From: a virus | Length of the DNA: 64,000 nt | Strand: one strand, 5' to 3' | Virus record (IMG/VR): IMGVR_UViG_3300036768_001490 | Location: 64,001-128,000 of that record | Shown: in pieces, positions 1 to 64,000 of the stretch | Position numbering within the stretch: position 1 is the first letter of the stretch | Layout: each line of letters begins with the position of its first letter | Notes under the pieces: generated by a model | What the model was told of the DNA's origin: nothing | Database searches by the model: none | The model's input: the letters and a program-made list of their open reading frames with translations, nothing else | Translations under genes and position numbers: made by a program

Positions 1-178
1 CCAGGTAGGGCAGGAAGACGTTGGCGGAGCCGGAGGCACGCTTGATGAACTGCCGGCGGTCGTGACCGCGCAGTCTGCCGGATGCCATCTTGACCAGGGA
101 TGCCACCGGGCCGTCAAAGTCCCAGCCGGACGGGCTGACGATCTTGACCATCGCCATGAGTTCTCTTGCCTCCTGCTT

Positions 179-1633
179 CTACTTCCGCTGTTGCTGCTGT
201 TGCTGCTGTTGCTGCTGTTGCTGCTGTTGCTGCTGTTGCTGCTGCGTGGTCGTCGTGGGCTTGACGTGCTTCCGTACCAGCTCGCGCAGGCTTTCATGCC
301 GCTTCGCTTCATCTCGTCTGACGTTGTACAACAGCTCTAATGCTGGCGGTAATGCATAGACTGCTAACCGGCCGCCGACACGTACGCCCTTGCTGGGCGA
401 GGCGTACTGGTACGGTCCAATCCGGCGCAAGGGTCGTCCTGCCTGTCCCTCGGGAGATTTAAGGTAGCCCTCCTGCTTGTATTCGGAAAGTTGGTGGCGG
501 GTAAGTTGCATCTTGACGGGATGGTCGATGCCTGTGGATTGAGTGCTTAATTGCGGTTCTCCTCCTGTGGTGGTTCCTCCTTTCGTGGTTTCTCCTTTCG
601 TTGTTATCTTCGCCGGCGGGTTGTAAATCACCTCCGCTAAGACTTCGTCACGAGGCCCCGTCGTCGTGGAGGCTCTGCTCAGCAGTTCCATTGCCGTCAT
701 GCCTTTCTCTCTGCCCGTCGCCAATGTGGAATAAACCCTCTCCATTCGTTCGGGAGTAGCACCAGGCTTTGGGGTTTTGAGGTCGGGAGCAGTTCCTTTT
801 TCGGCACTAACTCTATTCAAGATGTTGATGACTTCTTCTGGCAATGGTGGATTGATTTCTCTCATTCCCTTAGCCAGATGCAATGGTTCAATAGAAGCCT
901 TCGGCCGGAGGTAGCCGACGCGGAGCCATTCCCCCGTGCGCAGTGGCTGAGTATGTGTCAGGATGTCAACGACCCCCAGGGCCGGCAGGATGGAAGAAGA
1001 GACCGGCAGATTCTTGTCTATGAACGTGTCGCCTCCTCGCCAGGGTTGAAACGTCCTCTTCGCCACGGCTGCCAGGTTTTCGTAGATGTTGCCAGCGTAC
1101 CTTCGGGCCGTGGAAGGCTCGGCGGTCAGATTCCTGACCTGTTCAGACAGCTCATCCAGCTTATTCTCGTCGATTACCACTTTCTTGCCGCCGCCGATGT
1201 CCACCTCGATCTTTTTCCCTCCACTTGCATCTCCTCCTCCACTGCCGCTACTCCCCTTGTTGCCGCTTCCACCCTGGCCGGAGCCGGCGGCCGGGCCACC
1301 TACTCCCATCAGGTGGGCGGCCCCTCCGCCCACTATGGTGCCCGCCAGACCGCCAAGCAGGGCAGGACCGAGGATGCTCCTCCGCTCGTGCTCTTCCTTT
1401 TCCTGGTTGCTCCAGATGGTGCCCAGTCCACCAATGGCAGCGCCGCCGACTCCGCCAATCAGGGCGCTCGCGGCCGTCGGGTTGGCCTTGGCCCATTCGC
1501 CAAAGGAGGTAAGGAAGTCGCGCTCTTTCTGGGCCTTCTTCTCCAACGGGGTCGGTAGGCGCGTGCGCAGCTCCACGGCGCGGCGGGCCAGTGCCTCCAC
1601 CGCTCCTTCCAACGTGGTCCGGTCGGGGTGCAT
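179..1633 (-). CDS. Putative virion/ejection protein: two Gly-zipper helices, LEKKA site, C-terminal polyQ
   Basis: 484 aa; GGVGGAAIGGLG and LLGGLAGTIVGGG segments after LEKKA; ends Q19-RK. Confidence 0.75.
   Translation of the reverse strand: MHPDRTTLEGAVEALARRAVELRTRLPTPLEKKAQKERDFLTSFGEWAKANPTAASALIGGVGGAAIGGLGTIWSNQEKEEHERRSILGPALLGGLAGTIVGGGAAHLMGVGGPAAGSGQGGSGNKGSSGSGGGDASGGKKIEVDIGGGKKVVIDENKLDELSEQVRNLTAEPSTARRYAGNIYENLAAVAKRTFQPWRGGDTFIDKNLPVSSSILPALGVVDILTHTQPLRTGEWLRVGYLRPKASIEPLHLAKGMREINPPLPEEVINILNRVSAEKGTAPDLKTPKPGATPERMERVYSTLATGREKGMTAMELLSRASTTTGPRDEVLAEVIYNPPAKITTKGETTKGGTTTGGEPQLSTQSTGIDHPVKMQLTRHQLSEYKQEGYLKSPEGQAGRPLRRIGPYQYASPSKGVRVGGRLAVYALPPALELLYNVRRDEAKRHESLRELVRKHVKPTTTTQQQQQQQQQQQQQQQQQQQRK
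188..244. repeat. 9-bp microsatellite (ctgttgctg)n encoding 19 Gln
   Basis: Seen directly. Confidence 0.95.
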
Positions 1634-1679
1634 GGCAACCTACCTCCCTGTCTCCTCCTGTCTTTGCCAGCTGTCCGTC

Positions 1680-3020
1680 CTAGCCAAGCACCGACTTGGG
1701 TGCCGAGGCGATCTCCTTCGTGAAAGGAGTTATATCCCTGCTCTGGGCCATGATCCGCTCCGTGTCTGCCAGTTCCTTGGCCTCGAACGGCTCCATCAGC
1801 CCCGCCAGCCGACGGTGCAGTACCGGCCGCAGCAGGGCCGCGTTGTCCGCCACGCGCGGCGCCACCTGGGAGATCTCGTTGTATGCCTGGAGTACCTTGT
1901 CCGGGTCGTAACCCGAAATGGGGTCGTCCGGGTCCGTCATGAATCGGGTCAGCATGGCATGCGACCGGATCTTGCGCAGCTCGTTCCGGTGGGTCGGGTC
2001 TTCCAGTTCTAGCCAGATGTCCTCCAGCAGCTCCTTCTTGGTCTGGGGCACGTTTTCCAGCAGGCGGGACACCATCGAGCCTGCCGTGGCAGCAATCGGA
2101 GTGTTGAACATCACAATGTCAGCGGCCGCCTTGTCACTGCCTCGTTGCGGTCCCGGCGGCCGTGGACCGCTGGCCTGAACGAAAGGGCGGAACGCTTCCT
2201 CCCGTACCGTGGCTTCCTTGGTCCGGCAGGCTGCCAGGGCCTGGCGGGCACGGACGCAGTCCTCCGCCGCCTGGATGCAGGCGCGGATGGAAGAGAACGG
2301 CTCGCTCTCCAGGTCCAGGGGCGACTTCTGGACCGTCAGTCCTGCCGCGGCCCGCTTCTCGCGTAGGTGGGCCTGAGAGTAGACCAGGTCAAGGAGCGGC
2401 GGCGCCGCGTTGCCGAAATAGGTCCGGGCCGCCTGCTCGACCGCGGCGAACGGCAGCCGGTCACGCGCCGTTTTCTTGAAGTAGTGTACCAGGCCGCCGA
2501 CATGGTGCCGGACCCGGTCGGCCGCCGCCGCTGCCCGGCGCGACCATTCCTCGGTCATCTGCTGGTGCCGCTGCACCGCGCCGTAGGCCCTGTGCAGCGC
2601 CGCCATTGAGTCCCGCGGATACGGCGCCGGGCGGTCAGCCAGAGGCGGCATCTCCCGCGCCGCCTTCTCCCGTGCGGGCCGCTTCCACCAGCGGTCCGGC
2701 GGGGAAGCATACTCATCCGGTAGGCGCTCCGACGCTTTCTTCTCGCCGCCGTAGAGATCGGCAATGACCTTCTCCGGGTCCGCCAGCGGATAGCTGGCCA
2801 GCTTGTCCAGGACGTTGCCGCCGCTCTGCCACTGGCCCAGCTGCCGGCCAGTGTTGTAGGCGTGGGCCACCAGCCGGATCTTGCCCGGCCCGAACTTCTC
2901 TTCCCGGGCAACCTTGGCCAGGGCCTGGTCCGGCGCCATGCCCCCTTCCACCAGGTCGTTGGCGCGCCGGACCGCTTCCACCAGCTGCTGCTCTTCCGCC
3001 GAGTCGATGGTCTGGACCAT
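1680..3020 (-). CDS. Hypothetical helical protein with several K-x-A sites (putative virion)
   Basis: 446 aa; SD-like GGAGGGA before ATG; EKKAS, EKAAR, EKRAA, DKAAA. Confidence 0.75.
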   Translation of the reverse strand: MVQTIDSAEEQQLVEAVRRANDLVEGGMAPDQALAKVAREEKFGPGKIRLVAHAYNTGRQLGQWQSGGNVLDKLASYPLADPEKVIADLYGGEKKASERLPDEYASPPDRWWKRPAREKAAREMPPLADRPAPYPRDSMAALHRAYGAVQRHQQMTEEWSRRAAAAADRVRHHVGGLVHYFKKTARDRLPFAAVEQAARTYFGNAAPPLLDLVYSQAHLREKRAAAGLTVQKSPLDLESEPFSSIRACIQAAEDCVRARQALAACRTKEATVREEAFRPFVQASGPRPPGPQRGSDKAAADIVMFNTPIAATAGSMVSRLLENVPQTKKELLEDIWLELEDPTHRNELRKIRSHAMLTRFMTDPDDPISGYDPDKVLQAYNEISQVAPRVADNAALLRPVLHRRLAGLMEPFEAKELADTERIMAQSRDITPFTKEIASAPKSVLG

Positions 3021-3041
3021 GCCGTCCCTCCTTCCTTCTCG

Positions 3042-4079
3042 TTAGGGCAGCGGCGCCTCCTTGCGCGCGGCAGCGCCGGACTTCCGGCTGGGAGCCGGCA
3101 ACTTGTCCGGCCAGTCCTTGCCCAGGTCCGGCGCCTGCCCTCCGGCCGCGACCTGGAGCAGCTCATCATCGCGCAGCTCGGCCGCCATGCGGTCGAAGCG
3201 ACCGACCTCCGTGTCGCGGTATACCTTGTCCCCCTCGTCGCCGAAGGCCCAGGGGATCTCGTCGATCATGGCCTGGATGTGCCGCTCCGTGACTGTCCGT
3301 TGCTGCTCGCGCGACTCCTCCGAGCGCTCGAACTCGATGATGCGGGCGTGGATCTGGAACAGCTCCATCGCGTTGTACTTGTTGACCTCGAACTGGAGCG
3401 CCGCCTGCACGGAGCGCCGCCGGATGATGGCCGCCCAGGTCGCGTCCAGCCAGTTGGCCATGTCATCTGGCGACGTCAGCGGCTTGCCGACAGGCAGCGC
3501 GTGGATGAAAAAGTCAACCAGGTGCGGGCCGCCGAAGTAGGCGAACAGCTTGAGCGAGGCGTCTAGGAACGGGTGAGCCACGGTGCTGTCACGCGGCATG
3601 ACCACGCCGTCGTGGCTGACCGGCGCGGGGGCATAGTGCCGGTCGAACGCGGGCAGCAGCACCTGCTTGGTGATCCAGTCCCGCGCGTTCAGGTGCTCGA
3701 CCACGTTGAAGAACAGTGCCTCGTACCAGCGGATGGCGCCTGGCGTCGTCTTCATGACCTCGGCGATGTGCTCGAAGCTCTGTCGGGCCAGCAGGCGCGC
3801 CTCGATGAACAGGGCCCCTTCCGGCTCGCTGCTGTACCGCTCGTGGAACTCGTGCGCGTAGTACAGGTCGGGCATGTCCCAGAACAGGCGCTCGCGGTCA
3901 GCTTCGCTTTCGATGTGCTGCCAGCGCAGCTGGAACTTGCGCGCGGCCCGGATGAACTCGTCGTCGTGCCGCGTGCAGCGGCCGGGATTGGACCAGCGCA
4001 TCATGGACATGACCCGTTCCCAGCGCCAGTCTGGCCGACAGAAGAAGCTCTTCTTCTGATAGGTGGCGTTCAACTTCAT
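3042..4079 (-). CDS. Hypothetical protein
   Basis: 345 aa, globular composition, operon spacing. Confidence 0.75.
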   Translation of the reverse strand: MKLNATYQKKSFFCRPDWRWERVMSMMRWSNPGRCTRHDDEFIRAARKFQLRWQHIESEADRERLFWDMPDLYYAHEFHERYSSEPEGALFIEARLLARQSFEHIAEVMKTTPGAIRWYEALFFNVVEHLNARDWITKQVLLPAFDRHYAPAPVSHDGVVMPRDSTVAHPFLDASLKLFAYFGGPHLVDFFIHALPVGKPLTSPDDMANWLDATWAAIIRRRSVQAALQFEVNKYNAMELFQIHARIIEFERSEESREQQRTVTERHIQAMIDEIPWAFGDEGDKVYRDTEVGRFDRMAAELRDDELLQVAAGGQAPDLGKDWPDKLPAPSRKSGAAARKEAPLP

Positions 4080-4094
4080 GCTTGTCCTCTCCCC

Positions 4095-4556
4095 TTACTG
4101 GCCCACGCACTGTTCGCCGCCGATGCACAGGGCAAACTTCTTCGCGCCGGACCCCTGCGGCGCGATCTTGACGTACAGCTTGCGCACGTTGCCGAGCTGC
4201 CGCCCGGGCGGCTGCCGGTCCTGACTGTAGAATATGAAGCCGTAGCCACCGGTGGCCGTGTCCGAGAAGTAGATGAGCTTGCCGTTGCTGCCGTGCAGGT
4301 CGGGCGTGACCCGATAGCAGTCGGGCGGGATCGGACCCGTCTCGGATCCGACCGTGTCGGACATCTCCGTCCCCTCCAGCACGCTGACGTGGTTGTACAG
4401 GGCCACGGTCAGGTCGGCGAGGACGCCGTCGTACTGGACCACGATGATCTTCGAGACCGACGTGCGGCTCGGAAAGTCCACCGCGACAACCCGAGCGTCG
4501 CCACCCTGGATCTCGATGCCCGACATTGGCGGAATTTCGTAAGGCACGCCCCCCAT
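4095..4556 (-). CDS. Hypothetical beta-rich protein
   Basis: 153 aa; ATG abuts upstream stop. Confidence 0.7.
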   Translation of the reverse strand: MGGVPYEIPPMSGIEIQGGDARVVAVDFPSRTSVSKIIVVQYDGVLADLTVALYNHVSVLEGTEMSDTVGSETGPIPPDCYRVTPDLHGSNGKLIYFSDTATGGYGFIFYSQDRQPPGRQLGNVRKLYVKIAPQGSGAKKFALCIGGEQCVGQ

Positions 4557-4558
4557 TG

Positions 4559-7243
4559 CTAGTTCCTCGCTGCTTCCAGGACGCTGGGCTCGGACGGGTC
4601 GGGGTTGCCCACGCCGTCCAGCAGGCTGCCGATGCCCTTGACTGTCTTCTCCTGGAGGAACAGGCAGACGTCGCCCAGCGTCTCAAAGGCGTTCCGGATG
4701 GAGTCCTCCAGCTCGGGCAAGTCTTGCTTGCCGTAGCGGTCCTCGAACTCCTCCTGGTGCCAGTAGAACATGAACAGGATCCGTCCCAGCTTGTCCAGCG
4801 CCTTCATCAGGTCGCCCAGGTAGCGGTCGATGAGGGTTTCCTGCCGCACCGACTTGAGCATGCCGCTTATCATGGCGGTGTCGAAGACCTCCTTCTGCCC
4901 GGACATGACCGCCTGCTGCGCCACCTGCATGGCCCGCTCGTCCGGCAGGTAGAAGGGGTCGTAGGCGGACGGGTTGGCCAGCTGGGACGACAGCGCGTCC
5001 ACCGGCAGGAACTCCTCCTGCGGGTAGATGGCAGGGACCGCGCCCAGGCCGCTGGGCTCGACCCCCAATAGCGGCGGCGGGAGCGCGGGCGCCTGCGGCC
5101 CCGGTTGCAGGTCCGTTCCCAGAGGCAGAGGGAAGCCCTGGCCGTACTTGACGAAGTAGGTGACGGGGCGGCCGCGCAGCCGGCTGGCGGCTGCTTCCTT
5201 GAGCATGAGGCGTGCCTGCTTCTCGCGCAGGCCGTGGTCGCGCACCAGGGAGATGAGCGCCGCCTTCTTGGACATGCGCTCCTGTCCGCGCTCGCTCCGG
5301 ATCCACACCTCGCCGGCACCCGTGTCGTGCAACCGCACCTGCGGCAGCGTGCCTTGCAGCATGAACTGGACGTCAATCAGGTTGCCTGGCTGGATCGGAG
5401 TATCAGCCGAGCCACTGTGGCCGCTGTCCTTCGCCTCGTCGTCCTCTTCCGCCCCGGAAGGCGCTTCGACCGTGATGACCTTGTAGTCTGCCGGCACGTA
5501 CAGCTCTCCGTTGACCGAGCGCAGGCCGGAGCCCCGCCGCCGGTTGATGACCAGCCAGTCGCCTCCTTGACCGTAGACCATCCACTCGCGGTGGCGCGGC
5601 CATTGCCTCCGGGCCGCTTGGCCAGGAGGGACGTCCCACCAGCGCACCTGGTCCTGCCATTCCACCCGGTAAGTGCCGTCGCCGTAGTCCTCCAGCACGC
5701 GGAACGGCACCGTACCCGAGCCGTTGGCGTGCAGGGCGACATAGGTGCCGCCCTCTTCCAGGCTGTCCACGCTGTCCAGGCCACGGACATAGTCCACGAA
5801 GTCCTGGCGCACCGGACAGTCGCAGGTCTTGACCCAGATGTTGTGGCGGTGCGTGTTTAGCCAGTCCCGCGGCCGTTCCCGCCGCAGCACCAGATAGAAG
5901 TCCTCGCGGCCGCGGCCGGAGTGAGGATGGCAGATGACCACCATCTCCTGGAAAGTGCCCGGCTTCTCCAGCACTTCGTACAGGCCGCTCTCCGCCGGGT
6001 TGGCCAGCTCCATCCGGACCTGCGTGTTGTAGGCGATGCTGGTGTCGTCACCGTGCGGGTCGCGCTGGTCCCGGATGAGTACCGTGTCGCGCAGCAGCCG
6101 CTCCCGTTCCTCCTCGGTCAGCTCGTCCTTGTTGACCGTGATGGGCACGTCGCCGTCCACGTCCAGGGCGATGACGGTCAGGCTGGCCTTCTTGGGCTCC
6201 TGCTCCTGCTCTGCCTCGTTCAGCAGCGCCGGCTGGGGCTGCTTATTCTTTTTGTTGCGCCGCAAGGGACGGGGAGGAACGATGTAGGACTCCGCTGCCT
6301 TGGTGACGAGGCTGTCCGCCGTGACCAGGGCCTGCTCGGCCAGGCGGCGGAAGAAGTCGGCGCCGTAGAACTGGTCGAAGCCTTTTTTGATGAGAGGATA
6401 CTTCAGGTAGCACTGCTCGAAGGCTAGCTTGAGCAGAGGGAAGTCCGCCAGGAAGCCGGACAGGTCGAACCGGTGCGCATGGGGTGCCAGGGCAGCCTTC
6501 CAGGGGGACGCCACGACCTGGTCCAGGCGCAGGTCGGTGGCGTCCTTGACCAGGTCGGGGTACAGGGCACTAGCCTTTCCGACTGCCAGGGCGCAGGCAA
6601 GCGGAAGGAATGGCCGGGCCCAAGCGGCAACGTGGACCGGCAACACCTGGCCGTGCCGGTCGGCGGCATACTTGGAGACGGACGGCGGCAGCTGGAGGCG
6701 GGTCAGATTGGGCATCAGGCCGCCAAGCTGGAAGGTGGTCTGATCGGACGGCTCTCCCAGGGTGTGGGGCAGGCGCGAGATCAGGTGGTTGACCCAGTTC
6801 TCCTTCAGGGGGACAAAGGTGTTGTACTTCTTGATGTAGAGCAGCTCGTGCCCTTTCAGGTCGCCATTGAGGAAGAAGCAGGGGACGTAGAGCCACTGGT
6901 CTCCCACCTTGAAGCCGAACAGGCCCACCGCCTTGGTGTTGTCCTCGTTGCGGTCCACGAGCTGGAAGCCGATAATGAAGTCCAGCAGGCGCGGGCTCTT
7001 GTCCTTGATGTAGGAGTAGGCAAGCGAGGAGAATGCCTGCTCGAACCCTTGCTCCTGCTCGCCGCCCAGGGACGCTGTCTTGAAGTGGGTGGTAGCACAG
7101 GAGCGCAGGTGCTGCCGGAGCGCCCGCGGCGGCAGGGCCGAGCGCCAGTAGGAACCGACCGCCGTGGCCCGTTTCTCGAACAGCGACTTGCGCGCGGTGT
7201 ACATGGCTGACGTCACCTCGTCCTTGTTCCTGGTCACGGTCAA
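4559..7243 (-). CDS. Large hypothetical protein with multiple K-x-A sites (putative virion)
   Basis: 894 aa; TTG start overlaps upstream TGA (TTGA coupling); FEKRA, HFKTA, VTKAA, PKKAS. Confidence 0.8.
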   Translation of the reverse strand: MTVTRNKDEVTSAMYTARKSLFEKRATAVGSYWRSALPPRALRQHLRSCATTHFKTASLGGEQEQGFEQAFSSLAYSYIKDKSPRLLDFIIGFQLVDRNEDNTKAVGLFGFKVGDQWLYVPCFFLNGDLKGHELLYIKKYNTFVPLKENWVNHLISRLPHTLGEPSDQTTFQLGGLMPNLTRLQLPPSVSKYAADRHGQVLPVHVAAWARPFLPLACALAVGKASALYPDLVKDATDLRLDQVVASPWKAALAPHAHRFDLSGFLADFPLLKLAFEQCYLKYPLIKKGFDQFYGADFFRRLAEQALVTADSLVTKAAESYIVPPRPLRRNKKNKQPQPALLNEAEQEQEPKKASLTVIALDVDGDVPITVNKDELTEEERERLLRDTVLIRDQRDPHGDDTSIAYNTQVRMELANPAESGLYEVLEKPGTFQEMVVICHPHSGRGREDFYLVLRRERPRDWLNTHRHNIWVKTCDCPVRQDFVDYVRGLDSVDSLEEGGTYVALHANGSGTVPFRVLEDYGDGTYRVEWQDQVRWWDVPPGQAARRQWPRHREWMVYGQGGDWLVINRRRGSGLRSVNGELYVPADYKVITVEAPSGAEEDDEAKDSGHSGSADTPIQPGNLIDVQFMLQGTLPQVRLHDTGAGEVWIRSERGQERMSKKAALISLVRDHGLREKQARLMLKEAAASRLRGRPVTYFVKYGQGFPLPLGTDLQPGPQAPALPPPLLGVEPSGLGAVPAIYPQEEFLPVDALSSQLANPSAYDPFYLPDERAMQVAQQAVMSGQKEVFDTAMISGMLKSVRQETLIDRYLGDLMKALDKLGRILFMFYWHQEEFEDRYGKQDLPELEDSIRNAFETLGDVCLFLQEKTVKGIGSLLDGVGNPDPSEPSVLEAARN

Positions 7244-8415
7244 TAGTAATTCGAGTTCAACAGTCTGTTGATGTCGTAGGCGGCGTATTGCTGCGCCTGC
7301 TGCTGGCGTTTGCGTTCGTCCTTCTTCTGCGGGAGGATGTGTTCATACGTGAACGCCTGGGGGCGATAGTTAAGTTTAACTGGAGCGTATGGATTCATGT
7401 ACGCATGGTGGATCTGGTTCCCCCGTTGCTGGTAACGGCCTGGACCAAAATGTGACAGGTAGCCGAGGCTGTCGTCTACTTCGTCATCAAACTTCTGTTG
7501 TCCAGGTTGTGCCGGCTGAGCTGGTGGCTTCGCTGGTGGCTGCGCTGGTGGCTGCGCTGGTGGCTGCGCTTGCTGCATCTCGGAAGGATGGTACGTTACG
7601 TTCAACGGTATAGGAAATCGCATATTTTCGCTCTTACTCTCTGGATTACTCCTGTAATAAGTTTGCCAGTTGCCCGAACCTTTTGCGAGTTCTCGCAGTT
7701 CTCCGAGCCTTGATGTTGGAATAAATTCCATCTGCTGACTGCTCCGCAGGCTTTCTATTTGGTCATTCAGCACTTGTTTACGAAAAGGATTGGTTTCATT
7801 GTTGGCCTCAGTTTCCAATAAACGTATGGTTTCAGCAATTCTTTTGCCAACGTCCGATTTGCTGTACTCGTAGTCGTATTCCTTTTTTAACTTACTTAAT
7901 GCCTTCTGTGCGCTATCCAAGTAATACTGGGCATTCACTGATCCGCCGAAAGACTTTGGTAGGGAATCTAGGAGGGTATAATCTGAACCAAATTCGTTTT
8001 TCTTCAGCTGATTTATCAAACGCAGCTTCTTGCTAATATCTCCCGCTGATCCAATATCACTGTATAGTGATCGAACCAACTCATTGTAACGCTCCATAGC
8101 GTTTTGGTAGGCTTCCTCCGCTGGAACCTCTTTGAAGAAAGGTGACAACCAGGGTGGCGGAGCGTCTTTTGCACCATATTTCAGATCACGATGAACGTCG
8201 GATATATGGCCATATAATCCTGTGCCAATACCAGTAATCCCGAGAGCACCGAGTATTTTTCCGTAATGATTTCTTAAAAGATTAGTAGCAGAGCCAAGCA
8301 ATGGAATCCTTGGCCCTCTGTACAGAGCATCCTTGTACAGACCATTGCGGCGGCAGATGTCGTCCAGTGTGGCACGGCAGGCGAGCGCCAACCCCGCGGT
8401 GAGTTCCCTGTTCAT
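7240..8415 (-). CDS. Gly-zipper membrane-type protein with AT-rich cargo region and QPPA repeats
   Basis: Start moved to ATG 8415 (SD-like GAGAGGA); LGALGITGIGTGLYG helix after LYKDA. Confidence 0.7.
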   Translation of the reverse strand: MNRELTAGLALACRATLDDICRRNGLYKDALYRGPRIPLLGSATNLLRNHYGKILGALGITGIGTGLYGHISDVHRDLKYGAKDAPPPWLSPFFKEVPAEEAYQNAMERYNELVRSLYSDIGSAGDISKKLRLINQLKKNEFGSDYTLLDSLPKSFGGSVNAQYYLDSAQKALSKLKKEYDYEYSKSDVGKRIAETIRLLETEANNETNPFRKQVLNDQIESLRSSQQMEFIPTSRLGELRELAKGSGNWQTYYRSNPESKSENMRFPIPLNVTYHPSEMQQAQPPAQPPAQPPAKPPAQPAQPGQQKFDDEVDDSLGYLSHFGPGRYQQRGNQIHHAYMNPYAPVKLNYRPQAFTYEHILPQKKDERKRQQQAQQYAAYDINRLLNSNYY

Positions 8416-8485
8416 GGTTTCGTCCTCTCTTCCTTCAGGCATGGCGATTATAATCACCAGCGCCGGTAAGTTGCCAGCCTGGCCG

Positions 8486-11400
8486 TTACCAGCCAAAGGT
8501 CTCGCGGAACTGGCGTCTCCAGTGCAGGGGATTGAGCGCCGGCAGCGTTCTGCCGCCCGTGCCTGGAATGACCGCATTGCCTGTCAAATAGTCATCCCAG
8601 CCGGCCGCGGGACGCGAAAGAACGTCAACGATAAATTCAGTAGCATTGACAGCTCGGCGGAGGCCCTTGGTGTCCTTGGTGCCCTTCGCGTTCTCTTCAG
8701 CTAGCGCGCCAGCTAGAGCGTCCCTGACCAAGGTGGCCTCTTCCAGCATCTTCCCTCCCGTGAGCGGGTTCAGCGCTTCCTTGCGCTCCTCGTGACTGAA
8801 CGGGTTGATCATCTTGTGCCCCATCGCCATGTAAGTGAGGGACTGGGTGGGCGAAAGTTTGGAACTTTCTATGACAAGCTGGGCAGGCGTCTTGGTCTTG
8901 GCAATTTCCACATCGCGGATGAATTTCTCTTCCTGTTGGCTCAAACTTTCTCCTCTGGCCTTCTTGGCCTTGAGCCTCTCTGCTTCGGGGATGTCCTTTT
9001 CATGCAGTTGCTTCATCACGATCTTCTCGGCCTCCGTGGCAATGCCTTCCGCCTGCGCTGACATCGTCGTGCCGGCCGTGTGGATGTCCGCGACCGTCTT
9101 GGTAATGTTCTTAATCAGGTTCATGCTGCCTTCTGGGTTGTTGCTGTCCCGCTCAACGCGCGTGATCCCCTTGAACAGCCGGTGGAGCGAGTCGGCGACG
9201 ACGTTGCCCAGGGGGCCGTAATCCTTCGCACGCTCGTCTTCACTCAGCTGCAGTGCCGGCGTGAACGCGAAGGGGTCCACCGCGTTTCCACTCGCCAGCT
9301 CGCCTCGCCGGAGCCTGTCAGCCTGGTGTTTCCGGATGAGATTGCCAACGGCCGCCTGCGCCTCGAAGTGCTTGCCGATGTTCGACTCGGACGTCAGCTT
9401 GCTCTTGGCGGCGCCGTCGTCTGCCTGATCTTCGGACAGTGCCCGGTACAGGTCTTTGAAAAGGTTGTAACCCTCCACGCCCAGCTGGGCCCCTCCTTCC
9501 AGCATGATACGGCCGGTGTTGACGTGGTTGGAGCGAATGCCAAGTGCCGTGAGCAAGTTCATGCCCGGCTGCTGCCGCCACTTGTACAAGTCGAACAGGT
9601 CGGCCGTTCCCTGGATGGCCTTCTGGTTCTCGCTGCGGAACTTTCCCTCGGACGAGAGCAGCCGGTCCCAGCCGCCCTCTTGCCAGTCCTCCAGAATGTT
9701 GCTTCCGGCTTCGCCCAGGCCAGCGATAATAGCCGCAGGATTGACGACATATTTGCCTAGCCAGCCGGCCACGTTGAGCATCTTCGTGCCGCCGGACGTC
9801 AGTCCTCCCGCCGCGTTGAGGAGCCGAGCCGTAGTTCTTTCGCCCAGCAGGCGTTTCGCCACGTTGCTGGACGCTAGCCAATTCAGGGCCGTGCCGGTGC
9901 CTTGCATTCCACTGCCGGAAATCGAGGACAGCGCCTGCACGCCGGAAAACGGCAAGGACGCCAGGCTGACATAATTGTGCCACTTGAGCTGATTGTCGTC
10001 TTTCTTGCCTGCTGCCTCTGCATTATTGCTATTGTTTACGGCGGCGTCGCTATTGTTTACGACAGCATCTTCATGGCCACGGCCCAGGTCGAAGGCCAAG
10101 TAGGCCGGCGGCACAGCATACTGGTGGGGCGAGTGGGACGATTGGGAATACGGGTGGGGCAAGTGGGGCGATTGGGAGAAATCGTAGCTGAAGGTCCGCG
10201 GGCCGGTGACGTAGTCACCGTAGTCAGGCTGCTGCTGGCTGTTCTCGCCGGGACGTCCCGTCCCAGGCAGGTATCCTGGCGGCACCGGTCTGCCCTGTCC
10301 CTGCTGGCCTGGTCCAAAGGGCTGGTACTGGTACTGGCCGCGCACGTAGGGGCTCCGGCTGGTCAGGACATGGATCGCGTTCGGGTCCAGCAGGGAGCCG
10401 AAGCGGATGGCAGAGCCGACCAGGCCGCCGAAGCCAGAGTTGGGATCGTTCGGGTTGCCGCCGCCGCGGACAAACATGGCGGCCTGACGCGGATCGTCGT
10501 GCTGCCACATCATGGGTCTGCCCCGCGTGTACTCCCCCTGGTGCGGCGCGTACTGGTAGGGCTGGTACATGGTGGCGGGAGTGCGCACGACGCCGCGGAA
10601 CGGGTCTGGATTCCGGACAGAGGTTGGGCGGGTGGCCCCGGCGGTATGGGAGTTCCCTGCTGGCTGTGCCGCCGGCTTCGCCCCGCCGGAAGGATTCGCT
10701 CCGCCAGAGGCCGCCACCGGCTTGCTGCTGTCCTTGTTGTCGTCGGCGGCGGACTTGCCGAAGAACTGCGCCTCCGCCTGCCGCAGCAGGGCGTCCGCTT
10801 CCTGCCGCTGCGCTTCCTGGTCCCAGGACGACTTGTACCAGCCGCGGAAGATGCGGGACAGCATGCTGCCGCCCTCGTCGCTGCCGGCAGCTGCCGGAGG
10901 AGGTAAGTCGAGCGCCAGGCCGTCCGTGGCTACTAGCCGCGGTGCCGTCTTTCGCCGCGCCCCTCCCCGGGCGCTTTCCTCCATGCCGTCGGGAACGGTC
11001 CCCGGCTCCGGCTGACGTACCGGTCCGACCAGGCCGAAGTCCGAGGCCCTGGCCAGACCCGGCACGAAGCTGGTGCCGGACTCGTCCCAGCCGCGCCCCC
11101 GGTGGACGGCCTCCAGCAGGCCACCCTTGATGCCGGAGCCGTACATGCGCGCCAGGACGTCCGGGTCGTGCTGGAGAGAGTACATGCCGCGGATCATCTC
11201 GCCCTGGAACGGCGGCGGCTCGTCATGGACGACTACCCGCCGGATGCCGAACTGCTGAAGTTCCCGGATGACGCTGGGACGGACCCGGGTGCCGATGGTG
11301 TAGTGCAGCACCGGCTTCTCCAGGTACTTGCCGACCGCGCGGCGCACGTCCAGCTCCTGGTGGCCGGCGCGGGGCTGGTAGTTGTATTCCAGCGTGGCGT

Positions 11401-13372
11401 AGGGCACCACGTCGTCCGGCAGGTTCCCGCCGAACTCGTCCGTCAGGCGGACGTGGTTGATAAGGCCGCGGGCCAGGATTTCCACGTTGCGGCGGTTGAC
11501 CTTCAGCCCGGCCGACCGCATGGCGTCCGTGTAAGCCTGGACAAAGTAGCGGCGCCCCTCGCCGATGCCCTTGTGCTGCACGATCAGGTGTGGCTGCGGG
11601 ATACCGTCACTGATGACGTCACCGGCCTCGACCGTGTCGCCAGGACGGACCCGCAGGTTGAAGCCGGCGCCGACGTAGTGCCGGGTGCCGTTGATCCAGA
11701 CAAACTTGCCTCCGGCCGGAGCGTCCTCGATGCGCTCCACCGTGCCATCCTCGGTCGCGTGCGCTGCTCCGCCGCGGAACACCTTGGGCACCTGGATCAG
11801 CTGGTTAATGTACTGGAAACCGCTCACGGCCTTCTCACGTCCGGCCACGCCACCGCTGTGCTTGGCCGAAAGCTGCGCCTGCGACAGCGGCTCCGACAGG
11901 GCCTGGGCGGCGGTGAGGCCAACCTGCTCGCCGCGGCCAGGCAGAACGCCGCGTTCACGCACACCAACGTCCCGTGCGTAAACACCACCATCAGGACTGC
12001 CGCCCACCACCGGACTTCGCACAAGAATGCGAGCATGGCCTCTCCGCCGGATGTCCTTGAGAATCTTTGGCGTCAGCACCGTGTTCTTCCGGTACGGCCC
12101 CACGTCCTGAGCCAGCAGGGCGCCCTCGTTGTCCGGGTCGTCCACGTCCACGGGAAGTCCGCGCGGCGTCGGGTCGTCCCGCGGGTCTTCCTCGTCCACT
12201 ACCACCAGGCGGTGCGAGACCTGGTTGAGCTGCTTGCTGTTGGACACGACCATGCCGTTGGCCAGCACGAACAGGTGGTCCGGGTGGTCCACTTCGATGT
12301 CATAGGTCGGCCGCCAGCCGACTTCTTCCCGCCGCACCAGGCGGCACAGCAGGACGTGCCTGTCCACCGGCCGCCGCGGCTCCTCTCCGTACCCGACCCC
12401 GGCCGGGACAAGGGCCGGCTGCCGCGGCCTCGCCGCCACCAGGCGGAGGCCGGCAGCTGCCACCTGACGCAGCGGCAGCAGGAGGTAGGGACGTCGTCCT
12501 CCCGGCGGCGCTGCCAGGACACGGTGGTCCTCTGTCGCCTCGATGGTGATGGCGGCCCTGCCGGCGCGGAAGACGTACCGCCAGACCCGGCGGAGACCGT
12601 GGACAAACAGGGCCCGGACCCGCGTGGGGAACGTCCGTCCCCGCCGGTCGGCACCGAGGACAAGGTCGCCGGGACGCAGCTGCTCGATGGGGACGGAAGT
12701 CCCTTCCGGCCGGCACACCTGCGTTCCTTCCGCCAGGCACAGGAAACCGGCGTCCTGCGTGGAAAACTTGGTCGCCATGACGCCCTTGCGCGCCCCGTAG
12801 GTGCCTGCCCAGTATTCGACTGGCCGGTAGCCCTCGCTGTAGGACGACAGGATCGGCAGAGGCAGCACGTCGTCGCGGTGGTCGGCGAAGAGCAGGCCGG
12901 TGCCGCGCAGCTCCGCCAGGTTCATGGCGTTGCCGCGCGAACCGGACAGCACCTGGAAGGCCAGTGGGTTTTCCTCCCGCAGCGATTCCTGGTAGACCTC
13001 GTCTGGAATCTTCTCGGCCGCGCGGCCCACGGTCAGGACCAGCAGGTCGTTCCGCTGCCGGTCGGTCAGCCGGTCGTCGTCAAGGATCTTCTTGACCTTG
13101 GACCACAGTTCCCGTTGCTTCCGACGGGCAATCTCGGACTTGGCCATGTGCCGCAGGCCGAAGGAGAAGCCGCCCGTCTCCGACGCGGCCTGGCGGCCGA
13201 TGTCCGCCAGGTGCTTGCTAACGTCGCGGTATCGCTCCGTATGCTTCCGCGCCAGCTGGCGCAGCAACTCCGCCATGCCCTTCTTGTCCAGGACACGCTG
13301 GTAGTCGCGCAGGTCTTCTGGCAACGTCTCGTTGACCAGGAGCTGCCCCATGCTGGTGCGTAGAACTGGCAT
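8486..13372 (-). CDS. rpoC: RNA polymerase beta' C-terminal half (bridge helix, trigger loop) with mini-intein, fused to ~850-aa tail
   Basis: STQDAGFL/SKQL = bridge helix; GEQVGLTAAQALSEPLSQAQLSAKHSGG = trigger loop; NRRNVEILARGL; ATG 13372 just after upstream TGA. Confidence 0.9.
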   Translation of the reverse strand: MPVLRTSMGQLLVNETLPEDLRDYQRVLDKKGMAELLRQLARKHTERYRDVSKHLADIGRQAASETGGFSFGLRHMAKSEIARRKQRELWSKVKKILDDDRLTDRQRNDLLVLTVGRAAEKIPDEVYQESLREENPLAFQVLSGSRGNAMNLAELRGTGLLFADHRDDVLPLPILSSYSEGYRPVEYWAGTYGARKGVMATKFSTQDAGFLCLAEGTQVCRPEGTSVPIEQLRPGDLVLGADRRGRTFPTRVRALFVHGLRRVWRYVFRAGRAAITIEATEDHRVLAAPPGGRRPYLLLPLRQVAAAGLRLVAARPRQPALVPAGVGYGEEPRRPVDRHVLLCRLVRREEVGWRPTYDIEVDHPDHLFVLANGMVVSNSKQLNQVSHRLVVVDEEDPRDDPTPRGLPVDVDDPDNEGALLAQDVGPYRKNTVLTPKILKDIRRRGHARILVRSPVVGGSPDGGVYARDVGVRERGVLPGRGEQVGLTAAQALSEPLSQAQLSAKHSGGVAGREKAVSGFQYINQLIQVPKVFRGGAAHATEDGTVERIEDAPAGGKFVWINGTRHYVGAGFNLRVRPGDTVEAGDVISDGIPQPHLIVQHKGIGEGRRYFVQAYTDAMRSAGLKVNRRNVEILARGLINHVRLTDEFGGNLPDDVVPYATLEYNYQPRAGHQELDVRRAVGKYLEKPVLHYTIGTRVRPSVIRELQQFGIRRVVVHDEPPPFQGEMIRGMYSLQHDPDVLARMYGSGIKGGLLEAVHRGRGWDESGTSFVPGLARASDFGLVGPVRQPEPGTVPDGMEESARGGARRKTAPRLVATDGLALDLPPPAAAGSDEGGSMLSRIFRGWYKSSWDQEAQRQEADALLRQAEAQFFGKSAADDNKDSSKPVAASGGANPSGGAKPAAQPAGNSHTAGATRPTSVRNPDPFRGVVRTPATMYQPYQYAPHQGEYTRGRPMMWQHDDPRQAAMFVRGGGNPNDPNSGFGGLVGSAIRFGSLLDPNAIHVLTSRSPYVRGQYQYQPFGPGQQGQGRPVPPGYLPGTGRPGENSQQQPDYGDYVTGPRTFSYDFSQSPHLPHPYSQSSHSPHQYAVPPAYLAFDLGRGHEDAVVNNSDAAVNNSNNAEAAGKKDDNQLKWHNYVSLASLPFSGVQALSSISGSGMQGTGTALNWLASSNVAKRLLGERTTARLLNAAGGLTSGGTKMLNVAGWLGKYVVNPAAIIAGLGEAGSNILEDWQEGGWDRLLSSEGKFRSENQKAIQGTADLFDLYKWRQQPGMNLLTALGIRSNHVNTGRIMLEGGAQLGVEGYNLFKDLYRALSEDQADDGAAKSKLTSESNIGKHFEAQAAVGNLIRKHQADRLRRGELASGNAVDPFAFTPALQLSEDERAKDYGPLGNVVADSLHRLFKGITRVERDSNNPEGSMNLIKNITKTVADIHTAGTTMSAQAEGIATEAEKIVMKQLHEKDIPEAERLKAKKARGESLSQQEEKFIRDVEIAKTKTPAQLVIESSKLSPTQSLTYMAMGHKMINPFSHEERKEALNPLTGGKMLEEATLVRDALAGALAEENAKGTKDTKGLRRAVNATEFIVDVLSRPAAGWDDYLTGNAVIPGTGGRTLPALNPLHWRRQFRETFGW
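12239..12739 (-). mobile_element. Mini-intein (167 aa, no endonuclease) in beta' bridge helix
   Basis: CLAEGT start, ATEDH block B, TYDIEV block F, VVSN/S end; removal restores GFL-SKQL. Confidence 0.92.
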
Positions 13373-13374
13373 GG

Positions 13375-13794
13375 TCACTTCACCCACACCCTCTGGCCGT
13401 CAGCCAGGCGCAGGCAGCGCGACCGAGGGGAGAACAACCAGATGGTGATGCGCGGCTGGTTTGCCATGCATACCTCGCGGCAACGCCATACATGGTGCTC
13501 GTCCTGGCTGCTGGACACCAGCAACAGGACCACAGGCAGGCGTCGGGAGCGGGCGCCGTAATAGAGGGACTTACCCACTGCCTCGGCCCAGTCGGGTGCC
13601 CAGGCCACGGCGACGGCATGGTGAGGGGTCAGAAGGTCGATGCGCGTGCCGTCGTAGTTGCTTGCCCCGGCCTGGGCCGGCAGGCCGCTGGAGGTCAGGC
13701 TGGCTGCCAGGCATCCAGCCCAGTCCTCCTCTTCGGGAACGTTGCCGCCGGTCAGCAGGCGGCGCAGCCACGACCGGAAGTGCTGGAGCATCAC
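13375..13794 (-). CDS. Small restriction-endonuclease-like (PD-(D/E)XK) protein, probably degenerate
   Basis: DGTRIDLLTP..AVAVAWAPDWAEAVGKSLYY resembles recalled family DGTRVD..T..HAIEVDW..KWAEAIGQSLYY. Confidence 0.5.
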   Translation of the reverse strand: MMLQHFRSWLRRLLTGGNVPEEEDWAGCLAASLTSSGLPAQAGASNYDGTRIDLLTPHHAVAVAWAPDWAEAVGKSLYYGARSRRLPVVLLLVSSSQDEHHVWRCREVCMANQPRITIWLFSPRSRCLRLADGQRVWVK

Positions 13795-13814
13795 GCCGGC
13801 CCAAAATCCGTTTT

Positions 13815-14618
13815 TTAGCTGTCCGCGGGCACCTGCCCGTCCGCTGGGACCGGGACCGCCACGTCCACTTCCTCCTGGTCCTGCTCCTGTCGGGACCGTC
13901 CCTTCCGGGACCGTCCCTTCCGGGGACGCTGCTCCGTGGTCGCGTCAACGGCAGCGTCCGCTTCCTGGACGAAAGAGGAGGGAGAAGGGACGTCCTCCGT
14001 CTCCGCCGCTGGCAGGTTGGCTGGATGCAGCAGGCATTCATCCACGGGGCCGCTGCCTGGGTCCGGACGCGGCTGCCCTCCGTCCTGCTGGGCCCGGGCC
14101 GCCGGGGCCTCTTCGGCCGGAGTGTAGGACAGGCGGCATTTGTGGTACTGGTCCTCCGTGATGACCTCGCGCGTCACCATCATTTCCAGGGCAGCGCGGG
14201 TCCGGCGCAGCAGCGCTCCGGCGCCATGCCGGACGTAAATGACCAGGCCGATAGCACCCTGGTGCAGCCGGGCCGCCGCTTCCTGCAAGACCTCAGAGAT
14301 GTCTCCTTCCTCACGCACGACCAGGCGGTCGTCGCCTCCTGTGGGCCAGAAGGCGGTCCTGGCCGGCGGCGGCGCAGCGGCCGTCCGCTCCGGGCAGCGG
14401 TAATACTCATCCGCCGAATAGAGGACGTCCGGGTAGCGCGTGGCCGGTCGCCTAGCCAGCCGGCAGGCCGGCGCGGGCCGCGCCCGCGTGTAGCACTCCT
14501 TGGTCACGGCCGAGACGTCGTTGCTGGCGTAATACCTGTCCGCGCTGCTCCGGTCGCGCCAGAAGTTTGTCCGCCGGGAAGGGATGGATCTGCGTGGAAG
14601 TTCCGGTGCCAAGGGCAT
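13815..14618 (-). CDS. Hypothetical protein with RKGRS repeats near C-terminus
   Basis: ORF fills gap in operon; start uncertain. Confidence 0.6.
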   Translation of the reverse strand: MPLAPELPRRSIPSRRTNFWRDRSSADRYYASNDVSAVTKECYTRARPAPACRLARRPATRYPDVLYSADEYYRCPERTAAAPPPARTAFWPTGGDDRLVVREEGDISEVLQEAAARLHQGAIGLVIYVRHGAGALLRRTRAALEMMVTREVITEDQYHKCRLSYTPAEEAPAARAQQDGGQPRPDPGSGPVDECLLHPANLPAAETEDVPSPSSFVQEADAAVDATTEQRPRKGRSRKGRSRQEQDQEEVDVAVPVPADGQVPADS

Positions 14619-14678
14619 TCCCTCCTTGTGTGCCTGCATGGCAAGGGCCGTTTCCGCCTGGGATTATCACCCGTCACG

Positions 14679-14960
14679 TCACTCGCGTGGACGGGGTCCA
14701 GCGATCAGCTGGGCTCCCGGGGGTGGGCCCGACAAACGGATGCGGTCCACCACGGTCGTCTGGGAGACGCCGAGGCGGCGCAGCAGGCGGTTAAAGTCCT
14801 CCATGCCCGCCATGCTGGCCGAGTAGGCGCCGTCCGGGCCGTAGTGAGCGGCGGCGAAGATCGGCGTGCCGTCGTCCGTCTCCAGGATGACCTGGCTGAC
14901 CGGAAGGACCAGTACCTGCCCGCGGCCAATGCCGTCGAGCGGGATGAGCTTGGCGATCAT
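14679..14960 (-). CDS. Hypothetical protein
   Basis: 93 aa; ATGA overlap with upstream gene. Confidence 0.7.
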   Translation of the reverse strand: MIAKLIPLDGIGRGQVLVLPVSQVILETDDGTPIFAAAHYGPDGAYSASMAGMEDFNRLLRRLGVSQTTVVDRIRLSGPPPGAQLIAGPRPRE

Positions 14961-15787
14961 GCAGCGCCGCCCTTTGCCGCCCGTGCCGCCTGGCGGAAAC
15001 GGGCAATGGCAGCCGCCCGGTCCTGCACGGCGCTGAAGCCACTTGTGTCAAAGGATGAGCCGTCAAAGGCGTGGCCGTTGCCGCGGTAGGCCCGGCGGTC
15101 ATGCGCCGGCTTCTCTGCCCCCGGCTTGCCCGCCGGCTGTATGCCCTCCAGGGGAGGAATGGGAGGGATCGCGCCCTCCTCGCCCCCTGCGCCGTCAGCA
15201 GACGGGTCGATGCCAGGCATGGGACCGCCCGTGGTCGAGGCGTGGGCCAGGTTCGTGAGGTCTTGCTGGGTGGCGACCATCTCCGAGGCAGGGATCTTGA
15301 TGCCGAGCTGGTCGGCGATGCGTGCCTGGATCTTCAGGATCGACAGCAGCACGGCGTTGGTGTCGATCTTGGGCTTGATGACGCCGCCCGTGTTGCCACC
15401 GTTGCCACCGTTGCCACCGTTGCCACCGTTGCCACCAGAACCGTTGCTCGACTGCATCTGCTGGATCTGCTGCTGGAGCTGACGTACCTGGTCCTGCAAG
15501 GCAGCCACGTCCGCGCTGTTGTCCGGCGACGGCGGTGGCGACGGCATGCCGCCCGCTGCCATCATGCTGGGGTCTGCCGGCATGCCGCCCGCTGCCATCA
15601 TGCTGGGGTCTGCCGGCATGCCGCCCGCTGCCATCATGCTAGGGTCTGCCGGCATGCCGCCCGCTGCCATCATGCTGGGGTCGCCGGCGGGCACGAAGGC
15701 ACGCTTGTGGAACCCGCCCAGGTTCCGCCGTGCCATCTTGAGGACTTCAAAATTGACCAGATGGTCGTCGCGCGTGGGGGCGCCCAT
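14957..15787 (-). CDS. Gly/Pro/Met-rich low-complexity protein with FHKRA site
   Basis: Start moved to ATG 15787 (GGAG SD); AAGGMPADPSMM x4, NGG repeats, coiled coil. Confidence 0.7.
   Translation of the reverse strand: MGAPTRDDHLVNFEVLKMARRNLGGFHKRAFVPAGDPSMMAAGGMPADPSMMAAGGMPADPSMMAAGGMPADPSMMAAGGMPSPPPSPDNSADVAALQDQVRQLQQQIQQMQSSNGSGGNGGNGGNGGNGGNTGGVIKPKIDTNAVLLSILKIQARIADQLGIKIPASEMVATQQDLTNLAHASTTGGPMPGIDPSADGAGGEEGAIPPIPPLEGIQPAGKPGAEKPAHDRRAYRGNGHAFDGSSFDTSGFSAVQDRAAAIARFRQAARAAKGGAA
15543..15686. repeat. 36-bp tandem repeat x4 (AAGGMPADPSMM)
   Basis: Seen directly. Confidence 0.92.
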
Positions 15788-15879
15788 GTGAAAGCTCCAT
15801 TTTTCGTGGTCACGTACCGTGTGGCCCAGTCTACCGTACCTTGCCGGGCGCACACCAGTCCGCTTCGTCCGCCGCCCCC

Positions 15880-16380
15880 CTACGACGCCCGCCGCGGCCG
15901 CCGGAGACGGCGCCACAGCCGGCGGAGCGGCCGGACGTAGTAGTGGCCGACGAAGCCGCGGACCAGGGGCCAGCCGAGAGCCCGGCGGACGTCGTTTTCC
16001 CAGGCCGTGATCGGGCACTCGGCCCGGCTGCACACGGACCAGATGATGGCGAAGCAGGCAGGAAAGGCCAGATACCACGGGGCGTAGAACGGGGCGACGC
16101 AGAAGGCGGCCGCGTTCGCGCCCACCAGGGCCGAGTGGAACAGCCAGATCGCGGCCCAGCGGAATATGAGCCACGTCCGCTGCCACTCCCGCTCCCGGAC
16201 GGCCCCCACCTCCTCCGCTGCCCGGCGCAGCATGGCCAGCGACTGCCGGAGCGAGTCGTTCGTGCTGGTCTGGCCCACGGCCTCGTCCAGGGCGGTAAAG
16301 AGACAGCGCAGGTCCGCGTCCGAAAGGTACTCCCGTGCCAGGGCCAGGATGTTGCTGGCCTCCTCGGTCGTTGTTGGCAT
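15880..16380 (-). CDS. Membrane protein, DUF2784-like
   Basis: Two hydrophobic helices then CPITAWENDVRR; GGGAGG SD. Confidence 0.55.
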   Translation of the reverse strand: MPTTTEEASNILALAREYLSDADLRCLFTALDEAVGQTSTNDSLRQSLAMLRRAAEEVGAVREREWQRTWLIFRWAAIWLFHSALVGANAAAFCVAPFYAPWYLAFPACFAIIWSVCSRAECPITAWENDVRRALGWPLVRGFVGHYYVRPLRRLWRRLRRPRRAS

Positions 16381-16381
16381 G

Positions 16382-18136
16382 TCAACCTCCCAGGATCTCG
16401 ACAGGGGTGTCCACTGTGATTTCACCGCGCCGATAGGCCCGGATGGCATCCTGGCGGGAACGGAACACGCGCGGGCGCTTCCTTGACACGGAGCGCCGCC
16501 GGGTGGACTCGTACAGCCCGCCCAGGTACTCCTGCCCCGGCATGTGTACCGGCGACTGGAAGTCCGCCGGCGAGAACAGGGACCGGCTGGGCAGCAGCCG
16601 GTCGTATGCCTCCTTCACCGCCTCCGGCGACGTCGGCACGTGGAACTGCATGGCGTCGCCGTCGAAGTCGGCGTTGAACCCCTTGGTCACGAGGGGGCTC
16701 AGGTGGATGGTGTTTCCGCTTACCAGCCGGGGGCGAAAGGCCAGGATGCCGAACTTGTGCAGCACGGGGGCCCGGTTGACGTACACGGGGCGCTCTTCCA
16801 TTTCCTCTTGCATGATGGAGCGGGCCAGCGGCGTCCGCTCCCGGACGTGGCGCAGGGCCTCGCGGATCGGCAGGCCGCGCCGCCGGAGCCGGCGGACGAT
16901 GAACTTGCTGTAGACGTCGAACGCCTGGTTCTCCGGGATGCCGATGGAGTCCATGTCCATGTCCGGGTCCGGCGTGATGACGGCCCGGCCGACGTTGTCC
17001 ACGGTGGTGGAGAGCAGCTTGCGCTGCATCGTGCCGAACTTGGGGGATTCTCCGAAGATGCTCTTCAGGATCCCACTGACGCCCTTCTCCTGGAGCTTGG
17101 GGTGCATGGGCTCGCCGAGACCCACGACGGCCTGGAAGGCGTGGTAGACGGCCAGGCGCTCGGGGCCCGCGTTCTTCTTGCCCACCTGCTTGACCATGTC
17201 GTTGTAGTTGCGGATGGCGTCCAGCAGCTCCTTGTACAGGTAGTTGGGGTCCGATATAAGCGGGATGCCCGTGTCTCCCAGCATGGACACGGGCCGGAAG
17301 GCAGGCGGCAGCACGGGCACCCGATGCAGCACCCAGTCGCGCGGGTGCAGGCCGAGCTTCTTGGCGCTGTCCAGGTACTGCCAGCGACGGATCGCCTCGT
17401 CCCGGTGGGAAGCGCGGCCGTACCGCCACTCCGCCCGGGCCTTGTCCAGCTCCTTGTCCAGGTCCAGCTGGTCCAGCGCCTTGGCCACGGCCTGGGGTCC
17501 GCTGCCGTACCCCGGCAGAGACTCGTCTCCGGCCAGCACCGCCTCGAACTTCTTCTGCGTCAGGCCCAGGATGCGGCGGATCGGCTCCTCCATGACCGGG
17601 TTCGGCAGCGGCTCGGGCAACTCGATGGCGGCCCAGCGCCGGCCGCCGTGTCCACCCGTCAGTTTGGGGTCAAACAGGCCGCCGGGGATGGGACTCATGT
17701 TGTCGTCGAAGCGCACCAGCTCCCCGGAACGGATGATGCGGTTGCCTGCCAGCTCCTTGACGTCCTGGTCCGTCAGGGCCATGACGTTTGCCCGGTGCCC
17801 GTCCGGGACGACATTGATGCCTGCCGCCTTCAGCTGGTGGACGAACTTATCGTACACGTAGGGCACCTTGGGCTTCACCGGCGTGAAGCCCAACATGAAC
17901 TGGAGCCAGAACTGTTCGTTCTTCTGTCCCCGGATGAGGCGGGCGTCCCGGAGCGTCTCCGTGGCCCCGTGGGACATCAGGGCGTTGACGTCCAGCATGG
18001 ACAGCCTCTTCGAGTTGCTGACGAGCACGCCGCAGACCGCGTACAGGTGGACGTCAGCGACCGTGATGTCGTAGACATCGGCCAGGCTGTCCCTGCCGGC
18101 AGACGGACAGTATGGCCGGACCTCCCTGACGCGCAT
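16382..18136 (-). CDS. rpoC: IntC + RNAP beta C-terminus + beta' N-terminal half with catalytic NADFDGD
   Basis: SKRLSMLDVNALMSHGA = GQRFGEMEVWALEAYGA; VPVLPPAFRP; NRAPVLH; GFNADFDGDAM; GGGAGG SD 7 nt upstream. Confidence 0.93.
   Translation of the reverse strand: MRVREVRPYCPSAGRDSLADVYDITVADVHLYAVCGVLVSNSKRLSMLDVNALMSHGATETLRDARLIRGQKNEQFWLQFMLGFTPVKPKVPYVYDKFVHQLKAAGINVVPDGHRANVMALTDQDVKELAGNRIIRSGELVRFDDNMSPIPGGLFDPKLTGGHGGRRWAAIELPEPLPNPVMEEPIRRILGLTQKKFEAVLAGDESLPGYGSGPQAVAKALDQLDLDKELDKARAEWRYGRASHRDEAIRRWQYLDSAKKLGLHPRDWVLHRVPVLPPAFRPVSMLGDTGIPLISDPNYLYKELLDAIRNYNDMVKQVGKKNAGPERLAVYHAFQAVVGLGEPMHPKLQEKGVSGILKSIFGESPKFGTMQRKLLSTTVDNVGRAVITPDPDMDMDSIGIPENQAFDVYSKFIVRRLRRRGLPIREALRHVRERTPLARSIMQEEMEERPVYVNRAPVLHKFGILAFRPRLVSGNTIHLSPLVTKGFNADFDGDAMQFHVPTSPEAVKEAYDRLLPSRSLFSPADFQSPVHMPGQEYLGGLYESTRRRSVSRKRPRVFRSRQDAIRAYRRGEITVDTPVEILGG
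18014..18136 (-). mobile_element. Split-intein C-fragment (IntC, 41 aa)
   Basis: MRVREVR...DVYDITVADVHLYAVCGVLVSN/S: blocks F and G, Asn then Ser+1. Confidence 0.88.
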
Positions 18137-18167
18137 GCTACGCCCTCCCTGGAGACCGCGCCGGACC

Positions 18168-21100
18168 CTAGCACTCCATCAGGTCGTCTCCCGCCGCCAG
18201 CTGGCACGCCAGCTTCCTGCTGCCATCTTGCAGCACGAACTCATGGTTGCGGGTGCATACCAGCGTGGCTCCGTCCGCCAGCTCGACCTCCACCAGCGTG
18301 GACGCGGGCACCCGGTAGTGGAACCAGTCCGTGACGGCGTACCAGCCTGCCTCCTGGCCCTCCAGGCCCCGCGCGCGGACGCGCAGAGGCAGACGTCCCT
18401 CCACCACCTGCCGGATCGTCCGCGGCCCCTGGTCCGTGTGCAACACGGTGTCGCCCAGGAAGCAGCCCATTTCCCCTCCCTTGGACGGGCTCTCGTCCAG
18501 GGAGTACGCGCCCCCGCCGCGGCCCTGGCCCTTGGAATTGCCGGACAGCATCGGCTTGCCGTTGCGACGGACATACAGCAGACCTGTCTCCATTTCCGCG
18601 CAGTAGACGATGCCGTTGTAGTCCTTGGTCCAGAAACGGCCCTCGCCCGGACCGGCCCAGGCATCGGTGCGCTCCGGCACCACGCGGCAGACCCAGGAGG
18701 GCAGGAAGTGGGAACTGGGCCCGGGCGGCCGCCGCTGCACGATGGCGCCAAGTCCCGCCCGGATGAACAGCTCCTGGAAATCGTCCGCCAGGCCCCGGGA
18801 CAGGGACACGTAGCCCAGGCGCCGCCCCGCCTCGTCCCTGCCGCAGCTAGCCAGCCAGGCGGCACAGGTCCGGCGCAGCACGTCCGGCGGCTGCTCCAGC
18901 AAGTGGCGTGGCAGGCGCTTGGAGCGGGCATGCCCGCCGTACCGCCGCAGGTGTTGCGCAAGAGGACGGTGCGCCAGGACGTAACCCTTACCGGGGACGT
19001 ACTCCCACGGCAGGGCCAGACGTTGCAGCAGCTCCTCCAGCGCCGCAGCCCGCGCCGGCCCGTCGCCCGGCTTTTGCCCACGGACGAAGAAGGTGACGTC
19101 CGCGCGCCGCGGCGTCACCCGGGCATGGCCCGCGCCGGCCCACCAGCCGACCAGCTCGGCGTAGTCCCCGCAGTCCATCTCCTGGCCGCACACGAGCAGT
19201 CTGGCAGCGCAGACCTGGCCATTCTCCACTGGCCAGCCAAACTGGGGCACGCGGAAGCGGCGGCCATGCACCTCCTGCGCCGGCAGCAGGGCGCACACCG
19301 GGTCGGGACACTGGCCCAGGTCCGCGTACAGGCGGTGGTTTCCCGTGACCAGGTAGTCGAGGTCGCGGCTCGTGAAGCCGTACAGGGTGCCACGGAAGGA
19401 AGCCCGGATGAGGCGCAGCGGCCGCTCGAACACCAGCCGGCCGCCACGCACCGTGGCCAGCTCGTCGTCGCAGCGCACCTGGGGCCAGGGCACCCAGCCA
19501 CGGGCAGTCAGGGCCTCCGTGGCGGCATCGAAGCACTCCGCCGTGTGGTGCAGCTTCATGAAGAAGCGGTTGCCGGTAGCGATCCCGCGGACCTTCATGT
19601 CCCTTTCCGGCCAGAAGATGTCCTCGGTGTCCTTCAGGCCGTGCCGCTCCAGCTGCCGCCGCACCCAGGCGGTCATGTCCTCCTCGCCCTCGAAATCAGT
19701 CACCTTGATGGGGCGTCCCAGCTTCCGGGCCAGCTTGCCCAGCATGGCCTCCGCGATCTGGGCCGGGTTGACACGGGTGATGACGCCGAGCGGGTTCAGC
19801 AGGACTTCCAAAGGCTCGCCGTCCTCGCCCCGCGGCATCAGGCTGTCTGGCACAATGGCGGCGACCACGCCCTTGTCCCCGTAGCGCCCGGACATCTTGT
19901 CGCCGACCTGCATTGGCTCGACGGACTTGACCACGACGACCGGCCCGCTCTTGCTCCAGACCACGTCGGTGACGACGCCCGGCTGGTGGTGCTTCCACAG
20001 CACGCTCTCGTCGTTGTACCCAGGCTGCTTCTTCCGGTGGACCTTGTTCTGTGCATGCTCCCGCTGCCGCGCCGCCAAGATGAGCGGGTCGCCGTACTGG
20101 ACGACCGTGCCCGGCTTGACCGTGCCGTCGTCGTTGATGGTGTCCAGCACCTTCCGCTCGAACTTCTGGGGAAAGAGGCCGATGAAATCGCGCTTGCCCA
20201 GCTTGTGTCGGTCGCTCACCTCCAGACTGTGCTGGTACATGTGCTCGGACGACATCTTCTTGGCCATGCCCTCGGAGATCACGACGGCGTCCTCGTAGTT
20301 GTACCCCAGGTAGGGCCAGTAGGCCACGCGGGCATTGACCCCCAGGGCCATCGCGCCGTTGTTGTCCGTGTAGTTGCTCCGGGCCAAAAGCTGGCCGCGT
20401 CGGAAGTTGTCGCCTGGTCGGACCAGGGGGATCTGGTGGATGAACGTCTTGCGGTTGAATGGATAGTTGTCGTACAGCTCGATCTCTTCCTTCCGGCCAT
20501 CCGCGTACTGGACCTTGATTACTCCGTCACGGACGTCGATGACCCGTCCGTCCGCACCAGCCTCCACTGCGCCAAGGTGCTTGCCGTACTCTTCCTCAAA
20601 AGATCTCTTCCCCTTGGACTCTGGTGTGCCGGATTGTACAAGCGGAGCCTCGGCGGCGATGAGAGGAAGGGCCTGCGTAATGTAGCGGCTGCCCATCGCC
20701 ACGCGCTGTCCCTTGACCATGCTTTTAAGCGGCACCAGGTTGCCCAGAGGGCTGAACGTGTCCTCGAAATGAGGGATGACAAAGTCGATGTCTTTCTTGC
20801 GCACATAGGACAGTTTGCCTCCCTTCATCACAGGCACGCGCTTGCTGTCCCAGCGGAGGACGTCCGGCGTGGCCACGGCCGCGTCGGCCAGGTCGCGCGG
20901 CCCCTTCCAGACCAGCTTTCCCCTCCGGTCGAGCAGCTGCACGTACAAGCTGCCGTCACTCCCCTTGCGCGCACCCCGGGCCACATGCAGGTCCACGCCT
21001 GCCCGGAAGCTGTTACCAGACCAGTGACCCGGAGTGCCGTCCCGGCGGACGTAGAGAAGTCCGCCCGGCACCGTGGCGCAGTAGACGGGGCCGTCGTAGT

Positions 21101-23258
21101 CCAGCCGGTAGTAGGACGCTGGCGATGCGCCCCATTCCTCGTCGCCAGCATAGAGGCGGACGCGGTGCCGGCGCCGCTGCCCGTCCGGCTCAGGACGCAG
21201 CACGCTGGGGATGCCCAGCGTGAAGGCCAGCAGGACCATCTGCTTGGCCAGGGCCAGGCTGCTAGACTGGAACTGGACGAACCGGCCGTGCCGGTCCTTC
21301 CTTCCACCGGCCAGCAGCAGGACCGCGTACAGGCGGCGGCGGGACTCCAGGCTGCCGGCCAGCAGACAATCCGGCAGCCTGCGGCCGTGTGGACCGTCCA
21401 GCTCCCGGCAGAGACCGGCCAGGCGCCTGTCCTCCAACACGAAGACCTGGCCGGCCGCGTCATACTCCCAGACAAGTCCCAGGCGCGTCAGCAGGGCGGT
21501 GAGCCGCGCGTGCTGGGAACGGTACGCTTGCGGACGGCAAGACAGGCGCAGCCTGTCCGGGTTGATGACGTCTTCCTCCTGGTCAGCCGTCCCGGCCGCG
21601 GCCGTGTACCAGCAGACCAGCTCCGCCCAATCCTCCGCCGACCCGGGCCGACCCGAGGTCCACTCCTCCCAGGCACCGTATAGATCATCGCCGCGGTAGC
21701 AGGGACCGCCGCCGAGATGGAGGCGGGGCCGGCCAAAGGCTGCCGCGGCCGTCTCTTCCTGGTAAGTCCCGTCCGCCTGGCCGCGCGGCCGCACCCACAG
21801 GCGATGGTCCGGCGTGACCAGATAGCTCAGCAGCCGCGTCCGCACACCCAGCAGCTTGCCACGGTAATGGCCACAGTGCAGCTGCGTGGGCCGGTGCCAC
21901 TCCACGGTGCCACCGACCAGGCAGGCCAGCTCGTCCTTCTGGGCCACTTCCGGCCACGCCTTCCAGCCGGAGCGAGTCATCACCTCGGTCCGGGCGTCGT
22001 AGCACTCCGGCGTGCGCAGCGGGTCGATGAAGCCCAGGTGCGACGGCTGCACGGAGCGGGCCTCGTCCGGAATGGAGTCGATGTTCGGGATGCCGCCCTC
22101 TCCCATGCGCGTGATCCGCGTCTGCTTGTCAAACACTTCCGCCGGGTTGATCTCCTCCAGCGCCTCTGCCAGGCCGCTGCCCAGCAAGACCTCCTCGATC
22201 TGAGGCGTCAGGGCACCGCTCGGCATCTTGTCCAGCGAGCCGGCCAGGGAGACCTTGCGGAACAGCTGCGCCAGGGTCCGGCCGTGGTCGCGGGCGATGC
22301 GCTCGGCGAACATGTCCTCGGGACCGAGGAAGACCTGGTAAGCCAGGTGGTCGCGGTCGTCCGGGTCGGTTTCCCGGCGGCTGACCTGGAGCAGCTTCTG
22401 CGTGGCCTTGAGGATGACCTCCTTGCTGAGCCGGTCATACGGCTGCCCCAGGGTGTGGCGGGTGACTTCCGGGTCCAGCTCCATCGCCTGGAACTTGGCG
22501 ACCAGCTTTTGCCGTTCGCTGCCCTCGTCCCCGTCCCGCTCGTTCTTCCGCAGCAGGCGGTCGGCCAGTTTTCGCATGGTCCCCCGGTCGGGATACTGGG
22601 CATTGGCGGCGTACAGATCGTTGCCCCAGTAGGCCCGCACCTCCCGGTCGGTGGCCCCCATAGCTTGCAGCAGCGGCAGTAGCGGCATCTCCGCCTGGCC
22701 CAGGCGGATCTTGAACAATCCCTTTTCTGGGTCCAGGAAGTAACGGTGCGAGACGCCCTTCCCTGGCAGCACGTTGACGTGGCTTTCCAGCTCCCCGTTG
22801 TCCTTGATGCGGGTGAAGATGCCCGGCCGCAGCCGTTGCTGGTGGCTGACCGTGTACTCGTTGCCCCGGTGGATGAACGTCCCCAGGCTGGACAGATAGG
22901 GCACGCGCGCGATGACCTGGGTGCGACGTTGTAGCTCCTTGCCAGTGGCCGAGTCCTCCAGCACCCAGGTGCCCTGCAAGCGCCGGGCCAGCGTGCCGCC
23001 CGTGAGAACGGCCTGCTTGCGCTGACGGCGAGAGAAGCGCTCCGGGTCGGCCCACTTCACGTCGGTCAGGCGCAGACGGTGCTTGCCGTCATCCAGCGGA
23101 GCAATGGACTGGGCGGCATGGAGCACGTTGTCGTAGAGGGAACGGCGCGTGGCATCGGTGTCGCCAAAGGCGCGCAATGCCGGCAGAGGTGACGGCGGAG
23201 CCGCGCCGGCGCCGGCGAGCACGGCGTCGGCCCTCGTTGGTGGCAGTAGCGACGACAC
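18168..23258 (-). CDS. rpoB: RNA polymerase beta subunit with two cis inteins and terminal IntN
   Basis: GTFIHRGNEY, DDRDHL, RSVQPSHLGFIDPLRTPE, GYNYEDAVVISE, GDKMSGRYGDKG, NPLGVITRVN; likely GTG start 23258 after AAGGAAGGGG. Confidence 0.93.
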   Translation of the reverse strand: MSSLLPPTRADAVLAGAGAAPPSPLPALRAFGDTDATRRSLYDNVLHAAQSIAPLDDGKHRLRLTDVKWADPERFSRRQRKQAVLTGGTLARRLQGTWVLEDSATGKELQRRTQVIARVPYLSSLGTFIHRGNEYTVSHQQRLRPGIFTRIKDNGELESHVNVLPGKGVSHRYFLDPEKGLFKIRLGQAEMPLLPLLQAMGATDREVRAYWGNDLYAANAQYPDRGTMRKLADRLLRKNERDGDEGSERQKLVAKFQAMELDPEVTRHTLGQPYDRLSKEVILKATQKLLQVSRRETDPDDRDHLAYQVFLGPEDMFAERIARDHGRTLAQLFRKVSLAGSLDKMPSGALTPQIEEVLLGSGLAEALEEINPAEVFDKQTRITRMGEGGIPNIDSIPDEARSVQPSHLGFIDPLRTPECYDARTEVMTRSGWKAWPEVAQKDELACLVGGTVEWHRPTQLHCGHYRGKLLGVRTRLLSYLVTPDHRLWVRPRGQADGTYQEETAAAAFGRPRLHLGGGPCYRGDDLYGAWEEWTSGRPGSAEDWAELVCWYTAAAGTADQEEDVINPDRLRLSCRPQAYRSQHARLTALLTRLGLVWEYDAAGQVFVLEDRRLAGLCRELDGPHGRRLPDCLLAGSLESRRRLYAVLLLAGGRKDRHGRFVQFQSSSLALAKQMVLLAFTLGIPSVLRPEPDGQRRRHRVRLYAGDEEWGASPASYYRLDYDGPVYCATVPGGLLYVRRDGTPGHWSGNSFRAGVDLHVARGARKGSDGSLYVQLLDRRGKLVWKGPRDLADAAVATPDVLRWDSKRVPVMKGGKLSYVRKKDIDFVIPHFEDTFSPLGNLVPLKSMVKGQRVAMGSRYITQALPLIAAEAPLVQSGTPESKGKRSFEEEYGKHLGAVEAGADGRVIDVRDGVIKVQYADGRKEEIELYDNYPFNRKTFIHQIPLVRPGDNFRRGQLLARSNYTDNNGAMALGVNARVAYWPYLGYNYEDAVVISEGMAKKMSSEHMYQHSLEVSDRHKLGKRDFIGLFPQKFERKVLDTINDDGTVKPGTVVQYGDPLILAARQREHAQNKVHRKKQPGYNDESVLWKHHQPGVVTDVVWSKSGPVVVVKSVEPMQVGDKMSGRYGDKGVVAAIVPDSLMPRGEDGEPLEVLLNPLGVITRVNPAQIAEAMLGKLARKLGRPIKVTDFEGEEDMTAWVRRQLERHGLKDTEDIFWPERDMKVRGIATGNRFFMKLHHTAECFDAATEALTARGWVPWPQVRCDDELATVRGGRLVFERPLRLIRASFRGTLYGFTSRDLDYLVTGNHRLYADLGQCPDPVCALLPAQEVHGRRFRVPQFGWPVENGQVCAARLLVCGQEMDCGDYAELVGWWAGAGHARVTPRRADVTFFVRGQKPGDGPARAAALEELLQRLALPWEYVPGKGYVLAHRPLAQHLRRYGGHARSKRLPRHLLEQPPDVLRRTCAAWLASCGRDEAGRRLGYVSLSRGLADDFQELFIRAGLGAIVQRRPPGPSSHFLPSWVCRVVPERTDAWAGPGEGRFWTKDYNGIVYCAEMETGLLYVRRNGKPMLSGNSKGQGRGGGAYSLDESPSKGGEMGCFLGDTVLHTDQGPRTIRQVVEGRLPLRVRARGLEGQEAGWYAVTDWFHYRVPASTLVEVELADGATLVCTRNHEFVLQDGSRKLACQLAAGDDLMEC
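18171..18464 (-). mobile_element. Split-intein N-fragment (IntN, 98 aa)
   Basis: CFLGDT start, CTRNH block B, LACQLAAGDDL, then TAG; no terminal Asn. Confidence 0.88.
18537..19535 (-). mobile_element. Intein (333 aa) with degenerate LAGLIDADG region
   Basis: CFDAATE...VTGNH...GLLYVRRNGKPMLSGN/S; removal restores KLHHTAE-SKGQGR. Confidence 0.92.
21012..22004 (-). mobile_element. Intein (331 aa) with degenerate LAGLIDADG region
   Basis: CYDARTE...VTPDH...GLLYVRRDGTPGHWSGN/S; removal restores RTPE-SFRAG. Confidence 0.92.
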
Positions 23259-23298
23259 GGCTTGCCCCTTCCTTGCCAAGTCACCTTCCCGTCCGCCG

Positions 23299-24297
23299 CT
23301 ACCGTGTCCGGCCGGACGGAGCGCGGCCATGTCCCCCTTCTGTCCCGGCAGGCACTGGCGGCACCATGACCGGCTCGGGAATGGCGTAGATCGCGTCCGG
23401 CTGCTGCTCGAACAGGCGCCGCTGCTGGCGACGCAAGGCGTTCTCCAGGAGCTTCCGCCGCGAACGCTTCTCTATCCGGTCGTACACGATGGCCCCCGTC
23501 AGCAAGGCGCTGAGGCCGGCATAGGCCCCATAAATGCCGGGAAGGCGCTCCAGGAAGCCGGGAATGCGATCCATGAGGCCGCCGATGTCCAGTGCCTCCT
23601 TTTCCAGGGAAGTGCCCAGCAGCTGCTGCATCCTGCCCCACAGTGCGTCGAGCGCCTTGCCGACCTTGACCATGTCCGGCTCGTCCTTCTCCTGGCCACG
23701 GTCGGCGGCCTTCTTGGGAGAAACGCCAGGCAGCGACTCCAGGGGCTCGTCGTACTGCGCGAGAATGGCCTGGCGGAACTCACGCCGCGCCTTGCTCAGC
23801 TCCTCCTCGTTTTCCCGCCGCCGCTGCTCCCGGAGCAGGTTCGTCAGGCCACCGTAGCCCAGGCCGAAGCCGCCGAGCGCGGCGGCGAACATGGCGGGGT
23901 AGTACCAGGGGAAGCCACCCTTGGAACGGGGCGGCGACACCTCCACCTGCACCTTCTCCACCTGCCCCTCCTTCACCTGCCCCTGCGGGGACTCCTCCAC
24001 CGGGTAGGGCAGCGGCAGCAGGGCAGGCCCCCAGCGCCGACGCTTGCGCTGCTTCGAGCGCATCATGTTGTACATGCCCACCGCGCTGGCGCCGGCGGCG
24101 CCGATGCCCAACGAGGCAAGGCCCAGTTTGCGGATGTCCTGCAATGCCTCGTCCTGGAGCTTGGACAGCTTCAGCCGCTTCACCGCGTTGACGAAGTTCT
24201 GCACGTCGTCCGGCGTGACATTCATCCCTTGCTTACTGGCGATTTCTTTCACCTGTGACGGGGAGAGAAAATTCGCGTTGCTGCGGAGGCCAAACAT
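23299..24297 (-). CDS. Three Gly-zipper helices with K-x-A sites (putative virion membrane-active protein)
   Basis: 332 aa; LGIGAAGASAVG, ALGGFGLGYGG, GAYAGLSALLTG; PKKAA, LEKEA. Confidence 0.75.
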   Translation of the reverse strand: MFGLRSNANFLSPSQVKEIASKQGMNVTPDDVQNFVNAVKRLKLSKLQDEALQDIRKLGLASLGIGAAGASAVGMYNMMRSKQRKRRRWGPALLPLPYPVEESPQGQVKEGQVEKVQVEVSPPRSKGGFPWYYPAMFAAALGGFGLGYGGLTNLLREQRRRENEEELSKARREFRQAILAQYDEPLESLPGVSPKKAADRGQEKDEPDMVKVGKALDALWGRMQQLLGTSLEKEALDIGGLMDRIPGFLERLPGIYGAYAGLSALLTGAIVYDRIEKRSRRKLLENALRRQQRRLFEQQPDAIYAIPEPVMVPPVPAGTEGGHGRAPSGRTR

Positions 24298-24667
24298 GTC
24301 CTAACTCCACTGTCTTGTCACTCAAGAACGGCGTGCGCGTGCCATCTTCCAGGTAATACTCAAACCACTCGACGTAATGCTTGGTGGTCCCGCGCCAGAA
24401 TCGTTCCAGGTAAAACAGCTGAAACCAGCCGTTGCCGCAACACTCCATGACGTCGCAGAACAGCTTGTTCTCCCGAGGCACGGTCACGTCAAAGAACGCA
24501 TTGCGGAAGTCCGAGACCTTGACGACGCGAGCCTCGTACTCGTCCTCGGGCAGCACGGGCGCGGTCGGCCCACGGAACGGCAGGCCGTCCACAGACGACC
24601 TGCCCCACCAGAGCCGCTGCCCGGCGCTGTGCGTCCGGTTGCTGAACTTGACCAGGCTGGAAGGCAT
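24233..24667 (-). CDS. Hypothetical protein
   Basis: 144 aa, aromatic-rich; overlaps next gene by 65 nt. Confidence 0.6.
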   Translation of the reverse strand: MPSSLVKFSNRTHSAGQRLWWGRSSVDGLPFRGPTAPVLPEDEYEARVVKVSDFRNAFFDVTVPRENKLFCDVMECCGNGWFQLFYLERFWRGTTKHYVEWFEYYLEDGTRTPFLSDKTVELGHVWPPQQREFSLPVTGERNRQ

Positions 24668-24685
24668 GGACGACGCTCGCGGGTT

Positions 24686-25096
24686 CTAGGGGAAGACACG
24701 CCCCGTCTTCCGCTTCTTCTTGGCATAGTCCTTGATGGCCCGCCGGCGGCGGAGGGCTTCCGTCTCCCGCTTGTACGCCTCCACCAGCTCCATGTTCTTG
24801 ACTTCCTCGATGTCCTGGTAGTCGATGTCGGTGGCGCGAGACAGGGCGTAACCGCCGATGCCGCCAATGATGGGCGGAGCAGCCAGAGCCAGCGGTAGGC
24901 CGTACATGAACAAGCCCTTTGCGACCCCCTCGCCCAGGCCGTACAACTTGTCCAGCATGCCCGTGATGAAGGCGCGCTTCTCCAGCAGGTCGTTGGCTGC
25001 CTGGACCCGTTCCAGCATCTGCGCCGGTGTCAGCTGCTCTTCCACACAGCGGGAGAGGAAGCCGACCTTGAAAGCCTCCCTGGCAGAAAGCGCCAT
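24686..25096 (-). CDS. Small Gly-zipper membrane protein with LEKRA site
   Basis: AFKVGFLSRC leader, PPIIGGIGGYAL helix. Confidence 0.75.
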   Translation of the reverse strand: MALSAREAFKVGFLSRCVEEQLTPAQMLERVQAANDLLEKRAFITGMLDKLYGLGEGVAKGLFMYGLPLALAAPPIIGGIGGYALSRATDIDYQDIEEVKNMELVEAYKRETEALRRRRAIKDYAKKKRKTGRVFP

Positions 25097-25119
25097 GCCC
25101 CACGTCCTTCCCATACCAT

Positions 25120-25509
25120 TTACAGCCCGCCGCCGTATCCTGGCATGACCAGGCTGAGAGGACGACGGCGCACCAGATCCCGGCGGGCACTCGCGTCCGA
25201 CGGCATCCCCTGCTGCTGGGCCTTGCGGCAGACCTCGATCATGGCATCCAGGTAGTCTTGCAGGCGCTGCCGGTTGGCCTGGTCGAACTGGTCCTCCGTG
25301 TAGGGCACGCGCCGGCTGTTGTTGAGCATGTCCTGGATGCTGCGCAGGCGGTGCAGGCAGGTGCGGACGGAAATGACCTCATACGAGTTGTCCCGCTCGT
25401 CCTCTATGTGGATAAGGCCGCGCTCGGCCCAGAAGCGGAGAGGACCCAGGCGTACCAGGTCGCCAGCGGTCCCTGTGACCGCGCCGTCCGTGAACGTGGT
25501 ACTTCCCAT
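25120..25509 (-). CDS. Hypothetical protein
   Basis: 129 aa from ATG 25509. Confidence 0.65.
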   Translation of the reverse strand: MGSTTFTDGAVTGTAGDLVRLGPLRFWAERGLIHIEDERDNSYEVISVRTCLHRLRSIQDMLNNSRRVPYTEDQFDQANRQRLQDYLDAMIEVCRKAQQQGMPSDASARRDLVRRRPLSLVMPGYGGGL

Positions 25510-25627
25510 CAGCAAGCCATCCCGTCTTGCCGGCGAAGAGGGATCGGAACCCGCCCCGGCACCGCGCCGGGGCGGGCCGTTCGCAGCCCTCCTGCACGTC
25601 GCCACACATCACGTGAGGAGGAAGCTC

Positions 25628-26035
25628 TCAGTACGGCACCCAGTTCTGTGACGGTCCGGCGGCGCCAGGCCAGCCAGCCTGGTTGAACACGTGGACCAGG
25701 CCGTCCACCAGGACAGCGACGAGCCGGAGCCACAGCTTCTTGAGGATGGGATCAATCAGTCCCGCCTCCAGGAATTCCGGCACCTTGGGAATGTCTATCG
25801 GGGCAATGACCTCGTCGTAGAACTTTGCCGCGGCCGCCAGGACGGCCTCCTTCTTGTCCGCGCCGCTGGCGCCGCGGAACTGTTCTGCCAGCAGCACCAG
25901 GAACGTCACGGCCCGGATCGCCATCGACCAGACCTCGTCCAGGGAGAGGTTGGCCGGCATGCTCTCCCGTGCGCGGGTAATGAATTTGGCCACGTGGCCA
26001 TCCATCTGCTCGGTCAGGTTGCTGTCACTGTCCAT
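25628..26035 (-). CDS. Small helical protein, possibly holin-like
   Basis: GGAGGA SD; GADKKEAVL motif and amphipathic helices; function tentative. Confidence 0.5.
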   Translation of the reverse strand: MDSDSNLTEQMDGHVAKFITRARESMPANLSLDEVWSMAIRAVTFLVLLAEQFRGASGADKKEAVLAAAAKFYDEVIAPIDIPKVPEFLEAGLIDPILKKLWLRLVAVLVDGLVHVFNQAGWPGAAGPSQNWVPY

Positions 26036-26077
26036 TGCATGTCCTCCGTCCAAGTGTCCAGTAAAGTGACCTTCGCC

Positions 26078-27304
26078 CTAGCCGCCAAAGAGCTTGGGGA
26101 CCGCGGCGCCGATGATGCCAAGGGCCACGTTTCCTAACCCGAAGGACTGGGGAGAGAAAGGCGTACCGACTAGCAAGTTGAGGACATCGCCGACCAGCAC
26201 GCCATTCATGTAATTGCCCGCCGCGTTCATGGCCAGCTGCCCCAACTGGTGGAAAGTCACCCGGCCAGGGCGCGACTGCGGGTCGGGCATCTGTTGCGCC
26301 GCGTACATGGCTCCCATCGTCGAGCCGGCCAGCCTCGGTGAGGCCCCCGACTGCCACAGCGTCTGGCCCAGCGCGTTGATGTTGACGTCATAGGTTGACG
26401 GCTGGCGCCGCGCGTCATCGCCCAGAGTGTCGGCGAAAGCCCGCTTGATGAAGAAGTCCACGGCTTTCCGGTAGGGCTCCGCCAGCGGCACGTCCGCCAG
26501 CTGGTCCGACCCTCCCTTACCCATCCACGCCGACCGCGGCGACGGAGAAGGGGAGTTGCCGCCGGCGCCCATGCTGTTGATGCGGATGTCATGAAGCTGC
26601 TGGATAGTGTCCTTCCAGGCACTGCTGGGCTGCTTGCTGGTCGTCAGGCCATCCTTGCCGGAAAGGTCTGCGTTGGACAGGGAGGCCGTGTCGTCCCCCG
26701 GCTCGCCCCGGAGCAGCTCCGGGTCGTTGAAGCGGCGGCCGGTCATCTTGTTGGTGATGCCCCACAGCAGACCAGGAGAAGCACCCACCAGACCGCCAAG
26801 GATGAGCCCCGTGGTGCCCAGGTTGTCGCCGAACTGGTCGGGCAGCACAGAGGCCAATAGCTTGCCTCCGGCCCAGCCCAGGCCGGCGCCAAGCAGGCCC
26901 GATGTCAGCATGGCAGCCAGAGGGGAAGCCTGGTTGGGCAGGCCGATGACCGGATACTGTCCGGGAAAGAAGTTCAGGGCCTCGCCGATGCGCCGCAGCA
27001 CCTTGCTATACGCGACTTTAACCCAGCGCGTGTCCGGGTCCGACAGCTCGTCCAGGGACAGGGGAGACTGCCGCACCGCCGTGCGGCCGGCCCCGTGTTC
27101 CGCCGCCAGCTTGCAGCGGGCGAAATCGGTAGCCGTTGCCTGCGGGGCAAACAGGGCCACGCGGCCGCTGTCCGCGTGGCAGTAGTAGCCGACCGGGCTC
27201 AGAGTGTAGACGCCGGCAGCGCTCTGGCGCACGTCATGGGCCAGGGCGGCGAGCTTCTCGGCCCAGGTGTCGATGGTTTCCGGCAGTTCTTCCCAGCGCA
27301 ACAT
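26078..27304 (-). CDS. Gly-zipper membrane-type protein with K-x-A sites
   Basis: GGGAGG SD; GLLGAGLGWAGG, GLILGGLVG; EKLA, VKVA, IKRA. Confidence 0.75.
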   Translation of the reverse strand: MLRWEELPETIDTWAEKLAALAHDVRQSAAGVYTLSPVGYYCHADSGRVALFAPQATATDFARCKLAAEHGAGRTAVRQSPLSLDELSDPDTRWVKVAYSKVLRRIGEALNFFPGQYPVIGLPNQASPLAAMLTSGLLGAGLGWAGGKLLASVLPDQFGDNLGTTGLILGGLVGASPGLLWGITNKMTGRRFNDPELLRGEPGDDTASLSNADLSGKDGLTTSKQPSSAWKDTIQQLHDIRINSMGAGGNSPSPSPRSAWMGKGGSDQLADVPLAEPYRKAVDFFIKRAFADTLGDDARRQPSTYDVNINALGQTLWQSGASPRLAGSTMGAMYAAQQMPDPQSRPGRVTFHQLGQLAMNAAGNYMNGVLVGDVLNLLVGTPFSPQSFGLGNVALGIIGAAVPKLFGG

Positions 27305-27414
27305 CCGTGCCTCCCACTTGGGGCCGGGAGAGTCCATTCCCAGGACCACGGCTGCCGCCCATCATAACCGGCCGCTCCTGGCCAATCCAGAGAAAAGAGG
27401 CCAGGGCAGGCCGG

Positions 27415-30228
27415 CTACAGCTCGCAGCGGTCGCCGGTACAGGCCCAGGAGCGCACGGGGCTGGCACTGTCCTCCTGCTCGTAATGCACCAGCTTGGCCC
27501 AGTTAAGCGTGGGAAAGCTGGCCACGAACTCGTCGTACTGCGCGCGGGTGAGTTCCTCGTTGGGGGCGTAGGTGTAGCGGCCGTTGTCCTTGGGCAGGAA
27601 GCTCAGGCCGGTGATATGGTCCCAGTGTTCCTGCCGGTAGACCCAGGCGCCGACCTCCAGCCACTCGTCGGCGTCGATGTAGATGGTGGCGGACACGGAA
27701 TGCTCCGCGTAGTTCTTCTTCCAGCTCAGCCAGTTCTCCAGCTGCTGCACCGCCGTCAGGTCGTCCCGCGTGATGGCCCCCGCCGGCGCCGCCTTGGGGA
27801 AGCCGAAGACCAGCAGCTCGCCCGGTGCCTCCGGGGCCGGCGCGTGCGGCACGCCACTGTCGATCAGGAAGCGGGCGATGGCGCTGTCCTTGCGCTCGCG
27901 CACCCAGCGGACCTGGTAGGGGGCGAAGCGCGGGCTGATGCCGGCTGCGCAGTCAAAAAAGATGCTGGAATCGCCGCCTGGCTTGATGCACGTGTCCGCG
28001 GCAGACAGGGCGATGCCGAAGCGGGGCGCGTACTGGGCCTTGGTGTCATGCACCACCTGCCGGAGGGCGCGCTGCAACTCGGCCAGACCCGCCGCGCCGT
28101 GATGCAGCAACGGGCAGTCGGCGTGGCCGGTGATGTCCACGCCTAGCAGCCGCTCCTCCTCGCAATTCTTCTTCCAGTCCGGCCGGATGTACTGGAACTG
28201 GGTGCAGGTGGACTGCATCAGTCCGAACAAGGTGGCCAGGCGGACCTTCCGCTTCAGGGAGTCCACCGTGTCGTCCGGCCGGGCGACCGCGATGCTCAGG
28301 TTGCAGAACTCATATGGCCGCAGGATGACCTCGGCGCACGGGTTCACGCCGAAGCGGGCCTTCCTGCGCCGCGCCGGCCGGTGGTTGACCGCCGCCTGCC
28401 GGTTGTAAATGCCGCGCTCGCCCGAGCGGGAATTGAGCAGGGCCAGCCACTCCCGCAAGAAGACGTCGATGGGGGGCCGTTCCTCGTAGACGGCCGAGTT
28501 GTTGGCCATCGTCAGGTACTTGCCGTCCGTCCAGTACGTCCGGTCGTTGTACCAGTCCCCCGACTTGATGTCGCGCATGCCGGCCGAGGCCAGATCGGAA
28601 AGGGACAGCGTTGCGGCCCGGCGCACGCCGCCGACCTGGACGATGCGCCCCGTGAAGCAGGCCAGACGGTGGGCGTCCGTGTCATCCAGGTAGCGACCCT
28701 GGCGGGCCAGGATGACGTTACGGCTGAACTCCATCAGCTCCAGAAACGGGCCAGGCCCCGAGGCCAGACCGCCCTTGGTACGAAGACGGCTGCCGGCCGG
28801 ACGCACGCCGCTGACGTCGAAGCGCACGTCATGGCCGTCAAACCAACGCTGGAGGGCCTCGAAGTAGGCCGTGCACCAGCCCTCCGTGCTGTCGGTCACA
28901 GCAAGGACGTCCGCCTTCTTGCCCCGCTGCTTCTTGACGCGCGGCAGCTCGCCGACGTAGTCCGACTCCACGCTGAAGCCGACCCCCGTGCCCTGCATGA
29001 GAATGTAAAGCATCTCAGGGAACGAGAAGATGTCCGCCATCGGCTGGTAGGCGCAGTTGCCAGTAACGATGCAGCCGTCCAGGACAAAGGACTGCTCGCC
29101 TGGCACCTCCAGGCACCAGACGTCCGTGTCCTCGCCGTGGCTGCCCACTTCCAGGACGAGAGGAGGCAAGGAGGCCGCGTCCGTGCCACCGGCGTCCGCG
29201 GCAAGGGACACGGCCTCGGCCGGAGCCGGGCACAGCTTGTCTCCGGCCACGATCCACGGCAGGACGTTGCCGTCCTGGCCAAGCCAGCGGTGGTCGCGCG
29301 TGGCATGCACGACATGCCGCTCTAGCCCCCGCGCCAGCACGATGGGATAGGTCACGTCCCTGCCGTAGCAGCGCACCGTGGCCGTGCGCCAGTTCCCCAT
29401 GTGGGTCAGGACGTCCACCGTGTCACCGTCAGCAAAGTCGAGAAAGGAACGCACGCCGTCCCGCGTCCAGAAGCGCGTGTCACGCCGCAGGCAGTTGTAC
29501 ACGCCGACGTGGCAGCGGTCGAGAGCCGGCCCCGCCATCTGCACCACGCGCAGGGCGGGGGACACCTCCAGGCGGTACATGGCGTCCGCCAGCTCGTCCC
29601 ACTCGGCCGCCGATAGTTTGCCGGCCACCAGCGGCAGGCGCTGGAACCAGGGGATGACCCGCTCGTACACTGCCTCCCGCCACGTCTCGCGCCGGCCGTC
29701 CTGGTCGCGCCAGCGGGAGAACTTGCCCATGAACTGGTAGTATTGCAGGTCGGTCGGAAAGTGCTTCCGGTCCTCCAGGAAGCGCGCGGCAACCTCGGGC
29801 GGGATGGGGCGCAGCTCCCGCGCCCGGCGCCGCTCCTCCCGGTAGTTCTGGTACTGCTCCGCCGCCTCGAACAGGCCGGCGCCCCACAGCTGCTGGATGA
29901 CCAGGCGCTGGACCTCCTCCACCCCCGGACGGGTGATGCCCTGGGCCGCCAGGTTGTTGCAGACGGCACGGGTGATCTGTTCGATCAGCGCCTGCTCCTC
30001 GCCAGCTCCCGGCACAAGGGAAGAAGGGCCACCGGCGTCCGCGCGGATGCTGTGGAAACACCGGGACAGGGCCCGGCGGATCTTGTCCGGGTCGAAGGGG
30101 ACGGCCTGGCCGTCCCGCTTCACGCACGTCCAGCCCGCGGACATTTCCTCGGGAGTGAGTGCTTTGCCGTTGCGAAGACCGGGATGGATGGCCGCTGCGC
30201 GCGCGGCCGACGAAGTGCCATGTTGCAT
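27415..30228 (-). CDS. nrdJ: Class II (B12-dependent) ribonucleotide reductase with ATP-cone and intein
   Basis: VKRDG ATP-cone; VYN/CAY, NPCAE, CNLS, TCIKPG, C-terminal CTGDRCEL. Confidence 0.88.
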   Translation of the reverse strand: MQHGTSSAARAAAIHPGLRNGKALTPEEMSAGWTCVKRDGQAVPFDPDKIRRALSRCFHSIRADAGGPSSLVPGAGEEQALIEQITRAVCNNLAAQGITRPGVEEVQRLVIQQLWGAGLFEAAEQYQNYREERRRARELRPIPPEVAARFLEDRKHFPTDLQYYQFMGKFSRWRDQDGRRETWREAVYERVIPWFQRLPLVAGKLSAAEWDELADAMYRLEVSPALRVVQMAGPALDRCHVGVYNCLRRDTRFWTRDGVRSFLDFADGDTVDVLTHMGNWRTATVRCYGRDVTYPIVLARGLERHVVHATRDHRWLGQDGNVLPWIVAGDKLCPAPAEAVSLAADAGGTDAASLPPLVLEVGSHGEDTDVWCLEVPGEQSFVLDGCIVTGNCAYQPMADIFSFPEMLYILMQGTGVGFSVESDYVGELPRVKKQRGKKADVLAVTDSTEGWCTAYFEALQRWFDGHDVRFDVSGVRPAGSRLRTKGGLASGPGPFLELMEFSRNVILARQGRYLDDTDAHRLACFTGRIVQVGGVRRAATLSLSDLASAGMRDIKSGDWYNDRTYWTDGKYLTMANNSAVYEERPPIDVFLREWLALLNSRSGERGIYNRQAAVNHRPARRRKARFGVNPCAEVILRPYEFCNLSIAVARPDDTVDSLKRKVRLATLFGLMQSTCTQFQYIRPDWKKNCEEERLLGVDITGHADCPLLHHGAAGLAELQRALRQVVHDTKAQYAPRFGIALSAADTCIKPGGDSSIFFDCAAGISPRFAPYQVRWVRERKDSAIARFLIDSGVPHAPAPEAPGELLVFGFPKAAPAGAITRDDLTAVQQLENWLSWKKNYAEHSVSATIYIDADEWLEVGAWVYRQEHWDHITGLSFLPKDNGRYTYAPNEELTRAQYDEFVASFPTLNWAKLVHYEQEDSASPVRSWACTGDRCEL
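29056..29493 (-). mobile_element. Mini-intein (146 aa) at RNR active-site Cys
   Basis: CLRRDT...ATRDH...VWCLEVP...VTGN/C. Confidence 0.9.
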
Positions 30229-30431
30229 GGCTTCTCCTCCCTATGGACACTGGAAGTACCGTCGTGTGCCCGCGTGCCACCGCACCGGCGCCCTCCGCGC
30301 CTCGCAGCCAGGACCAGTGACGTCCGGCACCTCCCCGGCCCGGTGGTGGCGGGACAGCTACCCGGGACCCAGCGCTCCTGCCCGCGTCCTGCCTTTCCTT
30401 ACGCGCCCGGTCCCGGACTGCCACAGTGCCT

Positions 30432-30437
30432 ATTATA
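30432..30437 (-). promoter_or_regulatory. Candidate -10 box upstream of nrdJ
   Basis: Perfect TATAAT in intergenic GC-rich DNA; weak -35. Confidence 0.45.
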
Positions 30438-30499
30438 CTGCGGTCCGTCCTCTCCTACGAAGTATTTTCCGGCTGACGGCGACGCCCCGGGACAGGCCG

Positions 30500-31603
30500 T
30501 CAGCCGTCCTCCTCCCCTTCCTCATCCTCCTCATCACCCTCCTCGTCGCCGTCGTCCTCCATTTCCATCGCCCCCAGCACGTCCTCCGGCGACAACATGA
30601 CGCAGGTGTCCTCCTGTACGACCGTGACGCTGACCTGCGCCGGGCCGCCTGCCAGCCAACCGTCGCCCCAGTAGGCGTCCGCAGCCACGCCGTCCTCTCC
30701 TGGGCGTCCAGCAGGGACAGGCAGGCAGCAAGCGTCCCGGCCGACACGGACGTCGTCGGCGGGAACCTTGTGCTTCTTCAGCCAGTCCCGTACCTGCTCC
30801 TCGTCCGCGCGGGACGTGCAGACCACGAGGCGGGCGCCGGCATCATGCAGACGGCGGGCCCACTCCAGCGCGCGCTCCCGGGGGCGCCCCAGGCCCGCGC
30901 CGCCCTTCCCTTCCTCCTCATCCTCCTCCTCCGGGCCGCCGTCCAGCAGGACGCTGTCCAGGTCCACCGCCAGGGTAAACGGCTCCTCCTCGGAACGGGC
31001 GCGCTTGACGACCCGCAGGGGGGCCACGGCGTCGGCGCCCTTCTTCGTGTCGTTCCGTCCCAGCACGCCGCGGCGACGGCAGGCGACGACCACGTGGAAG
31101 CCGTGCGTCGAGTCGGGCAGGGAGGGCAGGCCGTAGCTGCGGCGCAGGGCCTGCAACTCGGGGGAATGCACGCGCACGGACCAGATCCTGGCCATCCCAG
31201 GCCAGTGCCAGTCCTCGTCCGGCGCGGACTCGTACAGCCTCCCCAGGGAGTAGTGGAACTGCTTGCCCCGCTCCGTGATCTGGTCCGCGCCGCCGGCCCG
31301 CGCCACCTCCTCGGGGTGCATGACGACGATGTGCGCATTCATCCGGCCGCCGTCCCGTCCCGGCGGCAGCTCGACCCCCGGGGCGCCCAGGGCCGAGAAG
31401 ATGCCGTGGACCAGGGCATTCGGCACGGACAGCAACAGCCAGTCGCCGGCGGACAGGTAGAGCTGGCCGGCCAGGTCCGAGGACAGTTCCGGGGTGCCAC
31501 CGTCCTCCTCATCCTCCGCTGCCTGCTTGGTCAGGGACTGGCCGAGACGAAAGACGGCTGCCACCCAGTCCGGCAGGCCGTCGCGCACGCGCAAGATGGA
31601 CAT
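30500..31603 (-). CDS. 2H-phosphoesterase-like domain fused to HAD-like phosphatase
   Basis: Start ATG 31603 (GGGGAGG SD); NAHIVVM and FHVVVA His motifs; AVDLDSVL and VVCTSR HAD motifs. Confidence 0.6.
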   Translation of the reverse strand: MSILRVRDGLPDWVAAVFRLGQSLTKQAAEDEEDGGTPELSSDLAGQLYLSAGDWLLLSVPNALVHGIFSALGAPGVELPPGRDGGRMNAHIVVMHPEEVARAGGADQITERGKQFHYSLGRLYESAPDEDWHWPGMARIWSVRVHSPELQALRRSYGLPSLPDSTHGFHVVVACRRRGVLGRNDTKKGADAVAPLRVVKRARSEEEPFTLAVDLDSVLLDGGPEEEDEEEGKGGAGLGRPRERALEWARRLHDAGARLVVCTSRADEEQVRDWLKKHKVPADDVRVGRDACCLPVPAGRPGEDGVAADAYWGDGWLAGGPAQVSVTVVQEDTCVMLSPEDVLGAMEMEDDGDEEGDEEDEEGEEDG

Positions 31604-31635
31604 TCGCGCCTCCCCGCGCCTTGCCTGTTCCGCGC

Positions 31636-32085
31636 CTACTTCATGAGCTGGGCAATGATGGCACCCAGGGACATCAGGGCGCTGATGATGACGCCTGCCA
31701 CGCCGGCAAGCAGCTGGCCCTGCGTGACCACCCGCGCCGCCTGGATACCGTTCAGGTGTTTCTGCAAGGAGGCAATGTCCCGCGCGTGCTGACTTTGCAC
31801 CACGGCCGCCCGCGCGTACATGACCTCCAACTCGGCCAGACGGTGCATGAGAGAGGGCTGGCCGTTGCCGTCCCGGACCAGCTTGACCAGCAGCTTGAAG
31901 TCGTCGGCCAATGTCTCCTGGATGCGCTGGATGCCGGCCAGCTGCACGCCCAGGCCGTGCTGGTACTTCGTGTTCTCGCGCAGGTCCGAGCGCAGCTCGC
32001 TGACAGCCTTCGTGAGGCTCTCCAGCTCCGTGGTCAGGCTGTGGATTGCCCGTTGCTCCGGCGTAGGGCCAGAGGTGGGTGACAT
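31636..32085 (-). CDS. Coiled-coil protein with C-terminal transmembrane helix
   Basis: Heptad-rich; ends LLAGVAGVIISALMSLGAII. Confidence 0.7.
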   Translation of the reverse strand: MSPTSGPTPEQRAIHSLTTELESLTKAVSELRSDLRENTKYQHGLGVQLAGIQRIQETLADDFKLLVKLVRDGNGQPSLMHRLAELEVMYARAAVVQSQHARDIASLQKHLNGIQAARVVTQGQLLAGVAGVIISALMSLGAIIAQLMK

Positions 32086-32388
32086 CGGCGCGCCTCCGTT
32101 TCCTTACGTTGGCCACCAGGGAATGGGAAAGGCTGGCCGGACGCTGTCTCCCCAGCTTCCCCAGGTGCTGGGGCACCGCCGCGCACCTTGCAGGCACGCG
32201 CCACGAGCGGCCAGACGGCGTTCCGCTCGACCTCCTAGCCCCCGGCTTTTCGCCACGGGACCGTACCCGACCAGGGTAGCGCCATCCTAAACGCTCCCCG
32301 GCACCCATAACCGGCCGACGCCAGCGGCAGGCAGCGGCCGGCCAGCGACACGCATTGTAACGGCGGGCAGCGCCACGGGGCCAGACCA

Positions 32389-32652
32389 TCAGCCCACGGG
32401 TCGCACGCAACGCCCCTCGGTGAAGCTGTGACAGTGGTACGGCCGGCCGCAGTCGCAGGAATGGGTCAACGTGGCCAGAACCCGGGACACGGCGGCCTTG
32501 GAATGGGACCAGACCGGACCGACGCGCACGCCGCTGTAAAGGCATTCCGCGTACACGCAAAGCTGGTTCTGGCCCCTTTCGTTGCGGGACCGTGTGAAGT
32601 GAACGACGGCAGGCGCCGCCCGGCGTGGCAGGAAATGTCGGCGGCTGGTCAT
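32389..32652 (-). CDS. Small Cys/His-rich hypothetical protein
   Basis: 87 aa; CDCGRPYHCH. Confidence 0.5.
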   Translation of the reverse strand: MTSRRHFLPRRAAPAVVHFTRSRNERGQNQLCVYAECLYSGVRVGPVWSHSKAAVSRVLATLTHSCDCGRPYHCHSFTEGRCVRPVG

Positions 32653-32807
32653 GGTCGGGGCACTCGGAAAAGAAACCGGCAGACGTCCGTGGCCTGCCGG
32701 TTTCGACGGTACTCCTCCGCCCAGGAGGAGATGCGCATGGTCCCGCTCTCCTTCCAGTCTACCACCCGGGGCGCGAGCTTTCCAGCCCGCCCGACGCAGG
32801 CCAGGGG

Positions 32808-33683
32808 CTAGACCTCCTGGACAATCTCCACACTATCGTCGGCCTGCAAGTTGACAGGGTAGAGGCCGTCCGGCCAGCGGCCCGAGGTTTCGTGGGTGAA
32901 GGCCACGGCGTCCACGCCGCTCACCGTCACCGTGGCAGCGTCCCACAGGTAGTGGTCCAGAGCGGCCCGCACGTCCGGCTCATGCCGCCGCAGCCACTCC
33001 GCCGTCCGTCCCCGGGACTGCGCCAGCTTGCGATGGGCCTCGTGGCCGCGCAGGTTGTTATGAGTCACGCCGACCATGTGGTGATAGGTCAGGTCGCCCA
33101 ACGCGACCAGGCGCGGCCGCTGGCCGATGGTGTGCGGCCCGCTCAGAATCTCAACTGCCGGCGACAGACGGAAATGCCCCTCCGGGCAGGGGAACACGTC
33201 CCGCGGCCCCATGACCGTCGAGGGGACAACGCGCTCGGCAGCCGGCGCCCCAGGCACCTCGCAGTGGACCACAAAGACCTCGTTGCTGTCATGGAAGTAA
33301 TAGAGCGACCCCGCGAACGCGGTCAGCGCGTCCGGGAAGCGCAGCTGCCGGTCCACCTGCACCTCCAGGCGTTCCGGCTGGTTCAGGTTGTCGTCGTCCC
33401 AGACAGTGATGAAGTCGCCCCGTGCCTGGCACAGGGCGTACAGCAAGCCCTCGGACGGCTGGTACACGCCGCGCGCGAACACCTTGACCACGCCTTCCCC
33501 ATCCACGCGCTGGGAAACGAAGTCCTGCACCAGAGAGGCGTAGTCGTTCTGGTCGCCCACCACGATGACCAGCTCGCGCCGCGGATAGGTCTGCCGCTGA
33601 AAGTCCAGGATGGCGCGTTGCAGCTGCCCCCAGCGCTCCGGGCGGCTGCTGCACAGGCACGATACCAGGGGGCCGTCCGCCAT
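32808..33683 (-). CDS. Glycosyltransferase family 2-like
   Basis: PLVSCLC, QTYPRRELVIV, ARGDFITVWDDD. Confidence 0.8.
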   Translation of the reverse strand: MADGPLVSCLCSSRPERWGQLQRAILDFQRQTYPRRELVIVVGDQNDYASLVQDFVSQRVDGEGVVKVFARGVYQPSEGLLYALCQARGDFITVWDDDNLNQPERLEVQVDRQLRFPDALTAFAGSLYYFHDSNEVFVVHCEVPGAPAAERVVPSTVMGPRDVFPCPEGHFRLSPAVEILSGPHTIGQRPRLVALGDLTYHHMVGVTHNNLRGHEAHRKLAQSRGRTAEWLRRHEPDVRAALDHYLWDAATVTVSGVDAVAFTHETSGRWPDGLYPVNLQADDSVEIVQEV

Positions 33684-33708
33684 GCAAAGTCCTCCTCTCG
33701 CCTTCCAC

Positions 33709-34269
33709 CTAGACCGCGCCGCACAGGACCAGGGCGCTGGCGACCCGGTAGCCGTCCGGCTCGTTCACGTCCAGGGCCTCCACCAGCCCGACCGGGACAA
33801 TGTCCACGCGGACCGCCGGCGCCGGCGGCGCGGCGAACACACGCAGGCTGTCCAGCAGGACGTGCCCCTGCCGGAACAACCACGCCGGCTGGCACGCCGG
33901 ACTGCCGCCGTCCACGACCCGGGCGACGCACTCCTCGATCTTGGCCGCTGGCAAGAACGGAGTGGCAGGCCGCAGCACGGCCACGGCCGCGGCGCCGGCG
34001 GCCGGCCCCTGCGGCCCGCACAGCCAACTATCTAGACCGGCACGGTCGGCCAGCAGGTCCGCGGGGGCCGGCACCACCTCGACCTCCTCCGGCACCGCCA
34101 GCAGCTGCCGGGCCGTGTCTGCCAGGCCCGCGGAAACGACGCAGACGGACCGGTCCACGCCGCGGGCCTCCAGCAACTGCCCCAGGCACCAAGACAGCAC
34201 GGTCAGGTGCCCCAGGCGACGGAACGCCTGGTCGTCCTGGACAATCATGCAGGCCACCGTCCTGGCCAT
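33709..34269 (-). CDS. Acylneuraminate cytidylyltransferase (NeuA)-like, likely degenerate
   Basis: LRPATPF..KIEEC and EALDVNEPDGY..A motifs; N-terminal PAR/SK motif absent. Confidence 0.55.
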   Translation of the reverse strand: MARTVACMIVQDDQAFRRLGHLTVLSWCLGQLLEARGVDRSVCVVSAGLADTARQLLAVPEEVEVVPAPADLLADRAGLDSWLCGPQGPAAGAAAVAVLRPATPFLPAAKIEECVARVVDGGSPACQPAWLFRQGHVLLDSLRVFAAPPAPAVRVDIVPVGLVEALDVNEPDGYRVASALVLCGAV

Positions 34270-34280
34270 CGCGCAGTCCC

Positions 34281-34874
34281 TTACGGCTGACCAGAAGAAG
34301 ACCAGCGCGGACGCCGCTCCGCCCTCCCCCGGCGCTCCACGCGCCCGTCCGTGTGGTAGATGGTGGACGACCCGTCATGCGGGTCCAGCGTGACCACCCG
34401 GTCGCGGCCAATGAAGGTGATGACCGCGTCCACCGGCACGTCCACCACGCCATCGTCACAAACAATCAGTCGGCCAGGGGTGCGGGCCGGGCCGGCCGGT
34501 CCCTTCCCAGACCACCCCTGACCATTCCCGCCGGCACCAGCAGCCGGCTGCGGCACCGGCCCGGGCTCCGTCAGCTGTTTCCTCTGTCCGTCCGGCCCCT
34601 CCAGAAAGCTCGACCCGTCCTCGTACAGCACAGCCCACCAGCCCCGCGCTCCTGCCACCGGCAGACGGCGCGGCCAGCGGCCAGGAGACGTCTCCTTCTC
34701 CTCCGTCTCTTCCACGCTGCCGGCCACCCCGGCCGACGACGTGGAAGGCACAGGAGAGGGAGCAGCGCCGTCCAGGATGACAGCCAACGCGACCAGCCCC
34801 AAGACAGCGGCGGCCGCCGCGGCGGCCAGCAGTCCAGGCCGCGCGGGCCAGCGGTCATGTCCCATCCCAACCAT
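34281..34874 (-). CDS. Membrane-anchored hypothetical protein
   Basis: N-terminal hydrophobic helix then small beta domain. Confidence 0.6.
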   Translation of the reverse strand: MVGMGHDRWPARPGLLAAAAAAAVLGLVALAVILDGAAPSPVPSTSSAGVAGSVEETEEKETSPGRWPRRLPVAGARGWWAVLYEDGSSFLEGPDGQRKQLTEPGPVPQPAAGAGGNGQGWSGKGPAGPARTPGRLIVCDDGVVDVPVDAVITFIGRDRVVTLDPHDGSSTIYHTDGRVERRGRAERRPRWSSSGQP

Positions 34875-34885
34875 GTTGCTCCGCC

Positions 34886-35686
34886 TCAGACCAGGTCGTC
34901 TGCCAGCAGGCAGTCCCGGACGTCCGAGGGTACGCAGCGCAACAGGCTGTCCAGGTTCGCAATGCGCTCCCGGACCCGGTTGCGGTTGCGTAGGCGGCGG
35001 CAGCCCGGGACCGCCCGGTCCGCGCAGGAAGGCAGCTCCAGGAAGTCAAATACCCGCTGCATCTCCCTCTGATAGTCCCGCAGCAGGTCACGGTACTGCA
35101 CCTCCAGACGGTCGGCGCAGGAGGCCCGGACCTTGCCCAGGGTGGCGGCGTGGCAGCGGCAGAACTCCGTCACCTCGTCCGCGTCCAGGTGGACCGGAGC
35201 AGGACAGGCCGCCGGCGCCGCGTCCCAGCCGCGCGTCCACACACCGGAGCGCTCGGCCTGCTTGAGGCTCACCAGGCAAGCCACCGGATTGCGCAGGACA
35301 ACGACCAGGCAGAAGTCCCCCTCGCGGTAACGCGACTCGAACAGCTCCCACAGCTCCAGCCGGCGCACGTCCGGGTACAGCACGCGGAAGCCGACCGCGC
35401 GCTCCCCCCGAAGGGGACGGTCCAGGATGACATGGTTGATGTACTGCCAGGGGGACGTCACGCCTTCCTGGAACCACTCCGGCAGGTGCCGCGGCCACCG
35501 GCTGGGGCCGAAGTATTCCTCGTGGCTGGCCCGCCGGACCTTCTCGTCCGGGTGAAACAGGTCGCCGTGGCAGACCGCGACGTGCCCCGGACGGTTGTTC
35601 AAGGTGGACTGGACCACGCGGGAGCCGCTGCGCACTTCGCCCACGACCACGTAGTTCAGGACGCGGACGTCCTGTCCTAGCAACAC
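34886..35686 (-). CDS. Sulfotransferase-like (Stf0-type)
   Basis: RSGS P-loop, LRNP..LVSLKQAERSGVW, LEVQYRDL. Confidence 0.7.
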   Translation of the reverse strand: MLLGQDVRVLNYVVVGEVRSGSRVVQSTLNNRPGHVAVCHGDLFHPDEKVRRASHEEYFGPSRWPRHLPEWFQEGVTSPWQYINHVILDRPLRGERAVGFRVLYPDVRRLELWELFESRYREGDFCLVVVLRNPVACLVSLKQAERSGVWTRGWDAAPAACPAPVHLDADEVTEFCRCHAATLGKVRASCADRLEVQYRDLLRDYQREMQRVFDFLELPSCADRAVPGCRRLRNRNRVRERIANLDSLLRCVPSDVRDCLLADDLV

Positions 35687-35711
35687 GGTCCGTCCCCCCT
35701 TTCCCTGACGG

Positions 35712-36767
35712 TCAGGACAGCAACTGGCCGGCAGTCCCTGCCACTACCTCGTCGGACGTCCGGGGCCTGGCCTCGATGCCGAAGCCGGCCAGCAACACGC
35801 GCAGGTGCATGGCCTCCTGCTCGTCCAGCTCCCAGCGGCCGTGGTACTCCTCCTCGCTGTGGCCGTACATGAACTCCTCCCGGGGAGTGACGTTGTGCCC
35901 GTGGTAGGCTGCCACGGACAGGCCGTTAAAGGGGAACTGGCCATTGTCCACGGCCACGGTCCTGTCGCCGTAGTTCTCCAGCCAGAACGCCTGGGCATCG
36001 TTCACGTCCACGTCCGGGAAGCGCGCCTGGGAAGAGCGGGGCACCAGCATGGTGTTGGGGATGCCCTCTTCCTGGTGGTGGACGTAAGCCGTGGCCGTGT
36101 TAATGTCCACGCGCATCTGGTGCGTGAGCAGGGAGGCATGCCCAGGACGGCGAAAGCACATCTGGTAAGCCAGCTGGAGCGGATGGTAGTAGTCATCGTC
36201 GTCCCAGCAGGGACGGACCCAGTCGCCGTCCGCCAGCTCCAGGCCAATGTTGCGCATCTGGCCCAGGGTGAGCCGCCGCGGCAGGCTGACCCGGCGCTCC
36301 TTGATGGCGAAGTGGGGCACCGTGGTCACGTCCAGGTCGGTCGTGTTGACGATGACCAGCTGCTTGCGCGGGTAGACCTGCTCCACGAACTGCTGCACGG
36401 CCTTGCGGGCCATGCGGATGCGCTCCCGCAGGCCAAAGACCAGGATGCACGTCACCAGGGGCAAGTCCTCCCCCAGGCCGGAAGGAGGCACCACGGACTC
36501 CTTGCCCGCGTGCGGGTCCACCAGGGGGAACGGGAACGCGGACAGCGGTGCCGGCAGAAGGCTGGCCCCGCCGACCTGCCCACCTGCCTCTTCCTCCTTC
36601 TTTTCCTCCGGGCCTCGGTAGTCCGGGCTGGGAGGGACCGGCCTACCGGCCCGAATCGCCTCGACCTGCTCCCGCGTCAGATGAGGGAAGATCTCCCCCA
36701 GACTAGCCTTGGCCATCTCGCCGATGGGAATCCGCGCACTACCTCGGATCGGCATGCCGTTGCCCAT
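35712..36767 (-). CDS. Glycosyltransferase family 2-like
   Basis: ATG 36767 with GGAGG; LPLVTCI, YPRKQLVIVN, RNIGL, WDDDDYYHP. Confidence 0.8.
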   Translation of the reverse strand: MGNGMPIRGSARIPIGEMAKASLGEIFPHLTREQVEAIRAGRPVPPSPDYRGPEEKKEEEAGGQVGGASLLPAPLSAFPFPLVDPHAGKESVVPPSGLGEDLPLVTCILVFGLRERIRMARKAVQQFVEQVYPRKQLVIVNTTDLDVTTVPHFAIKERRVSLPRRLTLGQMRNIGLELADGDWVRPCWDDDDYYHPLQLAYQMCFRRPGHASLLTHQMRVDINTATAYVHHQEEGIPNTMLVPRSSQARFPDVDVNDAQAFWLENYGDRTVAVDNGQFPFNGLSVAAYHGHNVTPREEFMYGHSEEEYHGRWELDEQEAMHLRVLLAGFGIEARPRTSDEVVAGTAGQLLS

Positions 36768-36967
36768 GTGTCGGATGCTCCCTCCAGAAAGAAAGGAGAA
36801 GGAAAGGACAGCGATGGGGCCGATGCCCCGCCGGACGGAAGGGACCACGCGACCGGGAACGGCAGAAGGGAAACGGACCGCCTGGTAAGGGTAAGGGGCT
36901 AAAGGGAAAGTTACCGTCACCGGCCGCGTGGACCCGTCCGTCCTGCCACAGGACAGCGGCGGACGAC

Positions 36968-36976
36968 AGCATAACA
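36968..36976 (-). promoter_or_regulatory. Candidate extended -10 promoter
   Basis: TG-T-TATGCT ~200 nt upstream of GT2 start. Confidence 0.4.
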
Positions 36977-37044
36977 TAACCGGTCTTCCGACAAAAGCAA
37001 CTCGATTTTTGCAGGCAATGGTCCCCGCGGCAGGGACGGACCGG

Positions 37045-37090
37045 AAGCAAAAGAACGGGGCCGGCCACGTAGACAGTCATGACCGGCCCC
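37045..37090 (-). terminator. Candidate intrinsic terminator
   Basis: GGGGCCGG/CCGGCCCC stem (18-nt loop) then GTTCTTTTGCTT. Confidence 0.4.
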
Positions 37091-37540
37091 AGCGGAGGGG
37101 AAGGAACGAACAGGTTGACAGCACTCGTACCCTTTGAGGAGGAAGGAGAAAGTTCCCTTGTGGCGGCCGCGCCGAACCGCCTTAACCCGCCAAGTACCCG
37201 CCCGGACAGCGTGCAGGCCAGCTGCTCCTCCCACCTTCGCCCCTGGTGGCAGCTTCCTTGCCCGGGTAGCCAGCCACAGCACGGCTGCTCCACCCCTGCG
37301 CCAGGACCGCCACGGCCTCCGTCATCCCAAACGCCGTCCGTGCCGGGAGGAAAAAAGCAACAGGATGCAACCCCCACCGGGCGGGACAAGGTACAGGGAC
37401 AGATACCGACGCTACCGTGGCCGGCCACGGCCAGCCGGCCCACGCTCGGCTTCTTGCCTGGTCCGAGCCGGACATGACAGTCGCCACGGCACCGTGGTCC
37501 TGGTCCCGCCTGGCGCACTGCAAGAGTTGCGCCAAGAGGG

Positions 37541-37569
37541 AGTGTAGAAAACGGCACGCGCACTGTCAA
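37541..37569 (-). promoter_or_regulatory. Sigma70-type promoter
   Basis: TTGACA-17 nt-TACACT. Confidence 0.7.
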
Positions 37570-37650
37570 TAGGCCAGCTTCGACTTTTCTGCCAGGACGG
37601 ACCTGGGCTCCACCACCCCCACACCCACCTATTCCAGCCAGCCCTACACC

Positions 37651-37775
37651 AGCCGAAAGCGACCACAAGAAGACATGCCTTGCTGATAGCTAAGAAAAAG
37701 AACGACGCCCCAGCCGATCCGCTTCCTGCGAATCGGCTGGGGAGAGAGGAGTAGTCACTACATGGTGACTACTCC
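37651..37775. repeat. Cassette repeat, terminator half (left boundary)
   Basis: Matches terminator end of the full repeats. Confidence 0.85.
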
Positions 37776-38224
37776 ATCACAGCCCTAACCTCCTCCATGA
37801 CGATGGAGGATGCCTTCATCCAGCGGATGAAGGCATCAAAAGAACTCGCTCTTTTGATGCCTTCCCTGGCCAGCTCCAACCTCCATCCTGGCGGACCATG
37901 CGTACCGTCCACCTGGATGGTCTCCCCACCCAGGCGGAACATTATCTTCCCATCCCTCGATGGGAAGAATGCAGCCCCCCCACTACCCTCCGTCAGCATC
38001 CTTGCCATTTCCGAGACAATCCTGTTCCCTTCCTGGGTTCTCACCTTCTCCCAGCCCCATAGGGCCGGGTGGTGACACTTCCTTTCCCTCCCGGCCAAGT
38101 CGGCCAGGAGGATGACCGCTACGTGGTGGTCGACGCCTTGGCGTCGACCTCCACGCCCTTGGCGGGAGATAATATACTCCTCTGCCGCTTGGCGGAGGAG
38201 TCCAAAGGTATTGGTGGTGGACAT
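37769..38224 (-). CDS. Cassette gene 1, unknown family, paralog of gene 2
   Basis: AAGGAGG SD; HPALWGW and HGPPGWRL motifs. Confidence 0.8.
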   Translation of the reverse strand: MSTTNTFGLLRQAAEEYIISRQGRGGRRQGVDHHVAVILLADLAGRERKCHHPALWGWEKVRTQEGNRIVSEMARMLTEGSGGAAFFPSRDGKIMFRLGGETIQVDGTHGPPGWRLELAREGIKRASSFDAFIRWMKASSIVMEEVRAVME

Positions 38225-38235
38225 AAGAGTCCCCT

Positions 38236-38572
38236 CCTTTGCGGCATCTAGCCGCAGTTGTGTGGTAATAAAAATTGGACAGGAACGTCCTGTCCACCTT
38301 TTGTGACATCAATGGAGAAGATATTTAGGCAGGAGGCGGAGCACCCTGGTCAGAGCAGGGAGCATGGCGCAGGTAGCGCGCCTGAGCCTGATGGGAAGTA
38401 CACTGGCCTGATTGGTGGGAAACGTCTCCCGTGCTTGCTGACCCACGCCAGACGAAAGCGACCACAGGAAAACATGCCTGGCTGATAACTAAGAAAAAGA
38501 ACGACGCCCCAGCTGGTCCGCTTCCTGCGGATCGGCTGGGGAAGAGGAGTAAGCCGCTACGCGGCTTACTCC
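38236..38572. repeat. Full cassette repeat (stop hairpin, terminator, spacer, palindrome, leader)
   Basis: Near-identical to copies at 39.1-39.45 and 40.4-40.7 kb. Confidence 0.92.
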
Positions 38573-39102
38573 TTTCGGATCTCTTCCGTGATACTCCTCA
38601 CGACCGTACTCCAGATGGGTAGGTCATGAGGGATGGATATTACGTGAATCATTCTAAGTTGGGGTGGATACCCCGCTGATCGGAGTAGCCCTTCACGGGC
38701 TACTCTTAACCTCCATCCTGGAGGTCCGTGCTCGCGGCCGAGCAGTACCCTGCGTCCGTCATCCGTGACGAACACCAGCCTTTCTATCTCGGGGTGAAAT
38801 ACCCCGCCGTAAAACGGCGGCGATCCCCCTACGCTGCAGCGTCTTGCGACGGCCCGGATCGCCATCGACCATACCTCAATCCTTGCTTTGGGCTGTTGGC
38901 CGCTGCCCCAGCCCCAGAAAGCCGGGTGGCGTGCGCATCCCTCCTCTTCTCCGGCCATGTCAAGCATGGCGATGGCCGCAGAGTGTGCTGCAAGCTCCTC
39001 CGAGGAAACGTCTTTGCGATCCAGCCCGGCGAGGCGTAGGTAGTATTCCTCGGCCATGTTTGCCGCCATTATGAACCTGGTGGTTTCGTGATGGGACATC
39101 AT
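38566..39102 (-). CDS. Cassette gene 2, unknown family, paralog of gene 1
   Basis: AAGGAGG SD; HPAFWGW and HGPPGWRL motifs. Confidence 0.8.
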   Translation of the reverse strand: MMSHHETTRFIMAANMAEEYYLRLAGLDRKDVSSEELAAHSAAIAMLDMAGEEEGCARHPAFWGWGSGQQPKARIEVWSMAIRAVARRCSVGGSPPFYGGVFHPEIERLVFVTDDGRRVLLGREHGPPGWRLRVAREGLLRSAGYPPQLRMIHVISIPHDLPIWSTVVRSITEEIRKE

Positions 39103-39107
39103 GGTGT

Positions 39108-39458
39108 CCTCCTTTGCGGCTGTGCCGCAGTTGTGTGGTAATAAAAATTGGACAGGAACGTCCTGTCCGCGGCATTTATTGTGACATCAATGGAGAAGAT
39201 ATTTAGGCAGGATGTGAAGCACCCTGGTCAGGGCAGGGAGCATGGCGCAGGTAGCGCGCCTGAGCCTGATGGGAAGTACACTGGCCTGATTGGTGGGAAA
39301 CGTCTCTCGTGCTTGCTGACCCACACCAGCAGGAAGCTACCGCGAGAAAACACGACGGGCTGATAGCTAAGAAAAAGAACGACGCCCCAGCCGATCCGCT
39401 TCCTGCAGATCGGCTGGGGAGAGAGAGAGAGGAGTAGTCACCGAGTAGTGACTACTCC
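39108..39458. repeat. Full cassette repeat
   Basis: Seen directly. Confidence 0.92.
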
Positions 39459-40366
39459 TCTTCTTTCTTGCCGCCAATCCTCCTCATGGCCTCGGCGACG
39501 GACTGTCGTACTCTTTCGTTTTGGTCCAGCCTATACCTGTTCAAGGCTGGCACGGCGTCCTTGCCGTCCGGGCCGAGCTTGCCGATGGCCTTGCACACAT
39601 GCTCTCGGATCATCCTGTTCTCGAGGGCTTTGACAAGAACCGGCAGCAAGGCCCTACCCTTGGAGGGGAAATCATCCACGATCTCCCCGAGGACCTCGAC
39701 CGCTGCTACCTGGGCGATATAGTGAAAGTAACCCGAACTAGAGTTCGGGTCGGATGAGATCAGCTTGACCATCATGGCGACCGTTTCGCCATCGTCCGGC
39801 GACACGGCGCCAAGGGCCTTGACCAGGCCCCTCACGTTTACGGTCTTGCTGTCCAGGCAGCGCTGAAGCGCTGCCCTCATAAGCGGGGCAAGCGGCCGAG
39901 CACCACGCTTCATCTCTTTGACTTCGTCGGCCAACGCCAGCAACTCTCTTGGCTGGCCGACTGCAAAGACGACCGCGTACTTGTACAGGTCTGGGCGAAC
40001 CTGCCGCAACGCTTTGGCGGCAGCCTGCACAACCTCCTTGTTGTTAGCCGACACCGCCATCGCCTCACACAGGGCATAGGCAGACTCCTCTTCCCTGGAC
40101 TTTGCCAATGCCTTGGCGGCGATCTTCTCGGCATCCGTACCTTCATGGCGCGCAATGGCTTCCTTGCACTTGGCCTTCGCCTGCTCTCCTCTCACGTCGC
40201 AGCCGCAGCCGCATTGCCAACCTAGCTTGGCCGCTGCACATGCCCCGATCACCATCCCGATCACCACTCCGAGCAGCAGGGCGGGAATGATGCCCTTGCT
40301 GCGGGAAGTTGCCGGCTGCAGCAGCACGACTACCTTGCACGAGTCGAGGACGAAGATGGTGTTCAT
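39452..40366 (-). CDS. Cassette gene 3: membrane-anchored HEAT-repeat protein
   Basis: N-terminal TM helix; IGKLGPDGKDAVPAL...D..ERVR..VAEAM. Confidence 0.75.
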   Translation of the reverse strand: MNTIFVLDSCKVVVLLQPATSRSKGIIPALLLGVVIGMVIGACAAAKLGWQCGCGCDVRGEQAKAKCKEAIARHEGTDAEKIAAKALAKSREEESAYALCEAMAVSANNKEVVQAAAKALRQVRPDLYKYAVVFAVGQPRELLALADEVKEMKRGARPLAPLMRAALQRCLDSKTVNVRGLVKALGAVSPDDGETVAMMVKLISSDPNSSSGYFHYIAQVAAVEVLGEIVDDFPSKGRALLPVLVKALENRMIREHVCKAIGKLGPDGKDAVPALNRYRLDQNERVRQSVAEAMRRIGGKKEEE

Positions 40367-40423
40367 AACGAACTCCCCAAATGGGCGACGCCCAACTGAC
40401 GCACATGCGTCAGTCGTGGTTAG

Positions 40424-40696
40424 ATTGGACAGGAACGTCCTGTCCGCGGCATTTATTGTGGCACCAATGGAGAAGATATTTAGGCAGGAGGCGGAGCACC
40501 CTGGTCAGGGCAGGGAGCATGGCGCAGGTAGCGCGCCTGAACCTGATGGGAAGTACACTGGCCTGGTTGGTGGGAAACGTCTCTCGTGCTTGCTGACCCA
40601 TGCCAGCCGGAGGCTACCACGAGAAAACATGCCGGGCCGATAGCTAAGAAAAAGAACGACCCCAGCCGATCCGCTTCCTGCAGATCGGCTGGGGGG
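40424..40696. repeat. Full cassette repeat
   Basis: Seen directly. Confidence 0.92.
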
Positions 40697-40709
40697 AATG
40701 CGGGCAGCC

Positions 40710-40856
40710 CTAAACGGGCCACCCGCAGGTGGGACACTCCTCCGTGAAACACGGAGGAGTGTCCTCACCGCAGTGAGGACACCTGTCGGCCCCCACTGCC
40801 TCCTCCTCATCGAGGAGGATGTCGTCGTCGTACTCGAAGTCGTAGTAGTACATCAT
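40710..40856 (-). CDS. Cassette gene 4: 48-aa acidic zinc-ribbon protein (absent from ORF track)
   Basis: AAGGAGG SD; MMYYYDFEYDDDILLDEEEAVGADRCPHCGEDTPPCFTEECPTCGWPV. Confidence 0.75.
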   Translation of the reverse strand: MMYYYDFEYDDDILLDEEEAVGADRCPHCGEDTPPCFTEECPTCGWPV

Positions 40857-40880
40857 TTCCCCTCCTTAAGGGATAACGTT

Positions 40881-40945
40881 TATTGGACAGGTACGTCCTG
40901 TCCACCTTTTATGACACCAGTGGAGGGGATATTTAGGCGGGGAGG
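40881..40945. repeat. Cassette repeat, promoter/palindrome half (right boundary)
   Basis: GGACAGGTACGTCCTGTCC ... GATATTTAGGC. Confidence 0.85.
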
Positions 40946-41043
40946 ATGGAGCGCCTGAATGTTGGCAGAGAAAGGAAAAACCCCGCCACCGTGACGCCAC
41001 GGCGGCGGGGCCGTCAGGGATGACCGGAGGTGGAGCGCCCCGG

Positions 41044-41847
41044 TCAGAACAGGGGAGTATTCCGAAGCGCCGGCAGCGCGTTAAGCTGAGGCGTCTGCTG
41101 GAAGTCCCAGGAGGGCAAATACTGCCGCAACTGGCGGAAAACGTCCTGATACGTGCCGCCCCGCGACTGCACCAGCCGGAAGGCACGCAGGGCGTAATAG
41201 GTCATGGCGCCGCAGAAGCGGCCGCCAATCCGCGCGTCCGCGCTGTACTCATGGTCCCGGCAGGCCGAGAAGTGAATGACGCCAGGCAGAGGCTGGTCCT
41301 GCCACCGGACCTGCTGGCCAAAGGCGCGCTCCATGCCATGCCACAACGGACTGTCGGGCGAAAGGAAGTGGGACGGCGGCAGGAAACGGACCCTCCGCTC
41401 CGACACGCTGCTGTCCGTGGCGAAGCGGAAGACCGAGCCCGAATGGCAGCAGTCACTGATCCAGAGCAGGCGCGCTCCCGGACGCAGCCGGCCAAACAGA
41501 TCGGCCAGTTCGTCGTCCAGGATCAGGTTGCGGCCATTGTCGCCCATGTCCGCCGGGCACAGCGCCTCGTCCCGGCCGTCCGGCTCGTCCCCGGAGAGGT
41601 CCGGCAGCCAGGTGCCGTGGCCAGAATACGTCACGGCGCTGCACGTGCCCGGCGACGTCTGGTCGATGACCTGCCGCAGGGCCGTCAGGATGTTACAGCG
41701 GCTGGCCTGGCGCTCCAGCATGGAGACGACGTCGAAGCCCTGGCCATGCAGGAAGCTGCCCCAGTCGTTGGCATCGTTGATGCAGCCGCGCAGCTCAAAC
41801 GGAGTGCCCGTGTAATTGATGCCGATGCACAGTGCCTTGCCCGACAT
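41044..41847 (-). CDS. Metacaspase/caspase-family peptidase (C14)
   Basis: KALCIGINY, LRGCINDA, YSGHG and DCCHSG dyad. Confidence 0.88.
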   Translation of the reverse strand: MSGKALCIGINYTGTPFELRGCINDANDWGSFLHGQGFDVVSMLERQASRCNILTALRQVIDQTSPGTCSAVTYSGHGTWLPDLSGDEPDGRDEALCPADMGDNGRNLILDDELADLFGRLRPGARLLWISDCCHSGSVFRFATDSSVSERRVRFLPPSHFLSPDSPLWHGMERAFGQQVRWQDQPLPGVIHFSACRDHEYSADARIGGRFCGAMTYYALRAFRLVQSRGGTYQDVFRQLRQYLPSWDFQQTPQLNALPALRNTPLF

Positions 41848-41913
41848 GCCTGCCCTCCTCTCCCATTGCCTCCGGGCGACGGCCCAGCCCGCAGGAAACC
41901 TAAAAAACGGATT

Positions 41914-42156
41914 TTACCGGGCAGACGGCTGGACCGGGGCATCTCCCCCGCTTCTGGCCGCCGACGTCTCCCGATCCGTCGGCGGCCGGCTGGCCGGCGG
42001 CCAGCCACGGAACCAGACGCCCAGGTAGTAGCAGACCTGGGCCAGTACCGTCCCGGCCACGAACAGCAGCACAAGCCCGAGGACCAGGACGCTGAGGCTG
42101 AAGGCCATCTGGCTCAGCGCGGGCCACTTCCCGTAGGCTTCCAACCACCTGTCCAT
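41914..42156 (-). CDS. Small membrane protein
   Basis: ATG 42156; long hydrophobic helix. Confidence 0.6.
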   Translation of the reverse strand: MDRWLEAYGKWPALSQMAFSLSVLVLGLVLLFVAGTVLAQVCYYLGVWFRGWPPASRPPTDRETSAARSGGDAPVQPSAR

Positions 42157-42218
42157 TGCGCCCCCAGACAACAGCCCGCCAGCGAAGGCGGCACGGAACG
42201 ACCTGACGTCCGGTGCCA

Positions 42219-42247
42219 AGTATAGACGGCACGGCCCCTGACAGCAA
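42219..42247 (-). promoter_or_regulatory. Sigma70-type promoter candidate
   Basis: TTGCTG-17 nt-TATACT. Confidence 0.55.
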
Positions 42248-42253
42248 GCCGGC

Positions 42254-42832
42254 CTAACGCGCCGCCAGCAGCTCCCGCGCCTGCCGCAGGGCCTCCTCGT
42301 AGCGCTCCCCGAAGTAGCACCGGTCCCCCGCGTGGGCCTCCTGGAGAAGTCCCTGGATAAAGCAGGGGGACACGCCCAGGTCGAGCAGGTCGGACATCAG
42401 CAGACGGGTCGCGCGGCGATAGCCCAGGTACGGGTAGCCCGAGTCACCGGCGGCATGGCAGTAGGAGCGGTAGCTGGACAGGGAGGCATAACGCTGGGCC
42501 AGCGGACAGTCCCCTTCCATCACATAGGTCCGGCGGCGCGTGCAGTACCACAGGCCGTCCAGGCAGGGGTAGGGCTCCAGCTCCTCCAGCCAGGCCGCGT
42601 GCAGGGCGTCCAGCAGCCGGCGGGAGCGGCGCGCGACCTCCGCGTCCGGGTGGGTCCGCCCCGCCAGCAGGACGGGCCGGACCTGCCAGCCCAGGCGCTC
42701 CAGCCGGACGGACGCCTCCTCGCGCCGGCCGAAGTCCGGGTCGCCCAGCTGGTGGACCAGGGACCAGGCGTCCGGGTCCAGGCACAGGGGCCCCGCCGCC
42801 CACAGGTAAAGGCCAAGGAACAGGGCGTCCAT
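42254..42832 (-). CDS. Secreted HEAT-like protein (planctomycete-style motif)
   Basis: Signal-like N-terminus; LVHQLGDPDFGRREEASVRL...DAEVARR. Confidence 0.65.
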   Translation of the reverse strand: MDALFLGLYLWAAGPLCLDPDAWSLVHQLGDPDFGRREEASVRLERLGWQVRPVLLAGRTHPDAEVARRSRRLLDALHAAWLEELEPYPCLDGLWYCTRRRTYVMEGDCPLAQRYASLSSYRSYCHAAGDSGYPYLGYRRATRLLMSDLLDLGVSPCFIQGLLQEAHAGDRCYFGERYEEALRQARELLAAR

Positions 42833-42870
42833 CGTTCTCCCTCCATCCTCTTCTCGGAAGCCAGTCAGAG

Positions 42871-43512
42871 CTAGTTATGCACGAACAGCGTGGCGCGGAC
42901 CTTCACGACCAGCCGGGGGCCAGCTACCCGGACCAGCCGGTCGATCCAGTCGCCGTCCGCGTTGAACGATGTCTTGTCGAAGGGCACCCGCCGGGCCAGC
43001 GCCGCCGCCACCAGCAGGCCGCCCAGGTCCAGGTGCCGGTAGCGCGGCTGAGTGACCAGCGGCTGCCACAGCCGATGGCTATGGACCATGTCGCAGTAGG
43101 CCAGCTGGGCCGGAGGCCGCGCCGCCGTGGCCTCGGCCAGCAGCCACTCCAGGAAGACCGGGGCGTACCAGTTGTCGTCGTTGGTCAGCAGCAGCCACGG
43201 ACACGTCCCCGCCAGCTCCTCGATGGCGCGCTGCCGCCAAGGGTGGCCGAACTGCTGCTTCCGGCTGGGCGTCTCCACCAGGGACAGGCGGGAGTCGCGG
43301 GCCGCTTCCTGCTCCCATTCCCGCCGGACGTCCGCGCTGGCCGGCCCGTCGTGGTAGGCCACCAGCCGCCAGTGGGGGTAGGTCTGAGCCTGGAAGGAGG
43401 CCAGCAGGGAACGCAGGGCGGCGCGGCGGCGCGGCTCGTCGTTGAGATAGGTGGCGACTCCGATGCCGACCGTGGGCGTGCCCCGGACCTGCTTGCTCCG
43501 CCAGTAGCGCAC
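42871..43512 (-). CDS. Glycosyltransferase family 2-like
   Basis: QAQTYPHWRLV..HDG, LLTNDDNWY, DGDWI. Confidence 0.8.
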   Translation of the reverse strand: MRYWRSKQVRGTPTVGIGVATYLNDEPRRRAALRSLLASFQAQTYPHWRLVAYHDGPASADVRREWEQEAARDSRLSLVETPSRKQQFGHPWRQRAIEELAGTCPWLLLTNDDNWYAPVFLEWLLAEATAARPPAQLAYCDMVHSHRLWQPLVTQPRYRHLDLGGLLVAAALARRVPFDKTSFNADGDWIDRLVRVAGPRLVVKVRATLFVHN

Positions 43513-43534
43513 CGTGGCCTCCCGCCGCCCGCCG

Positions 43535-44146
43535 TCAGGGGCGCAGCGTCACCTCCACCATGCGGATGTCCAGGCCCGTGTGGGTGAAGTGGTCCACCGG
43601 GTCCAGCAGGACCACCTGGTAGCGCTCCCGGTCCAGGCCGTTCACCAGGGGGCGGCAGCCAAAGTCGTCCCGTCCCTCGTAGTAGTCGTCCAGCAGGACA
43701 AGCGTGTGCGGCCCCATGACCCGGGCGACAGCGCCCCAGTCCGAGGCCACCGTGTCCAGGCTGTGCCCGCCGTCCAGGAAGATCAGGTCCGGCCGGATGT
43801 CCGTGTGCTTCGACCAGGGAACCAGCCGGTCGCGCGTGAAGCCCTTGAACAGCGTGACCTGGGCGCCCGTGGCCAGCAGCCGGAGCTTGACCTCGCTCTC
43901 GCGCGGCGGCAGGCGCTCCTTGGACAGCTCCGCCCGCGCGATCTCCGGCGTGCATAGCTCGAACAGGTCGAAGCCGATGTAGTGGGCCGTGCGGCCGGCG
44001 CTGTCCTTCAGCCAGGTGCTGAGCAGCTGGCTGGCGCGCACGCCGTCGTACGTCCCCACCTCCAGGAAGACCAGGTGCTTCCGCCCGCTCCGGCCGATCC
44101 GGTCCAGGGCACGGAACAGGTGGACATACCTTCCTAGCATGGCCAT
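43535..44146 (-). CDS. Class I SAM-dependent methyltransferase
   Basis: FLEVGTYDG, DLIFLDGGHS, LLDDY. Confidence 0.8.
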   Translation of the reverse strand: MAMLGRYVHLFRALDRIGRSGRKHLVFLEVGTYDGVRASQLLSTWLKDSAGRTAHYIGFDLFELCTPEIARAELSKERLPPRESEVKLRLLATGAQVTLFKGFTRDRLVPWSKHTDIRPDLIFLDGGHSLDTVASDWGAVARVMGPHTLVLLDDYYEGRDDFGCRPLVNGLDRERYQVVLLDPVDHFTHTGLDIRMVEVTLRP

Positions 44147-44204
44147 GCCATCCATCCTCCTCCCAGACATTCCCATGCGGCCGTGACTCCCCGCCCTTCC
44201 CCCA

Positions 44205-44903
44205 TCACAGCCTGGGCCGCGCCCTACGGTACGGCGACGTGTCCCGCGGCGGAGGCAGACGGGACAGGCCCCGCTCCAGGCAGAGGCGCTGGTAGTCCTC
44301 CTGCGGAGCGTCCAGGCCGACAAACGGGCTCAGAGTCAGCGTCTGCACGCCGAACGCCTCGCGCAGGGCCTTGCGGACCTTGGCCGTGTACCGGCGGTAC
44401 TCCTTGTAGATGATGTCCGGCTCCAGGCCATAGAAGCGGACATGCTGGTCGTGGCCGTGGTGGTCGCCGCACAGGTCGCAGTGGTCGCAGCCGACCAGGA
44501 TGACCGTGCGCGCCCCCATGCGGGCGGCCATGTCCATCGCCGTACACTGGACGCCGCGACCCAAAAACAGAGTGTCCCGCGGCCGGGCGCGCAGCGTGTT
44601 CCAGTCCTCGCTGGTATGGAAGACGTAGTGGCTCGGGTCGTCCAGCTCCAGGCATTTCATGGGCGGCTTCTTCTTGATGAGCCACTGCGTTGCCGGCCGC
44701 GACGGCAGCTGGAGGTACTCCAGGACCAGCTCCGGATGGACCGTGATGGAGTAGGTGGGCGCGAAGTAGCGGAACGCCTGGTTGAGGCCGATGGTGACGC
44801 GGCCGCGCAAGAACTCCATTGGGAAGCAGCGCATGGACGGCCCCGTGCCAACCACGTAGATGTCGTCGTTGCAGTGCTTGCGGTAAAGTTGTTCGATACG
44901 CAT
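44205..44903 (-). CDS. MptE/DUF115-like (Maf-type sugar transferase fold) protein
   Basis: ATG 44903; IYVVGTGPSM, TIGLNQA, MGARTVILVGCD. Confidence 0.65.
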   Translation of the reverse strand: MRIEQLYRKHCNDDIYVVGTGPSMRCFPMEFLRGRVTIGLNQAFRYFAPTYSITVHPELVLEYLQLPSRPATQWLIKKKPPMKCLELDDPSHYVFHTSEDWNTLRARPRDTLFLGRGVQCTAMDMAARMGARTVILVGCDHCDLCGDHHGHDQHVRFYGLEPDIIYKEYRRYTAKVRKALREAFGVQTLTLSPFVGLDAPQEDYQRLCLERGLSRLPPPRDTSPYRRARPRL

Positions 44904-45112
44904 GGCGTCACCCTGTCTACGGCTAGCGCCACAGGACCACGTTGGTGCGCCAGGGAGCGGACCGCATGTAACGGCGGAAGCGGCGCGTGGCCAGTCCCAG
45001 GAACACGCCGGTCCCGCCCCGCTGCTCCAGCCGGTGCGGCGCCAGCTCCACGCACCAGGGCATGGTCCCTTCCTCCAGCAGACGGCGCGCCCGCCAGCAC
45101 CTGCCCTTCTGC

Positions 45113-45733
45113 TCAGGCCGGCGCGGGCGAGATGTCCAGGCCGTGCTCCCGCAGCCACTCCTCCACGTCCAGCTGGACGGCAGCGTAAGCGTCGTGCCGC
45201 TCCGCGTGGCGCCGGTTCCAGATGCGTGGGCACAGGATGGCGCCGGCTGGCACGCCATCCTCCTGGGCCCGGCCAAGGAAGGAGTCCACGTTCTCGTCCG
45301 AGTCGTCGATCAGGAGCGCGTGGGGCGCCGCGCACAGGTGCTTGTGCCGCGTCATGACGTAGCGGTCAAAGCCCGGATCTCCCGTCCATGCCCGCAGCCA
45401 GCGCTCCTTGCCCCAGGAGGCGGCGCCGCTGGGCGGCGCCGTCAGGAAGAAGACATCGGCCCGCTGGCGCAGCCAGGCATAAAAGTCCCGCGCTCCCGGG
45501 TACTCCTCCAAGGAGGACCAGAAGGAGGCATCGAGCCGCCGCAGGCGGCGACGGTACTGCCCCAGCGACCAGCCCAGAGAAACGCTCAGGTGCCAGTAGT
45601 CGCCCGGCGGCCAGGAAGCCTGCCTCTCCTCGGCGTCCAGGCCAAGGGAGCGGTACATGCCGCCGACGAAATCGGCCACGACTCCGTCCATGTCCAGCAG
45701 GACCGTGGCCCTTCTCTTCTTCCTGCGGCGCAC
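45113..45733 (-). CDS. 5'(3')-deoxyribonucleotidase-like HAD phosphatase
   Basis: LLDMDGVVADF, FFLTAP, LLIDDSDEN. Confidence 0.8.
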   Translation of the reverse strand: MRRRKKRRATVLLDMDGVVADFVGGMYRSLGLDAEERQASWPPGDYWHLSVSLGWSLGQYRRRLRRLDASFWSSLEEYPGARDFYAWLRQRADVFFLTAPPSGAASWGKERWLRAWTGDPGFDRYVMTRHKHLCAAPHALLIDDSDENVDSFLGRAQEDGVPAGAILCPRIWNRRHAERHDAYAAVQLDVEEWLREHGLDISPAPA

Positions 45734-46237
45734 CTATTCCACCTCGCTCTCCCCGTCTCCGTCCGCGGCGGCGCCACGGAACGGCCGCAGGAACTCCCAC
45801 TCCTCATCATGCCACCGGCCGTCGCCGGGCAACTGCGACCACTGGCAGCGCAGCCGGCCGTCCGGCAAGATGGCCATGACGGCCACCCCGCGCTCCCGGC
45901 CGCTTCTGCCGCTGAAGCCGACCACCAGCGTGTTGTGCATGCGCTTGCCGGGGCCATACGGGCTGTCGTCGCCGTACCACTGCACCAGGTAGATGTCCCG
46001 CGCCTTGCGGATGCTGGCGACCAGCTCGTAGCTCTGGCCGCTGGCGATGTAGTAGCCTTCCCGCAGCTCGTTCTGCCGCAGCGCGGCCGGCACGTCCAGG
46101 CGGTCGTCCGCCCCCGCCCGAGGGGGCGGCAGGTGCTCCGCCACGACGCCCTGGCGGACACAGGCGCAGTCCAGCAGCGGCGGCAGGCCGCAGGTAAGGG
46201 CCAGGAAGGAAGACAGGAACCAGCCATGCAGGGACAT
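45734..46237 (-). CDS. Hypothetical protein with signal-like N-terminus
   Basis: GGAGGG SD. Confidence 0.6.
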   Translation of the reverse strand: MSLHGWFLSSFLALTCGLPPLLDCACVRQGVVAEHLPPPRAGADDRLDVPAALRQNELREGYYIASGQSYELVASIRKARDIYLVQWYGDDSPYGPGKRMHNTLVVGFSGRSGRERGVAVMAILPDGRLRCQWSQLPGDGRWHDEEWEFLRPFRGAAADGDGESEVE

Positions 46238-46292
46238 GAAGATACCCTCCTGTGCGGTTAGGTGAAAGCCGGGGGCCACCCGGGCGGCCGCG

Positions 46293-47159
46293 TCACGTCA
46301 TGATCCCGCGGCCGCGGCCGCGCGAGTGGCGCCCCTTGTCGTGTACGATGAAGCCGGCCAGCGCGCTGTAAGGGACCACCGCCGCGTGTTCCCCGACCCC
46401 GTGGGCCAGGTCCACCCGGGGCACGTCCGGGCAACGCTCCAGAGCCTTTTGCAAGACGTAGCAGTCGTCCCAGCGCTGGAGGCCGCGGTAGGACTTGCTG
46501 ACGTAACACTGCCGCATCCAGTCCAGGCAGACAGCCCCGCTCCGGTCGATGCGGTAGCCGACGACGCAACCCTCCAGGACCGGGCGCGTGCTGCGCAGGT
46601 AGAAAACGTCCGCCTGGCCGCGCTGGAACCACTCCCACAGCCGGTCCACGGACACGGCCTGCTGGAACTCGCAGTCGGCGTCGATCCAGACTAGCGTGTC
46701 CGCTGCCAGCGTGCCCGCCCGCGCCAGCTCCCAGGCCAGGTCCAGCGCCGCCATCTTGCGGAACCAGCGGCTGGCGTTGCGGCAAAACCACTGGCCGACG
46801 CAGGGCATGCGGTGCCGCTTGTCGTGCGGCCCGTACGGGCCGCCAGGGCACTGGCAGCCGCGCTCCTCCCGGCCGCCCAGGTGGGTCGGGATGATGTCCG
46901 CGTTGTCCTCCAGCCAGCGGCGCAGGAACTCCCGGCTGCCCAGGTCCACGGCCAGCACCCGCTGGTCCCCCGGAGGGGCGCCGGCGGCGGCCACCGCGTC
47001 CGGGTCCAGCCCCTCCGTGCAGGCCAGCAGCCGGCCCGCCGTCCCCTGGTCGCGGAAGGACGCCAGCAGGGGCGCGCCGCTGATAGCGTACATGTCGGCG
47101 GCAAAGGACGTCACCCACAAGGGACGCAGCACGTCAGGCGGCACGGACCGTTCCTCCAT
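46293..47159 (-). CDS. Nucleotide-diphospho-sugar transferase-like
   Basis: RWFRKMAAL, LVWIDAD DxD motif, WDDC. Confidence 0.65.
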   Translation of the reverse strand: MEERSVPPDVLRPLWVTSFAADMYAISGAPLLASFRDQGTAGRLLACTEGLDPDAVAAAGAPPGDQRVLAVDLGSREFLRRWLEDNADIIPTHLGGREERGCQCPGGPYGPHDKRHRMPCVGQWFCRNASRWFRKMAALDLAWELARAGTLAADTLVWIDADCEFQQAVSVDRLWEWFQRGQADVFYLRSTRPVLEGCVVGYRIDRSGAVCLDWMRQCYVSKSYRGLQRWDDCYVLQKALERCPDVPRVDLAHGVGEHAAVVPYSALAGFIVHDKGRHSRGRGRGIMT

Positions 47160-47403
47160 CCCCCTCTCCCGGGGCGGCAGCCATGACGTCGTACTCCTCC
47201 GGCCAGGGGCAGTAGCCGCCGTCCGCTGACCAATAGCGCCGGCCGTTCCGGCCGACGACCCAGACCTCCTGCCTGCTACCGTCCAGCAGAAGTAGTTCCC
47301 GGGCGGCCCGCACCGCCTCGGCCAGACAGCTCTGGCCCAGCTCCTGACGGCACACCCACGGCCCGCCCGGAAGACGGTGCATCGGCCAGTACAGAGGGAC
47401 CAT
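47134..47403 (-). CDS. Hypothetical protein
   Basis: 89 aa from ATG 47403. Confidence 0.5.
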   Translation of the reverse strand: MVPLYWPMHRLPGGPWVCRQELGQSCLAEAVRAARELLLLDGSRQEVWVVGRNGRRYWSADGGYCPWPEEYDVMAAAPGEGDGGTVRAA

Positions 47404-47408
47404 CCGCG

Positions 47409-48215
47409 TCACGCTCCCTTCTTCTTGCCGCCCTTGCTCAGAAAGCGGGCATAGTCCGGGTGCAGGCCATTGGTCGTCCGCCAGTCCTCCCGGACATTCC
47501 ACTTCGCCAGGGCCTGCCGCAACATGTCGTCGGTGACGTAGCCGGTGGCGATGGCCACGCTCAGCTCCAGCTGCCACTCCCGCGCGTACGGATGGTCGGG
47601 CCGATACCAGGGCTGCTCCGGCTCCTTGGTGTAGTGCAGGAGCTTGGTCTGGCCCGGCTGGTACACGTTGAGGTGGTTCCAGGCGTCCTCGATCCGCTGC
47701 GGCGGCGGCTCCATCCAGGTGCAGTGCATGAAGTCGGCGTACGCCTGCTTGCTGGGATGGCGGCGCAGATGGTCCAGCACCCGCGCGATGTCCCATCCCC
47801 ACTGGCCCCGGGCCGCCTCGCAGTCGATGACCATGACGCTGGACTGCGGCCAGGGAGCGGCCGAGAACTTGTCCGGCTGGTAGGTCAGCCAGGCCGACGT
47901 GCCGCGCGGACCCGGCACCTGCTCCGGCTTGGTCCACAGATCCCAGATGTCGGACAGGACCAGCTGGTCCGCGTCCAGGTAAATGGCACGGCCCTGCCAG
48001 TTGCAGGCGGCCGGGACCATCCAGCGGCGGAGAGAGAAGCCCGTCCCCTGGGTGAAGCCGTCCGTCGGGTACTCCCAGGCCGGTCCCAGCATGGGCGTGA
48101 ACTCGACCGTCATGTCCGTACGCCGCTGGATGCTGCACTCCAGTACCTTGCGAGCAATCTCTGTCTTGGGCTCCGTGCCGATGAAGATACGGATCCGTTC
48201 ACCCACGTACCTCAT
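47409..48215 (-). CDS. Glycosyltransferase family 8-like
   Basis: IRIFIG, TGFSLRRW, AIYLDADQL, SSVMVIDC, KLLHYT. Confidence 0.75.
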   Translation of the reverse strand: MRYVGERIRIFIGTEPKTEIARKVLECSIQRRTDMTVEFTPMLGPAWEYPTDGFTQGTGFSLRRWMVPAACNWQGRAIYLDADQLVLSDIWDLWTKPEQVPGPRGTSAWLTYQPDKFSAAPWPQSSVMVIDCEAARGQWGWDIARVLDHLRRHPSKQAYADFMHCTWMEPPPQRIEDAWNHLNVYQPGQTKLLHYTKEPEQPWYRPDHPYAREWQLELSVAIATGYVTDDMLRQALAKWNVREDWRTTNGLHPDYARFLSKGGKKKGA

Positions 48216-48229
48216 TGCTGGCAACCTCA

Positions 48230-48538
48230 CTACCTCCCCATGCTCCCAGGGAACGTGTCCGCGGCCGGGGGCGCTGGCCCGACCTCCTTCTCGTGCGGCC
48301 AGGGCGGCCGGCCGCCCGGCTCCTGGTGGTCCACGTCCACCAGGACGCCCGTGATCTCCGGCAGAGTGCAAGTGAATTCCCGGCCCGTAACCAGGCAGCG
48401 CAGCACCACCGGCATGACCCAGCGGCTGCGCGTCAGGTCGAAGCTGCGCACCTCGCAGATGGAGCCGTCCGGCACCCGCACCACCGTGCCGGGGCGCAGC
48501 ATCTGGAGCAAGGACCAGACGTCCACGCTCGCGTTCAT
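48230..48538 (-). CDS. Hypothetical small beta-rich protein
   Basis: 102 aa from ATG 48538. Confidence 0.5.
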   Translation of the reverse strand: MNASVDVWSLLQMLRPGTVVRVPDGSICEVRSFDLTRSRWVMPVVLRCLVTGREFTCTLPEITGVLVDVDHQEPGGRPPWPHEKEVGPAPPAADTFPGSMGR

Positions 48539-48572
48539 GCCCGCCTCCACCTCTCCCTCCCTTCCTCTCCCC

Positions 48573-49220
48573 TCATGCCAGCGCCGCCAGGTTGACCCAG
48601 ACCATGTGGTGCCGCGCCAGCGTCCGCTGGATTTCCTGGAACTGGCAGTCAAAGCTGTCCCGGCCGTTGGCCAGGCAGTGCCGAGGGTCCATGCCGGCAG
48701 CATAGGACGTACCGCCGTCGATCCCCAGCGTATACACTTCCTTGCAGCCGGCCAATGCCAGCAAGTTGAAGGCGGCCACCGCGCTGAAGTAGCGGACCCG
48801 CACCCGCCGGAGCCCGGGATGGTGACGCTGCCGCGGCACGCGCGTCGAGTTGTAAGACCACAGGCGGCCGGCAGCGGCCAGGTGGTCCAGGCCGCCCCAG
48901 CCGTCCCGCACCAGCTCCTCCAGGGTGAAATGGCCAGGGCCCATGTTCCGGTGCGGCACCCAGGGGAGGACCACGTCCGGGACATGGGGCAGGACCACGC
49001 CGTCCGCGGACAGGACGTCCGCGCGGCAGTCCAGGTACGCCTCCAGGTCCATGAAGTGGACGCAGGTGGCCGGCCAGACCCGGCACGCATGGTTGAGGGC
49101 CAGGACGTGAAAGCGGTCGAGGTCGAAGCAGTCCCGCAGGTCCAGCGACGGCCCCTTGCCCAGGACCAGCCAGGGCCTGGAACGGTACGTGCCCAGCCGC
49201 TCCACCGCGTCACCGATCAC
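48573..49220 (-). CDS. MptE/DUF115-like protein (second copy)
   Basis: WLVLGKGPS, VLALNHA, AGCKEVYTLGIDG. Confidence 0.65.
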   Translation of the reverse strand: MIGDAVERLGTYRSRPWLVLGKGPSLDLRDCFDLDRFHVLALNHACRVWPATCVHFMDLEAYLDCRADVLSADGVVLPHVPDVVLPWVPHRNMGPGHFTLEELVRDGWGGLDHLAAAGRLWSYNSTRVPRQRHHPGLRRVRVRYFSAVAAFNLLALAGCKEVYTLGIDGGTSYAAGMDPRHCLANGRDSFDCQFQEIQRTLARHHMVWVNLAALA

Positions 49221-49250
49221 ACGGAGGCCCTCTCTTTCCCGCCCATCTGC

Positions 49251-50267
49251 CTACCACACCCTGCCGTCCACCACGCGCAGGTTCTCCACATGGAAGCCGC
49301 CGTCCCGGGAAATCTCGACGTAGGCGAAGCCGTGGTTCCAGTTGTTGAGCGGCGCATACTCCGGATGCATGTCGCACAGGCAACCCGTGGAGAAGGTGGT
49401 GATGACCCGCTGCTCCAGGTCTTTCTCGCTGTGCTCGCTGCTGTGATGGAAATGGCCGCCCAGTACATGAGTCTTGGCCCGAAGGAAGAAGCCCCGGGCC
49501 GGGTTGACCGGATTGGAAATGCGGAAGCGGTACTCATGCCCGTGGATGACGTTCAGCTTGCCCAGCTGGATCGGCCTCCGGTCGGCCACCACCTGGATGC
49601 GCTGCTTCTTTAGCCCGACTACATTGTCCCAGCTGAAGGCGGGCACGTCCAGCAGCTCCGGCGCCTTGACCCGCATGTAGCGCTCGTACCTCTCCTCGTG
49701 GTTGCCAAGCTTGTAGACGATGCGGGCCCGAGGAAACTGCCGCCGCAGGCCAGACAGGAAGTATTGCAGGCTGCACAGCTCTTCCCAGAAGTCGCGCTTG
49801 CGCGGGTCACGCTCCCAGTGACTCACCGCATAGTGGTCGGCAATGTCGCCGTTGAGCAAGAGGAAGTTCACCTTGCGCGCAGCGGCAAGGTCCAGGGCCA
49901 GACGCAGGCTGGTCTCGTTGTGATAAGGGATGTGCAGGTCAGACAAGACCAGGGCGCGCATGGGGCCCGGAAAAGACACCGCCCGCCAGGAGTCGAAGTA
50001 GGACTGGGGCGGCGGGACCACGTTCTGCCAGGGGTCGCCCGGCCGCCGCGCGGGCCGGCGGCGAGAACTGTCCCCCTGCGGCCGACGGCTGGACGCGCCC
50101 GCCTGGCCCAGACGCCGACGGACCAGCGTGCGGGCATGCTCGATGCTGTTGAACAGCTCAGGGTGCTCCCGCACCGCCTTGCGCGCCAGGGTCAGGGCCG
50201 GCGCGTCCGGGAACCGATCAAGCAGCTCATCGACCACGGCGCCGGCTGCCGTCATGCGCCTGGCCAC
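49251..50267 (-). CDS. Calcineurin-like metallophosphoesterase
   Basis: SDLHIP, GDIAD, GNHE, IHGH, GGHFH. Confidence 0.85.
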   Translation of the reverse strand: MARRMTAAGAVVDELLDRFPDAPALTLARKAVREHPELFNSIEHARTLVRRRLGQAGASSRRPQGDSSRRRPARRPGDPWQNVVPPPQSYFDSWRAVSFPGPMRALVLSDLHIPYHNETSLRLALDLAAARKVNFLLLNGDIADHYAVSHWERDPRKRDFWEELCSLQYFLSGLRRQFPRARIVYKLGNHEERYERYMRVKAPELLDVPAFSWDNVVGLKKQRIQVVADRRPIQLGKLNVIHGHEYRFRISNPVNPARGFFLRAKTHVLGGHFHHSSEHSEKDLEQRVITTFSTGCLCDMHPEYAPLNNWNHGFAYVEISRDGGFHVENLRVVDGRVW

Positions 50268-50284
50268 GGACCGCCTCCTTGTCG

Positions 50285-50677
50285 TTACACCCGCGCCTGC
50301 ACCCGCATCCCGCCCTGGTCGTGCCGCTCGATGTCAGACGGGTCAACGGCGTCGGTCCAGTACCATTCCACCAGTTCCACGTCGGTGACAGCCTCGAAGC
50401 GGTGCCACTCGCCCCGTCCGCAGACCAGCTTCTGACCCGCCGTGAGACGGACCGTGGCGCACGGGTCCTGGTCCCCACGCTGACGGTAAAAATGGACCAG
50501 CAGCTCACCGCGGACCACGTAAAAGGCGTTAGACTTGTCGCGGTGACAGTGCTGGCTGCTGTAACCGCCCGCCCGGATGGAAGCGTGGTGGACCTCGAAA
50601 GCGTGGCTGCGCTCCAGACCACGGTTGGTCCCCCAGGACTTCTCCAAGGCCACCGGCTCCGTCACTTCCGCTGGCAT
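50285..50677 (-). CDS. Cupin (mannose-6-phosphate isomerase-like)
   Basis: EKSWG, SSQHCHRDK..FYVVRG, GEWHRF. Confidence 0.75.
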   Translation of the reverse strand: MPAEVTEPVALEKSWGTNRGLERSHAFEVHHASIRAGGYSSQHCHRDKSNAFYVVRGELLVHFYRQRGDQDPCATVRLTAGQKLVCGRGEWHRFEAVTDVELVEWYWTDAVDPSDIERHDQGGMRVQARV

Positions 50678-50721
50678 GCTCTCTTCTCCCCGGCGAAGAA
50701 CACCACGGCCGGCCCAGCGCC

Positions 50722-51345
50722 TCATTCCGTCACGGCCGGCGGCAGGCTCAGGGAGGACTGCCACGGCGGCGCCGGCGCTGCCAGCACCGCGCACCAGTAG
50801 GGCCGGCCCGAGCTGTCATAGGACAGGCCGAAGCCGGCATGCTGGTAGGCCGTGTCCTGGATGTTCTGCCGGTGGCCCGGACTGCTCAGCCAGGCCGCCA
50901 CCACCTGCTCCGGCCCCCGCTGGCCCAGGGCAATGTTCTCTCCACCCGTGCGCAGGCGATAACCCGCCAGGTGGACCCGTTCGGCAAGATTACGGCCAAA
51001 GAAGCCCGGCGTCCCCGTCTCCTGCCAGTGCTCCAGGGACCGGTTCAGAGACATCCAGTCCGCATGCTTCTGGGCCGCCAGGTGCAGCTTCCGGTCCAAA
51101 GACAGCGGACGCGCGCCGACCTGGGCGCGAGCCCGGTTGTGCAGCTCCAGCAGCCGGTAAGAAGTCGCGTCCGGTGCCGGCTCCGGCGGCGGAGGAGCTG
51201 GCAAAGGCGGCGGGGCCGAGGGGGACGCCGGGGGCGGAGCAGGCGCGGGCGACGGCGCCCCGCCCAGCGCGGATAGCAGCCAGTCCAGCAGGCTGCCACC
51301 AAGCTGAATGCACAACTGCCACAGGCTCTGCCAGAGCGACGACAT
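50722..51345 (-). CDS. CAP/SCP-domain protein with Pro-rich linker
   Basis: LHNRARA, LHLAAQKHADWM, GENIA, WLSSPGHRQNI. Confidence 0.85.
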   Translation of the reverse strand: MSSLWQSLWQLCIQLGGSLLDWLLSALGGAPSPAPAPPPASPSAPPPLPAPPPPEPAPDATSYRLLELHNRARAQVGARPLSLDRKLHLAAQKHADWMSLNRSLEHWQETGTPGFFGRNLAERVHLAGYRLRTGGENIALGQRGPEQVVAAWLSSPGHRQNIQDTAYQHAGFGLSYDSSGRPYWCAVLAAPAPPWQSSLSLPPAVTE

Positions 51346-51399
51346 GGAACGGTCCTCCTCTTCTTTTTTCCTCCCCTGTGCCTGCCACTCCCACCGGCC

Positions 51400-52383
51400 T
51401 CAGCGGCCGCCGCCAGCGGGCAGGCGCCGGTACTGCTGGAAGTAGTCGTGCGCCGGATAGACGAAGCAGCCGTACTCCAGCGTGTCCGCGGGACGGTGAA
51501 TGCCGTCGTCGATGTCCTGGTTGCTGGGCAACTTGCCCGTAAAGGGACGCACCGCGACGGCGTGAGACGGTGGCGGCAGGAAGGACCGCCAGACGGCGGC
51601 GCCGGCCGTGTCCCGCCGCAACAGGAGAGACGGATCCTGCTCGCGCGGGCTGAAGGCGTACGCCCGCCCGGTCCAGGCCGAGACGAACCACTGCCAGGTG
51701 TGCGTGTAGTCGCTGTCCGGATAGTTCGGGTCGATGTAGCGCACCACCCAGTCCCGCGTCCGGTAGCCCTGGCCGTTGTCGAAATCGACCTTGTTGGATG
51801 TGATGTGCGTCAGCAGGATGGCGTGGTTCCCCTCCCGCACGGTAGAGATGCTGGCCACGACGGGCAGCCCCTCCCGCAACTGCTGCATCAGCCAGTCATA
51901 CCCCGCCCGGGTGTTGCCGTGCGGGTTGGTCCGCGCCCGCACACGCAGCGTCCGCAGCCAGTAGGCCACCGCCTCGTCCGTAGCTCCCGAGTGGAAGCCG
52001 ATGCCGCTCTCGACCACCTGGCGCGTGATCGTGGTCAGCGGCGCGATGCCGGCGTGCCGCCCCGCCATCTCCGCGCAGCACCACCAGCAGATGCCGTGGT
52101 CCCGACGGTTGCCCACACGCTCCTGCACGGTGATCGGGGCTTCCTGCCCCCGCGCCGCTGCCGCCAGCAGCAGACAGACAGCCACGACCAACACGTGGAC
52201 GACCGCGGCTACCCAGAACAGCCGCCGTGCCAGCGGACATTTGCCACTGCCTCCACGGGCAGCGTCCTTCTCTTCCCGCAACGGACGGGAACAGGCCCTC
52301 CGGCACACGCCCCGCGACGGACAGGAGGCCCGGCAACGTCCACCACCGTCCGCGTCCGGCCCCACGCCCACGCCACCTGCCAT
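51400..52383 (-). CDS. Papain-fold (C39-like) cysteine peptidase with signal anchor
   Basis: AAGGAGG SD before ATG 52383; GICWWCCAEM, NHAILL, YIDPN. Confidence 0.6.
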   Translation of the reverse strand: MAGGVGVGPDADGGGRCRASCPSRGVCRRACSRPLREEKDAARGGSGKCPLARRLFWVAAVVHVLVVAVCLLLAAAARGQEAPITVQERVGNRRDHGICWWCCAEMAGRHAGIAPLTTITRQVVESGIGFHSGATDEAVAYWLRTLRVRARTNPHGNTRAGYDWLMQQLREGLPVVASISTVREGNHAILLTHITSNKVDFDNGQGYRTRDWVVRYIDPNYPDSDYTHTWQWFVSAWTGRAYAFSPREQDPSLLLRRDTAGAAVWRSFLPPPSHAVAVRPFTGKLPSNQDIDDGIHRPADTLEYGCFVYPAHDYFQQYRRLPAGGGR

Positions 52384-52560
52384 ACCCTGACCTCCTTGTG
52401 GAGCAGGCACGGCCATCCTGGCCATCCGCGAGGACTGCTCCATCTCCTCATCCTGCCGAACTCAGACCAGCGCTCCACGGCGCCTGGCCTTCCCCCTCAC
52501 AAGCTGCAAGGTGGCGGTCTTAGAAGTTATGGAGAACGGGTTAAGCTACCCCGCTAGAGA

Positions 52561-52608
52561 GAATAGCTAAAAGAAAGACCCCGATCAATCCAACAAGGAT
52601 GATCGGGG
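52561..52608 (-). terminator. Intrinsic terminator after Ro60 gene
   Basis: CCCCGATCA/TGATCGGGG stem then TCTTTCTTTT. Confidence 0.75.
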
Positions 52609-52659
52609 CCAAAGGAGTCTGGAAGCAAGCCCGCCGAGGCAAGCAGATGGCCAAACGGT

Positions 52660-54345
52660 CTAAATCTCGACTGCCTTGACCATGTCCACGAACCGCTGGC
52701 TGTCGTCAGCCAGGTGCGCGGCCATGACCTCAAAGACCACGTCGCTGAAGCCGCCGATATTCAGCGTTTCGGCAGTCTCCGGGGCCTGGGAGCTGCCGCC
52801 CATCTGCAAGTCACAGCAGATGAGCTTCGGCCGCGGAAACCGACCCAACCGCCGCTGGTTGGCCACAAACTTATCCCACTCATGCACGAGTGCCGTGACA
52901 CAGTGGAACATCCTCACTGACGGCGTTACCCAGCTCTGATTGTCAGAGATCAGGATAACACCGCAGAACGCCCGATCCTTGAGTTTCTCGTTGGCGTGCG
53001 CAACCGGCAAATGGCAGTCGGTGCCGCCACCGCCGAAGCGCGAAAGCCGAGTCGAGATGCTCAGAATCTGATCGCCCGGGTCAGCGCTGAACGGACGGAC
53101 CCAGTCGCTGAATGGCACGACGACCGAGTCGGGATTCTTGCGCAGAATCGCTGCTGAGATCAGCGCCGCCACGTCGATGCACCGCATCTTCGAGGACTGC
53201 CCCGGCTTGTCACGGCGTCCCGTGATCGGCGCAAGCATGGAACCGGAGACGTCGCAGCCAATGACGACAGGGCCAGGGAACTTCGGCACCGCCTCGCACG
53301 CCACCTCCGCGGCATCGTTGAGGGCCTTGCGGATGCAGTACGGGATCTCCTCGCTGGCGTTCAGATACGCCGCGAAGAACTGGTACGGCATCTGCTTGGA
53401 CCGACGGACCTCGTTCATGTCGGCAAGACGGCTGGCCACCTCATCGACCATGCGCGGGTCCCGGAATACACCGTGGCGGTTGAGCGTATTCAGGTTCATG
53501 CGCAACGCCTGGTAGCCCATGTTCCTGGCTATCTCCGCCCACACCGGACTCGGACGGACCAGGCGCCGGGTGGCGCCACAACCCTCGTACACCTCGCCCT
53601 TGACCGCGTCCACCAGGAGATCCCAGCGGATGTAGGTCTTGGCGAACTGCCGCGCAAGCTGCACCTGCTCGTCCGGGTCCGTGGTGCCGCGGAACCGGTC
53701 GAGCAGCCGGATCTCCAGCGGGAGATCGTCGTAGGTAGCCGGCCTCCACTTCTCGACCGGATTGCCGCACAGCCAGCCATACAACGCGCGACGGGCATTG
53801 TTGGGCGGCGTCGGCCGCACCAGGCGCAGCACGTCGCGCAACGACGGGTTCTTGCCGACCGAGGCCGACAGGAGCTTGTCGTCGCTAGCGTTGTTCAGCA
53901 GCCTGGACATGACCCGCTGCTTGGCGTGGCTGAAGCACCGCTTCCTGGTGCCGGCGCCGCTGCGCACCATCTGGAAGGCCGTCAGGATCATCTTGCCACT
54001 GTCCACGACACGGTCAGCAATCCGGTCCCACAGCTTGATGTCCATATCGGCGAGCTTCGCCCAACCCGCCGCCGGGGCGTCCTTGAGCAAACCGTCCCGA
54101 CGCGCGGCAATGCACGCCTTGGCCAAGAACTCGGGCGTCACGCACGCTGCCAGCTCGTGAAACCTGGCAAGCTGCTCGGCGCCGCTCTCGTAGTACGCCC
54201 CGTTGAAGCAGGACGTGAACAGGAACTGTGCCAGGGCATGTTCGGACCCGTAAGCGTAAGCCGAGCCGCCAGCCTGATTGATGGCATCAACCGGGCGGTC
54301 AACCAGGGCGGACGAACTGGTGCCGAAGAGGGACTTGCTGGCCAC
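52660..54345 (-). CDS. rsr: Ro60/TROVE RNA-binding protein with vWA domain
   Basis: NQAGGSAY..EHALAQ, ALRMNLNTLNRHG, PYQFFAAY, CDVSGSM, ISDNQSW; AAGGAGG SD, GTG start. Confidence 0.9.
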   Translation of the reverse strand: MASKSLFGTSSSALVDRPVDAINQAGGSAYAYGSEHALAQFLFTSCFNGAYYESGAEQLARFHELAACVTPEFLAKACIAARRDGLLKDAPAAGWAKLADMDIKLWDRIADRVVDSGKMILTAFQMVRSGAGTRKRCFSHAKQRVMSRLLNNASDDKLLSASVGKNPSLRDVLRLVRPTPPNNARRALYGWLCGNPVEKWRPATYDDLPLEIRLLDRFRGTTDPDEQVQLARQFAKTYIRWDLLVDAVKGEVYEGCGATRRLVRPSPVWAEIARNMGYQALRMNLNTLNRHGVFRDPRMVDEVASRLADMNEVRRSKQMPYQFFAAYLNASEEIPYCIRKALNDAAEVACEAVPKFPGPVVIGCDVSGSMLAPITGRRDKPGQSSKMRCIDVAALISAAILRKNPDSVVVPFSDWVRPFSADPGDQILSISTRLSRFGGGGTDCHLPVAHANEKLKDRAFCGVILISDNQSWVTPSVRMFHCVTALVHEWDKFVANQRRLGRFPRPKLICCDLQMGGSSQAPETAETLNIGGFSDVVFEVMAAHLADDSQRFVDMVKAVEI

Positions 54346-54464
54346 GGTGTTGGCCTCCTTGGGTCATTGGAGTAAGCGCAGGTCGAACCCGTATCCCATC
54401 ACTGGCGGTGAGTACGCTCCACCGAGACAGTCAGATTGTTCACACAACGGGAGTCGAAGGGCGA

Positions 54465-54529
54465 ATACCGACGAGTTCTCGAAGCAGCCTTTCTATCCTC
54501 AAGATGAAAGCCGCCCCGACAGTCGGTAT
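54465..54529 (-). ncRNA. Y-RNA-like stem-loop B
   Basis: ATACCGAC/GTCGGTAT closing stem, internal loop, 12-bp G.U-rich upper stem. Confidence 0.5.
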
Positions 54530-54594
54530 GCTCCTTTCAGAATCAGACCATTCGGAGTCTCTTGATCTTCCAACTGCTGAGCCGCCGAAGGTTC

Positions 54595-54648
54595 GCCATG
54601 ACCAAGGACTCGAACCCAGAACAGAGAGATTACGGGCCCAAGAATGGC
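54595..54648 (-). ncRNA. tRNA-like module (acceptor-like stem + T-loop, no anticodon arm)
   Basis: GCCAT/ATGGC stem enclosing GGTTCGAGTCC. Confidence 0.4.
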
Positions 54649-54664
54649 AGCCAGGTTAACTGGG

Positions 54665-54725
54665 TCCCGACGAATTCGTCGCGGCAGAGAAACATTCAGC
54701 ATGTACTCCGCCACAGCAGTCGGGA
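54665..54725 (-). ncRNA. Y-RNA-like stem-loop A
   Basis: TCCCGAC/GTCGGGA closing stem, internal loop, GTGGCGGAG/CTCTGCCGC stem. Confidence 0.5.
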
Positions 54726-54737
54726 TGCCTATAAAAC

Positions 54738-54765
54738 ATGGTAGCGGGACGAGTGCCAAAATCAA
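54738..54765 (-). promoter_or_regulatory. Promoter candidate for the ncRNA-Ro60 unit
   Basis: TTGATT-16 nt-TACCAT. Confidence 0.5.
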
Positions 54766-54799
54766 GAGGTTCGCGCCAGAAATCCGGCGCGAACCTCTT
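54760..54799 (-). terminator. Terminator after 1266-aa gene
   Basis: 14-bp AAGAGGTTCGCGCC stem then GATTTT. Confidence 0.65.
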
Positions 54800-54851
54800 C
54801 TCGCCGCATGGGACAATGACTTCCTTCCGTCTGCCACGCCCGCAGCCAGCC

Positions 54852-58652
<3,801 letters not shown>

Positions 58653-58774
58653 GCTTACCTTCCCGGGACAGGATGGCCAGAAGTGTCAGGAGACATCATC
58701 ACTGTCGCCAGGCCAGGGACAGCAGCAGGGATGGTGGGAGGGCTGGCAGCCATCCCACCATCCCTGCCACGTTC

Positions 58775-61444
58775 CTAGCGACGGCCGCCACTTGCCAGCT
58801 GGGCCAGCGCCTGGGCATTGGCGGACACGCGGTCGCCGATGGAGCCTATCGCTCCGCCGAGCGTGCCGCCGGCCAGAATGCCTGGCAACAGGCGGAGCAG
58901 GGCCCCATACCTTCCTCCTAACCGACCACCGCCGACCGGCAGCCGTTGCAAGTGGCGTGGCAAGTTGCTCAGTCCCTGGGACGCCCGCAGGTAGGCGTTG
59001 CGCATGGCGGGCATGGCAGTTCTGGCAGGACTCAACAGGTGCTGGGCACCGGCACCGATCATGGAACCGATAGCGGCGCCGCCAATGCCGATGGGGCCGA
59101 TGCCCTGGTCGTCAACTGCCTGGGGTTGCTGCTGCGCCGGGGCTGTCTGCGTGCCGAAGAAGAGCGCCTTCTTCGTCATCCGTTCCAGTTCCTTGGCGCC
59201 ACGGCTGACAGGCCCCGTGAAGGTGCGCTGCTTCGTGTACCGCAAGCGCGGTCTCGAAGGGAGGACATCCAAATCGGAATCCTCCTCATCGGCCTTCTTG
59301 GCCCAGGCCACCGTGCTGCGCGCTATCTTGGTCGCCAGCACGCCGCGCTGCTCGCCATTCAGGTGAGGATAGGCGGACCGGATCGCCCGCGTCAGCGACT
59401 TGCCGGCTAGCAGCTCGCTCTGGAGCTTGCGCACCTGCGCCGCCTTCTCCAGCGGCAGAACCCGGCAGATGTCATCCAGGTGGCTGCACATCAAACAGGC
59501 CGCCTGCTGCCGCACCAGGTCGCTCGCCTTCTTGACGACCGCCGAGCGCATGGCGTTCAACAGCAAGTCAGAAGCCCGCTTCTGCCGCCGCCGACGCCGG
59601 AGAAGGCGACCGATGCCGTAACCCGCCGAACCACCAGCACCCAGAAGACCGCCGCCAATTATCAAGGCGCGCGCTACCGGGTCCATCGACTCCCAATTCT
59701 TCTGGGCACTGTCCAGCAAGGGTGCAACACGCTCAGCGTAAAAGGCAGGGATGTCCTTCTCCACGAGCCCCCTGGCCCTCTCCTGCATCGCCTGCCAGCC
59801 CTCCTGAAGAGGAGCGCCAAACTGATTATACAGTTTCCGCAGCCAGCCAGGCTCTTCCTCCACATTGCTTGTCGTCGCACCACTGCCTGCAGCCGCACCA
59901 CTGCCTGCAGACGCATCGCTCGCTGCGGCCGCATCGCTTGCCGCCGCAGCCGCATCGCCCGCTGCCTTCACGCCTCTTCTCTTGCGCAGACGCCGGAGAA
60001 GACGGCTGAGGCCGTAACCCGACGCACCGCCAGCACCCAGAAGTCCGCCACCAACTATCAAGGCGCGCGCCAACGGGTCTAGCGACTCCCAATTCTTCTG
60101 GGCACTGTCCAGCAAGGGCGAAACACTCTCTGTGTAAAAGGCAGGGATGTCCTTTTCCACGAGCCCCCTGGCTCTGTCCTGCACCGCCTGCAAGCCCTCA
60201 TTAAACCTGTTCACCAGGGGAGCGCCATGCTGCTCATACAGTTTCCGCAGCCAGCCAGGCTCTTCCTCCACGTTGCTTGTCGCCGCACCACTGCCTGCGG
60301 CCGCACCACTGCCTGCGGCCGCACCACTGCCTGCGGCCGCATCGCTTGCCGCCGCAGCTGCATCGCCCGCTTCCTTCTCGCCTCTTCTCTTGCGCCGGCG
60401 CCGGCGCTCTATCAGGCGATCCAGGCCGAAGCCGGCCAGGCCGCCAGCTCCCAGAAGTCCGCCGCCAATCAGCAGGGCACGGGTGGTCGGGTCCAGCTTG
60501 TCCAGCCCCAGTCTGCTCCCCAGACGGGACAGCCAGTTCAGACTACCGGAGTCATCAGGCGCTGTAGGCAGAGTTAGCAAGCTCTTCAGGCGGCGGAGAT
60601 GCTCATCCTTGATAGGAGACGAAGCTAGCCCGCGATTCAGACGGTGGATAGACTCAGCAGCCGCGATAGGAGGAGAAGTTAGCCAGCGACTCAGGCTGCG
60701 AGAGAGAGGACCAATATAACTATTATCATTGGTAGGAGGCGAAAGTAGCTGGCTCTGCAGTTGCTCAATGTTCTTCAGATTGCGGCTAAACTCATCTCCG
60801 ACAGAATCCTGAGACGGAGGAGGTATCTGGCGTCGCAGGTTGCGGAAAAGCCCAAGATTATCATTATTGTTAGAAGGCGAACTATCATCCTTGGTAGGAG
60901 AAATTAGCCAGCGCTGCAGGTGCTGCAGGTTGCGGAGAGGCTCCTCCTCAGCAAGAGGCTGAGGCGGAGCTAGATATTTCCTCATGTAGCCGCTGAGAGA
61001 TGAATCAATAGGCTCTCCACGGGAAGGCGCGGCCATCTTTTGGAACCAAAGACGGCGCACCGCCGGCACGGTCGTCTCGTACAGCTCCTGGAGTCTCCTA
61101 GCCCCCAGGGAAGAACCGGAACCACCGGCCACCCCGGCCCTCTTCTCTCTTCTCCGTGCGTCCATGTCGATCCTCCGTCTGACGCCGGCGGACGTGCCGG
61201 CAGGAAACGTCTCCATGCCAGCCACTCCCCGGGCCGGCCCACCCAGCGCCGCCATGTCCGGCGCACCGTCCACGGCGCTGCACCTCTTCTCCCTCCCCTT
61301 CCCGTTCCCCTTCCCGTTCCCCTTCTTCTGGCCAACGCGCTCCGGCAAGTCCGCGTCGTCCGGGGTATGGGCCTCCCAGCGCCGCGCCATCTCCGGATCG
61401 TTGGCCCACATCCAGCGGCGCTGCGCCTCGCTACGAAAAGGCAT
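58775..61444 (-). CDS. Large K-x-A polyprotein-like protein with duplicated Gly-zipper modules
   Basis: Start ATG 61444 MPFRSEAQRRWMWANDPEMARRWE; 8 K-x-A sites. Confidence 0.75.
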   Translation of the reverse strand: MPFRSEAQRRWMWANDPEMARRWEAHTPDDADLPERVGQKKGNGKGNGKGREKRCSAVDGAPDMAALGGPARGVAGMETFPAGTSAGVRRRIDMDARRREKRAGVAGGSGSSLGARRLQELYETTVPAVRRLWFQKMAAPSRGEPIDSSLSGYMRKYLAPPQPLAEEEPLRNLQHLQRWLISPTKDDSSPSNNNDNLGLFRNLRRQIPPPSQDSVGDEFSRNLKNIEQLQSQLLSPPTNDNSYIGPLSRSLSRWLTSPPIAAAESIHRLNRGLASSPIKDEHLRRLKSLLTLPTAPDDSGSLNWLSRLGSRLGLDKLDPTTRALLIGGGLLGAGGLAGFGLDRLIERRRRRKRRGEKEAGDAAAAASDAAAGSGAAAGSGAAAGSGAATSNVEEEPGWLRKLYEQHGAPLVNRFNEGLQAVQDRARGLVEKDIPAFYTESVSPLLDSAQKNWESLDPLARALIVGGGLLGAGGASGYGLSRLLRRLRKRRGVKAAGDAAAAASDAAAASDASAGSGAAAGSGATTSNVEEEPGWLRKLYNQFGAPLQEGWQAMQERARGLVEKDIPAFYAERVAPLLDSAQKNWESMDPVARALIIGGGLLGAGGSAGYGIGRLLRRRRRQKRASDLLLNAMRSAVVKKASDLVRQQAACLMCSHLDDICRVLPLEKAAQVRKLQSELLAGKSLTRAIRSAYPHLNGEQRGVLATKIARSTVAWAKKADEEDSDLDVLPSRPRLRYTKQRTFTGPVSRGAKELERMTKKALFFGTQTAPAQQQPQAVDDQGIGPIGIGGAAIGSMIGAGAQHLLSPARTAMPAMRNAYLRASQGLSNLPRHLQRLPVGGGRLGGRYGALLRLLPGILAGGTLGGAIGSIGDRVSANAQALAQLASGGRR
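59590..60500. repeat. ~400-bp intragenic tandem duplication (two full copies plus one partial)
   Basis: 59590-59975 vs 59990-60380 near-identical; boundaries approximate. Confidence 0.85.
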
Positions 61445-61472
61445 GACTGGTTCTCCCTTCCTGTCGGCGCAA

Positions 61473-62000
61473 CTATCCTTCACCCCTACCTGCCGCTTCC
61501 TTATCCCCGCCCTCTCCGTCCCGGAGGAAAAATCGGAGGCAGCGCTCCTCGGTGCCGGCCGGCAGGACGCCCCGGAACCGGTCCAGATAGGACAGCAAGG
61601 CCCCACGGAGAAGCTGACGGTCCACGGAAACGTGGACCTCCTGGTCCTCGTCGGTGCCCAACGTCAGACGGTAACGGCCGGTAGGGACCACTACCCCGGC
61701 AGCGGGACAGCGCAGGAACTGCCGCGCGCACAGGATGCGGAACAGACCGCCGCGCGTGTGCAGGGCGAGCGAGTTCTCCACCCACTCCGAGGACCAGCCG
61801 TCCGGGCCAGAGGAGACCGGCGGCGCCGCGTCCGTCTCTGCCTCGGACAGGAACCCTTCCAGATAGGCCACGCCAGCAAGCACCTGGCGCAGGCCGAACG
61901 CCAGCTCGGGGTGGTCTGTCTCCCGGAGTAGACCGTCCGCAAGTAGCAGCAGGCGCCGCAGCTCGCCACGGGACGGAAAGTTGGCGGGCAACACCGGCAT
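61473..62000 (-). CDS. Hypothetical protein
   Basis: 175 aa; GGAGG SD. Confidence 0.6.
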   Translation of the reverse strand: MPVLPANFPSRGELRRLLLLADGLLRETDHPELAFGLRQVLAGVAYLEGFLSEAETDAAPPVSSGPDGWSSEWVENSLALHTRGGLFRILCARQFLRCPAAGVVVPTGRYRLTLGTDEDQEVHVSVDRQLLRGALLSYLDRFRGVLPAGTEERCLRFFLRDGEGGDKEAAGRGEG

Positions 62001-62117
62001 GGCCTTTCCTCCATGAAACAGCCAGCCAGCATTATCTCGTTTTAACGGGTGTCACGCCAGGCGGACCTGGGGGCTCCGCCCACGATGGGATCCAACCCAC
62101 ATCACCCATCATCCACC

Positions 62118-62570
62118 TCAACGGGGCGTCCACGGAAGAGAAGGAAAAGTGGAAACGTTGCCTTCCAGAGTGTCTTGTCCAGGGGCGTCGCTGCCCGTCA
62201 CGGCGATGGCATGGCACTCCTGCATGGTGCCAGGGACGTGAGTACCCGGGCAGATCACCAGCGTGTCGTTGTTGGACAGCCGGACGCCGTGGTTGAAGTC
62301 CACGAAGAAGTTCTCCACGACACGGTTCCTCTGCAAGAAGTCGCTCGCCCAGGACAGAAAAGCGCCGACCGGGGCAGAGGCCAGCTCGCGGGCCAGGTCC
62401 AGCGCCTGCGGCTGCGGTCCCTCCATCCAGCGGCGAGCCGCCGCCTCCCTGTGCTCCTCCACGTACCGGTCCCACAGGTACTGAAGCAGATGGGGCAGAC
62501 TAGCCTGCCTGCGGGGGACGCCGCCATCGCCAGCAGAAGTGATAGGATGGATCGAAGCAGATGGGAACAT
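62118..62570 (-). CDS. Hypothetical protein
   Basis: 150 aa from ATG 62570. Confidence 0.55.
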   Translation of the reverse strand: MFPSASIHPITSAGDGGVPRRQASLPHLLQYLWDRYVEEHREAAARRWMEGPQPQALDLARELASAPVGAFLSWASDFLQRNRVVENFFVDFNHGVRLSNNDTLVICPGTHVPGTMQECHAIAVTGSDAPGQDTLEGNVSTFPSLPWTPR

Positions 62571-62622
62571 AGGCCATTTCCTTTCTGAACTTCTCTGGAA
62601 CTTCTCCGGGTCAGAGTGAGGG

Positions 62623-63246
62623 TCAGACCGTCTCGTCGCTGCCCTCGCAGTCGAAAAAGTACATCTGCACCAGCCGGCCATTATCGACACGGGTGCCAAA
62701 GTAGCGGTTGCCAGCATGGCACAGACGCGCGTTCCAGATGGCCAGACGGTTGTACACGTTGCCAATGACGTCCACCACCTCCCAGGCCGTAGGGTCCAGC
62801 AGCTTGTCCTCGTACATCTGCCGCTGGGCCAGCGCCAGCGGAATGCGGCGCAAGCGGGCGGACTCCTCCGGCGTGCGGCCGCCCGTCGCCCGGGAGCGGA
62901 CTAGCACCGTGCCAGCCTCCGGCGGCGCCTGCGGCGTCAGATAGATCACGGCGGCGTAACTCTGCGCGTCGCTGTGGTAGACAACCTGGTCGCCGCCCAG
63001 CGACACCTGGAAGCAGCCGTTGAAGCCGTGCTCCTCCCAGCGCGTGATCTTCCGACCCAGGTAATGCTCAAAGCGCTCCTTGACGCCCGGCCACAGGAAG
63101 CGCTGCTCGGAGCGCTGCACCTTGTACTGGGCATGGTTGCGGACGTAGCGCTGCCGCAGGGCCAGGGCTCGCACCGCGTCCGGGTCGGCCAGAAAATCGT
63201 CCACGATGACCAGGTTGGGGCGTGGCTGGTTCAGCTGCGGCGTCAT
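62623..63246 (-). CDS. 2OG-Fe(II) oxygenase (DUF6445-like)
   Basis: IVDDFLADPD, YHSD, NVYNRL..W....CH, GRLVQMYFFD. Confidence 0.75.
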   Translation of the reverse strand: MTPQLNQPRPNLVIVDDFLADPDAVRALALRQRYVRNHAQYKVQRSEQRFLWPGVKERFEHYLGRKITRWEEHGFNGCFQVSLGGDQVVYHSDAQSYAAVIYLTPQAPPEAGTVLVRSRATGGRTPEESARLRRIPLALAQRQMYEDKLLDPTAWEVVDVIGNVYNRLAIWNARLCHAGNRYFGTRVDNGRLVQMYFFDCEGSDETV

Positions 63247-64000
63247 GCAACCCCCAGATGACGTGCCGGCGAAGAGACAGACAGACCCCCCGAGAGCATG
63301 CCCGCCTTGCGGGCCAGCTCCTGCAAGCGGTCGTGCGGCGGGTCAAGCTCCGAGATCATGGTGTAACACTGCAAACCATCGTCGTCGCCCGGGTAGATGC
63401 CGCGGTGGATGACGGTGGGGCGGCCGTCCCCCTCCGGGTAGGCGGAGCCGACAATGCGGTCCAGCATGGTGAAGCCGGCGGCAAAAAAGTCCTTGCTGAA
63501 GGTGTGCAGCACCTCCCGGCTCCCCACGAACACGCAGGCCGCCTTCCTGCCCGTGCGCAGGTCCACCTGGGCCAGGACGCTCTCGGCCAGCTGCTCGCGG
63601 ATGGCCGTGGAGATGTCCGCCGGCCCCTGGACCCGGTCCAGGGGAATGTCCGCCGAGCCCATGACGACTACGCCGCCGTCCAGCAGCTGGGCCAGCTCGC
63701 TGCGGTCAAAGGTGATGTACGGGCTCTTGCAGGCCGCCAGCTGGTTGAACAGGTGAAGCAGCCGGCTGACCAAGAAGTTGCTTTTGGGCAGCAGCTCGCC
63801 CATCGCCGGCTGGTACAGGGAATGCACACGGTCATTGTCAATGACAACCAGAGGGCTGACCCGGTCGGCCAGCAGCTCGCGGAAGGCCGCGACCGCGTTG
63901 CGACAGACCGTCTGGCCCTCGTCCACGGACGGCAAGGACACCAGCGCGCCGACACGCGGCGTCTGACCCTTGCTCTCCATGTACTTCCGGGCCAGCCGAA
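63243..64000 (-). CDS. Tubulin/FtsZ-family protein, 5'-truncated by window
   Basis: Frame open to the window edge; ALVSLPSVDEG..V..NA, LVVIDND, FDRSELAQLL..G...MG. Confidence 0.6.
   Translation of the reverse strand, partial: RLARKYMESKGQTPRVGALVSLPSVDEGQTVCRNAVAAFRELLADRVSPLVVIDNDRVHSLYQPAMGELLPKSNFLVSRLLHLFNQLAACKSPYITFDRSELAQLLDGGVVVMGSADIPLDRVQGPADISTAIREQLAESVLAQVDLRTGRKAACVFVGSREVLHTFSKDFFAAGFTMLDRIVGSAYPEGDGRPTVIHRGIYPGDDDGLQCYTMISELDPPHDRLQELARKAGMLSGGLSVSSPARHLGVA

Follow-up and report, generated by a model that had tools for sequence, protein, structure and literature searches.

The window considered here (the whole stretch of 64,000 nucleotides that was analysed) comes from an uncultured phage, met in metagenomes alone, with a genome of roughly 200 kb, represented by a 182.7-kb record that is estimated to be 84% complete; none of the listed RNA sequencing runs contains this DNA. 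On one strand the phage carries the genes for the beta subunit of an RNA polymerase (RNAP), the N-terminal half of beta' (beta'N) and the C-terminal half of beta' with a long tail (beta'C-tail), followed by five more genes, the genes for two proteins rich in the motif K-x-A and the gene for the major capsid protein. The beta'C-tail gene belongs to an unbroken run of co-oriented genes leading into the head genes, just upstream of them, and terminator-like and sigma-70-like sites in positions 1-20000 show no excess over shuffled sequence. The translation of the beta'C-tail open reading frame (ORF) has no internal stop over its 1633 residues. Its likely true start is the ATG at 13372 (M6), 2 nt after the TGA of the upstream gene, which would yield a product of 1628 residues. 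This is a genuine gene, in which the C-terminal half of beta' of the phage's sole multisubunit, bacterial-type RNAP is joined to an appendage of ~850 residues. The features of the locus are collected in Table 1.

Table 1. Features of the beta'C-tail gene and its neighbours (positions are those of the window; aa, residues of the beta'C-tail ORF)
Feature	Positions	Strand	Remarks
beta partner subunit, 1720 aa	18168..23330	(-)	Rpb2_6 at 4e-49
beta' N-half partner subunit	16382..18136	(-)	Rpb1_2 at 8e-28; DFDGD present
beta'C-tail ORF	8486..13387	(-)	1633 codons from GTG 13387; stop codon TAA 8488-8486
beta' C-half N-extein, aa 1-216	12740..13387	(-)	bacterial beta' ~624-801 aligns to aa 38-217
mini-intein, 167 aa, aa 217-383	12239..12739	(-)	Cys1, TEDH block, ...VVSN then Ser+1; no endonuclease domain
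beta' C-half C-extein, aa 384-785	11033..12238	(-)	includes trigger-loop region LSAKHSGGVAG; Pfam and PDB matches
tail start, aa 786-880	10748..11032	(-)	Pro-rich linker, RRKTA, conserved amphipathic helix (GGSMLSRIFRGW...), FGKSA
RRKTA, aa 811-815	10943-10957	(-)	tail start
FGKSA, aa 876-880, candidate cleavage site	10748-10762	(-)	RNAP/tail border
low-complexity G/P/Q/Y/S/N-rich region, aa 881-1130	9998..10747	(-)	composition
conserved ~58-aa motif, aa 964-1021	10325-10498	(-)	DDP..A.FVRGGG.P.DP.SGFGG..G...RFGSL.D.NA...LT..SPYVRGQY
C-terminal domain, aa 1131-1633	8489..9997	(-)	predicted all-helical
Gly/Ala-rich weakly hydrophobic segments and GGWD motif	about 9659-9976	(-)	at start of C-terminal domain
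next downstream gene, 391 aa from ATG 8415	7240..8415	(-)	leader ends LYKDA
conserved ~800-900-aa protein (894 aa)	4559..7243	(-)	K-x-A at leader end; K-x-A 12/43 Lys

Residues 1-785 correspond to the C-terminal half of a bacterial-type beta' subunit. The Pfam family Rpb1_5 (PF04998) matches at 1.7e-15 and coverage reaches about aa 702-718; bacterial beta' chains in the PDB match the same part with E values down to 1e-32, over chain residues ~624-801 and ~867-1087. The C-extein is 52-64% identical to its counterparts at 32 viral loci. Tail-less orthologues from 29 IMG/VR loci, which have an identical gene order and are 52-58% identical over the C-terminal ~385 RNAP residues, stop 10-43 aa past the position of ...SDFG785, and we therefore place the end of the RNAP homology near aa 785. 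The earlier note on this DNA had put it at about the same residue, in agreement with the Pfam and PDB coverage as well as with the orthologue ends. The N-terminus of beta'C enters the RNAP homology directly and the extension is C-terminal, so that the protein is without the N-terminal propeptide usual in T4 and SPN3US. With the partner subunits and their catalytic motifs encoded alongside, the RNAP set is that of a bacterial-type multisubunit enzyme, and it is the only set in the 182.7-kb record (a single Rpb2_6 locus and a single Rpb1_5 gene).

The RNAP genes of this phage family contain four inteins, among them a mini-intein in the bridge helix of beta'C that the first reading of the sequence had overlooked. 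The N-extein ends within the bridge helix (...YGARKGVMATKFSTQDAGFL) and is 62% identical to residues 1-210 of an intein-less orthologue (P0002, from a 234.9-kb phage). In that orthologue and in L002-L004, AGFL or AGFF is joined directly to [SN]KQLNQ; compared with AGFL-SKQLNQ in P0002, the present sequence reads AGFL/C...TEDH...VVSN/SKQLNQ, which has the boundaries of a class 1 mini-intein. The penultimate residue is Ser, the usual His being absent, as it is in other inteins of the phage family. Hint-fold profiles score below their curated cut-offs in this segment (Hint_2 at 17.6 bits against 28.4, Hint at 13 bits against 29.7), and the assignment is drawn from its boundaries and from the homology that it shows with the inteins of relatives. 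Elsewhere in the set, beta'N is preceded by the C-intein piece of a split intein, and beta has two intein-sized insertions and an N-intein piece at its C-terminal end. One tail-less relative (L029) has a LAGLIDADG intein in the trigger loop instead of a mini-intein in the bridge helix.

That the reading frame runs on uninterrupted beyond the RNAP homology had been claimed from the letters of the window, and the claim is upheld by the absence of a stop from all 1633 codons and by third-position G+C (GC3), which is continuous over the junction. GC3 ranges over 0.63-0.93 across the ORF and 0.63-0.90 in the tail, like the RNAP part and other genes; in the gene directly downstream it is about 0.5, far under the 0.8-0.9 usual for this genome. 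The lower overall G+C at 8001-10000, which dips to 0.58, might be taken as a sign that a missed stop, a frameshift or a chimeric assembly has joined beta'C to an unrelated downstream frame, but two Logan assemblies (which may derive from source samples) span 8400-13400 with 0 differences and 0 gaps, and neither a missed stop nor a misassembly was seen at the junction. Fusions of the same kind are present in seven other assemblies, where beta'C is followed by 594-889 aa of tail; for one of these fusions an ENA and a JGI assembly give the same sequence. Purifying selection acts on the tail, with dN/dS of 0.11-0.37 as compared with 0.035-0.039 for the RNAP part among close relatives. Continuous codon bias, two identical assemblies, seven independent fused orthologues and purifying selection on the tail indicate that the fusion is no artefact, an explanation to which we give next to no chance.

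All eight tailed genes fall on one side of a branch with support 100/99, and their RNAP parts are 60-73% identical to each other. The appendage arose in a single gain, in the common ancestor of one subclade of the ~200-kb phages, and has been retained since; on these comparisons we judge the fusion to be real, old and selectively maintained. Two types of tail can be distinguished. The C-terminal domain has P0002 as its sole detectable homologue (27-34% identity, E = 6e-36), and the ~58-aa motif is the part of the tail that matched P0003-P0007; relatives carry short NIM(P)/SNIGSSTV motifs in repeated form. A profile-profile alignment of the two types is confined to a hydrophobic helix and the GGWD motif, with E 0.01 and a probability of 4%, so that their homology is not established by sequence. 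A tblastn search of 32 related loci with the tail gave nothing at E <= 1e-3, and in five near-complete tail-less relatives no stand-alone tail homologue was detected. P0004 and P0007, which might have been stand-alone tail proteins, are 5'-truncated fragments at contig ends, and a 964-aa gene that follows beta'C in a sister clade (L008, L009 and L031) is unrelated to the tail and encodes an HExxH motif and a DUF6321 domain.

These results also bear on whether the fusion might be a polyprotein for co-production alone, in which the tail would be an independent virion or internal protein that is cut off before or during assembly while the polymerase stays in the cell. A candidate cleavage site at the RNAP/tail border, the strong difference in evolutionary rate between the tail and the RNAP part, and similar leader sites in neighbouring genes would fit such an arrangement. 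It is nevertheless an unlikely one, given that a stand-alone tail gene was not found (the two contig-end fragments aside), that no tail homologue was detected in the tail-less relatives and that the fusion has been retained across deep divergence.

The tail (aa 786-1633) consists of a Pro-rich linker, an amphipathic helix at about aa 840-875, a low-complexity stretch of ~250 residues and a predicted helical domain of ~500 residues. The G/P/Q/Y-rich segments reported at first reading are borne out by a G+P+Q+Y+S+N fraction of 0.48-0.66 between aa 886 and 1085. A structure prediction, which the earlier note had proposed for the tail, was obtained for the C-terminal domain with AlphaFold2 from a two-sequence alignment; the model is all helix, but its mean pLDDT of 39 makes it not usable as a fold. 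Residues 786-1633 have no matches in Pfam, PHROG or the PDB (PDB sequences at E <= 5), and no resemblance to known scaffold or ejection proteins was found. Look-alikes in a protein atlas all scored below 0.9, no homologue came back from word-indexed searches with tail residues 1150-1633 and 930-1030, and when viral and metagenome contigs were scanned with the tail the P0002 contig alone matched.

The Gly/Ala-rich stretches at aa 1138-1160 and 1203-1232 are weakly hydrophobic and, together with the amphipathic helix, are the parts by which the tail might anchor the polymerase in the host membrane, either after ejection or during infection. We regard such an anchor as highly improbable. The stretches are poorly conserved, and Kyte-Doolittle means over 19 residues reach no more than 1.26-1.28 in the tail, under the usual transmembrane threshold of 1.6, so that no segment of the tail qualifies as a transmembrane helix. 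The proposed resemblance of these stretches to hydrophobic helices of the neighbouring K-x-A proteins is not supported by the same maximum (1.26) or by phmmer, which found no paralogue or similar neighbour protein in the whole genome. The earlier note had offered two fates for the product, a packaged and cleaved polyprotein or a membrane tether; what is supported is that the fusion is real, old and maintained, and the tether has no transmembrane segment to build on.

Both of the K-x-A sites that had been noticed at the start of the tail are present. FGKSA is the single [LFMIVW]-x-K-x-A in the whole ORF and lies 91 aa past the RNAP end; in RRKTA the P5 residue is not hydrophobic and a Pro comes next. 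The hydrophobic pattern is also found at the RNAP/tail border in four other deep tailed lineages (P0002, P0006, P0003 and P0005), at a chance of 0.16-0.30 per sequence, the five lineages being homologous and not independent. In L002 Gly replaces the Ala of the border site, and in L003 and L004 the site is QTK[FL]A, which recalls the QTKYA site in the leader of the ~800-aa protein family. Over the tail as a whole there is no enrichment of K-x-A (5/40 Lys, p = 0.47).

The same motif marks much of the surrounding region. Of the Lys residues in the two proteins encoded just ahead of the capsid gene, 13/22 and 12/19 are in K-x-A, as compared with 11% genome-wide. An invariant K-x-A ends the variable N-terminal leaders of the major capsid protein, of the ~800-aa family (32/32 loci), of a ~240-aa PPMDP-repeat protein encoded between beta'N and beta'C, and of the product of the gene directly downstream of beta'C-tail; a K-x-A leader is absent from the beta subunits of the phage and its relatives and from the beta'C orthologues examined. 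The ~800-900-aa protein is encoded within about 2.5 kb downstream of beta'C at all 29 tail-less loci, and directly next to it at 26 of them. For the 894-aa member in the window AlphaFold2 gave a pLDDT of 56, no fold in the PDB matched at E <= 0.001, and neither a portal nor any other identity could be assigned. Pfam is blank for the candidate protease, the candidate scaffold and the capsid protein. The capsid protein weakly matches the PHROG family 'major head protein' (5.5e-5), the 505-aa candidate protease (-1360..157 in window numbering) matches a PHROG family of unknown function, and neither K-x-A-rich protein is named protease or scaffold by any Pfam or named PHROG family.

The explanation that we prefer, at a probability of roughly 0.4, is that the tail may load the RNAP into the virus particle, as a capsid-targeting, scaffold-like module that is later cleaved off. 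It is favoured by the place of the gene upstream of the head genes, by FGKSA as the sole site of its kind at the border and by the K-x-A leaders of the neighbours. The helical C-terminal domain, on its flexible, disordered spacer, would co-assemble with the interior of the prohead and would thereby bring beta'C, and hence the polymerase as an assembled whole, inside the head. Cleavage by the maturation protease of the phage at the one phi-x-K-x-A site (FGKSA/A) would follow, leaving beta'C with a stub of ~95 aa, and the remainder would be freed or degraded. The packaged polymerase would enter the next host with the DNA and transcribe the early genes. Several observations speak against packaging by the tail, namely the tail-less relatives, the lack of K-x-A enrichment in the tail, the absence of a K-x-A leader from beta and from the beta'C orthologues examined, the Gly in the border site of L002, the common descent of the five lineages that share the site, the lack of a Pfam or named PHROG match for a protease or scaffold, the lack of resemblance of the tail to known scaffold or ejection proteins and the fact that known prohead-protease substrates shed N-terminal and not C-terminal propeptides (PMC10052503). 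As 29 relatives have no tail and the five near-complete ones have no detectable stand-alone copy of it either, the tail would not be needed for packaging, or else packaging would be a clade-specific change in life cycle.

Some of these observations would be expected if the tail acts in the cytoplasm and not in the virion, a tentative reading that we consider nearly as likely as packaging. The disordered spacer and a helical oligomerisation or binding domain would tether the polymerase, or raise its concentration, at a target such as a replication or transcription compartment, a condensate or a partner from host or phage. By analogy, and no less tentatively, such a tail would work in the manner of the C-terminal domain (CTD) that eukaryotic RNA polymerase II bears, or of hub proteins such as PopZ, in which an intrinsically disordered region (IDR) is combined with helices. 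The tail is situated at the C-terminus of the homologue of the largest subunit, its low-complexity region of ~250 aa includes a conserved short motif, and relatives show repeated short motifs. It is fast-evolving yet constrained (dN/dS 0.1-0.4), which is frequent in interaction modules, it lacks K-x-A enrichment, and it is dispensable in that relatives manage without it. On the other hand, a cytoplasmic role leaves the single conserved phi-x-K-x-A at the border unexplained, as well as the position of the gene among leader-bearing genes beside the head module, and no repeats like the CTD heptads were seen by eye in the translation.

C-terminal extensions that are scaffold-like or capsid-binding, and that bring a cargo into the procapsid and are later processed, occur in the HK97 protease tail, in lambda C/Nu3 and in the protease-scaffold fusion of P2 gpO. 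There it is the protease itself that serves as cargo, on extensions far shorter than the present tail, which has no detected similarity to the phage's own K-x-A-rich scaffold candidate. The virion RNAP of N4 (gp50) is closer in its layout, as a polymerase module with a long non-polymerase C-terminal domain, and the logic proposed for the present tail, capsid targeting followed by delivery with the DNA, would be the same; the N4 domain is reported to be necessary for encapsidation (PMC4496689, citing unpublished data). Whereas gp50 has about 3,500 aa and is T7-like, with a single subunit, the present tail is borne by one subunit of a bacterial-type multisubunit enzyme, and its packaging is a proposal from the genes. 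No sequence similarity to gp50 was found.

With phiKZ, SPN3US and AR9 the phage has in common an encoded multisubunit beta/beta' polymerase with a split beta'. In phiKZ-like phages the virion RNAP belongs to the head proteins, many of which undergo maturation at a short motif (PMC10052503, PMC7824862). These phages have two RNAP sets, whereas a second, non-virion set is absent from the 182.7-kb record; their subunits are highly divergent, whereas beta' here matches bacterial beta' at E = 1e-32; and their cleavage motif ends in Glu and serves to remove N-terminal propeptides, whereas here phi-x-K-x-A is the candidate and the appendage is at the C-terminus. The pattern of splitting differs as well, since in relatives of the present phage beta is joined to beta'N in one protein, apart from beta'C. 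The Rpb1 CTD of eukaryotic RNA polymerase II is likewise a long, low-complexity, Pro/Ser/Tyr/Gln/Gly-rich extension at the C-terminus of a beta'-homologous subunit, but the present tail has no heptad or other regular repeat and ends in a ~500-aa helical domain, so that the likeness is one of analogy only.

Reviews describe the multisubunit RNAPs of phages as the highly divergent enzymes of phiKZ and AR9 (PMC7824862, PMC13282480). The family of ~200-kb environmental phages considered here has a single RNAP that is much nearer to the bacterial enzyme, and one of its clades adds an appendage of 600-900 aa to beta'. It is conceivable, if doubtful, that in this clade a bacterial-type multisubunit RNAP has come to be delivered by the virion by way of a huge, C-terminal, scaffold-like 'propeptide' on beta' that is cut at phi-x-K-x-A, and that this arose independently of phiKZ and N4. 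If the tail is a packaging or processing module, it would represent a second route, independent of the first, by which a multisubunit polymerase can become part of the virion, and K-x-A would be a new maturation-protease motif. A tail with a cytoplasmic role would instead be an analogue, in the bacterial world, of a C-terminal domain by which a polymerase is tethered.

The open reading frame at 8486..13387 (-) runs for 1633 codons without a stop, over all of which its residues are numbered here, and it probably starts at M6, since ATG 13372 begins 2 nt past the TGA of the upstream gene. By homology, aa 1-785 are the C-terminal half of an RNA polymerase (RNAP) beta' subunit (beta'C), with matches to Pfam Rpb1_5 (1.7e-15) and to bacterial beta' chains in PDB (E down to 1e-32). 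The PDB alignments fall into two blocks (chain ~624-801 to aa 38-217 and chain ~867-1087 to aa 433-654), and the interval between them is due to a mini-intein at aa 217-383. Only one RNAP set is encoded in the whole record, a 182.7-kb IMG/VR virus contig with a completeness estimate of 84%, of which the window covers 64001-128000; its genes and other features are listed in the table.

Features of the RNAP locus, its neighbours and the tail (window coordinates unless stated; slashes mark borders)
Feature	Position	Strand	Description
Partner beta	18168..23330	(-)	Just upstream of fusion gene, same strand
Partner beta'N	16382..18136	(-)	Just upstream of fusion gene; contains DFDGD
Mini-intein, beta' bridge helix	12239-12739 (aa 217-383)	(-)	167 aa; Cys1, TEDH block, ...VVSN/S
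Two intein-sized insertions in beta	beta aa ~444-773 and ~1267-1589 (in 18168-23330)	(-)	~325-330 aa each
Beta / beta'N junction	18014-18536	(-)	N-intein piece ends beta; C-intein piece opens beta'N
Two adjacent K-x-A-rich proteins	genome 60.6-64.2 kb (window -3357..157)		505 and 448 aa
~800-900-aa protein	4559-7243	(-)	Conserved beside RNAP genes in all 32 loci
~240-aa PPMDP-repeat protein	14957-15800; L002-L033 at about 5700-7100	(-)	Between beta'N and beta'C
Gene just downstream of fusion	7240-8415	(-)	391 aa; leader ends LYKDA
Tail part 1			Pro-rich linker
Tail part 2			Amphipathic helix GGSMLSRIFRGW...
Tail part 3	aa 876-880		FGKSA
Tail part 4			~250 aa; G+P+Q+Y+S+N = 0.40-0.66 of residues
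Tail part 5			~500 aa, predicted all-helical

That beta'C continues in frame into a long tail (aa 786-1633), as an earlier note had claimed, is borne out by base composition, additional assemblies, tailed relatives and a search with the tail only. GC3 across the tail (0.63-0.90) is similar to that of the RNAP part and of the genome's other genes, and two Logan assemblies of microbial-mat metagenomes, which may derive from the source samples, each hold 8400-13400 in a single contig with 0 differences and 0 gaps. Among 32 related viral loci recovered with the RNAP part (L002-L033), beta'C ends 10-43 aa past the position of SDFG785 in 29 and runs on for 594-698 aa past the RNAP end in L002-L004. 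When 1.84 billion representative proteins were searched by HMMER with only the tail as query, six matched. Four of these, P0002, P0003, P0005 and P0006 (1297-1886 aa), are beta'C with 687-889 aa of tail; identical copies of P0002 are encoded by an ENA and a JGI assembly, of about 234.6-234.9 kb. The remaining two, considered as stand-alone tails, proved to be 5'-truncated fragments at contig ends. With these observations in hand, we regard an artefactual fusion as extremely improbable.

A maximum-likelihood tree built on the RNAP part puts all eight tailed genes on one side of a branch with support of 100/99, which is consistent with one gain of the tail and its retention while the RNAP sequences diverged to 60-73% identity. 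Among L002, L003 and L004, the RNAP part has a dN/dS of 0.035-0.039, as against 0.31-0.37 in the low-complexity part of the tail and 0.11-0.22 in its C-terminal domain, values that indicate for the tail a functional yet fast-evolving protein sequence. An origin of the tail by fusion with a conserved neighbouring gene was rejected from gene order and profile searches in tail-less relatives: there the conserved ~800-aa protein (the homologue of 4559..7243) directly follows beta'C, and profiles of both tail types had no match in five relatives with a completeness of 95-100%. Phages of a sister clade (L008, L009 and L031) have a 964-aa gene right after beta'C (8439-11333 in L008, with hydrophobic runs that resemble Gly zippers, an HELGH motif and, at the C-terminus, a DUF6321 domain); as a candidate relative of the tail it showed no sequence relationship.

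The mini-intein escaped the earlier note; at its site the intein-less orthologue P0002 reads AGFL-SKQLNQ uninterrupted. It is homologous to LAGLIDADG inteins in relatives, which are larger and occupy another site, the trigger loop (SSKH/C in L029, GQL/C in P0003). Each insertion in beta, absent from the relatives, spans a Cys to ...SGN/S, with the borders TPE/C...GN/SFRAG and TAE/C...GN/SKGQGR. In all relatives beta and beta'N form one ~1470-aa protein, unbroken at exactly the point where the beta of the window ends (GGEMG/CFLGDTV...) and its beta'N starts (...VLVSN/SKRLSML), an arrangement that fits a split intein that would trans-splice beta and beta'N. Altogether, the RNAP genes carry four intein elements.

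Searches of Pfam, PHROGs and PDB sequences gave no match to the tail, for which the phage's own genome also has no paralogue. Its amphipathic helix is kept as GGMF..[IL]FK.S in P0002, P0006 and P0003, and a ~58-aa motif (aa 964-1021) inside the low-complexity part is common to all members of its subgroup. The layout is shared by the tails of L002-L004, which align with the window's tail weakly, and only at the hydrophobic helix and a GGWD motif. In the L002-L004, P0003, P0002 and P0005 tails the low-complexity parts contain recurrent short motifs, either [ST]NIM(P) or [ST]NIGSSTV, none of them evident in the tail of the window. For the C-terminal domain P0002 is the sole detectable homologue (27-34% identity), and the AlphaFold2 model of this domain (pLDDT 39) is too poor for use. 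This domain begins with Gly/Ala-rich, weakly hydrophobic stretches and the GGWD motif; no segment of the tail is of transmembrane grade (top 19-residue hydrophobicity mean, 1.26), and a membrane anchor, as the earlier note had envisaged, seems very unlikely.

The candidate processing motif K-x-A is present at 0/25 Lys in the RNAP part and 5/40 in the tail, which is no enrichment (p = 0.47). The strict form, [LFMIVW]-x-K-x-A, occurs exactly once in the 1633 residues, as FGKSA, 91 aa past the RNAP end; the second site that had been proposed, RRKTA, lacks a hydrophobic P5 and is followed by Pro. Strict motifs also lie 38-79 aa past the RNAP end in P0002 (LEKAA), P0006 (LEKVA), P0003 (LEKEA) and P0005 (MRKTA), where the chance of one in shuffled sequence is 0.16-0.30 for each. 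At the same border L003 and L004 have QTK[FL]A, akin to the QTKYA leader site of the ~800-aa family, and L002 has QTKLG. This recurrence is suggestive of a processing site and is not statistical proof, because the tailed lineages are related. A border cut might also be pictured in a pure co-production polyprotein of which the tail is a part, a reading that we consider improbable.

Genome-wide, K-x-A is not enriched (188/1689 Lys, with Ala at a frequency of 0.097). Strong enrichment is seen in the two adjacent proteins that are encoded upstream of the capsid gene, just outside the window on its left (13/22 and 12/19 Lys), with 5/12 Lys in a 161-aa protein of the same region (genome 60.6-64.2 kb); these are probably protease and scaffold proteins, although they had no match to Pfam or to a named PHROG family. 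Also strongly enriched is the window's own member of the ~800-aa family, the 894-aa protein beside the fusion locus (12/43 Lys). In four proteins K-x-A ends a variable N-terminal leader, immediately ahead of a conserved core. In the ~800-aa family it closes the leader in every locus (invariant K-x-A, then [ILT]GG.G...FEQAFSNLAHAYL) and takes in ~20% of the Lys; an AlphaFold2 model of this protein (pLDDT 56) had no PDB fold match. In the ~240-aa protein a helical leader ending K-x-A/[FV]VP is followed by (G)GAPPMDPSM repeats in tandem and by a stretch that is rich in Gln and resembles a coiled coil. In six genomes the leader of the major capsid protein, so named from a weak PHROG major-head match, ends EKQA or QKQA. 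The fourth protein, from the gene next after the fusion, has a leader that ends LYKDA; this gene looks foreign in composition, since its GC3 is about 0.4-0.6 against 0.8-0.9 in its neighbours, and the 329-aa gene at the same position in the P0002 phage has only the leader pattern (LHKNA) in common with it. By analogy with T4 and phiKZ-like phages, a leader-closing K-x-A is the pattern expected for a maturation-protease site (PMC10052503). The RNAP genes and the leader-bearing genes share one orientation, in a single block that leads into the head genes and shows no excess of terminators.

The best-supported reading, to which we give a probability of about 40%, is that the tail is a putative scaffold-like capsid-targeting module, which would carry beta'C, and hence the polymerase, into the prohead, where a cut at FGKSA would follow. 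Head-assembly proteases have C-terminal targeting, which the proposed role resembles. The working principle would also be that of phage N4, where encapsidation of the virion polymerase reportedly requires its C-terminal domain (PMC4496689). Against capsid targeting, the majority of relatives have no tail, and no K-x-A leader was found in the beta subunits or in those beta'C orthologues that were examined. A C-terminal "propeptide" of 750 aa would, moreover, be without precedent, because the protease substrates of SPN3US lose N-terminal propeptides (PMC10052503). A tail that would tether or concentrate the polymerase in the cytoplasm is nearly as likely.

Two reviews (PMC7824862, PMC13282480) describe multisubunit polymerases of phages only for phiKZ/AR9-like phages, in which there are two highly divergent RNAP sets and one of the two is packaged. 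In contrast, the phage of the window has a single set that is much closer to the bacterial enzyme, and its relatives are arranged as beta-beta'N plus beta'C. The nearest matches in the phage collection searched are ~30% identical: in ~187-kb Vibrio phages they are genes left unannotated or labelled as hypothetical proteins, and in a ~181-kb Salmonella phage the match is annotated as RNAP beta subunit. Because the set is single and bacterial-like and its nearest matches are this distant, we file the fusion protein, from its sequence, as a phage RNAP subunit with a putative accessory targeting domain, outside the phiKZ and N4 virion-polymerase families.

Follow-up and report, generated by a model that had tools for sequence, protein, structure and literature searches.

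The 64,000-nt stretch of viral DNA analyzed here (the window) carries, on its minus strand, two adjacent RNA polymerase (RNAP) genes, the first ending and the second beginning with one half of an intein. The RNAP β gene (18168–23330) is an ORF of 1720 aa. Its N-extein, composed of the β gene body and two contiguous inteins (18465–23330; Pfam RNA_pol_Rpb2_6, 4e-49), is followed by a 98-aa N-terminal intein half (IntN; 18171–18464, β residues 1623–1720) and directly thereafter by a TAG stop codon (18168–18170). The 3′ end of the ORF encodes KGGEMG/CFLGDT...TRNH...GDDLMEC-TAG, in which the slash marks the junction. IntN therefore starts with Cys1-Phe, includes TRNH as block B, and finishes with an acidic tail, GDDLMEC.

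A spacer of only 31 nt (18137–18167) separates the two genes, and because of this length the second gene is out of frame with β. The spacer includes a Shine–Dalgarno sequence, GGGAGG (18144–18149), located 7 nt before the ATG at position 18136. When read in the frame of the second gene, a TGA codon is present 14 codons upstream of this ATG. Scans of the spacer for a terminator, a sigma-70 promoter, or an unusual RNA fold revealed none of these. The second gene (16382–18136; an ORF of 584 aa) opens with a 41-aa C-terminal intein half (IntC; 18014–18136) that has a basic start (MRVREVR), block F as VYDITV..H, and block G as VLVSN. IntC terminates with ...VYDITVADVHLYAVCGVLVSN, and the C-extein (16382–18013) then begins with SKRLSMLDVNAL, its first codon being that of Ser+1 (18011–18013). 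This 543-aa C-extein consists of the last ~100 aa of β fused to the N-terminal half of β′ (Pfam Rpb1_2, 7.7e-28), and the gene product carries the NADFDGD motif at aa 488. A first-pass annotation of this DNA had described the 98-aa IntN, the out-of-frame gap with its GGGAGG, and the 41-aa IntC followed by Ser+1, all of which are borne out by the ORFs. The product that it predicted, β fused to the NADFDGD-bearing half of β′, is likewise supported by the ORFs and by the Rpb1_2 match. Given that one gene ends and the next begins with an intein half, the two proteins into which this large uncultured phage divides its RNAP core most likely need to be joined after translation.

Phages that lack the intein define the insertion site. 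In 77 of 80 IMG/VR relatives, the sequence KGGxxG[SA]K is uninterrupted across the site, and β plus the N-terminal part of β′ (β′N) is encoded by a single ORF of about 1460–1500 aa. The protein gp206 of Salmonella phage Arash is also a single chain, of 1525 aa. Relative to such homologs, the in-frame insertion in the window is precise. A direct search with the start of the C-extein was unsuccessful, and a relative without the intein therefore served to map the site. The alignment of this relative to bacterial β places the insertion inside the conserved core motif GG(K)xxxG/GQRFGEME. The site had been equated earlier with bacterial GKAQFG/GQRFGEMEVWAL, and the alignment to a solved bacterial β subunit bears this out. 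It also supports the more general proposal that a naturally split mini-intein is precisely inserted in a conserved β motif. Among the deposited phage genomes of INPHARED, there are zero copies of the split intein. The nearest inteins in that collection are ∼30% identical and reside in ribonucleotide reductase genes of Campylobacter phages.

The same split is found in other phages. Six loci (L004, L005, L006, L084, L085, and L086) drawn from IMG/VR, Logan, and ENA assemblies have an IntN end and an IntC start at the same positions as here, and this comparison with homologs therefore yields seven loci, including the window, that share both split residues. Each has a separate stop and start codon for the two halves. 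In the six loci, the halves are 285–1913 nt apart and another gene lies in between. Their IntN sequences are 40–52% identical to the IntN in the window, and the intein halves across the loci have diverged to 40–57% identity. Moreover, the same IntN forms the end of phage RNAP β, immediately after PAKGGxxG, in at least 17 cluster representatives, and a profile made from four IntN sequences matches 980 proteins of the representative library. With IntC as the query, a word-seeded search recovered only the window's own protein. Judged from these sequences, many related metagenomic phages share the split arrangement, and the intein in the window is one copy of a widespread family.

Residues expected for splicing are retained throughout. 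All seven loci keep Cys1, T-x-x-H, the Asp and His of block F, the terminal Asn, and Ser+1. No variation is seen at Cys1-Phe2 in the four-sequence alignment or in any of the 17 representatives, the T and H of block B (TRNH here) are common to the seven loci, and V-Y-D-I-T-V, H30, N41, and S+1 of the C-terminal half do not vary among the loci. The four-sequence IntN profile detects the Mtu RecA mini-intein (6.8e-5) and Npu DnaE (2.4e-4), and an IntC profile can be aligned with the C-termini of DnaB, DnaE, and DnaX inteins. Other comparisons gave weaker results: IntN stays under the threshold of the Pfam intein models (Intein_splicing; E 0.018), its single-sequence PDB matches are weak (E about 0.02), and IntC as a single sequence yields only chance matches to PDB. 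When IntN and IntC were modeled as a complex, the score was 0.82 (runs of 0.82, 0.85, and 0.82) versus 0.02 for the best control, although this result may reflect likeness to, or memory of, split-intein complexes that have already been solved. Contacts agree by at least 94% between runs, and partner pLDDT values are at least 78. In calibration, the mark for this score was reached by 58 of 80 solved complexes and by 2 of 110 mismatched pairs. It is thus highly probable that the phage RNAP carries a canonically split class-1 intein whose halves are predicted to splice.

The mechanism that best explains these features would begin with two genes that probably are co-transcribed. The first product would be β with two cis-inteins and a C-terminal IntN, whereas the second would be IntC followed by the end of β and the N-terminal half of β′. 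IntN ends with acidic and IntC starts with basic residues, and these segments may bring the halves together to form a Hint fold. Cys1 would then form a thioester, Ser+1 would attack it, and Asn41 of IntC would cyclize. Release of the intein would leave KGGEMG-SKRLSMLD within a single β–β′N chain with a predicted length of 1501 aa, and relatives without the intein encode this form as such.

It might instead be that the halves bind but no longer splice, so that a dead split intein keeps the parts of the polymerase together in a noncovalent complex. The penultimate residue of IntC is Ser in all copies rather than the common His, as this hypothesis might lead one to expect, and the complex model speaks for association only. 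However, a penultimate His is common but not obligatory in class-1 inteins, and an identical Ser-Asn terminus is present in Npu DnaE, which is a fast-splicing split intein. Its IntC chain 4lx3_B ends with ...IASN and aligns to the IntC end found here, and thus the first-pass annotation was incorrect in calling this terminus atypical. In addition, all residues needed for the chemistry are conserved despite the divergence of the halves noted above, and an unspliced domain of 139 aa would sit in the most conserved core motif of β. Loss of splicing is therefore unlikely.

A second concern is that an assembly or sequencing error makes a contiguous mini-intein of about 150 aa look split. As had been pointed out from the outset, the frames could be fused only by an indel within a stretch of ∼9 nt (18171–18179), where one base would be enough, and a contiguous allele of 163 aa is known in another phage. 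The first-pass annotation had itself named a 1-nt error as the finding that would overturn its reading. This objection is answered by the six independent loci from different assemblies, which break at the same two residues and have a whole gene between the halves. The well-placed Shine–Dalgarno sequence 7 nt before the ATG also argues against an error, and we regard this explanation as very improbable.

The split intein is not the only intein in this polymerase. Two contiguous inteins interrupt β at 21012–22004 and 18537–19535 (minus strand), where the junction sequences RTPE/S and HHTAE/SKGQGRG are continuous in relatives, and a mini-intein is present in the C-terminal part of β′. All four insertions, including that of the split intein, are precise. 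The β′ mini-intein and the two large β inteins were compared with the split intein as candidate close paralogs and were found not to be close. Although four inteins in one enzyme, two of them large and with a weak match to endonuclease models, could be taken as signs of a decaying, nonfunctional polymerase gene overrun by mobile elements, this is scarcely credible given that the ORFs are all intact over >8 kb, the insertions are exact, the polymerase motifs are kept, and the 182.7-kb record yielded no second copy of the gene.

Contiguous alleles occupy the same site as the split intein in related phages (P0064, P0116, P0018, P0106, and others). In at least six representatives, they are 163 aa or 368–388 aa in length and end with ...VYD[IF]TV..TH.YCAG..LVSN/SK. 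Three more representatives show an intein start at this site for which the C-terminal junction was not found. All three contiguous alleles scanned with Pfam (a 387-aa allele, a 377-aa allele, and one of those whose C-terminal junction was not found) contain LAGLIDADG_2. The split form probably derives from such LAGLIDADG-bearing contiguous inteins.

In the six related loci, the position of the spacer is held by an ORF of 90–637 aa, here called X. The versions of X have no BLAST-level similarity to one another, and searches gave no Pfam, PHROG, or Atlas lead and no endonuclease family match. One version of 90 aa has neither His nor Cys and is therefore unlikely to be a nuclease. No copy of X was detectable in the record of this phage, and the free-standing homing endonuclease gene that marks fractured genes in the sense of Dassa et al. 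(2009) is absent from between the halves, the spacer being 31 nt. The first-pass annotation was thus correct that no endonuclease gene intervenes here, but in relatives a gene normally lies at this place, one that bears no endonuclease signature. Since the window is the sole one of the seven loci that lacks such a gene, its bare spacer is a one-off; the small gene may have been lost from this phage or may never have been present. A more speculative interpretation is that β-IntN, a fast-evolving X, and IntC-β′N make up a fractured gene of a new kind. A nonnuclease passenger would have replaced the endonuclease, and the split, whether X is present or not, would serve the phage to time or gate RNAP assembly instead of being a neutral scar. 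In that case, this phage would represent the minimal form, which has dispensed with X. We consider this scenario doubtful.

If the halves do splice, production of the phage's own RNAP would depend on a post-translational ligation plus three cis-splicing events. The alleles at this one site also form a natural series (contiguous with an endonuclease domain, contiguous mini, split with a gene between, and split with a bare 31-nt spacer) that lends itself to studies of how inteins come to be split. Furthermore, the diverged Cys1/Ser+1 split inteins, whose IntN sequences differ from this one to the extent given above, are candidates for orthogonal ligation tools.

The closest known counterpart in design is the cyanobacterial DnaE split intein (Npu and Ssp DnaE; PDB 4lx3, 4qfq, and 1zd7). 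As first proposed, the break position and fragment sizes agree, with the canonical split giving about 100 aa plus 36–41 aa in both. The two also share Cys1, T-x-x-H, and VYDI.V...H in block F, and the C-terminal half of Npu DnaE ends with ...ASN, including the same penultimate Ser. In contrast, the host protein of the DnaE intein is DNA polymerase III alpha rather than RNAP β, the +1 residue there is Cys rather than Ser, and the halves reside at distant loci, whereas here they are adjacent and probably co-transcribed. The similarity of DnaE to this IntN is detectable only by profile (E 2.4e-4).

Contiguous inteins are known in the eukaryotic and viral second-largest subunits RPB2, RPA2, and RPC2 (Goodwin et al. 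2006, PMC1635734), where the insertions likewise fall within the motifs that are most conserved. The contiguous phage alleles share with the split intein the GG..G/SK site and the ...VYDITV..H.Y....LVSN end. Unlike the two-gene arrangement described here, both groups are single-chain and cis-splicing, the phage alleles being those of 163–388 aa.

Phage fractured genes with split inteins have been reported for gp41, NrdA, NrdJ, IMPDH, DnaE, ligase, and terminase (Dassa et al. 2009, PMC2677866). These share with the present locus a phage or metagenomic setting and two extein genes that lie next to each other on one strand, with an intein half on either side of the break. A gene between the halves is seen here in relatives, although the intervening ORF of those relatives has no Pfam or PHROG match, and the window itself resembles gp41-7, which is without an endonuclease and has no gene between. 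The hosts that Dassa et al. list do not include RNA polymerase. Our literature search turned up polymerases engineered to carry split inteins, as well as contiguous inteins in RNAP, but no naturally occurring split intein in any RNAP, in agreement with the first-pass annotation, which knew of no such example. The intein is therefore of a known, canonical split type, and what is new is its host, RNAP β, which we found described in no paper. With it, transcription joins replication and packaging as a function fractured by split inteins.

Three polymerase genes are recognized in the window by Pfam, and all of its polymerase genes lie on the minus strand. These are a 1720-residue RNAP beta ORF (18168–23330; Rpb2_6, 4e-49), a 584-residue ORF for the N-terminal half of beta' (16382–18136; Rpb1_2, 8e-28, with NADFDGD at residue 488), and an ORF for the C-terminal part of beta' (8486–13387; Rpb1_5). 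The source record, an IMG/VR virus, comprises 182,719 bp at an estimated completeness of 84% (CheckV), and the G+C content of the window is 58–71%. The C-terminal ∼800 residues of the beta' C-part ORF (8486–11000, minus strand) form a long Gly-, Pro-, and Gln-rich extension that is unusual in a polymerase subunit and for which no family match was found. Between the two beta' gene parts, the minus-strand ORF 14957–16186 contains DPSMMAAGGMPA repeated four times in tandem as well as a stretch of GGN repeats. Its only match is weak (phrog_2231, a PHROG of unknown function, E 0.0012).

The beta gene ends in a 98-residue intein N-terminal half, IntN (residues 1623–1720, nt 18171–18464, minus strand), with the sequence KGGEMG/CFLGDT...TRNH...GDDLMEC followed by TAG. 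A 31-nt spacer (18137–18167) shifts the next gene into a different frame and includes GGGAGG (18144–18149), 7 nt ahead of the ATG at 18136. The C-terminal half, IntC, is formed by the first 41 residues of ORF 16382–18136 and ends ...VYDITVADVHLYAVCGVLVSN, with SKRLSMLDVNAL next. On re-reading, the sequence agrees throughout with the first-pass annotation, which had described this IntN end, out-of-frame gap, GGGAGG, and IntC start. In the spacer, neither a terminator nor a sigma-70 promoter was found, nor anything unusual in the RNA folding, so the beta and beta' N-half genes are likely co-transcribed.

A one-base sequencing or assembly error could be proposed as the cause of the split. An in-frame TGA is present 14 codons upstream of the second gene's ATG, and the frames could be fused only by an indel within about 9 nt. 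This explanation is ruled out by six independent loci with the same split, in which the halves are 285–1913 nt apart and an extra ORF lies between them. Three are IMG/VR loci with 63–71% extein identity (L004, L005, and L006), and the others, reached via cluster representatives, are two Logan assemblies (L084 and L085) and one ENA assembly (L086). Their beta genes terminate ...GDDL[LM]E.-stop, with two to six extra residues before the stop in L085 and L086, and the next polymerase genes start M[KR][IV]....P[YF] at positions homologous to those of the window. The earlier view that the genes are truly separated, against which a 1-nt indel had been set, is thus borne out. A quick maximum-likelihood tree built on the C-extein groups the four IMG/VR split carriers with two loci that lack the intein at this site, in a single six-member clade with full support, and a single origin of the split form in these carriers is possible. 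Judging from IntN sequences that are now only 40–52% identical, the split is evidently old.

The intervening ORF, X (L004:4091–6004; L005:5720–6004; L006:5600–6004; L084:9350–9736; L085:8738–9070; L086:8340–8636), is small and fast-evolving, with a length of 90–637 residues. It has an Ala-rich N-terminal helix, a variable Pro/Ala-rich middle, and a C-terminal F/W..R..RY-like motif, and its end and the IntC start codon share a 4-nt overlap in four of the six loci. No matching family was found in Pfam, PHROG, or Atlas, and no copy of X is detectable in the record of this phage. Because His and Cys are both missing from one version, X is unlikely to be a nuclease. The statement that no endonuclease gene lies between the halves holds for the window, with its 31-nt spacer; for the relatives it must be amended, as they do carry an intervening gene.

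The insertion is precise. An IMG/VR scan returned 80 related loci, 77 of which have one ORF of ∼1460–1500 residues with an uninterrupted ...MKLHHTAESKGQGRG...PAKGGxxG[SA]KR[IV].[ML]LD... sequence. When the four intein parts are taken out of the two window proteins, 1501 residues remain, and Salmonella phage Arash gp206 has beta and the beta' N-half in one 1525-residue chain. When L007, a relative without the intein, is aligned to the solved bacterial beta subunit 8x6f_C, the break falls between the two glycines of GGKAQFG/GQRFGEMEVWAL, a core motif that ranks among the most conserved in beta, and so the proposed equivalence to the bacterial GKAQFG motif is correct. In four relatives (L008, L009, L069, and L011) the junction-bearing ORF begins only 473 or 143 residues upstream of the junction, so the breaks in their beta genes lie at further, different positions. 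The homologous polymerase gene of Vibrio phage D181 (L003, OZ196140.1, 2241–7755) is in two ORFs, cut at a position other than the intein site; a gene annotated as a free-standing homing endonuclease and two tiny ORFs separate the two parts.

When 1.84 billion cluster representatives were searched exhaustively with a profile, 980 matched at E≤1e-3. The intein belongs to a family and is not a singleton: at least 17 of the representatives are RNAP beta proteins or fragments that end, straight after PAKGGxxG, in this IntN, which takes up their final ∼95–117 residues. At least six further representatives from other metagenomic phages (P0018, P0064, P0065, P0106, P0116, and P0144) have contiguous inteins at this exact RNAP site, one of 163 residues and the others of 368–388, that end ...VYD[IF]TV..TH.YCAG..LVSN/SK. 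Three more have an intein start at this site, with the C-junction not located. Pfam scans covered two of the long forms and one of the proteins lacking a located C-junction, and a LAGLIDADG_2 domain was found in all three. Because long, mini, and split forms all occur at one site, this site holds an allelic series: full-length with endonuclease, mini-intein, split with an inserted gene, and split with a bare spacer, the last of which (31 nt) is found only in this window.

The intein was not found among 50,697 deposited phage genomes. The closest there (30% identity) is in Campylobacter phage CPt10 (NC_027996.1, near 119087–119362), where it ends a ribonucleotide reductase fragment annotated as disrupted and may be another unrecognized split intein. 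Related IntN sequences also occur at, or ∼15 residues or less from, the C-terminus of a T4-like portal protein (P0133) and a UDG-domain polymerase-like protein (P0078), which suggests that other phage genes contain more split inteins.

Cys1-Phe2, T-x-x-H, the block F Asp and His, the terminal Asn, and Ser+1 (the first C-extein residue) are invariant in all copies examined. A four-sequence IntN profile matches solved inteins (Mtu RecA mini-intein, 6.8e-5; Npu DnaE, 2.4e-4), and the IntC profile aligns with the extreme C-terminal blocks of DnaB, DnaE, and DnaX inteins. Single-sequence similarity scores are weak, which points to a divergent lineage. The Ser-Asn end had been called atypical, but it is shared with the best-studied split intein, Npu DnaE, whose C-half ends ...IASN. 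In most loci the sequences read as an acidic IntN tail (DD.E) and a basic, K/R-rich IntC start. A two-chain IntN and IntC model scored 0.82 (0.82, 0.85, and 0.82 in three runs; contact agreement at least 94%, partner pLDDT at least 78), and the best of three controls scored 0.02; in calibration, the mark was reached by 58 of the 80 solved complexes tried, but by only 2 of the 110 mismatched pairs. Since split-intein complexes have already been solved, this pass would indicate likeness to them and is no proof of binding by this pair.

The same polymerase carries other inteins, all on the minus strand. Beta contains two contiguous inteins, 331 and 333 residues long (21012–22004 and 18537–19535), inserted precisely at RTPE/S and HHTAE/S, the second only 24 extein residues from IntN. 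Their ends are alike (C[YF]DA.TE... and ...LLYVRR.G....SGN/S), they give a weak endonuclease signal (LAGLIDADG_3, E 0.035), and both are absent from L004–L006. A contiguous 167-residue mini-intein (12239–12739; CLAEGT...MVVSN/SK) in the beta' C-part ORF also ends Ser-Asn and is no close paralogue of the split intein.

Two genes, a precise insertion, conserved split boundaries and catalytic residues, and homology to same-site contiguous inteins are established. From these sequence features, the reading of the gene pair as a naturally split intein joining beta to the beta' half is supported. The two gene products would associate via the intein halves, Cys1 would form a thioester that is attacked by Ser+1, and Asn41 of IntC would then cyclize. 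The predicted product is a 1501-residue beta–beta'N chain with the junction GGEMG-SKR. Because the break falls in a core motif of beta, the unspliced enzyme is unlikely to be functional. With the two beta cis-inteins and the beta' mini-intein added to the split intein, four splicing events would be required per enzyme.

A full-text search, with most subscription journals outside its coverage, found no natural split intein in RNA polymerase. The host protein is new for split inteins within the literature searched, and the mechanism is not surprising. For intein biology, and for the supply of new ligation parts, its value is moderate to high. RNAP second-largest subunits were already known with contiguous inteins (PMC1635734). 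In size, split position, and chemistry, the RNAP beta intein is a DnaE-like, canonical split intein. Its genomic layout is akin to the phage fractured genes (Dassa et al. 2009; PMC2677866), whose hosts are gp41, IMPDH, DnaE, NrdA, NrdJ, ligase, and terminase, with RNA polymerase not among them; the gp41-7 locus of that study is, like the window, without an endonuclease.

Follow-up and report, generated by a model that had tools for sequence, protein, structure and literature searches.

The closest described counterparts of the locus reported here are the promoter-early stem-loops (PeSLs) of T4-type phages (Arbiol et al. 2010, PMC2839356; Comeau et al. 2014, PMC4122927), whose homology has been proposed as the substrate for deletion, insertion and replacement (PMC2839356). 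Also comparable are the morons of tailed phages, which are transcription units in their own right, inserted among the backbone genes (PMC3594210).

The locus resides in an uncultured phage record of ~183 kb, of which the window covers 64,000 nt, and comprises four single-gene cassettes on the minus strand that are separated by three full repeats of ~340 nt. An earlier note on this DNA had named PeSLs as a known analogue, and they indeed proved to be the closest system, with single-gene, self-contained-looking units located in a variable island. We consider, with a probability of roughly one half, that the locus is a PeSL-like moron array which would be held uniform by homologous recombination and whose cassettes would be movable between phages.

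Structure of the cassette array

The four cassettes, the three full repeats (R1–R3) and a half-repeat at each end (R0 and R4) described in the earlier note were all mapped by alignment (Table 1). The full repeats are 85–98% identical, and a 240-nt core family within them is 85–93% identical, far above chance. The order of the parts on the minus strand is also as described earlier: a stop-codon hairpin, a terminator hairpin followed by a T-run, a spacer of ~190 nt, the box CCTAAATAT, the palindrome GGACAGGACGTNCCTGTCC (19–21 bp), a leader, the SD sequence AAGGAGG, and ATG. The terminator hairpin is a GC-rich stem of 15 bp with the arms CCCCAGCCGATC and GATCGGCTGGGG. R1 and R2 (and the related contig L016 described below) carry a leader hairpin ahead of the SD, but R3 has a different one and R4 has none; the leader of R3 is private (~46 nt) and arrived with cargo C.

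Table 1. Features of the array and its borders (window coordinates; all on the minus strand)
Feature	Position	Strand	Remarks
Glycosyltransferase-like gene (GT)	35712..36977	-	downstream backbone gene, right island border; homology to relatives from residue ~63-69
Backbone sigma-70-like promoter (predicted)	37541..37569	-	TTGACA-17-TACACT; consensus match at the downstream array edge
R0, downstream half-repeat	37640..37768	-	stop hairpin of A; terminator 37708-37742 (predicted, called); T-run+TAGCTATCAG 37683-37693
Cargo A, 151 aa	37769..38224	-	paralog of B (30% identity, E=1e-19)
R1, full unit	38225..38565	-	terminator 38507-38541; TTAGTTATCAG 38482-38492; box 38321-38329; palindrome 38277-38295; leader hairpin; SD; 240-nt core 38269-38508
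Cargo B, 178 aa	38566..39102	-	unannotated phage protein family; motifs RHPAF and W..AREGLRR
R2, full unit	39103..39451	-	stop hairpin; terminator 39385-39419 (predicted, called); T-run+TAGCTATCAG 39360-39370; spacer; box 39199-39207; palindrome 39150-39168; leader hairpin; SD; 240-nt core 39147-39386
Cargo C, 304 aa	39452..40366	-	N-terminal TM segment and HEAT repeats
R3, full unit	40367..40709	-	terminator 40660-40694 (predicted, called); T-run+TAGCTATCGG 40637-40647; box 40476-40484; palindrome 40427-40445; 240-nt core 40424-40663
Cargo D, 48 aa	40710..40856	-	acidic N-terminus and CxxC...CxxC zinc-ribbon-like motif; GC3 0.80
R4, upstream half-repeat	40857..40975	-	box, palindrome and SD only; box CCTAAATAT 40929-40937; palindrome 40885-40903
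Terminator of the caspase gene	40979..41012	-
Caspase-like peptidase C14 gene	41044..41847	-	upstream backbone gene, left island border; conserved in related large phages

The upstream half-repeat comes directly after the terminator of the caspase gene itself, and the downstream one includes ~70 nt of the spacer, up to the 5' arm of the spacer hairpin H2, where homology stops. The two ends of the array meet at no single point of the unit, since R0 ends at alignment column ~155 and R4 begins at column ~237, and neither a simple tandem duplication nor one crossover site explains this gap. The box, the palindrome, the terminator and the unit as a whole are confined to positions 37640–40975, and a scan for more repeats found no other copy in the 183-kb record. 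As noted earlier, the array is more AT-rich than its flanks (GC content of 0.58–0.59 vs 0.66–0.70), and the GC3 of the cassettes is 0.64–0.80 vs ~0.88. An assembly artefact was ruled out because the copies differ by 2–15% and have private leaders.

Island borders and related phages

The array lies between the caspase-like and GT genes. The true start of the GT gene is probably near position 36770, as its homology to relatives begins near residue 63–69. The predicted promoter that borders the array downstream is the sole intergenic site with at least 10 of 12 matches to the consensus in the 183-kb record, and one relative (L007) has a similar sequence, TTGAAA-18-TACACT, just past its caspase gene. 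Content and order of the island are not fixed across relatives: in one complete relative (L008), ~525 bp lies between the caspase and GT homologs and the island is empty, and in a second (L007) they are separated by 6.4 kb of unrelated auxiliary genes. The two complete relatives (genomes G001 and G002) contain neither the ~340-nt unit nor the A/B protein family. These relatives are distant (41–62% amino acid identity), so the island events are old. The ORF-free stretch at 36978–37640 is not conserved in L007, L008 or L016, and no remnants of A/B genes were found in it.

Cargo genes

Cargo genes A and B encode paralogs that belong to a family of at least 25 unannotated phage proteins. No match to A or B was found in Pfam, PHROG or PADLOC, fold searches of PDB and BFVD with Foldseek yielded no hit at E<=0.001 and the ESM Atlas no usable one, and the best Z in a VIA-align wide structure comparison was 4.3; the structure model of B is confident and matched no known fold. 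The anti-host role suggested for the cargo in the earlier note is not supported by any of these searches with A and B. Two further contigs carrying the family, L054 and L058, have repeated intergenic elements of their own, which are unrelated to the ~340-nt unit.

Cargo C is a derived copy of a longer paralog, C' (genome positions 1898–2964; 75–79% nucleotide identity), from which it was copied together with the 46-nt leader, and its final codons (KKEEE*) are of the A/B-cassette type. C was placed inside an older A/B cassette, the gene body of which it replaced. One of its junctions is inside the leader and the other inside the coding 3' end, with no fixed site. For cargo D, a match to Zn_ribbon_3 was below the cut-off, and its stop codon falls within a private hairpin, on the loop/3' side.

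The cargo had been described as heterogeneous, but A and B are paralogous and C was copied from within the genome, so the cargo is less heterogeneous than claimed; tandem paralogs of the A/B family were most likely the starting point of the array.

A second instance of the unit

The scan of relatives for the repeat with other cargo was positive once: L016, a metagenome contig of a related phage (JGI sample 3300010938; portal-like protein 52% identical), carries the same unit, 81–83% identical over 325–370 nt, with a different A/B gene and at a different position. The order in L016 is a decayed A/B gene, a full unit, an intact family member (P0123), and then a stop hairpin and a terminator. These cassettes are located beside the portal-like gene and in the opposite orientation. 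The non-coding unit is far better conserved between the two phages than their coding DNA, which is saturated: the portal-like orthologs share 55% nucleotide identity with 40% at third positions, and B and P0123 share 52% with 38% at third positions. The GC content of L016 is 0.56, and the low GC and GC3 of the array match it.

In every segment, unit copies are more alike within a genome than between genomes, and both L016 terminators have derived stem changes in common. Together with the tree topology (A,(B,P0123)), which has long branches and moderate support, the likeness of copies within a genome fits concerted evolution.

No further instance of the unit was found by exact-motif scans of IMG/VR and JGI metagenome contigs or by a protein-based IMG/VR search. 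Matches of 18-mers (2 in IMG/VR and 34 in GTDB genomes) are at chance level with no extended similarity, and cultured phages gave neither a DNA nor a protein match. With only two known instances from these searches, the 'shuffling' of cassettes rests on few events.

These data bear on whether the locus is a plain tandem A/B duplication, in which the coding divergence reflects diversifying selection and the flanks are gene-converted, with no exchange between phages and no mobility. A and B are paralogs, L016 likewise has two family copies in tandem, and C keeps an A/B-type 3' tail, so that three of the four cassettes trace to family genes. However, the module differs in genome position and orientation between the two phages, is missing from two complete relatives, and has a GC content unlike that of the host genome, and 81–83% non-coding identity would be hard to reach by vertical descent beside saturated orthologs. 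We therefore regard this origin without exchange as unlikely, and the recombining, PeSL-like array as the preferred reading. The earlier proposal of a recombination-shuffled cassette system is accordingly retained as far as the variable island, the recurrence in L016 and the swap of C into an older cassette are concerned, and its analogy to integrons is not supported (see below).

Predicted expression signals and RNA structure

In total, 18 intrinsic terminators were called vs 3.8 expected from shuffles, with GC-rich stems of 15 bp and T-runs; those called in the array are in R0, R2 and R3. The terminator stem is kept in L016 by compensatory changes. The terminator with a U-tract proposed earlier is borne out as a hairpin with a T-run, but the T-run begins 3–5 nt past the stem and the R1 stem has two mismatches. 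We infer a promoter role for the CCTAAATAT box from its position, its AT-richness and the retention of a promoter-sized piece in R4. No site at the boxes passes a 9/12 scan for the sigma-70 consensus, which may not be that of the host, and the best hexamer pairings require spacers of 19–20 nt. Thus, of the terminator–spacer–promoter unit described earlier, the terminators are predicted, but the box fails the sigma-70 consensus scan.

In the early operon of T7, RNase III hairpins lie between successive small early genes, and the array might analogously be one operon transcribed from upstream, with the units as intercistronic processing or stabilizing elements. The multiple strong hairpins between cistrons, the weak sigma-70 match of the box, the distance of the T-run from the terminator stem and the imperfect R1 stem would fit such an operon. 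However, the stems and T-runs are called as terminators above the level of shuffles, the upstream caspase gene has its own strong terminator, and the first cassette retains just a promoter-sized piece of the unit, all of which make a single operon very unlikely.

The hairpins of the unit are maintained through compensatory changes (96% of cells paired, with 5 double-change pairs), a level equalled in 2 of 500 shuffles, and the folding z-score is -3.9. Several helices, including H2 in the otherwise variable 5' part of the spacer, show compensatory or G-U changes that work only on the gene-sense strand. Stop hairpins of -20 to -30 kcal/mol are found in all six cassettes (6/6), with differing inner stems. 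The spacer core is the best-conserved segment (96–98% identity within the genome and 90% to L016), which could mean direct selection instead of recombination. Protein coding in the spacer was rejected, as neither the plus-strand ORF of 71–75 aa nor any other frame stays intact in L016, where a 1-nt indel and the loss of an ATG disrupt them. No relevant match to Rfam covariance models was obtained at E<=1 on either strand of 36500–42000, there are no tRNA or tmRNA genes in the window, and possible antisense targets of the spacer within the phage are limited to chance matches of <=15 nt.

The T-run+TAGCTATCAG signal recurs, unlike the remainder of the unit, at four other sites in the 183-kb record; it has 8 sites in this phage and 1–2 in each complete relative. 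It is too rare to support a general phage promoter. Since it is located 7–30 nt upstream of start codons elsewhere, it could mark a transcription start at the beginning of the spacer.

It is conceivable from these features, though rather unlikely, that the unit is a functional product, i.e. a structured RNA (a long 5' leader, or a small RNA that is either 3'-derived or stand-alone) or densely packed sites for protein binding, whose likeness is kept by purifying selection and whose cassette-like appearance is secondary. Its 81–83% identity between phages with saturated orthologous genes, the conservation of the core, the gene-sense covariation including H2, the folding z-score, the lack of a retained ORF and the lineage-wide signal at a possible transcription start all fit this view. 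However, Rfam gave no match at this threshold, no complementarity to other phage sequences was seen, and covariation has little power with only four full copies. Moreover, the core is missing at both ends of the array, so that one side of cassette D and one side of cassette A lack it, and the greater likeness of copies within a genome is not predicted by selection alone.

A further, doubtful view is that the unit is more than a passive substrate of recombination and constitutes a new kind of autonomous non-coding module, or portable 'expression socket'. This would be a structured RNA/DNA element of the sense strand, under direct selection, whose spread among phages does not depend on its flanking genes. 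The terminator, the T-run+TAGCTATCAG start signal, the covarying H2, a near-invariant core of ~90 nt, the box and the palindrome may be its parts, giving regulated expression to whatever lies between two copies, possibly with a dedicated protein binding the palindrome or core.

Search for recombinases

The absence of an integrase from the window, as noted earlier, extends to the whole 183-kb record (84% complete), in which neither tyrosine (PF00589) nor serine (PF00239) recombinases were matched; positive controls for PF00589 were detected in 14 of 14 genomes. The earlier analogy to integron arrays is not supported, as there are no integrase and no attC-type sites and the cassettes bear putative expression signals of their own. 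Integron arrays are similar in having serial single-gene cassettes with heterogeneous cargo and an imperfect inverted repeat after each, but they possess an integrase, attI/attC-type sites and a common Pc promoter, all of which the array lacks. Integron cassettes are promoterless and joined at fixed core sites, whereas each cassette here has its own box and SD and the joins share no crossover point.

Site-specific capture of cassettes by some recombinase, with the palindrome or hairpins as its sites, would fit the cassette-like order with half-sites at the ends, the conserved hairpins after every gene, and the symmetry of the palindrome, which is retained in L016 via a double change. The palindrome sequence GGACAGG has the variant GGATAGG in L016. 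The palindrome has arms of 8–9 bp and a centre of 3–5 bp, unlike the core sites of tyrosine and serine recombinases. Given also the lack of either recombinase in the record, array ends that do not map to one crossover point, and junctions of C within the leader and the coding 3' end and not at a fixed site, such capture is highly improbable.

Proposed origin and comparison with known systems

In the preferred reading, a recombining PeSL-like array, four moron-like cassettes would form a tandem insertion, with the caspase-like gene on one side and the following backbone promoter on the other. Each gene is preceded by a promoter-like box, by a palindrome that may be an operator or form a hairpin in the 5' RNA, and by a strong ribosome-binding site; it is followed by a hairpin enclosing the stop codon, a putative intrinsic-terminator hairpin and the T-run+TAGCTATCAG signal that is also used elsewhere in the phage lineage. 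Conservation resides in the ~340-nt junction unit (putative terminator, spacer and putative promoter), variation in the genes. The array most likely originated from an A/B-family gene that was copied in tandem together with its regulatory flanks; in one of the copies, the HEAT-repeat gene of the phage would later have been written over the A/B gene to give C, and the small zinc-ribbon gene (D) would have been added. The units would be kept alike by homologous recombination or by gene conversion, acting inside one phage as well as among co-infecting ones, and the same homology would permit the loss, gain, replacement and movement of cassettes, as proposed for T4-type PeSLs.

If this is true, PeSL-type modular shuffling is not peculiar to T4-type coliphages but occurs, in a more elaborate form, also in a distant lineage of high-GC large phages. 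The locus is a clean case of non-coding DNA whose conservation far exceeds that of the essential and accessory genes nearby, and this defines a ~340-nt element with testable promoter, terminator, operator/hairpin and spacer-core functions. The unit could mark accessory-gene islands in uncultured phages, and the locus delimits an unannotated phage protein family, A/B, that repeatedly sits in repeat-flanked arrays.

The units share with the T7 RNase III hairpins the presence of conserved, hairpin-rich elements between genes, but here T-runs and a promoter-like box follow, the unit is much longer, and its copies are nearly identical. As in morons, the cassettes have a putative promoter and terminator of their own, an atypical base composition and functions that are unknown or accessory, and they are inserted between genes that are adjacent in a relative (caspase and GT in L008). 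Unlike morons, the four are in tandem with nearly identical regulatory flanks, and conservation and recurrence belong to these flanks and not to the genes.

The array resembles the T4-type PeSL cassettes most closely, in a larger and local form. Both have composite, intergenic terminator/promoter repeats in a variable ('hyperplastic') region, mostly beside orphan genes; each gene has its own SD, there is no dedicated recombinase, and repeat homology would be the substrate for exchange. In both, presence, cargo and position vary between related phages, and the association of PeSLs with indels and replacements beside orphan genes is seen here in the empty island of L008, the other genes of L007 and the other cargo of L016. 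The stem-loop terminator/attenuator of PeSLs has its counterpart here at the sequence level. A further trait of PeSLs is the excision of mini-circles with one chimeric repeat. The conserved PeSL is ~100 nt and lacks the ~190-nt conserved structured non-coding spacer, the separate palindrome and the stop-codon hairpin of the unit described here. PeSLs are dispersed in ~50 copies per genome vs one locus with three full and two half copies, and their promoters conform to the sigma-70 consensus of the host and have AT-rich DNA upstream, whereas the box in this phage does not match the sigma-70 consensus. Finally, PeSLs are found in T4-type phages, whereas the present array is carried by a high-GC large phage of a different type.

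Organization of the cassette array

The source record is linear, 182,719 bp in length and estimated to be 84% complete; nearly every gene lies on the minus strand, and the GC content is ~0.67. Repeat finding identified a 240-nt family (positions 38269-38508, 39147-39386 and 40424-40663; 85-93% identity), which shorter families lengthen at both ends. The resulting non-coding units, three full (R1-R3) and two partial (R0 and R4), surround the cargo genes A-D. Each full unit comprises, in order, a hairpin enclosing the preceding gene's stop codon, a GC-rich 15-bp hairpin (CCCCAGCCGATC...GATCGGCTGGGG), a T-run with TTAGCTATCAG at its end, a spacer of ~190 nt, a box (CCTAAATAT), a palindrome (GGACAGGACGTNCCTGTCC) 24-29 nt past the box, and a leader followed by AAGGAGG and ATG. 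R0 reaches alignment column ~155 and R4 begins at ~237, so that the array ends leave the spacer core unexplained.

Coordinates of the array and of the T-run signal (window positions unless stated)
Feature	Position	Strand	Remark
Caspase-like peptidase C14 gene	41847-41044	-	own terminator 41012-40979
R4	40975-40857	-	last part of unit only, beginning ~35 nt upstream of box
Gene D	40856-40710	-	between R4 and R3
R3	40709-40367	-	full unit
Gene C	40366-39452	-	between R3 and R2
R2	39451-39103	-	full unit
Gene B	39102-38566	-	between R2 and R1
R1	38565-38225	-	full unit
Gene A	38224-37769	-	between R1 and R0
R0	37768-37640	-	first part of unit only, through ~70 nt of spacer
T-run+TAGCTATCAG, array	37683-37693, 38482-38492, 39360-39370, 40637-40647
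T-run+TAGCTATCAG, elsewhere (genome)	49216, 116563, 134974	-
T-run+TAGCTATCAG, elsewhere (genome)	145718	+
T-run+TAGCTATCAG, relatives	L007:7940-7948; G002:23808 and 60822

A terminator scan of 36700-41200 yielded 18 sites versus 3.8 expected, the strongest being the unit hairpins. Across the 183-kb record, neither the box, the palindrome nor the terminator arm recurs elsewhere, and the whole unit has no copy outside the array. The GC content at 38-41 kb is 0.58-0.59, whereas it is 0.66-0.70 on both sides, and GC3 is 0.64-0.80 in genes A-D versus ~0.88 elsewhere. Together with the repeat alignment, these results confirm, with corrections, the earlier note's description of minus-strand repeats separating gene cassettes in a region more AT-rich than its flanks.

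Two other regions were noted. An AT-rich 1.2-kb segment (window 7244-8485; GC 0.49, genome 0.67) contains many AT-rich runs, and the GC3 criterion called no gene in it. Genome positions 50967-54429 (~9.6-13 kb ahead of the window start) form a 3.4-kb stretch without called genes but with repeated elements, e.g. GGCATTCCATCCGGGGAATTATTCGGCAC and CAGCTGGACACACTAATCATTGCACCGGACAGC with 4-7 occurrences each, and represent a further repeat array of the same phage.

Cargo genes

Genes A and B encode paralogous proteins of 151 and 178 aa, respectively (30% identity, E=1e-19). A word-indexed search with B returned only B itself; an A+B profile detected 15 relatives among 1.84 billion representatives, and a family-alignment search 25. 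All relatives lack annotation; most are 200-240 aa, with ~40 additional N-terminal residues. The family motifs are RHPAF, GKGRK..DG.AW and W..AREGLRR, and the neighbourhoods are phage-like, e.g. terminase, integrase, sigma factor and D5 primase on contig L055. B was modelled with confidence (pLDDT 90.8), and its predicted structure matched neither solved structures nor viral predicted structures; PADLOC and the ESM Atlas gave no lead on the function of the family.

C encodes a 304-aa protein with TM and HEAT-repeat regions, whose closest relative (self excluded) is C', a 365-aa paralog with an extra N-terminal zinc ribbon (genome 1898-2964). The two share 75-79% DNA identity, extending ~46 nt into the leader that precedes the ATG, with the box and palindrome outside the homology; it ends ~20 nt ahead of the C stop codon, and the 3' tail of C (AAGAAAGAAGAGGAGTAG) resembles the 3' ends of A/B-family genes. 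These limits and the tail show that C is a phage gene copy that overwrote an A/B-family gene body within a pre-existing cassette. A C' ortholog occupies a 922-bp contig (L015), where the unit does not follow it. C' itself, the source of C, lies on the minus strand in a second accessory region with low GC3 at the record start (genome 1-5200, outside the window); the next gene has a leader (ACCACACAA...AAAGGAGGGGAC) similar to that of R1/R2. D (48 aa) carries a CxxC...CxxC motif and gave zinc-ribbon matches below threshold only. The 'anti-host' role suggested earlier for the cargo is a guess.

A second instance of the unit

The nearest family member, P0123, is encoded on a JGI metagenome contig, L016 (5,533 bp, GC 0.56). 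L016:4481-4840 is 81-83% identical to R1-R3 across 325-370 nt, and the stop hairpin and terminator recur at L016:5435-5533. Upstream of the first unit, L016:4126-4490 shows a two-frame family-profile match (iE 5e-5) and is a decayed A/B-family gene. L016 comes from a related phage, as the portal-like protein it encodes (878 aa) shares 52% identity with the product of a gene at genome 130.4-133.3 kb. Its cassettes adjoin the portal-like gene, in opposite orientation, rather than a caspase site; the search among relatives proposed in the earlier note thus recovered the unit with other family genes at another genome position. The window array and L016 are the two instances known, and the relatives compared are distant.

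In codon-level comparisons, nucleotide and third-position identities were 55 and 40% for the portal-like ortholog, 52 and 38% for B versus P0123, and 49 and 40% for A versus B. Between the two phages, the non-coding unit (81-83%) is therefore far better conserved than coding DNA (52-55%). Identities within the window and to L016 were 96-98 and 90% for the spacer core (~90 nt), 91-94 and 77-79% for the promoter part, and 79-86 and 80-86% for the 5' spacer. In most segments, namely the spacer core and promoter part, the window copies resemble each other more closely than they do the L016 copy, with overlapping ranges for the terminator and 5' spacer. Both L016 terminators share derived stem changes. 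A maximum-likelihood tree placed B and P0123 together with A outside (support 96/71, long branches). If this tree is right, the duplication would predate the phage split and the units would have evolved in concert.

Spacer core conservation keeps in play the main rival explanation, that the unit, acting either as a structured RNA or as a platform for binding, is retained for a function of its own. No spacer reading frame persists in the comparison with L016, and an Rfam search of the unit returned nothing. RNAalifold, applied to the four full units, predicted a long 5'-spacer hairpin (H2) and three short core helices besides the terminator, the palindrome and the leader hairpin, with 96% of cells paired and five pairs changed on both sides (equalled by 2/500 shuffles; 0-1 pairs when partners were slid as a control). 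G-U transitions in H2 are compatible with the gene-sense strand only. A symmetric C-G to T-A change in the L016 palindrome is consistent with an RNA/DNA hairpin as well as with a co-evolved operator. Folding energies of the six cassette 3' ends all lie between -20 and -30 kcal/mol (z -3.3 to -5.9), with the stop codon within the hairpin and inner stems unlike one another. The covariation, drawn from four sequences, is suggestive but not conclusive; it too keeps this rival in play, and the rival is compatible with the PeSL-like reading discussed below.

Apparent insertion site and related signals

Searching with the caspase-like gene gave matches in related large phages. The distance between the caspase and glycosyltransferase (GT) homologs is ~525 bp in L008 (G002; 219 kb, 98% complete) and 6.4 kb in L007 (G001; 235 kb, 100% complete), where the gap contains genes for a MYG1-like exonuclease, OMP decarboxylase and unknown proteins. 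Both complete records lack the unit and any A/B-family gene. TTGACA-17-TACACT (37569-37541), directly downstream of R0, is the sole strong intergenic sigma-70-like site in the entire record, and TTGAAA-18-TACACT lies directly past the L007 caspase gene. Judging from these sites and the caspase-GT spacing, the array appears to be an insertion, with the caspase terminator on one side and a backbone promoter on the other.

At 39-62% identity, the caspase-like gene is conserved in five or more viral contigs, two of them complete phages of >200 kb, and it matches the PADLOC 'caspase' model (E=3e-12). From the TTGACA-17-TACACT promoter to the GT gene, ~0.6-0.9 kb (36978-37640, minus) holds no credible ORF and has terminator-like hairpins at 37379-37358 and 37091-37056. 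This stretch may represent an uncharacterised RNA or serve as a long leader; it has no Rfam match, no A/B-family remnant and no conservation in L007, L008 or L016.

T-run+TAGCTATCAG, which comes after the terminator in the units, is a short signal conserved in the lineage. The record has eight intergenic copies, four of them in the array; the three phages contain 8, 2 and 1 copies (one or two per complete relative), and reversed-pattern controls gave zero. Outside the array, the sites lie 7-120 nt ahead of start codons, usually behind a hairpin, including one 25 nt ahead of the L007 caspase start codon. The signal could be a start signal or terminator part for a phage transcription system; it was rejected as a general promoter, being too rare.

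The design recurs, in sequences unrelated to the unit, on two other A/B-family contigs: a ~60-nt element precedes each of two consecutive genes in L054 (531-590, 945-1000), and a ~60-nt two-hairpin element flanks the family gene on either side in L058 (1-80, 672-765). Such repeats are absent from L017, L055 and L057. As the first ~110 nt of L054 are identical to positions ~1130-1240, the assembly of this contig may be circular or a collapsed tandem.

Comparison with known systems

The genes would constitute autonomous-looking expression cassettes, with the common terminator-spacer-promoter unit as the conserved, recurring element. The array would have arisen from tandem A/B-family cassettes and been altered by gene replacement and addition, and homologous recombination would have homogenised it and moved it between related phages. 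No site-specific recombinase was found in the record, in agreement with the earlier observation that the window lacks an integrase, and the integron analogy drawn at that time found no support. The promoter-early stem-loops (PeSLs) of T4-type phages are composite sigma-70 promoter/stem-loop motifs (~100 nt conserved, ~50 copies per genome) located in hyperplastic regions beside ORFans; by recombining with one another they cause genes to be deleted, inserted or replaced and give rise to mini-circles (PMC2839356; PMC4122927). The analogy with PeSLs, also proposed earlier, holds for the location, composition and comparative behaviour of the array; however, the array departs from PeSLs in two features of membership, as the box fails the sigma-70 consensus scan and the copies are not dispersed, and the unit differs in size and complexity. 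The reading with the strongest support, to which we give roughly even odds (about 0.5), is that the locus is a PeSL-like array of morons.

What the first reader, a model, noticed from the sequence alone, without database searches (positions are those of the whole stretch)
54362..54765. Phage Ro60 with an upstream cluster of paralogous Y-RNA-like and tRNA-like RNAs
Seen: in the ~400 nt between a promoter and the Ro60 SD lie two same-architecture stem-loops sharing CCGACUG...GA(C)GAAYUCGUCGG with compensatory closing pairs and G.U pairs on the sense strand, a tRNA-like module with GGUUCGAGUCC, and a third degenerate unit (CUGACUGUC...GGUUCGACC). Known: bacterial Ro60 binds adjacent Y RNAs, many tRNA-mimicking (YrlA), and a few phages encode Ro60. 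Inference: a phage Ro60 RNP with a possibly new Y RNA class, perhaps tRNA decoys against anticodon nucleases.
Basis: partly seen in the sequence, partly recalled or inferred. Interest (0 to 1): 0.72.

Follow-up and report, generated by a model that had tools for sequence, protein, structure and literature searches.

The report
Phage Ro60 with two Y RNAs
An uncultured 183-kb phage carries a gene for the RNA-binding ring protein Ro60 preceded by two intact small partner RNAs (Y RNAs) and the decayed remains of one or two more; this is a cut-down copy of a Ro60/Y-RNA module already known from bacteria and a few phages, so it is real but not a new class.

Summary
Upstream of an intact Ro60/TROVE-vWA gene (52660-54345, minus strand), on the same strand, lie two stem-loops with the same architecture: unit A (54665-54725) and unit B (54466-54528).

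A covariance model built only from 38 planctomycete units finds A at 34.8 bits (E 1e-7 over the window) and B at 26.1 bits (E 3e-7 locally). Nothing comparable occurs elsewhere in the phage.

The same frame occurs 268 times in 80 planctomycete Ro60 loci, always on the Ro60 strand, with strong covariation. It has the architecture of the Rfam YrlA (RF02553) stem. A and B are therefore cargo-less Y RNAs of the known bacterial and phage type, not a new class.

The "tRNA-like module" is at best a decayed YrlA-type unit: a T-arm, no significant model match, and no tRNA call. In the "third unit", the closing helix is broken, and its "GGUUCGACC" is more likely the frame's CUUCGUC motif than a T-loop.

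The promoter is unverified. The anticodon-nuclease decoy idea is unsupported, because YrlA-type modules have no anticodon loop.

This scan has found similar and larger Ro60 RNA arrays before on other DNA.

The parts
52660..54345 (-). Ro60/Rsr homologue, 561 aa, GTG start. N-terminus MASKSLF matches the family consensus MANKSLF. MIDAS residues D365, S367 and S369 are conserved.
   Evidence: Pfam vWA_Ro60 and TROVE. phrog_850 RNA-binding protein. PDB 9KOP/9L5Y phage phiLo Ro60 at 5.5e-12 and 2NVO Rsr at 2.7e-11. 50-56% identity to planctomycete Ro60 over the full length.
54354..54360 (-). Shine-Dalgarno AAGGAGG, 8 nt before the GTG start of Ro60
   Evidence: Read from the sequence.
54665..54725 (-). 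Unit A: intact cargo-less Y RNA. P1 is UCCCGAC/GUCGGGA, followed by an internal loop, P2 GUGGCGGAG/CUCUGCCGC, then UACAU and a small hairpin.
   Evidence: R1 (built from host units only): 34.8 bits, E 1.2e-7 over the whole window, all 16 model pairs standard. MFE -30.2 kcal/mol, z -4.8. It keeps all 14 invariant frame positions of A2.
54529..54656 (-). Unit M: probable decayed YrlA-type unit. The 5' half-frame CUGGCUGCC..GUAAU is recognisable. There is a T-arm with loop UUCGAGU (54606-54616 holds GGUUCGAGUCC), a D-arm-like GCUCAG..UUGG, and GUCUGAUUC resembling the P2 3' strand. The 3' closing strand is lost.
   Evidence: All evidence is weak. R1 gives 5.6 bits, E 0.23. R2 gives 7.1 bits, E 0.066 for 54603-54638 only. 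The nhmmer profile gives E 1.9, although this is the second-best hit in the window. There is no folding excess. The slot length between A and B (136 nt) equals one host full-length unit (134-143 nt).
54466..54528 (-). Unit B: intact but divergent cargo-less Y RNA. P1 is UACCGAC/GUCGGUA. P2 is kept through compensatory changes. It differs at 3 of 14 invariant frame positions (CUGU for CUGC, GC for GA, UUCAU for UACAU).
   Evidence: R1: 26.1 bits, E 3.4e-7 (651 nt, filters off), no non-standard pair. MFE -29.6 kcal/mol, z -4.5.
54378..54435 (-). Unit C: relic. The 5' half UCUGACUGUC..GGUGGAG..UAC and a P2-like hairpin remain. The 3' UUCGAC looks like the remnant of the frame's CUUCGUC, and P1 can no longer pair.
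   Evidence: R1: 0.5 bits, E 6.7. Folding z +1.5. Motif comparison by eye with the host units.
54756..54799 (-). Intrinsic-terminator-like hairpin (14-bp G+C-rich stem, then GAUUUUGG) ending the upstream 1266-aa gene. It marks the 5' limit of the Ro60/Y RNA transcription unit.
   Evidence: Fold -30.8 kcal/mol, z -5.35, 0 of 200 shuffles. Sequence.

Best explanation
The roughly 400 nt between the terminator of the upstream gene and the Ro60 start codon is a small Y RNA array co-transcribed with Ro60.

Shown:
- Two units (A and B, each about 61-63 nt) are intact members of the Y RNA 'handle' frame that flanks Ro60 genes in Planctomycetota and many phages.
- The frame is a 7-bp closing helix containing CGAC/GUCG, an asymmetric internal loop (5' UGCC, 3' ..CUUC), an 8-9-bp second helix, the YUAY-type UACAU, and a terminal hairpin.
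- This architecture matches the Ro60-binding stem of YrlA.

Inferred from M. smegmatis, D. radiodurans and Thermus phage phiLo:
- The leader is processed into discrete small RNAs.
- These RNAs dock on the outer surface of the phage Ro60 ring.
- They gate access to its central cavity and/or bridge it to a host exoribonuclease such as PNPase in a RYPER-like particle, reshaping turnover of structured RNA during infection.

A and B carry no tRNA-like or other cargo, so they more likely act as lids or regulators of Ro60 than as effector tethers.

The stretch between them (M) and the stretch before the ribosome-binding site (C) are most likely decayed former units of a longer, planctomycete-type array.
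For: - The Ro60 gene is intact and full length.
- Model R1, built only from 38 planctomycete units, finds A at 34.8 bits (E 1.2e-7 in 128 kb searched) and B at 26.1 bits. The whole 182.7-kb phage has no other good hit.
- A sequence-only profile gives A just 12-13 bits, so structure carries much of the signal.
- The frame covaries. In A2, 88% of cells are paired and 102 cells carry double changes, against 33 in shuffles (0 of 500). Slid controls collapse to 21-48% paired.
- R1 gives 268 hits in 80 planctomycete Ro60 loci, all on the Ro60 strand. A stricter motif count gives 316 units, 314 of them upstream of Ro60, with a median of 4 and a maximum of 8 per 2-kb flank.
- R1 gives 39 hits in about 28 of 81 viral Ro60 loci, all on the Ro60 strand.
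- Host long units hit Rfam YrlA at 40-43 bits, E about 1e-7. The RF02553 consensus stem has the same layout as the R1 frame.
- Cargo-less units are the commonest class in host arrays (119 of 316).
- Published precedent: Y RNAs upstream of rsr are processed from one precursor (PMC4201824). Phage phiLo Ro60 binds two upstream Yrl RNAs and host PNPase (PMC12135203).
Against: - There is no expression, processing or binding data.
- No close relative of this phage was found, so there is no covariation among orthologues of A and B themselves.
- No Rfam family reaches even E<10 in the region, including YrlA.
- The literal 5' motif GNCGAAN0-1G of Chen 2014 is replaced by CCGACUG.
- B departs from 3 of 14 positions that are invariant in the 38 host seed units.
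- M and C are statistically unsupported.
- A function as a purely cis-acting leader cannot be excluded.
Confidence: 0.8

Rival explanations
1. The structures act only in cis, as a structured 5' leader of the Ro60 mRNA. They would provide autoregulation by Ro60 binding its own leader, or stabilise the mRNA, and would not be released as separate small RNAs.
For: - The units lie between a terminator and the Ro60 Shine-Dalgarno with no terminator of their own.
- In host loci the last unit ends about 20 nt before the ribosome-binding site.
Against: - Homologous units occur in arrays of up to 8, as far as 2 kb from the start codon, and also downstream of Ro60 in some viral loci. A leader role does not explain this.
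- Characterised homologues are processed from such precursors into stable Ro60-bound RNAs (PMC4201824).
- The two roles are not mutually exclusive.
Confidence: 0.1
2. The RNA array is a decaying relic carried along with a useful Ro60 gene. All four units, including A and B, would be non-functional.
For: - Two of the four unit-sized slots (M and C) are clearly degraded.
- B departs from invariant frame positions.
- A and B score lower than most host units (26-35 bits against 40-75).
Against: - A keeps every invariant position and every pair.
- B keeps all 16 pairs through compensatory changes despite sequence divergence, which is the signature of selection on structure.
- Both fold with z below -4.5, whereas M and C do not. 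This shows what decay looks like in the same locus.
Confidence: 0.07
3. One reading: the RNAs are tRNA decoys that protect the phage from host anticodon nucleases.
For: - A T-loop sequence, GGUUCGAGUCC, sits in the array.
- Ro60 genes in relatives lie beside tRNA genes.
Against: - The intact units have no tRNA-like part.
- The T-arm-bearing stretch is not recognised as tRNA or YrlA.
- YrlA-type mimics have a closed acceptor stem and no anticodon loop (10.1101/312249), so they offer no substrate for an anticodon nuclease.
- The phage record encodes no tRNA at all.
Confidence: 0.03

Closest known systems
YrlA / YrlB Y RNAs with Rsr (Salmonella Typhimurium, Mycobacterium smegmatis; Rfam RF02553; Chen et al. 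2014, PMC4201824; 10.1101/312249)
   Same: - Encoded next to Ro60/Rsr on the same strand, with several per locus.
- The 5' and 3' ends pair into a helix / internal loop / helix module followed by a YUAY motif. Compare the RF02553 consensus with the R1 consensus.
- A cargo-less partner RNA exists beside the tRNA-like one.
   Different: - The 5' motif is CCGACUG rather than GNCGAAN0-1G.
- The two intact phage units have no T, acceptor-like or D arms.
- RF02553 does not detect anything here.
Thermus phage phiLo Ro60 with Yrl1 and Yrl2 (PMC12135203; PDB 9KOP, 9L5Y)
   Same: - A phage-encoded Ro60 with two Y-RNA-like genes immediately upstream.
- The proteins match at E 5.5e-12.
- In phiLo, binding of the RNAs and of host PNPase has been demonstrated.
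   Different: - The proteins are only distantly related (about 23% identity by tblastn).
- The phiLo RNAs were picked by a CGAA motif in the bulge. I did not compare their sequences with R1.
Planctomycete-type Ro60 loci with multi-unit Y RNA arrays (L083-L162; also viral contigs L003-L006)
   Same: - The same RNA frame (the source of model R1).
- The closest Ro60 proteins (50-56% identity).
- The phage Ro60 groups with them at SH-like support 100 in a quick FastTree.
- Arrays sit directly upstream on the same strand.
   Different: - Host arrays hold up to 8 units in 2 kb, with tRNA-like, T-arm-only and 23S-rRNA-like cargos, and real tRNA genes upstream.
- The phage keeps two cargo-less units plus relics and has no tRNA genes.
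- The phage protein branches outside the sampled planctomycete crown group, so the direction and age of any transfer are open.

Membership tests
Bacterial/phage Y RNA of the YrlA/YrlB handle type | Encoded adjacent to a Ro60/Rsr gene on the same strand | tested here: met
   A and B lie 120-380 nt upstream of the Ro60 start on the minus strand.
Bacterial/phage Y RNA of the YrlA/YrlB handle type | The 5' and 3' ends pair into a helix / internal loop / helix docking module that is conserved and covaries across the family | tested here: met
   The host-only model R1 gives 34.8 and 26.1 bits with all pairs standard. Family covariation beats all 500 shuffles.
Bacterial/phage Y RNA of the YrlA/YrlB handle type | 5' motif GNCGAAN0-1G (Chen et al. 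2014) | tested here: not met
   A regex search finds no literal match in the region. The corresponding position reads CCGACUG, as in all planctomycete units. This is a variant of the motif, not its absence.
YrlA proper (Rfam RF02553) | tRNA-like domain in the order T arm, closed acceptor-like stem, D arm | tested here: not met
   A and B have only a short hairpin as interior. M has a T-arm and a D-like stretch but is not significant: R2 gives 7.1 bits, E 0.066.
YrlA proper (Rfam RF02553) | Reaches the Rfam gathering score (69 bits) | tested here: not met
   No RF02553 match even at E<10 in 54250-54900. Host long units reach 40-43 bits.
Bacterial/phage Y RNA of the YrlA/YrlB handle type | A discrete stable small RNA physically bound by Ro60 | not testable with these tools
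   Needs RNA-seq or Northern blots and a Ro60 pull-down or gel shift.
Ro60 / Rsr (TROVE-vWA ring protein) | TROVE (HEAT-repeat) domain followed by a vWA domain with the MIDAS motif DxSxS | tested here: met
   Pfam PF05731 and PF25045 are above their cut-offs. D365, S367, S369, T442 and D468 are invariant in the 22-sequence alignment. It matches 9KOP, 2NVO and 9NEN.
tRNA | Cloverleaf recognised by tRNA finders | tested here: not met
   ARAGORN finds 0 genes in the window and 0 in the whole 182.7-kb record. Rfam tRNA has no match at E<10 in the region.

The most novel reading that the evidence does not exclude
The phage has deliberately reduced a multi-cargo Y RNA array to two cargo-less 'handle-only' RNAs. 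These would work with its own divergent Ro60 as a minimal particle. One possibility is a lid that keeps the phage Ro60 closed until needed. Another is a set of competitors that pull the host's Ro60 or PNPase away from the host's own 8-member Y RNA set, making it a takeover device rather than an RNA quality-control device.
Probability: 0.12. Interest if true: 0.55.

Novelty: new member of a known kind. Interest (0 to 1): 0.35.

Why it matters
It adds one more large uncultured phage to those that carry their own Ro60 particle. It also gives a clean natural comparison within one locus: two units kept intact by compensatory change, next to two that have decayed. That comparison marks the handle, not the tRNA-like cargo, as the part this phage needs.

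The wider value lies in the comparison set. Planctomycete Ro60 genes are preceded by conserved arrays of up to eight paralogous Y RNAs with different cargos. I could not find this described in the papers searched, although this scan has met such arrays repeatedly.

Tried and rejected
- **Rfam on the window.** Nothing at gathering thresholds on the whole window. At E<10 on the region there were only chance hits in the CAG/CTG repeat, and no Y_RNA, YrlA or tRNA match.
- **Close relatives of the phage Ro60.** None in viral contigs or metagenome contigs.
- **Synteny through neighbouring genes.** The downstream 347-aa ORF has no relatives. Fourteen viral contigs share the metallophosphoesterase but have no Ro60, no neighbouring genes in common and no R1 hit.
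- **Full-length YrlA-type model R2.** It did not rescue unit M.
- **Whole-region fold.** Not better than shuffles (z -1.1). Only the individual units A and B are.
- **Alternative pairing.** I considered A's 3' strand pairing with B's 5' strand to enclose M as one long Y RNA. I rejected it because the host-derived model supports intra-unit pairing.
- **Rfam LSU model.** It did not report the 23S-like host unit. The resemblance was shown instead by aligning the unit with that genome's own 23S gene.
- **Maximum-likelihood tree.** It did not finish in time, so a quick FastTree was used.

Full report
**Setting**

The window is bases 64001-128000 of a 182.7-kb IMG/VR virus record (CheckV completeness 84%, G+C 66%). 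It encodes phage-type functions such as a multisubunit RNA polymerase and a ribonucleotide reductase.

ORF 52660-54345 on the minus strand is a full-length Ro60 homologue:
- Pfam vWA_Ro60 (5.9e-13) and TROVE (8.7e-08).
- phrog_850.
- Matches to the solved Ro60 of Thermus phage phiLo and to Deinococcus Rsr.
- The MIDAS residues are invariant in an alignment with 21 relatives.

Its closest relatives are Ro60 proteins of Planctomycetota, at 50-56% identity over the full length. The best cultured-phage match is Myxococcus phage Mx1 at 36%.

**The observation**

Read on the minus strand, the region starts with a strong terminator hairpin of the upstream 1266-aa gene (54756-54799; z -5.35). It ends with AAGGAGG and the GTG start of Ro60.

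In between lie two stem-loops of the same design, unit A (54665-54725) and unit B (54466-54528). Each folds far better than shuffles (z -4.8 and -4.5).

This says little, because the phage has its own polymerase.

ARAGORN finds no tRNA in the window or in the whole record. Rfam finds nothing relevant even at E<10.

**What the units are**

Weak nhmmer and BLAST hits of the region fell just upstream of Ro60 in several planctomycete loci. A motif scan then showed that these loci carry arrays of units with one shared frame:
- a variable closing helix around CGAC/GUCG;
- UGCC;
- a second helix;
- GGAGUACAU;
- a variable interior;
- CUCUG..;
- ..CUUCGUCG.

I aligned 38 short units taken from planctomycete genomes only (A2). 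The two helices covary strongly. 88% of cells are paired, and 102 cells carry changes on both sides against 33 in shuffles (0 of 500). When the 3' partners are slid by 1-3 columns, pairing collapses to 21-48%.

The covariance model R1 built from this alignment had never seen the phage. It finds unit A at 34.8 bits, E 1.2e-7 over both strands of the window. It finds unit B at 26.1 bits, E 3.4e-7 in the local unfiltered search, with every model pair standard.

The opposite strand scores 5-6 bits. The rest of the phage genome has no comparable hit. A sequence-only profile gives unit A just 12-13 bits, so the structure carries much of the signal.

**Relation to known Y RNAs**

R1 finds 268 copies in the 80 planctomycete loci, all on the Ro60 strand. 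By a stricter motif count, 314 of 316 units lie upstream of Ro60, with a median of 4 and up to 8 per 2-kb flank.

R1 also finds 39 copies in about 28 of 81 viral Ro60 loci, with G+C from 0.24 to 0.63, again all on the Ro60 strand. The frame is therefore a general Ro60-associated handle.

The long host units contain a T arm, a closed stem and a D arm in the YrlA order. They hit Rfam YrlA (RF02553) at 40-43 bits, E about 1e-7. This is below the curated 69 bits because the stems align poorly.

The RF02553 consensus stem has the same layout as the R1 frame: 6-bp helix, AUGCu, 7-bp helix, CUA ... AaAcUuG. The frame's UACAU corresponds to the conserved YUAY of YrlA. CCGACUG corresponds to the GNCGAAN0-1G / GGUCCGA Ro-binding motif described by Chen et al. 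2014 (PMC4201824), with C in place of A.

A and B are thus cargo-less members of the known bacterial and phage Y RNA kind. They compare with the non-tRNA-like partner RNAs such as YrlB. Cargo-less units are also the commonest class in host arrays (119 of 316).

**The other two stretches**

*Unit M.* The 136 nt between A and B is the length of one full host unit (134-143 nt). It is colinear by eye with such a unit:
- a 5' half-frame, CUGGCUGCC..GUAAU;
- a T arm with loop UUCGAGU;
- a D-like GCUCAG..UUGG;
- GUCUGAUUC, where the 3' strand of the second helix should be.

The closing 3' strand is gone and the statistics are weak. R1 gives 5.6 bits. The full-length model R2 gives 7.1 bits, E 0.066, for the T-arm part only. 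There is no folding excess. I read it as a probably decayed YrlA-type unit, with low confidence.

*Unit C.* The stretch before the ribosome-binding site (54378-54435) keeps a 5' half-frame and a hairpin but cannot form the closing helix. R1 gives 0.5 bits and folding z is +1.5.

**Mechanism**

Shown:
- an intact Ro60 gene;
- two intact handle RNAs on its strand between a terminator and its start codon;
- membership of those RNAs in a covarying family tied to Ro60 genes.

Inferred from characterised systems:
- The leader is processed into small RNAs, as in M. smegmatis (PMC4201824).
- These RNAs bind the phage Ro60.
- They gate its cavity or couple it to a host 3'-5' exoribonuclease. This has been shown for Deinococcus RYPER and, in vitro, for phage phiLo Ro60, its Yrl RNAs and host PNPase (PMC12135203; 10.1101/312249).

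A and B lack an effector-type interior, so a lid or regulator role is the more likely one.

The anticodon-nuclease decoy idea is not supported. YrlA-type mimics have no anticodon loop (10.1101/312249), the intact units have no tRNA-like part, and the phage has no tRNA genes.

**Origin**

In a quick FastTree, the phage Ro60 groups with planctomycete Ro60 and four viral contigs, apart from 39 other viral sequences (SH-like support 100). It branches outside the sampled planctomycete crown group on a long branch, next to viral contig L006. The tool itself flags that join as possibly false.

The module is of the planctomycete type. The direction and date of transfer are not settled. No close relative of the phage carrying the module was found.

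**Verdict**

This is a real Ro60/Y RNA module and a new member of a known kind. It is smaller and partly decayed compared with the arrays in its nearest relatives.

This scan has already reported similar and larger arrays on other DNA. My independent tests of the planctomycete arrays and of the 23S-like cargo agree with those notes.

Noticed in passing
L083-L162 (e.g. L096:933-1980, L088:27-1922): Planctomycete Ro60 genes are preceded by same-strand arrays of up to 8 paralogous Y-RNA-like units, which in the loci I read by eye (e.g. L096) appear in a recurring order: two short units, a 23S-like unit, a T-arm-only unit, two full YrlA-type units, another T-arm unit, and a Ro60-proximal short unit. 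Real tRNA genes often lie further upstream. I found no paper on this. The scan has noted it before.
   Followed up: partly
L113:1130-1330, L087:1262-1470, L146:1320-1555 and 34 further loci: In 37 of 80 planctomycete loci, one array unit carries an interior of about 140 nt. It begins with a 21-nt near-copy of the genome's own 23S rRNA (..GGUCCUAAGGUAGCGA, the helix 69-71 region), followed by a shortened hairpin and GAAUGGCG. The alignment score is 45 against 21.6 +/- 3.2 for shuffles. The Rfam LSU model itself did not report the unit. This is a Y RNA with a ribosomal-RNA look-alike in place of a tRNA look-alike.
   Followed up: partly
whole record G000 (182,719 bases): ARAGORN finds no tRNA gene in this large phage record. 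In contrast, the Ro60 genes of its nearest relatives and of Myxococcus phage Mx1 sit inside tRNA gene clusters.
   Followed up: yes
L002:978-1062 and 1518-1603 (Myxococcus phage Mx1, OR576727.2): Two unannotated tRNA-like elements lie upstream of the Mx1 Ro60 gene. They score 34-37 bits against the Rfam tRNA-Sec model, below its cut-off. Another T-loop-bearing stretch lies at about 3400-3470. No R1-type handle was found in this locus.
   Followed up: no
window 54841-54960: An imperfect CTGCGG/CTGCTG repeat run forms the C-terminal end of the 1266-aa ORF 54852-58652 (minus strand). On the coding strand this reads as a Gln/Pro-rich low-complexity tail. It attracts spurious Rfam miRNA and sRNA hits.
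   Followed up: no
window 49251-50267 (-): A metallophosphoesterase (phrog_221, 3.3e-38) lies 2.4 kb downstream of Ro60. Its relatives in 14 viral contigs are not linked to Ro60, so it is probably not part of the module.
   Followed up: yes
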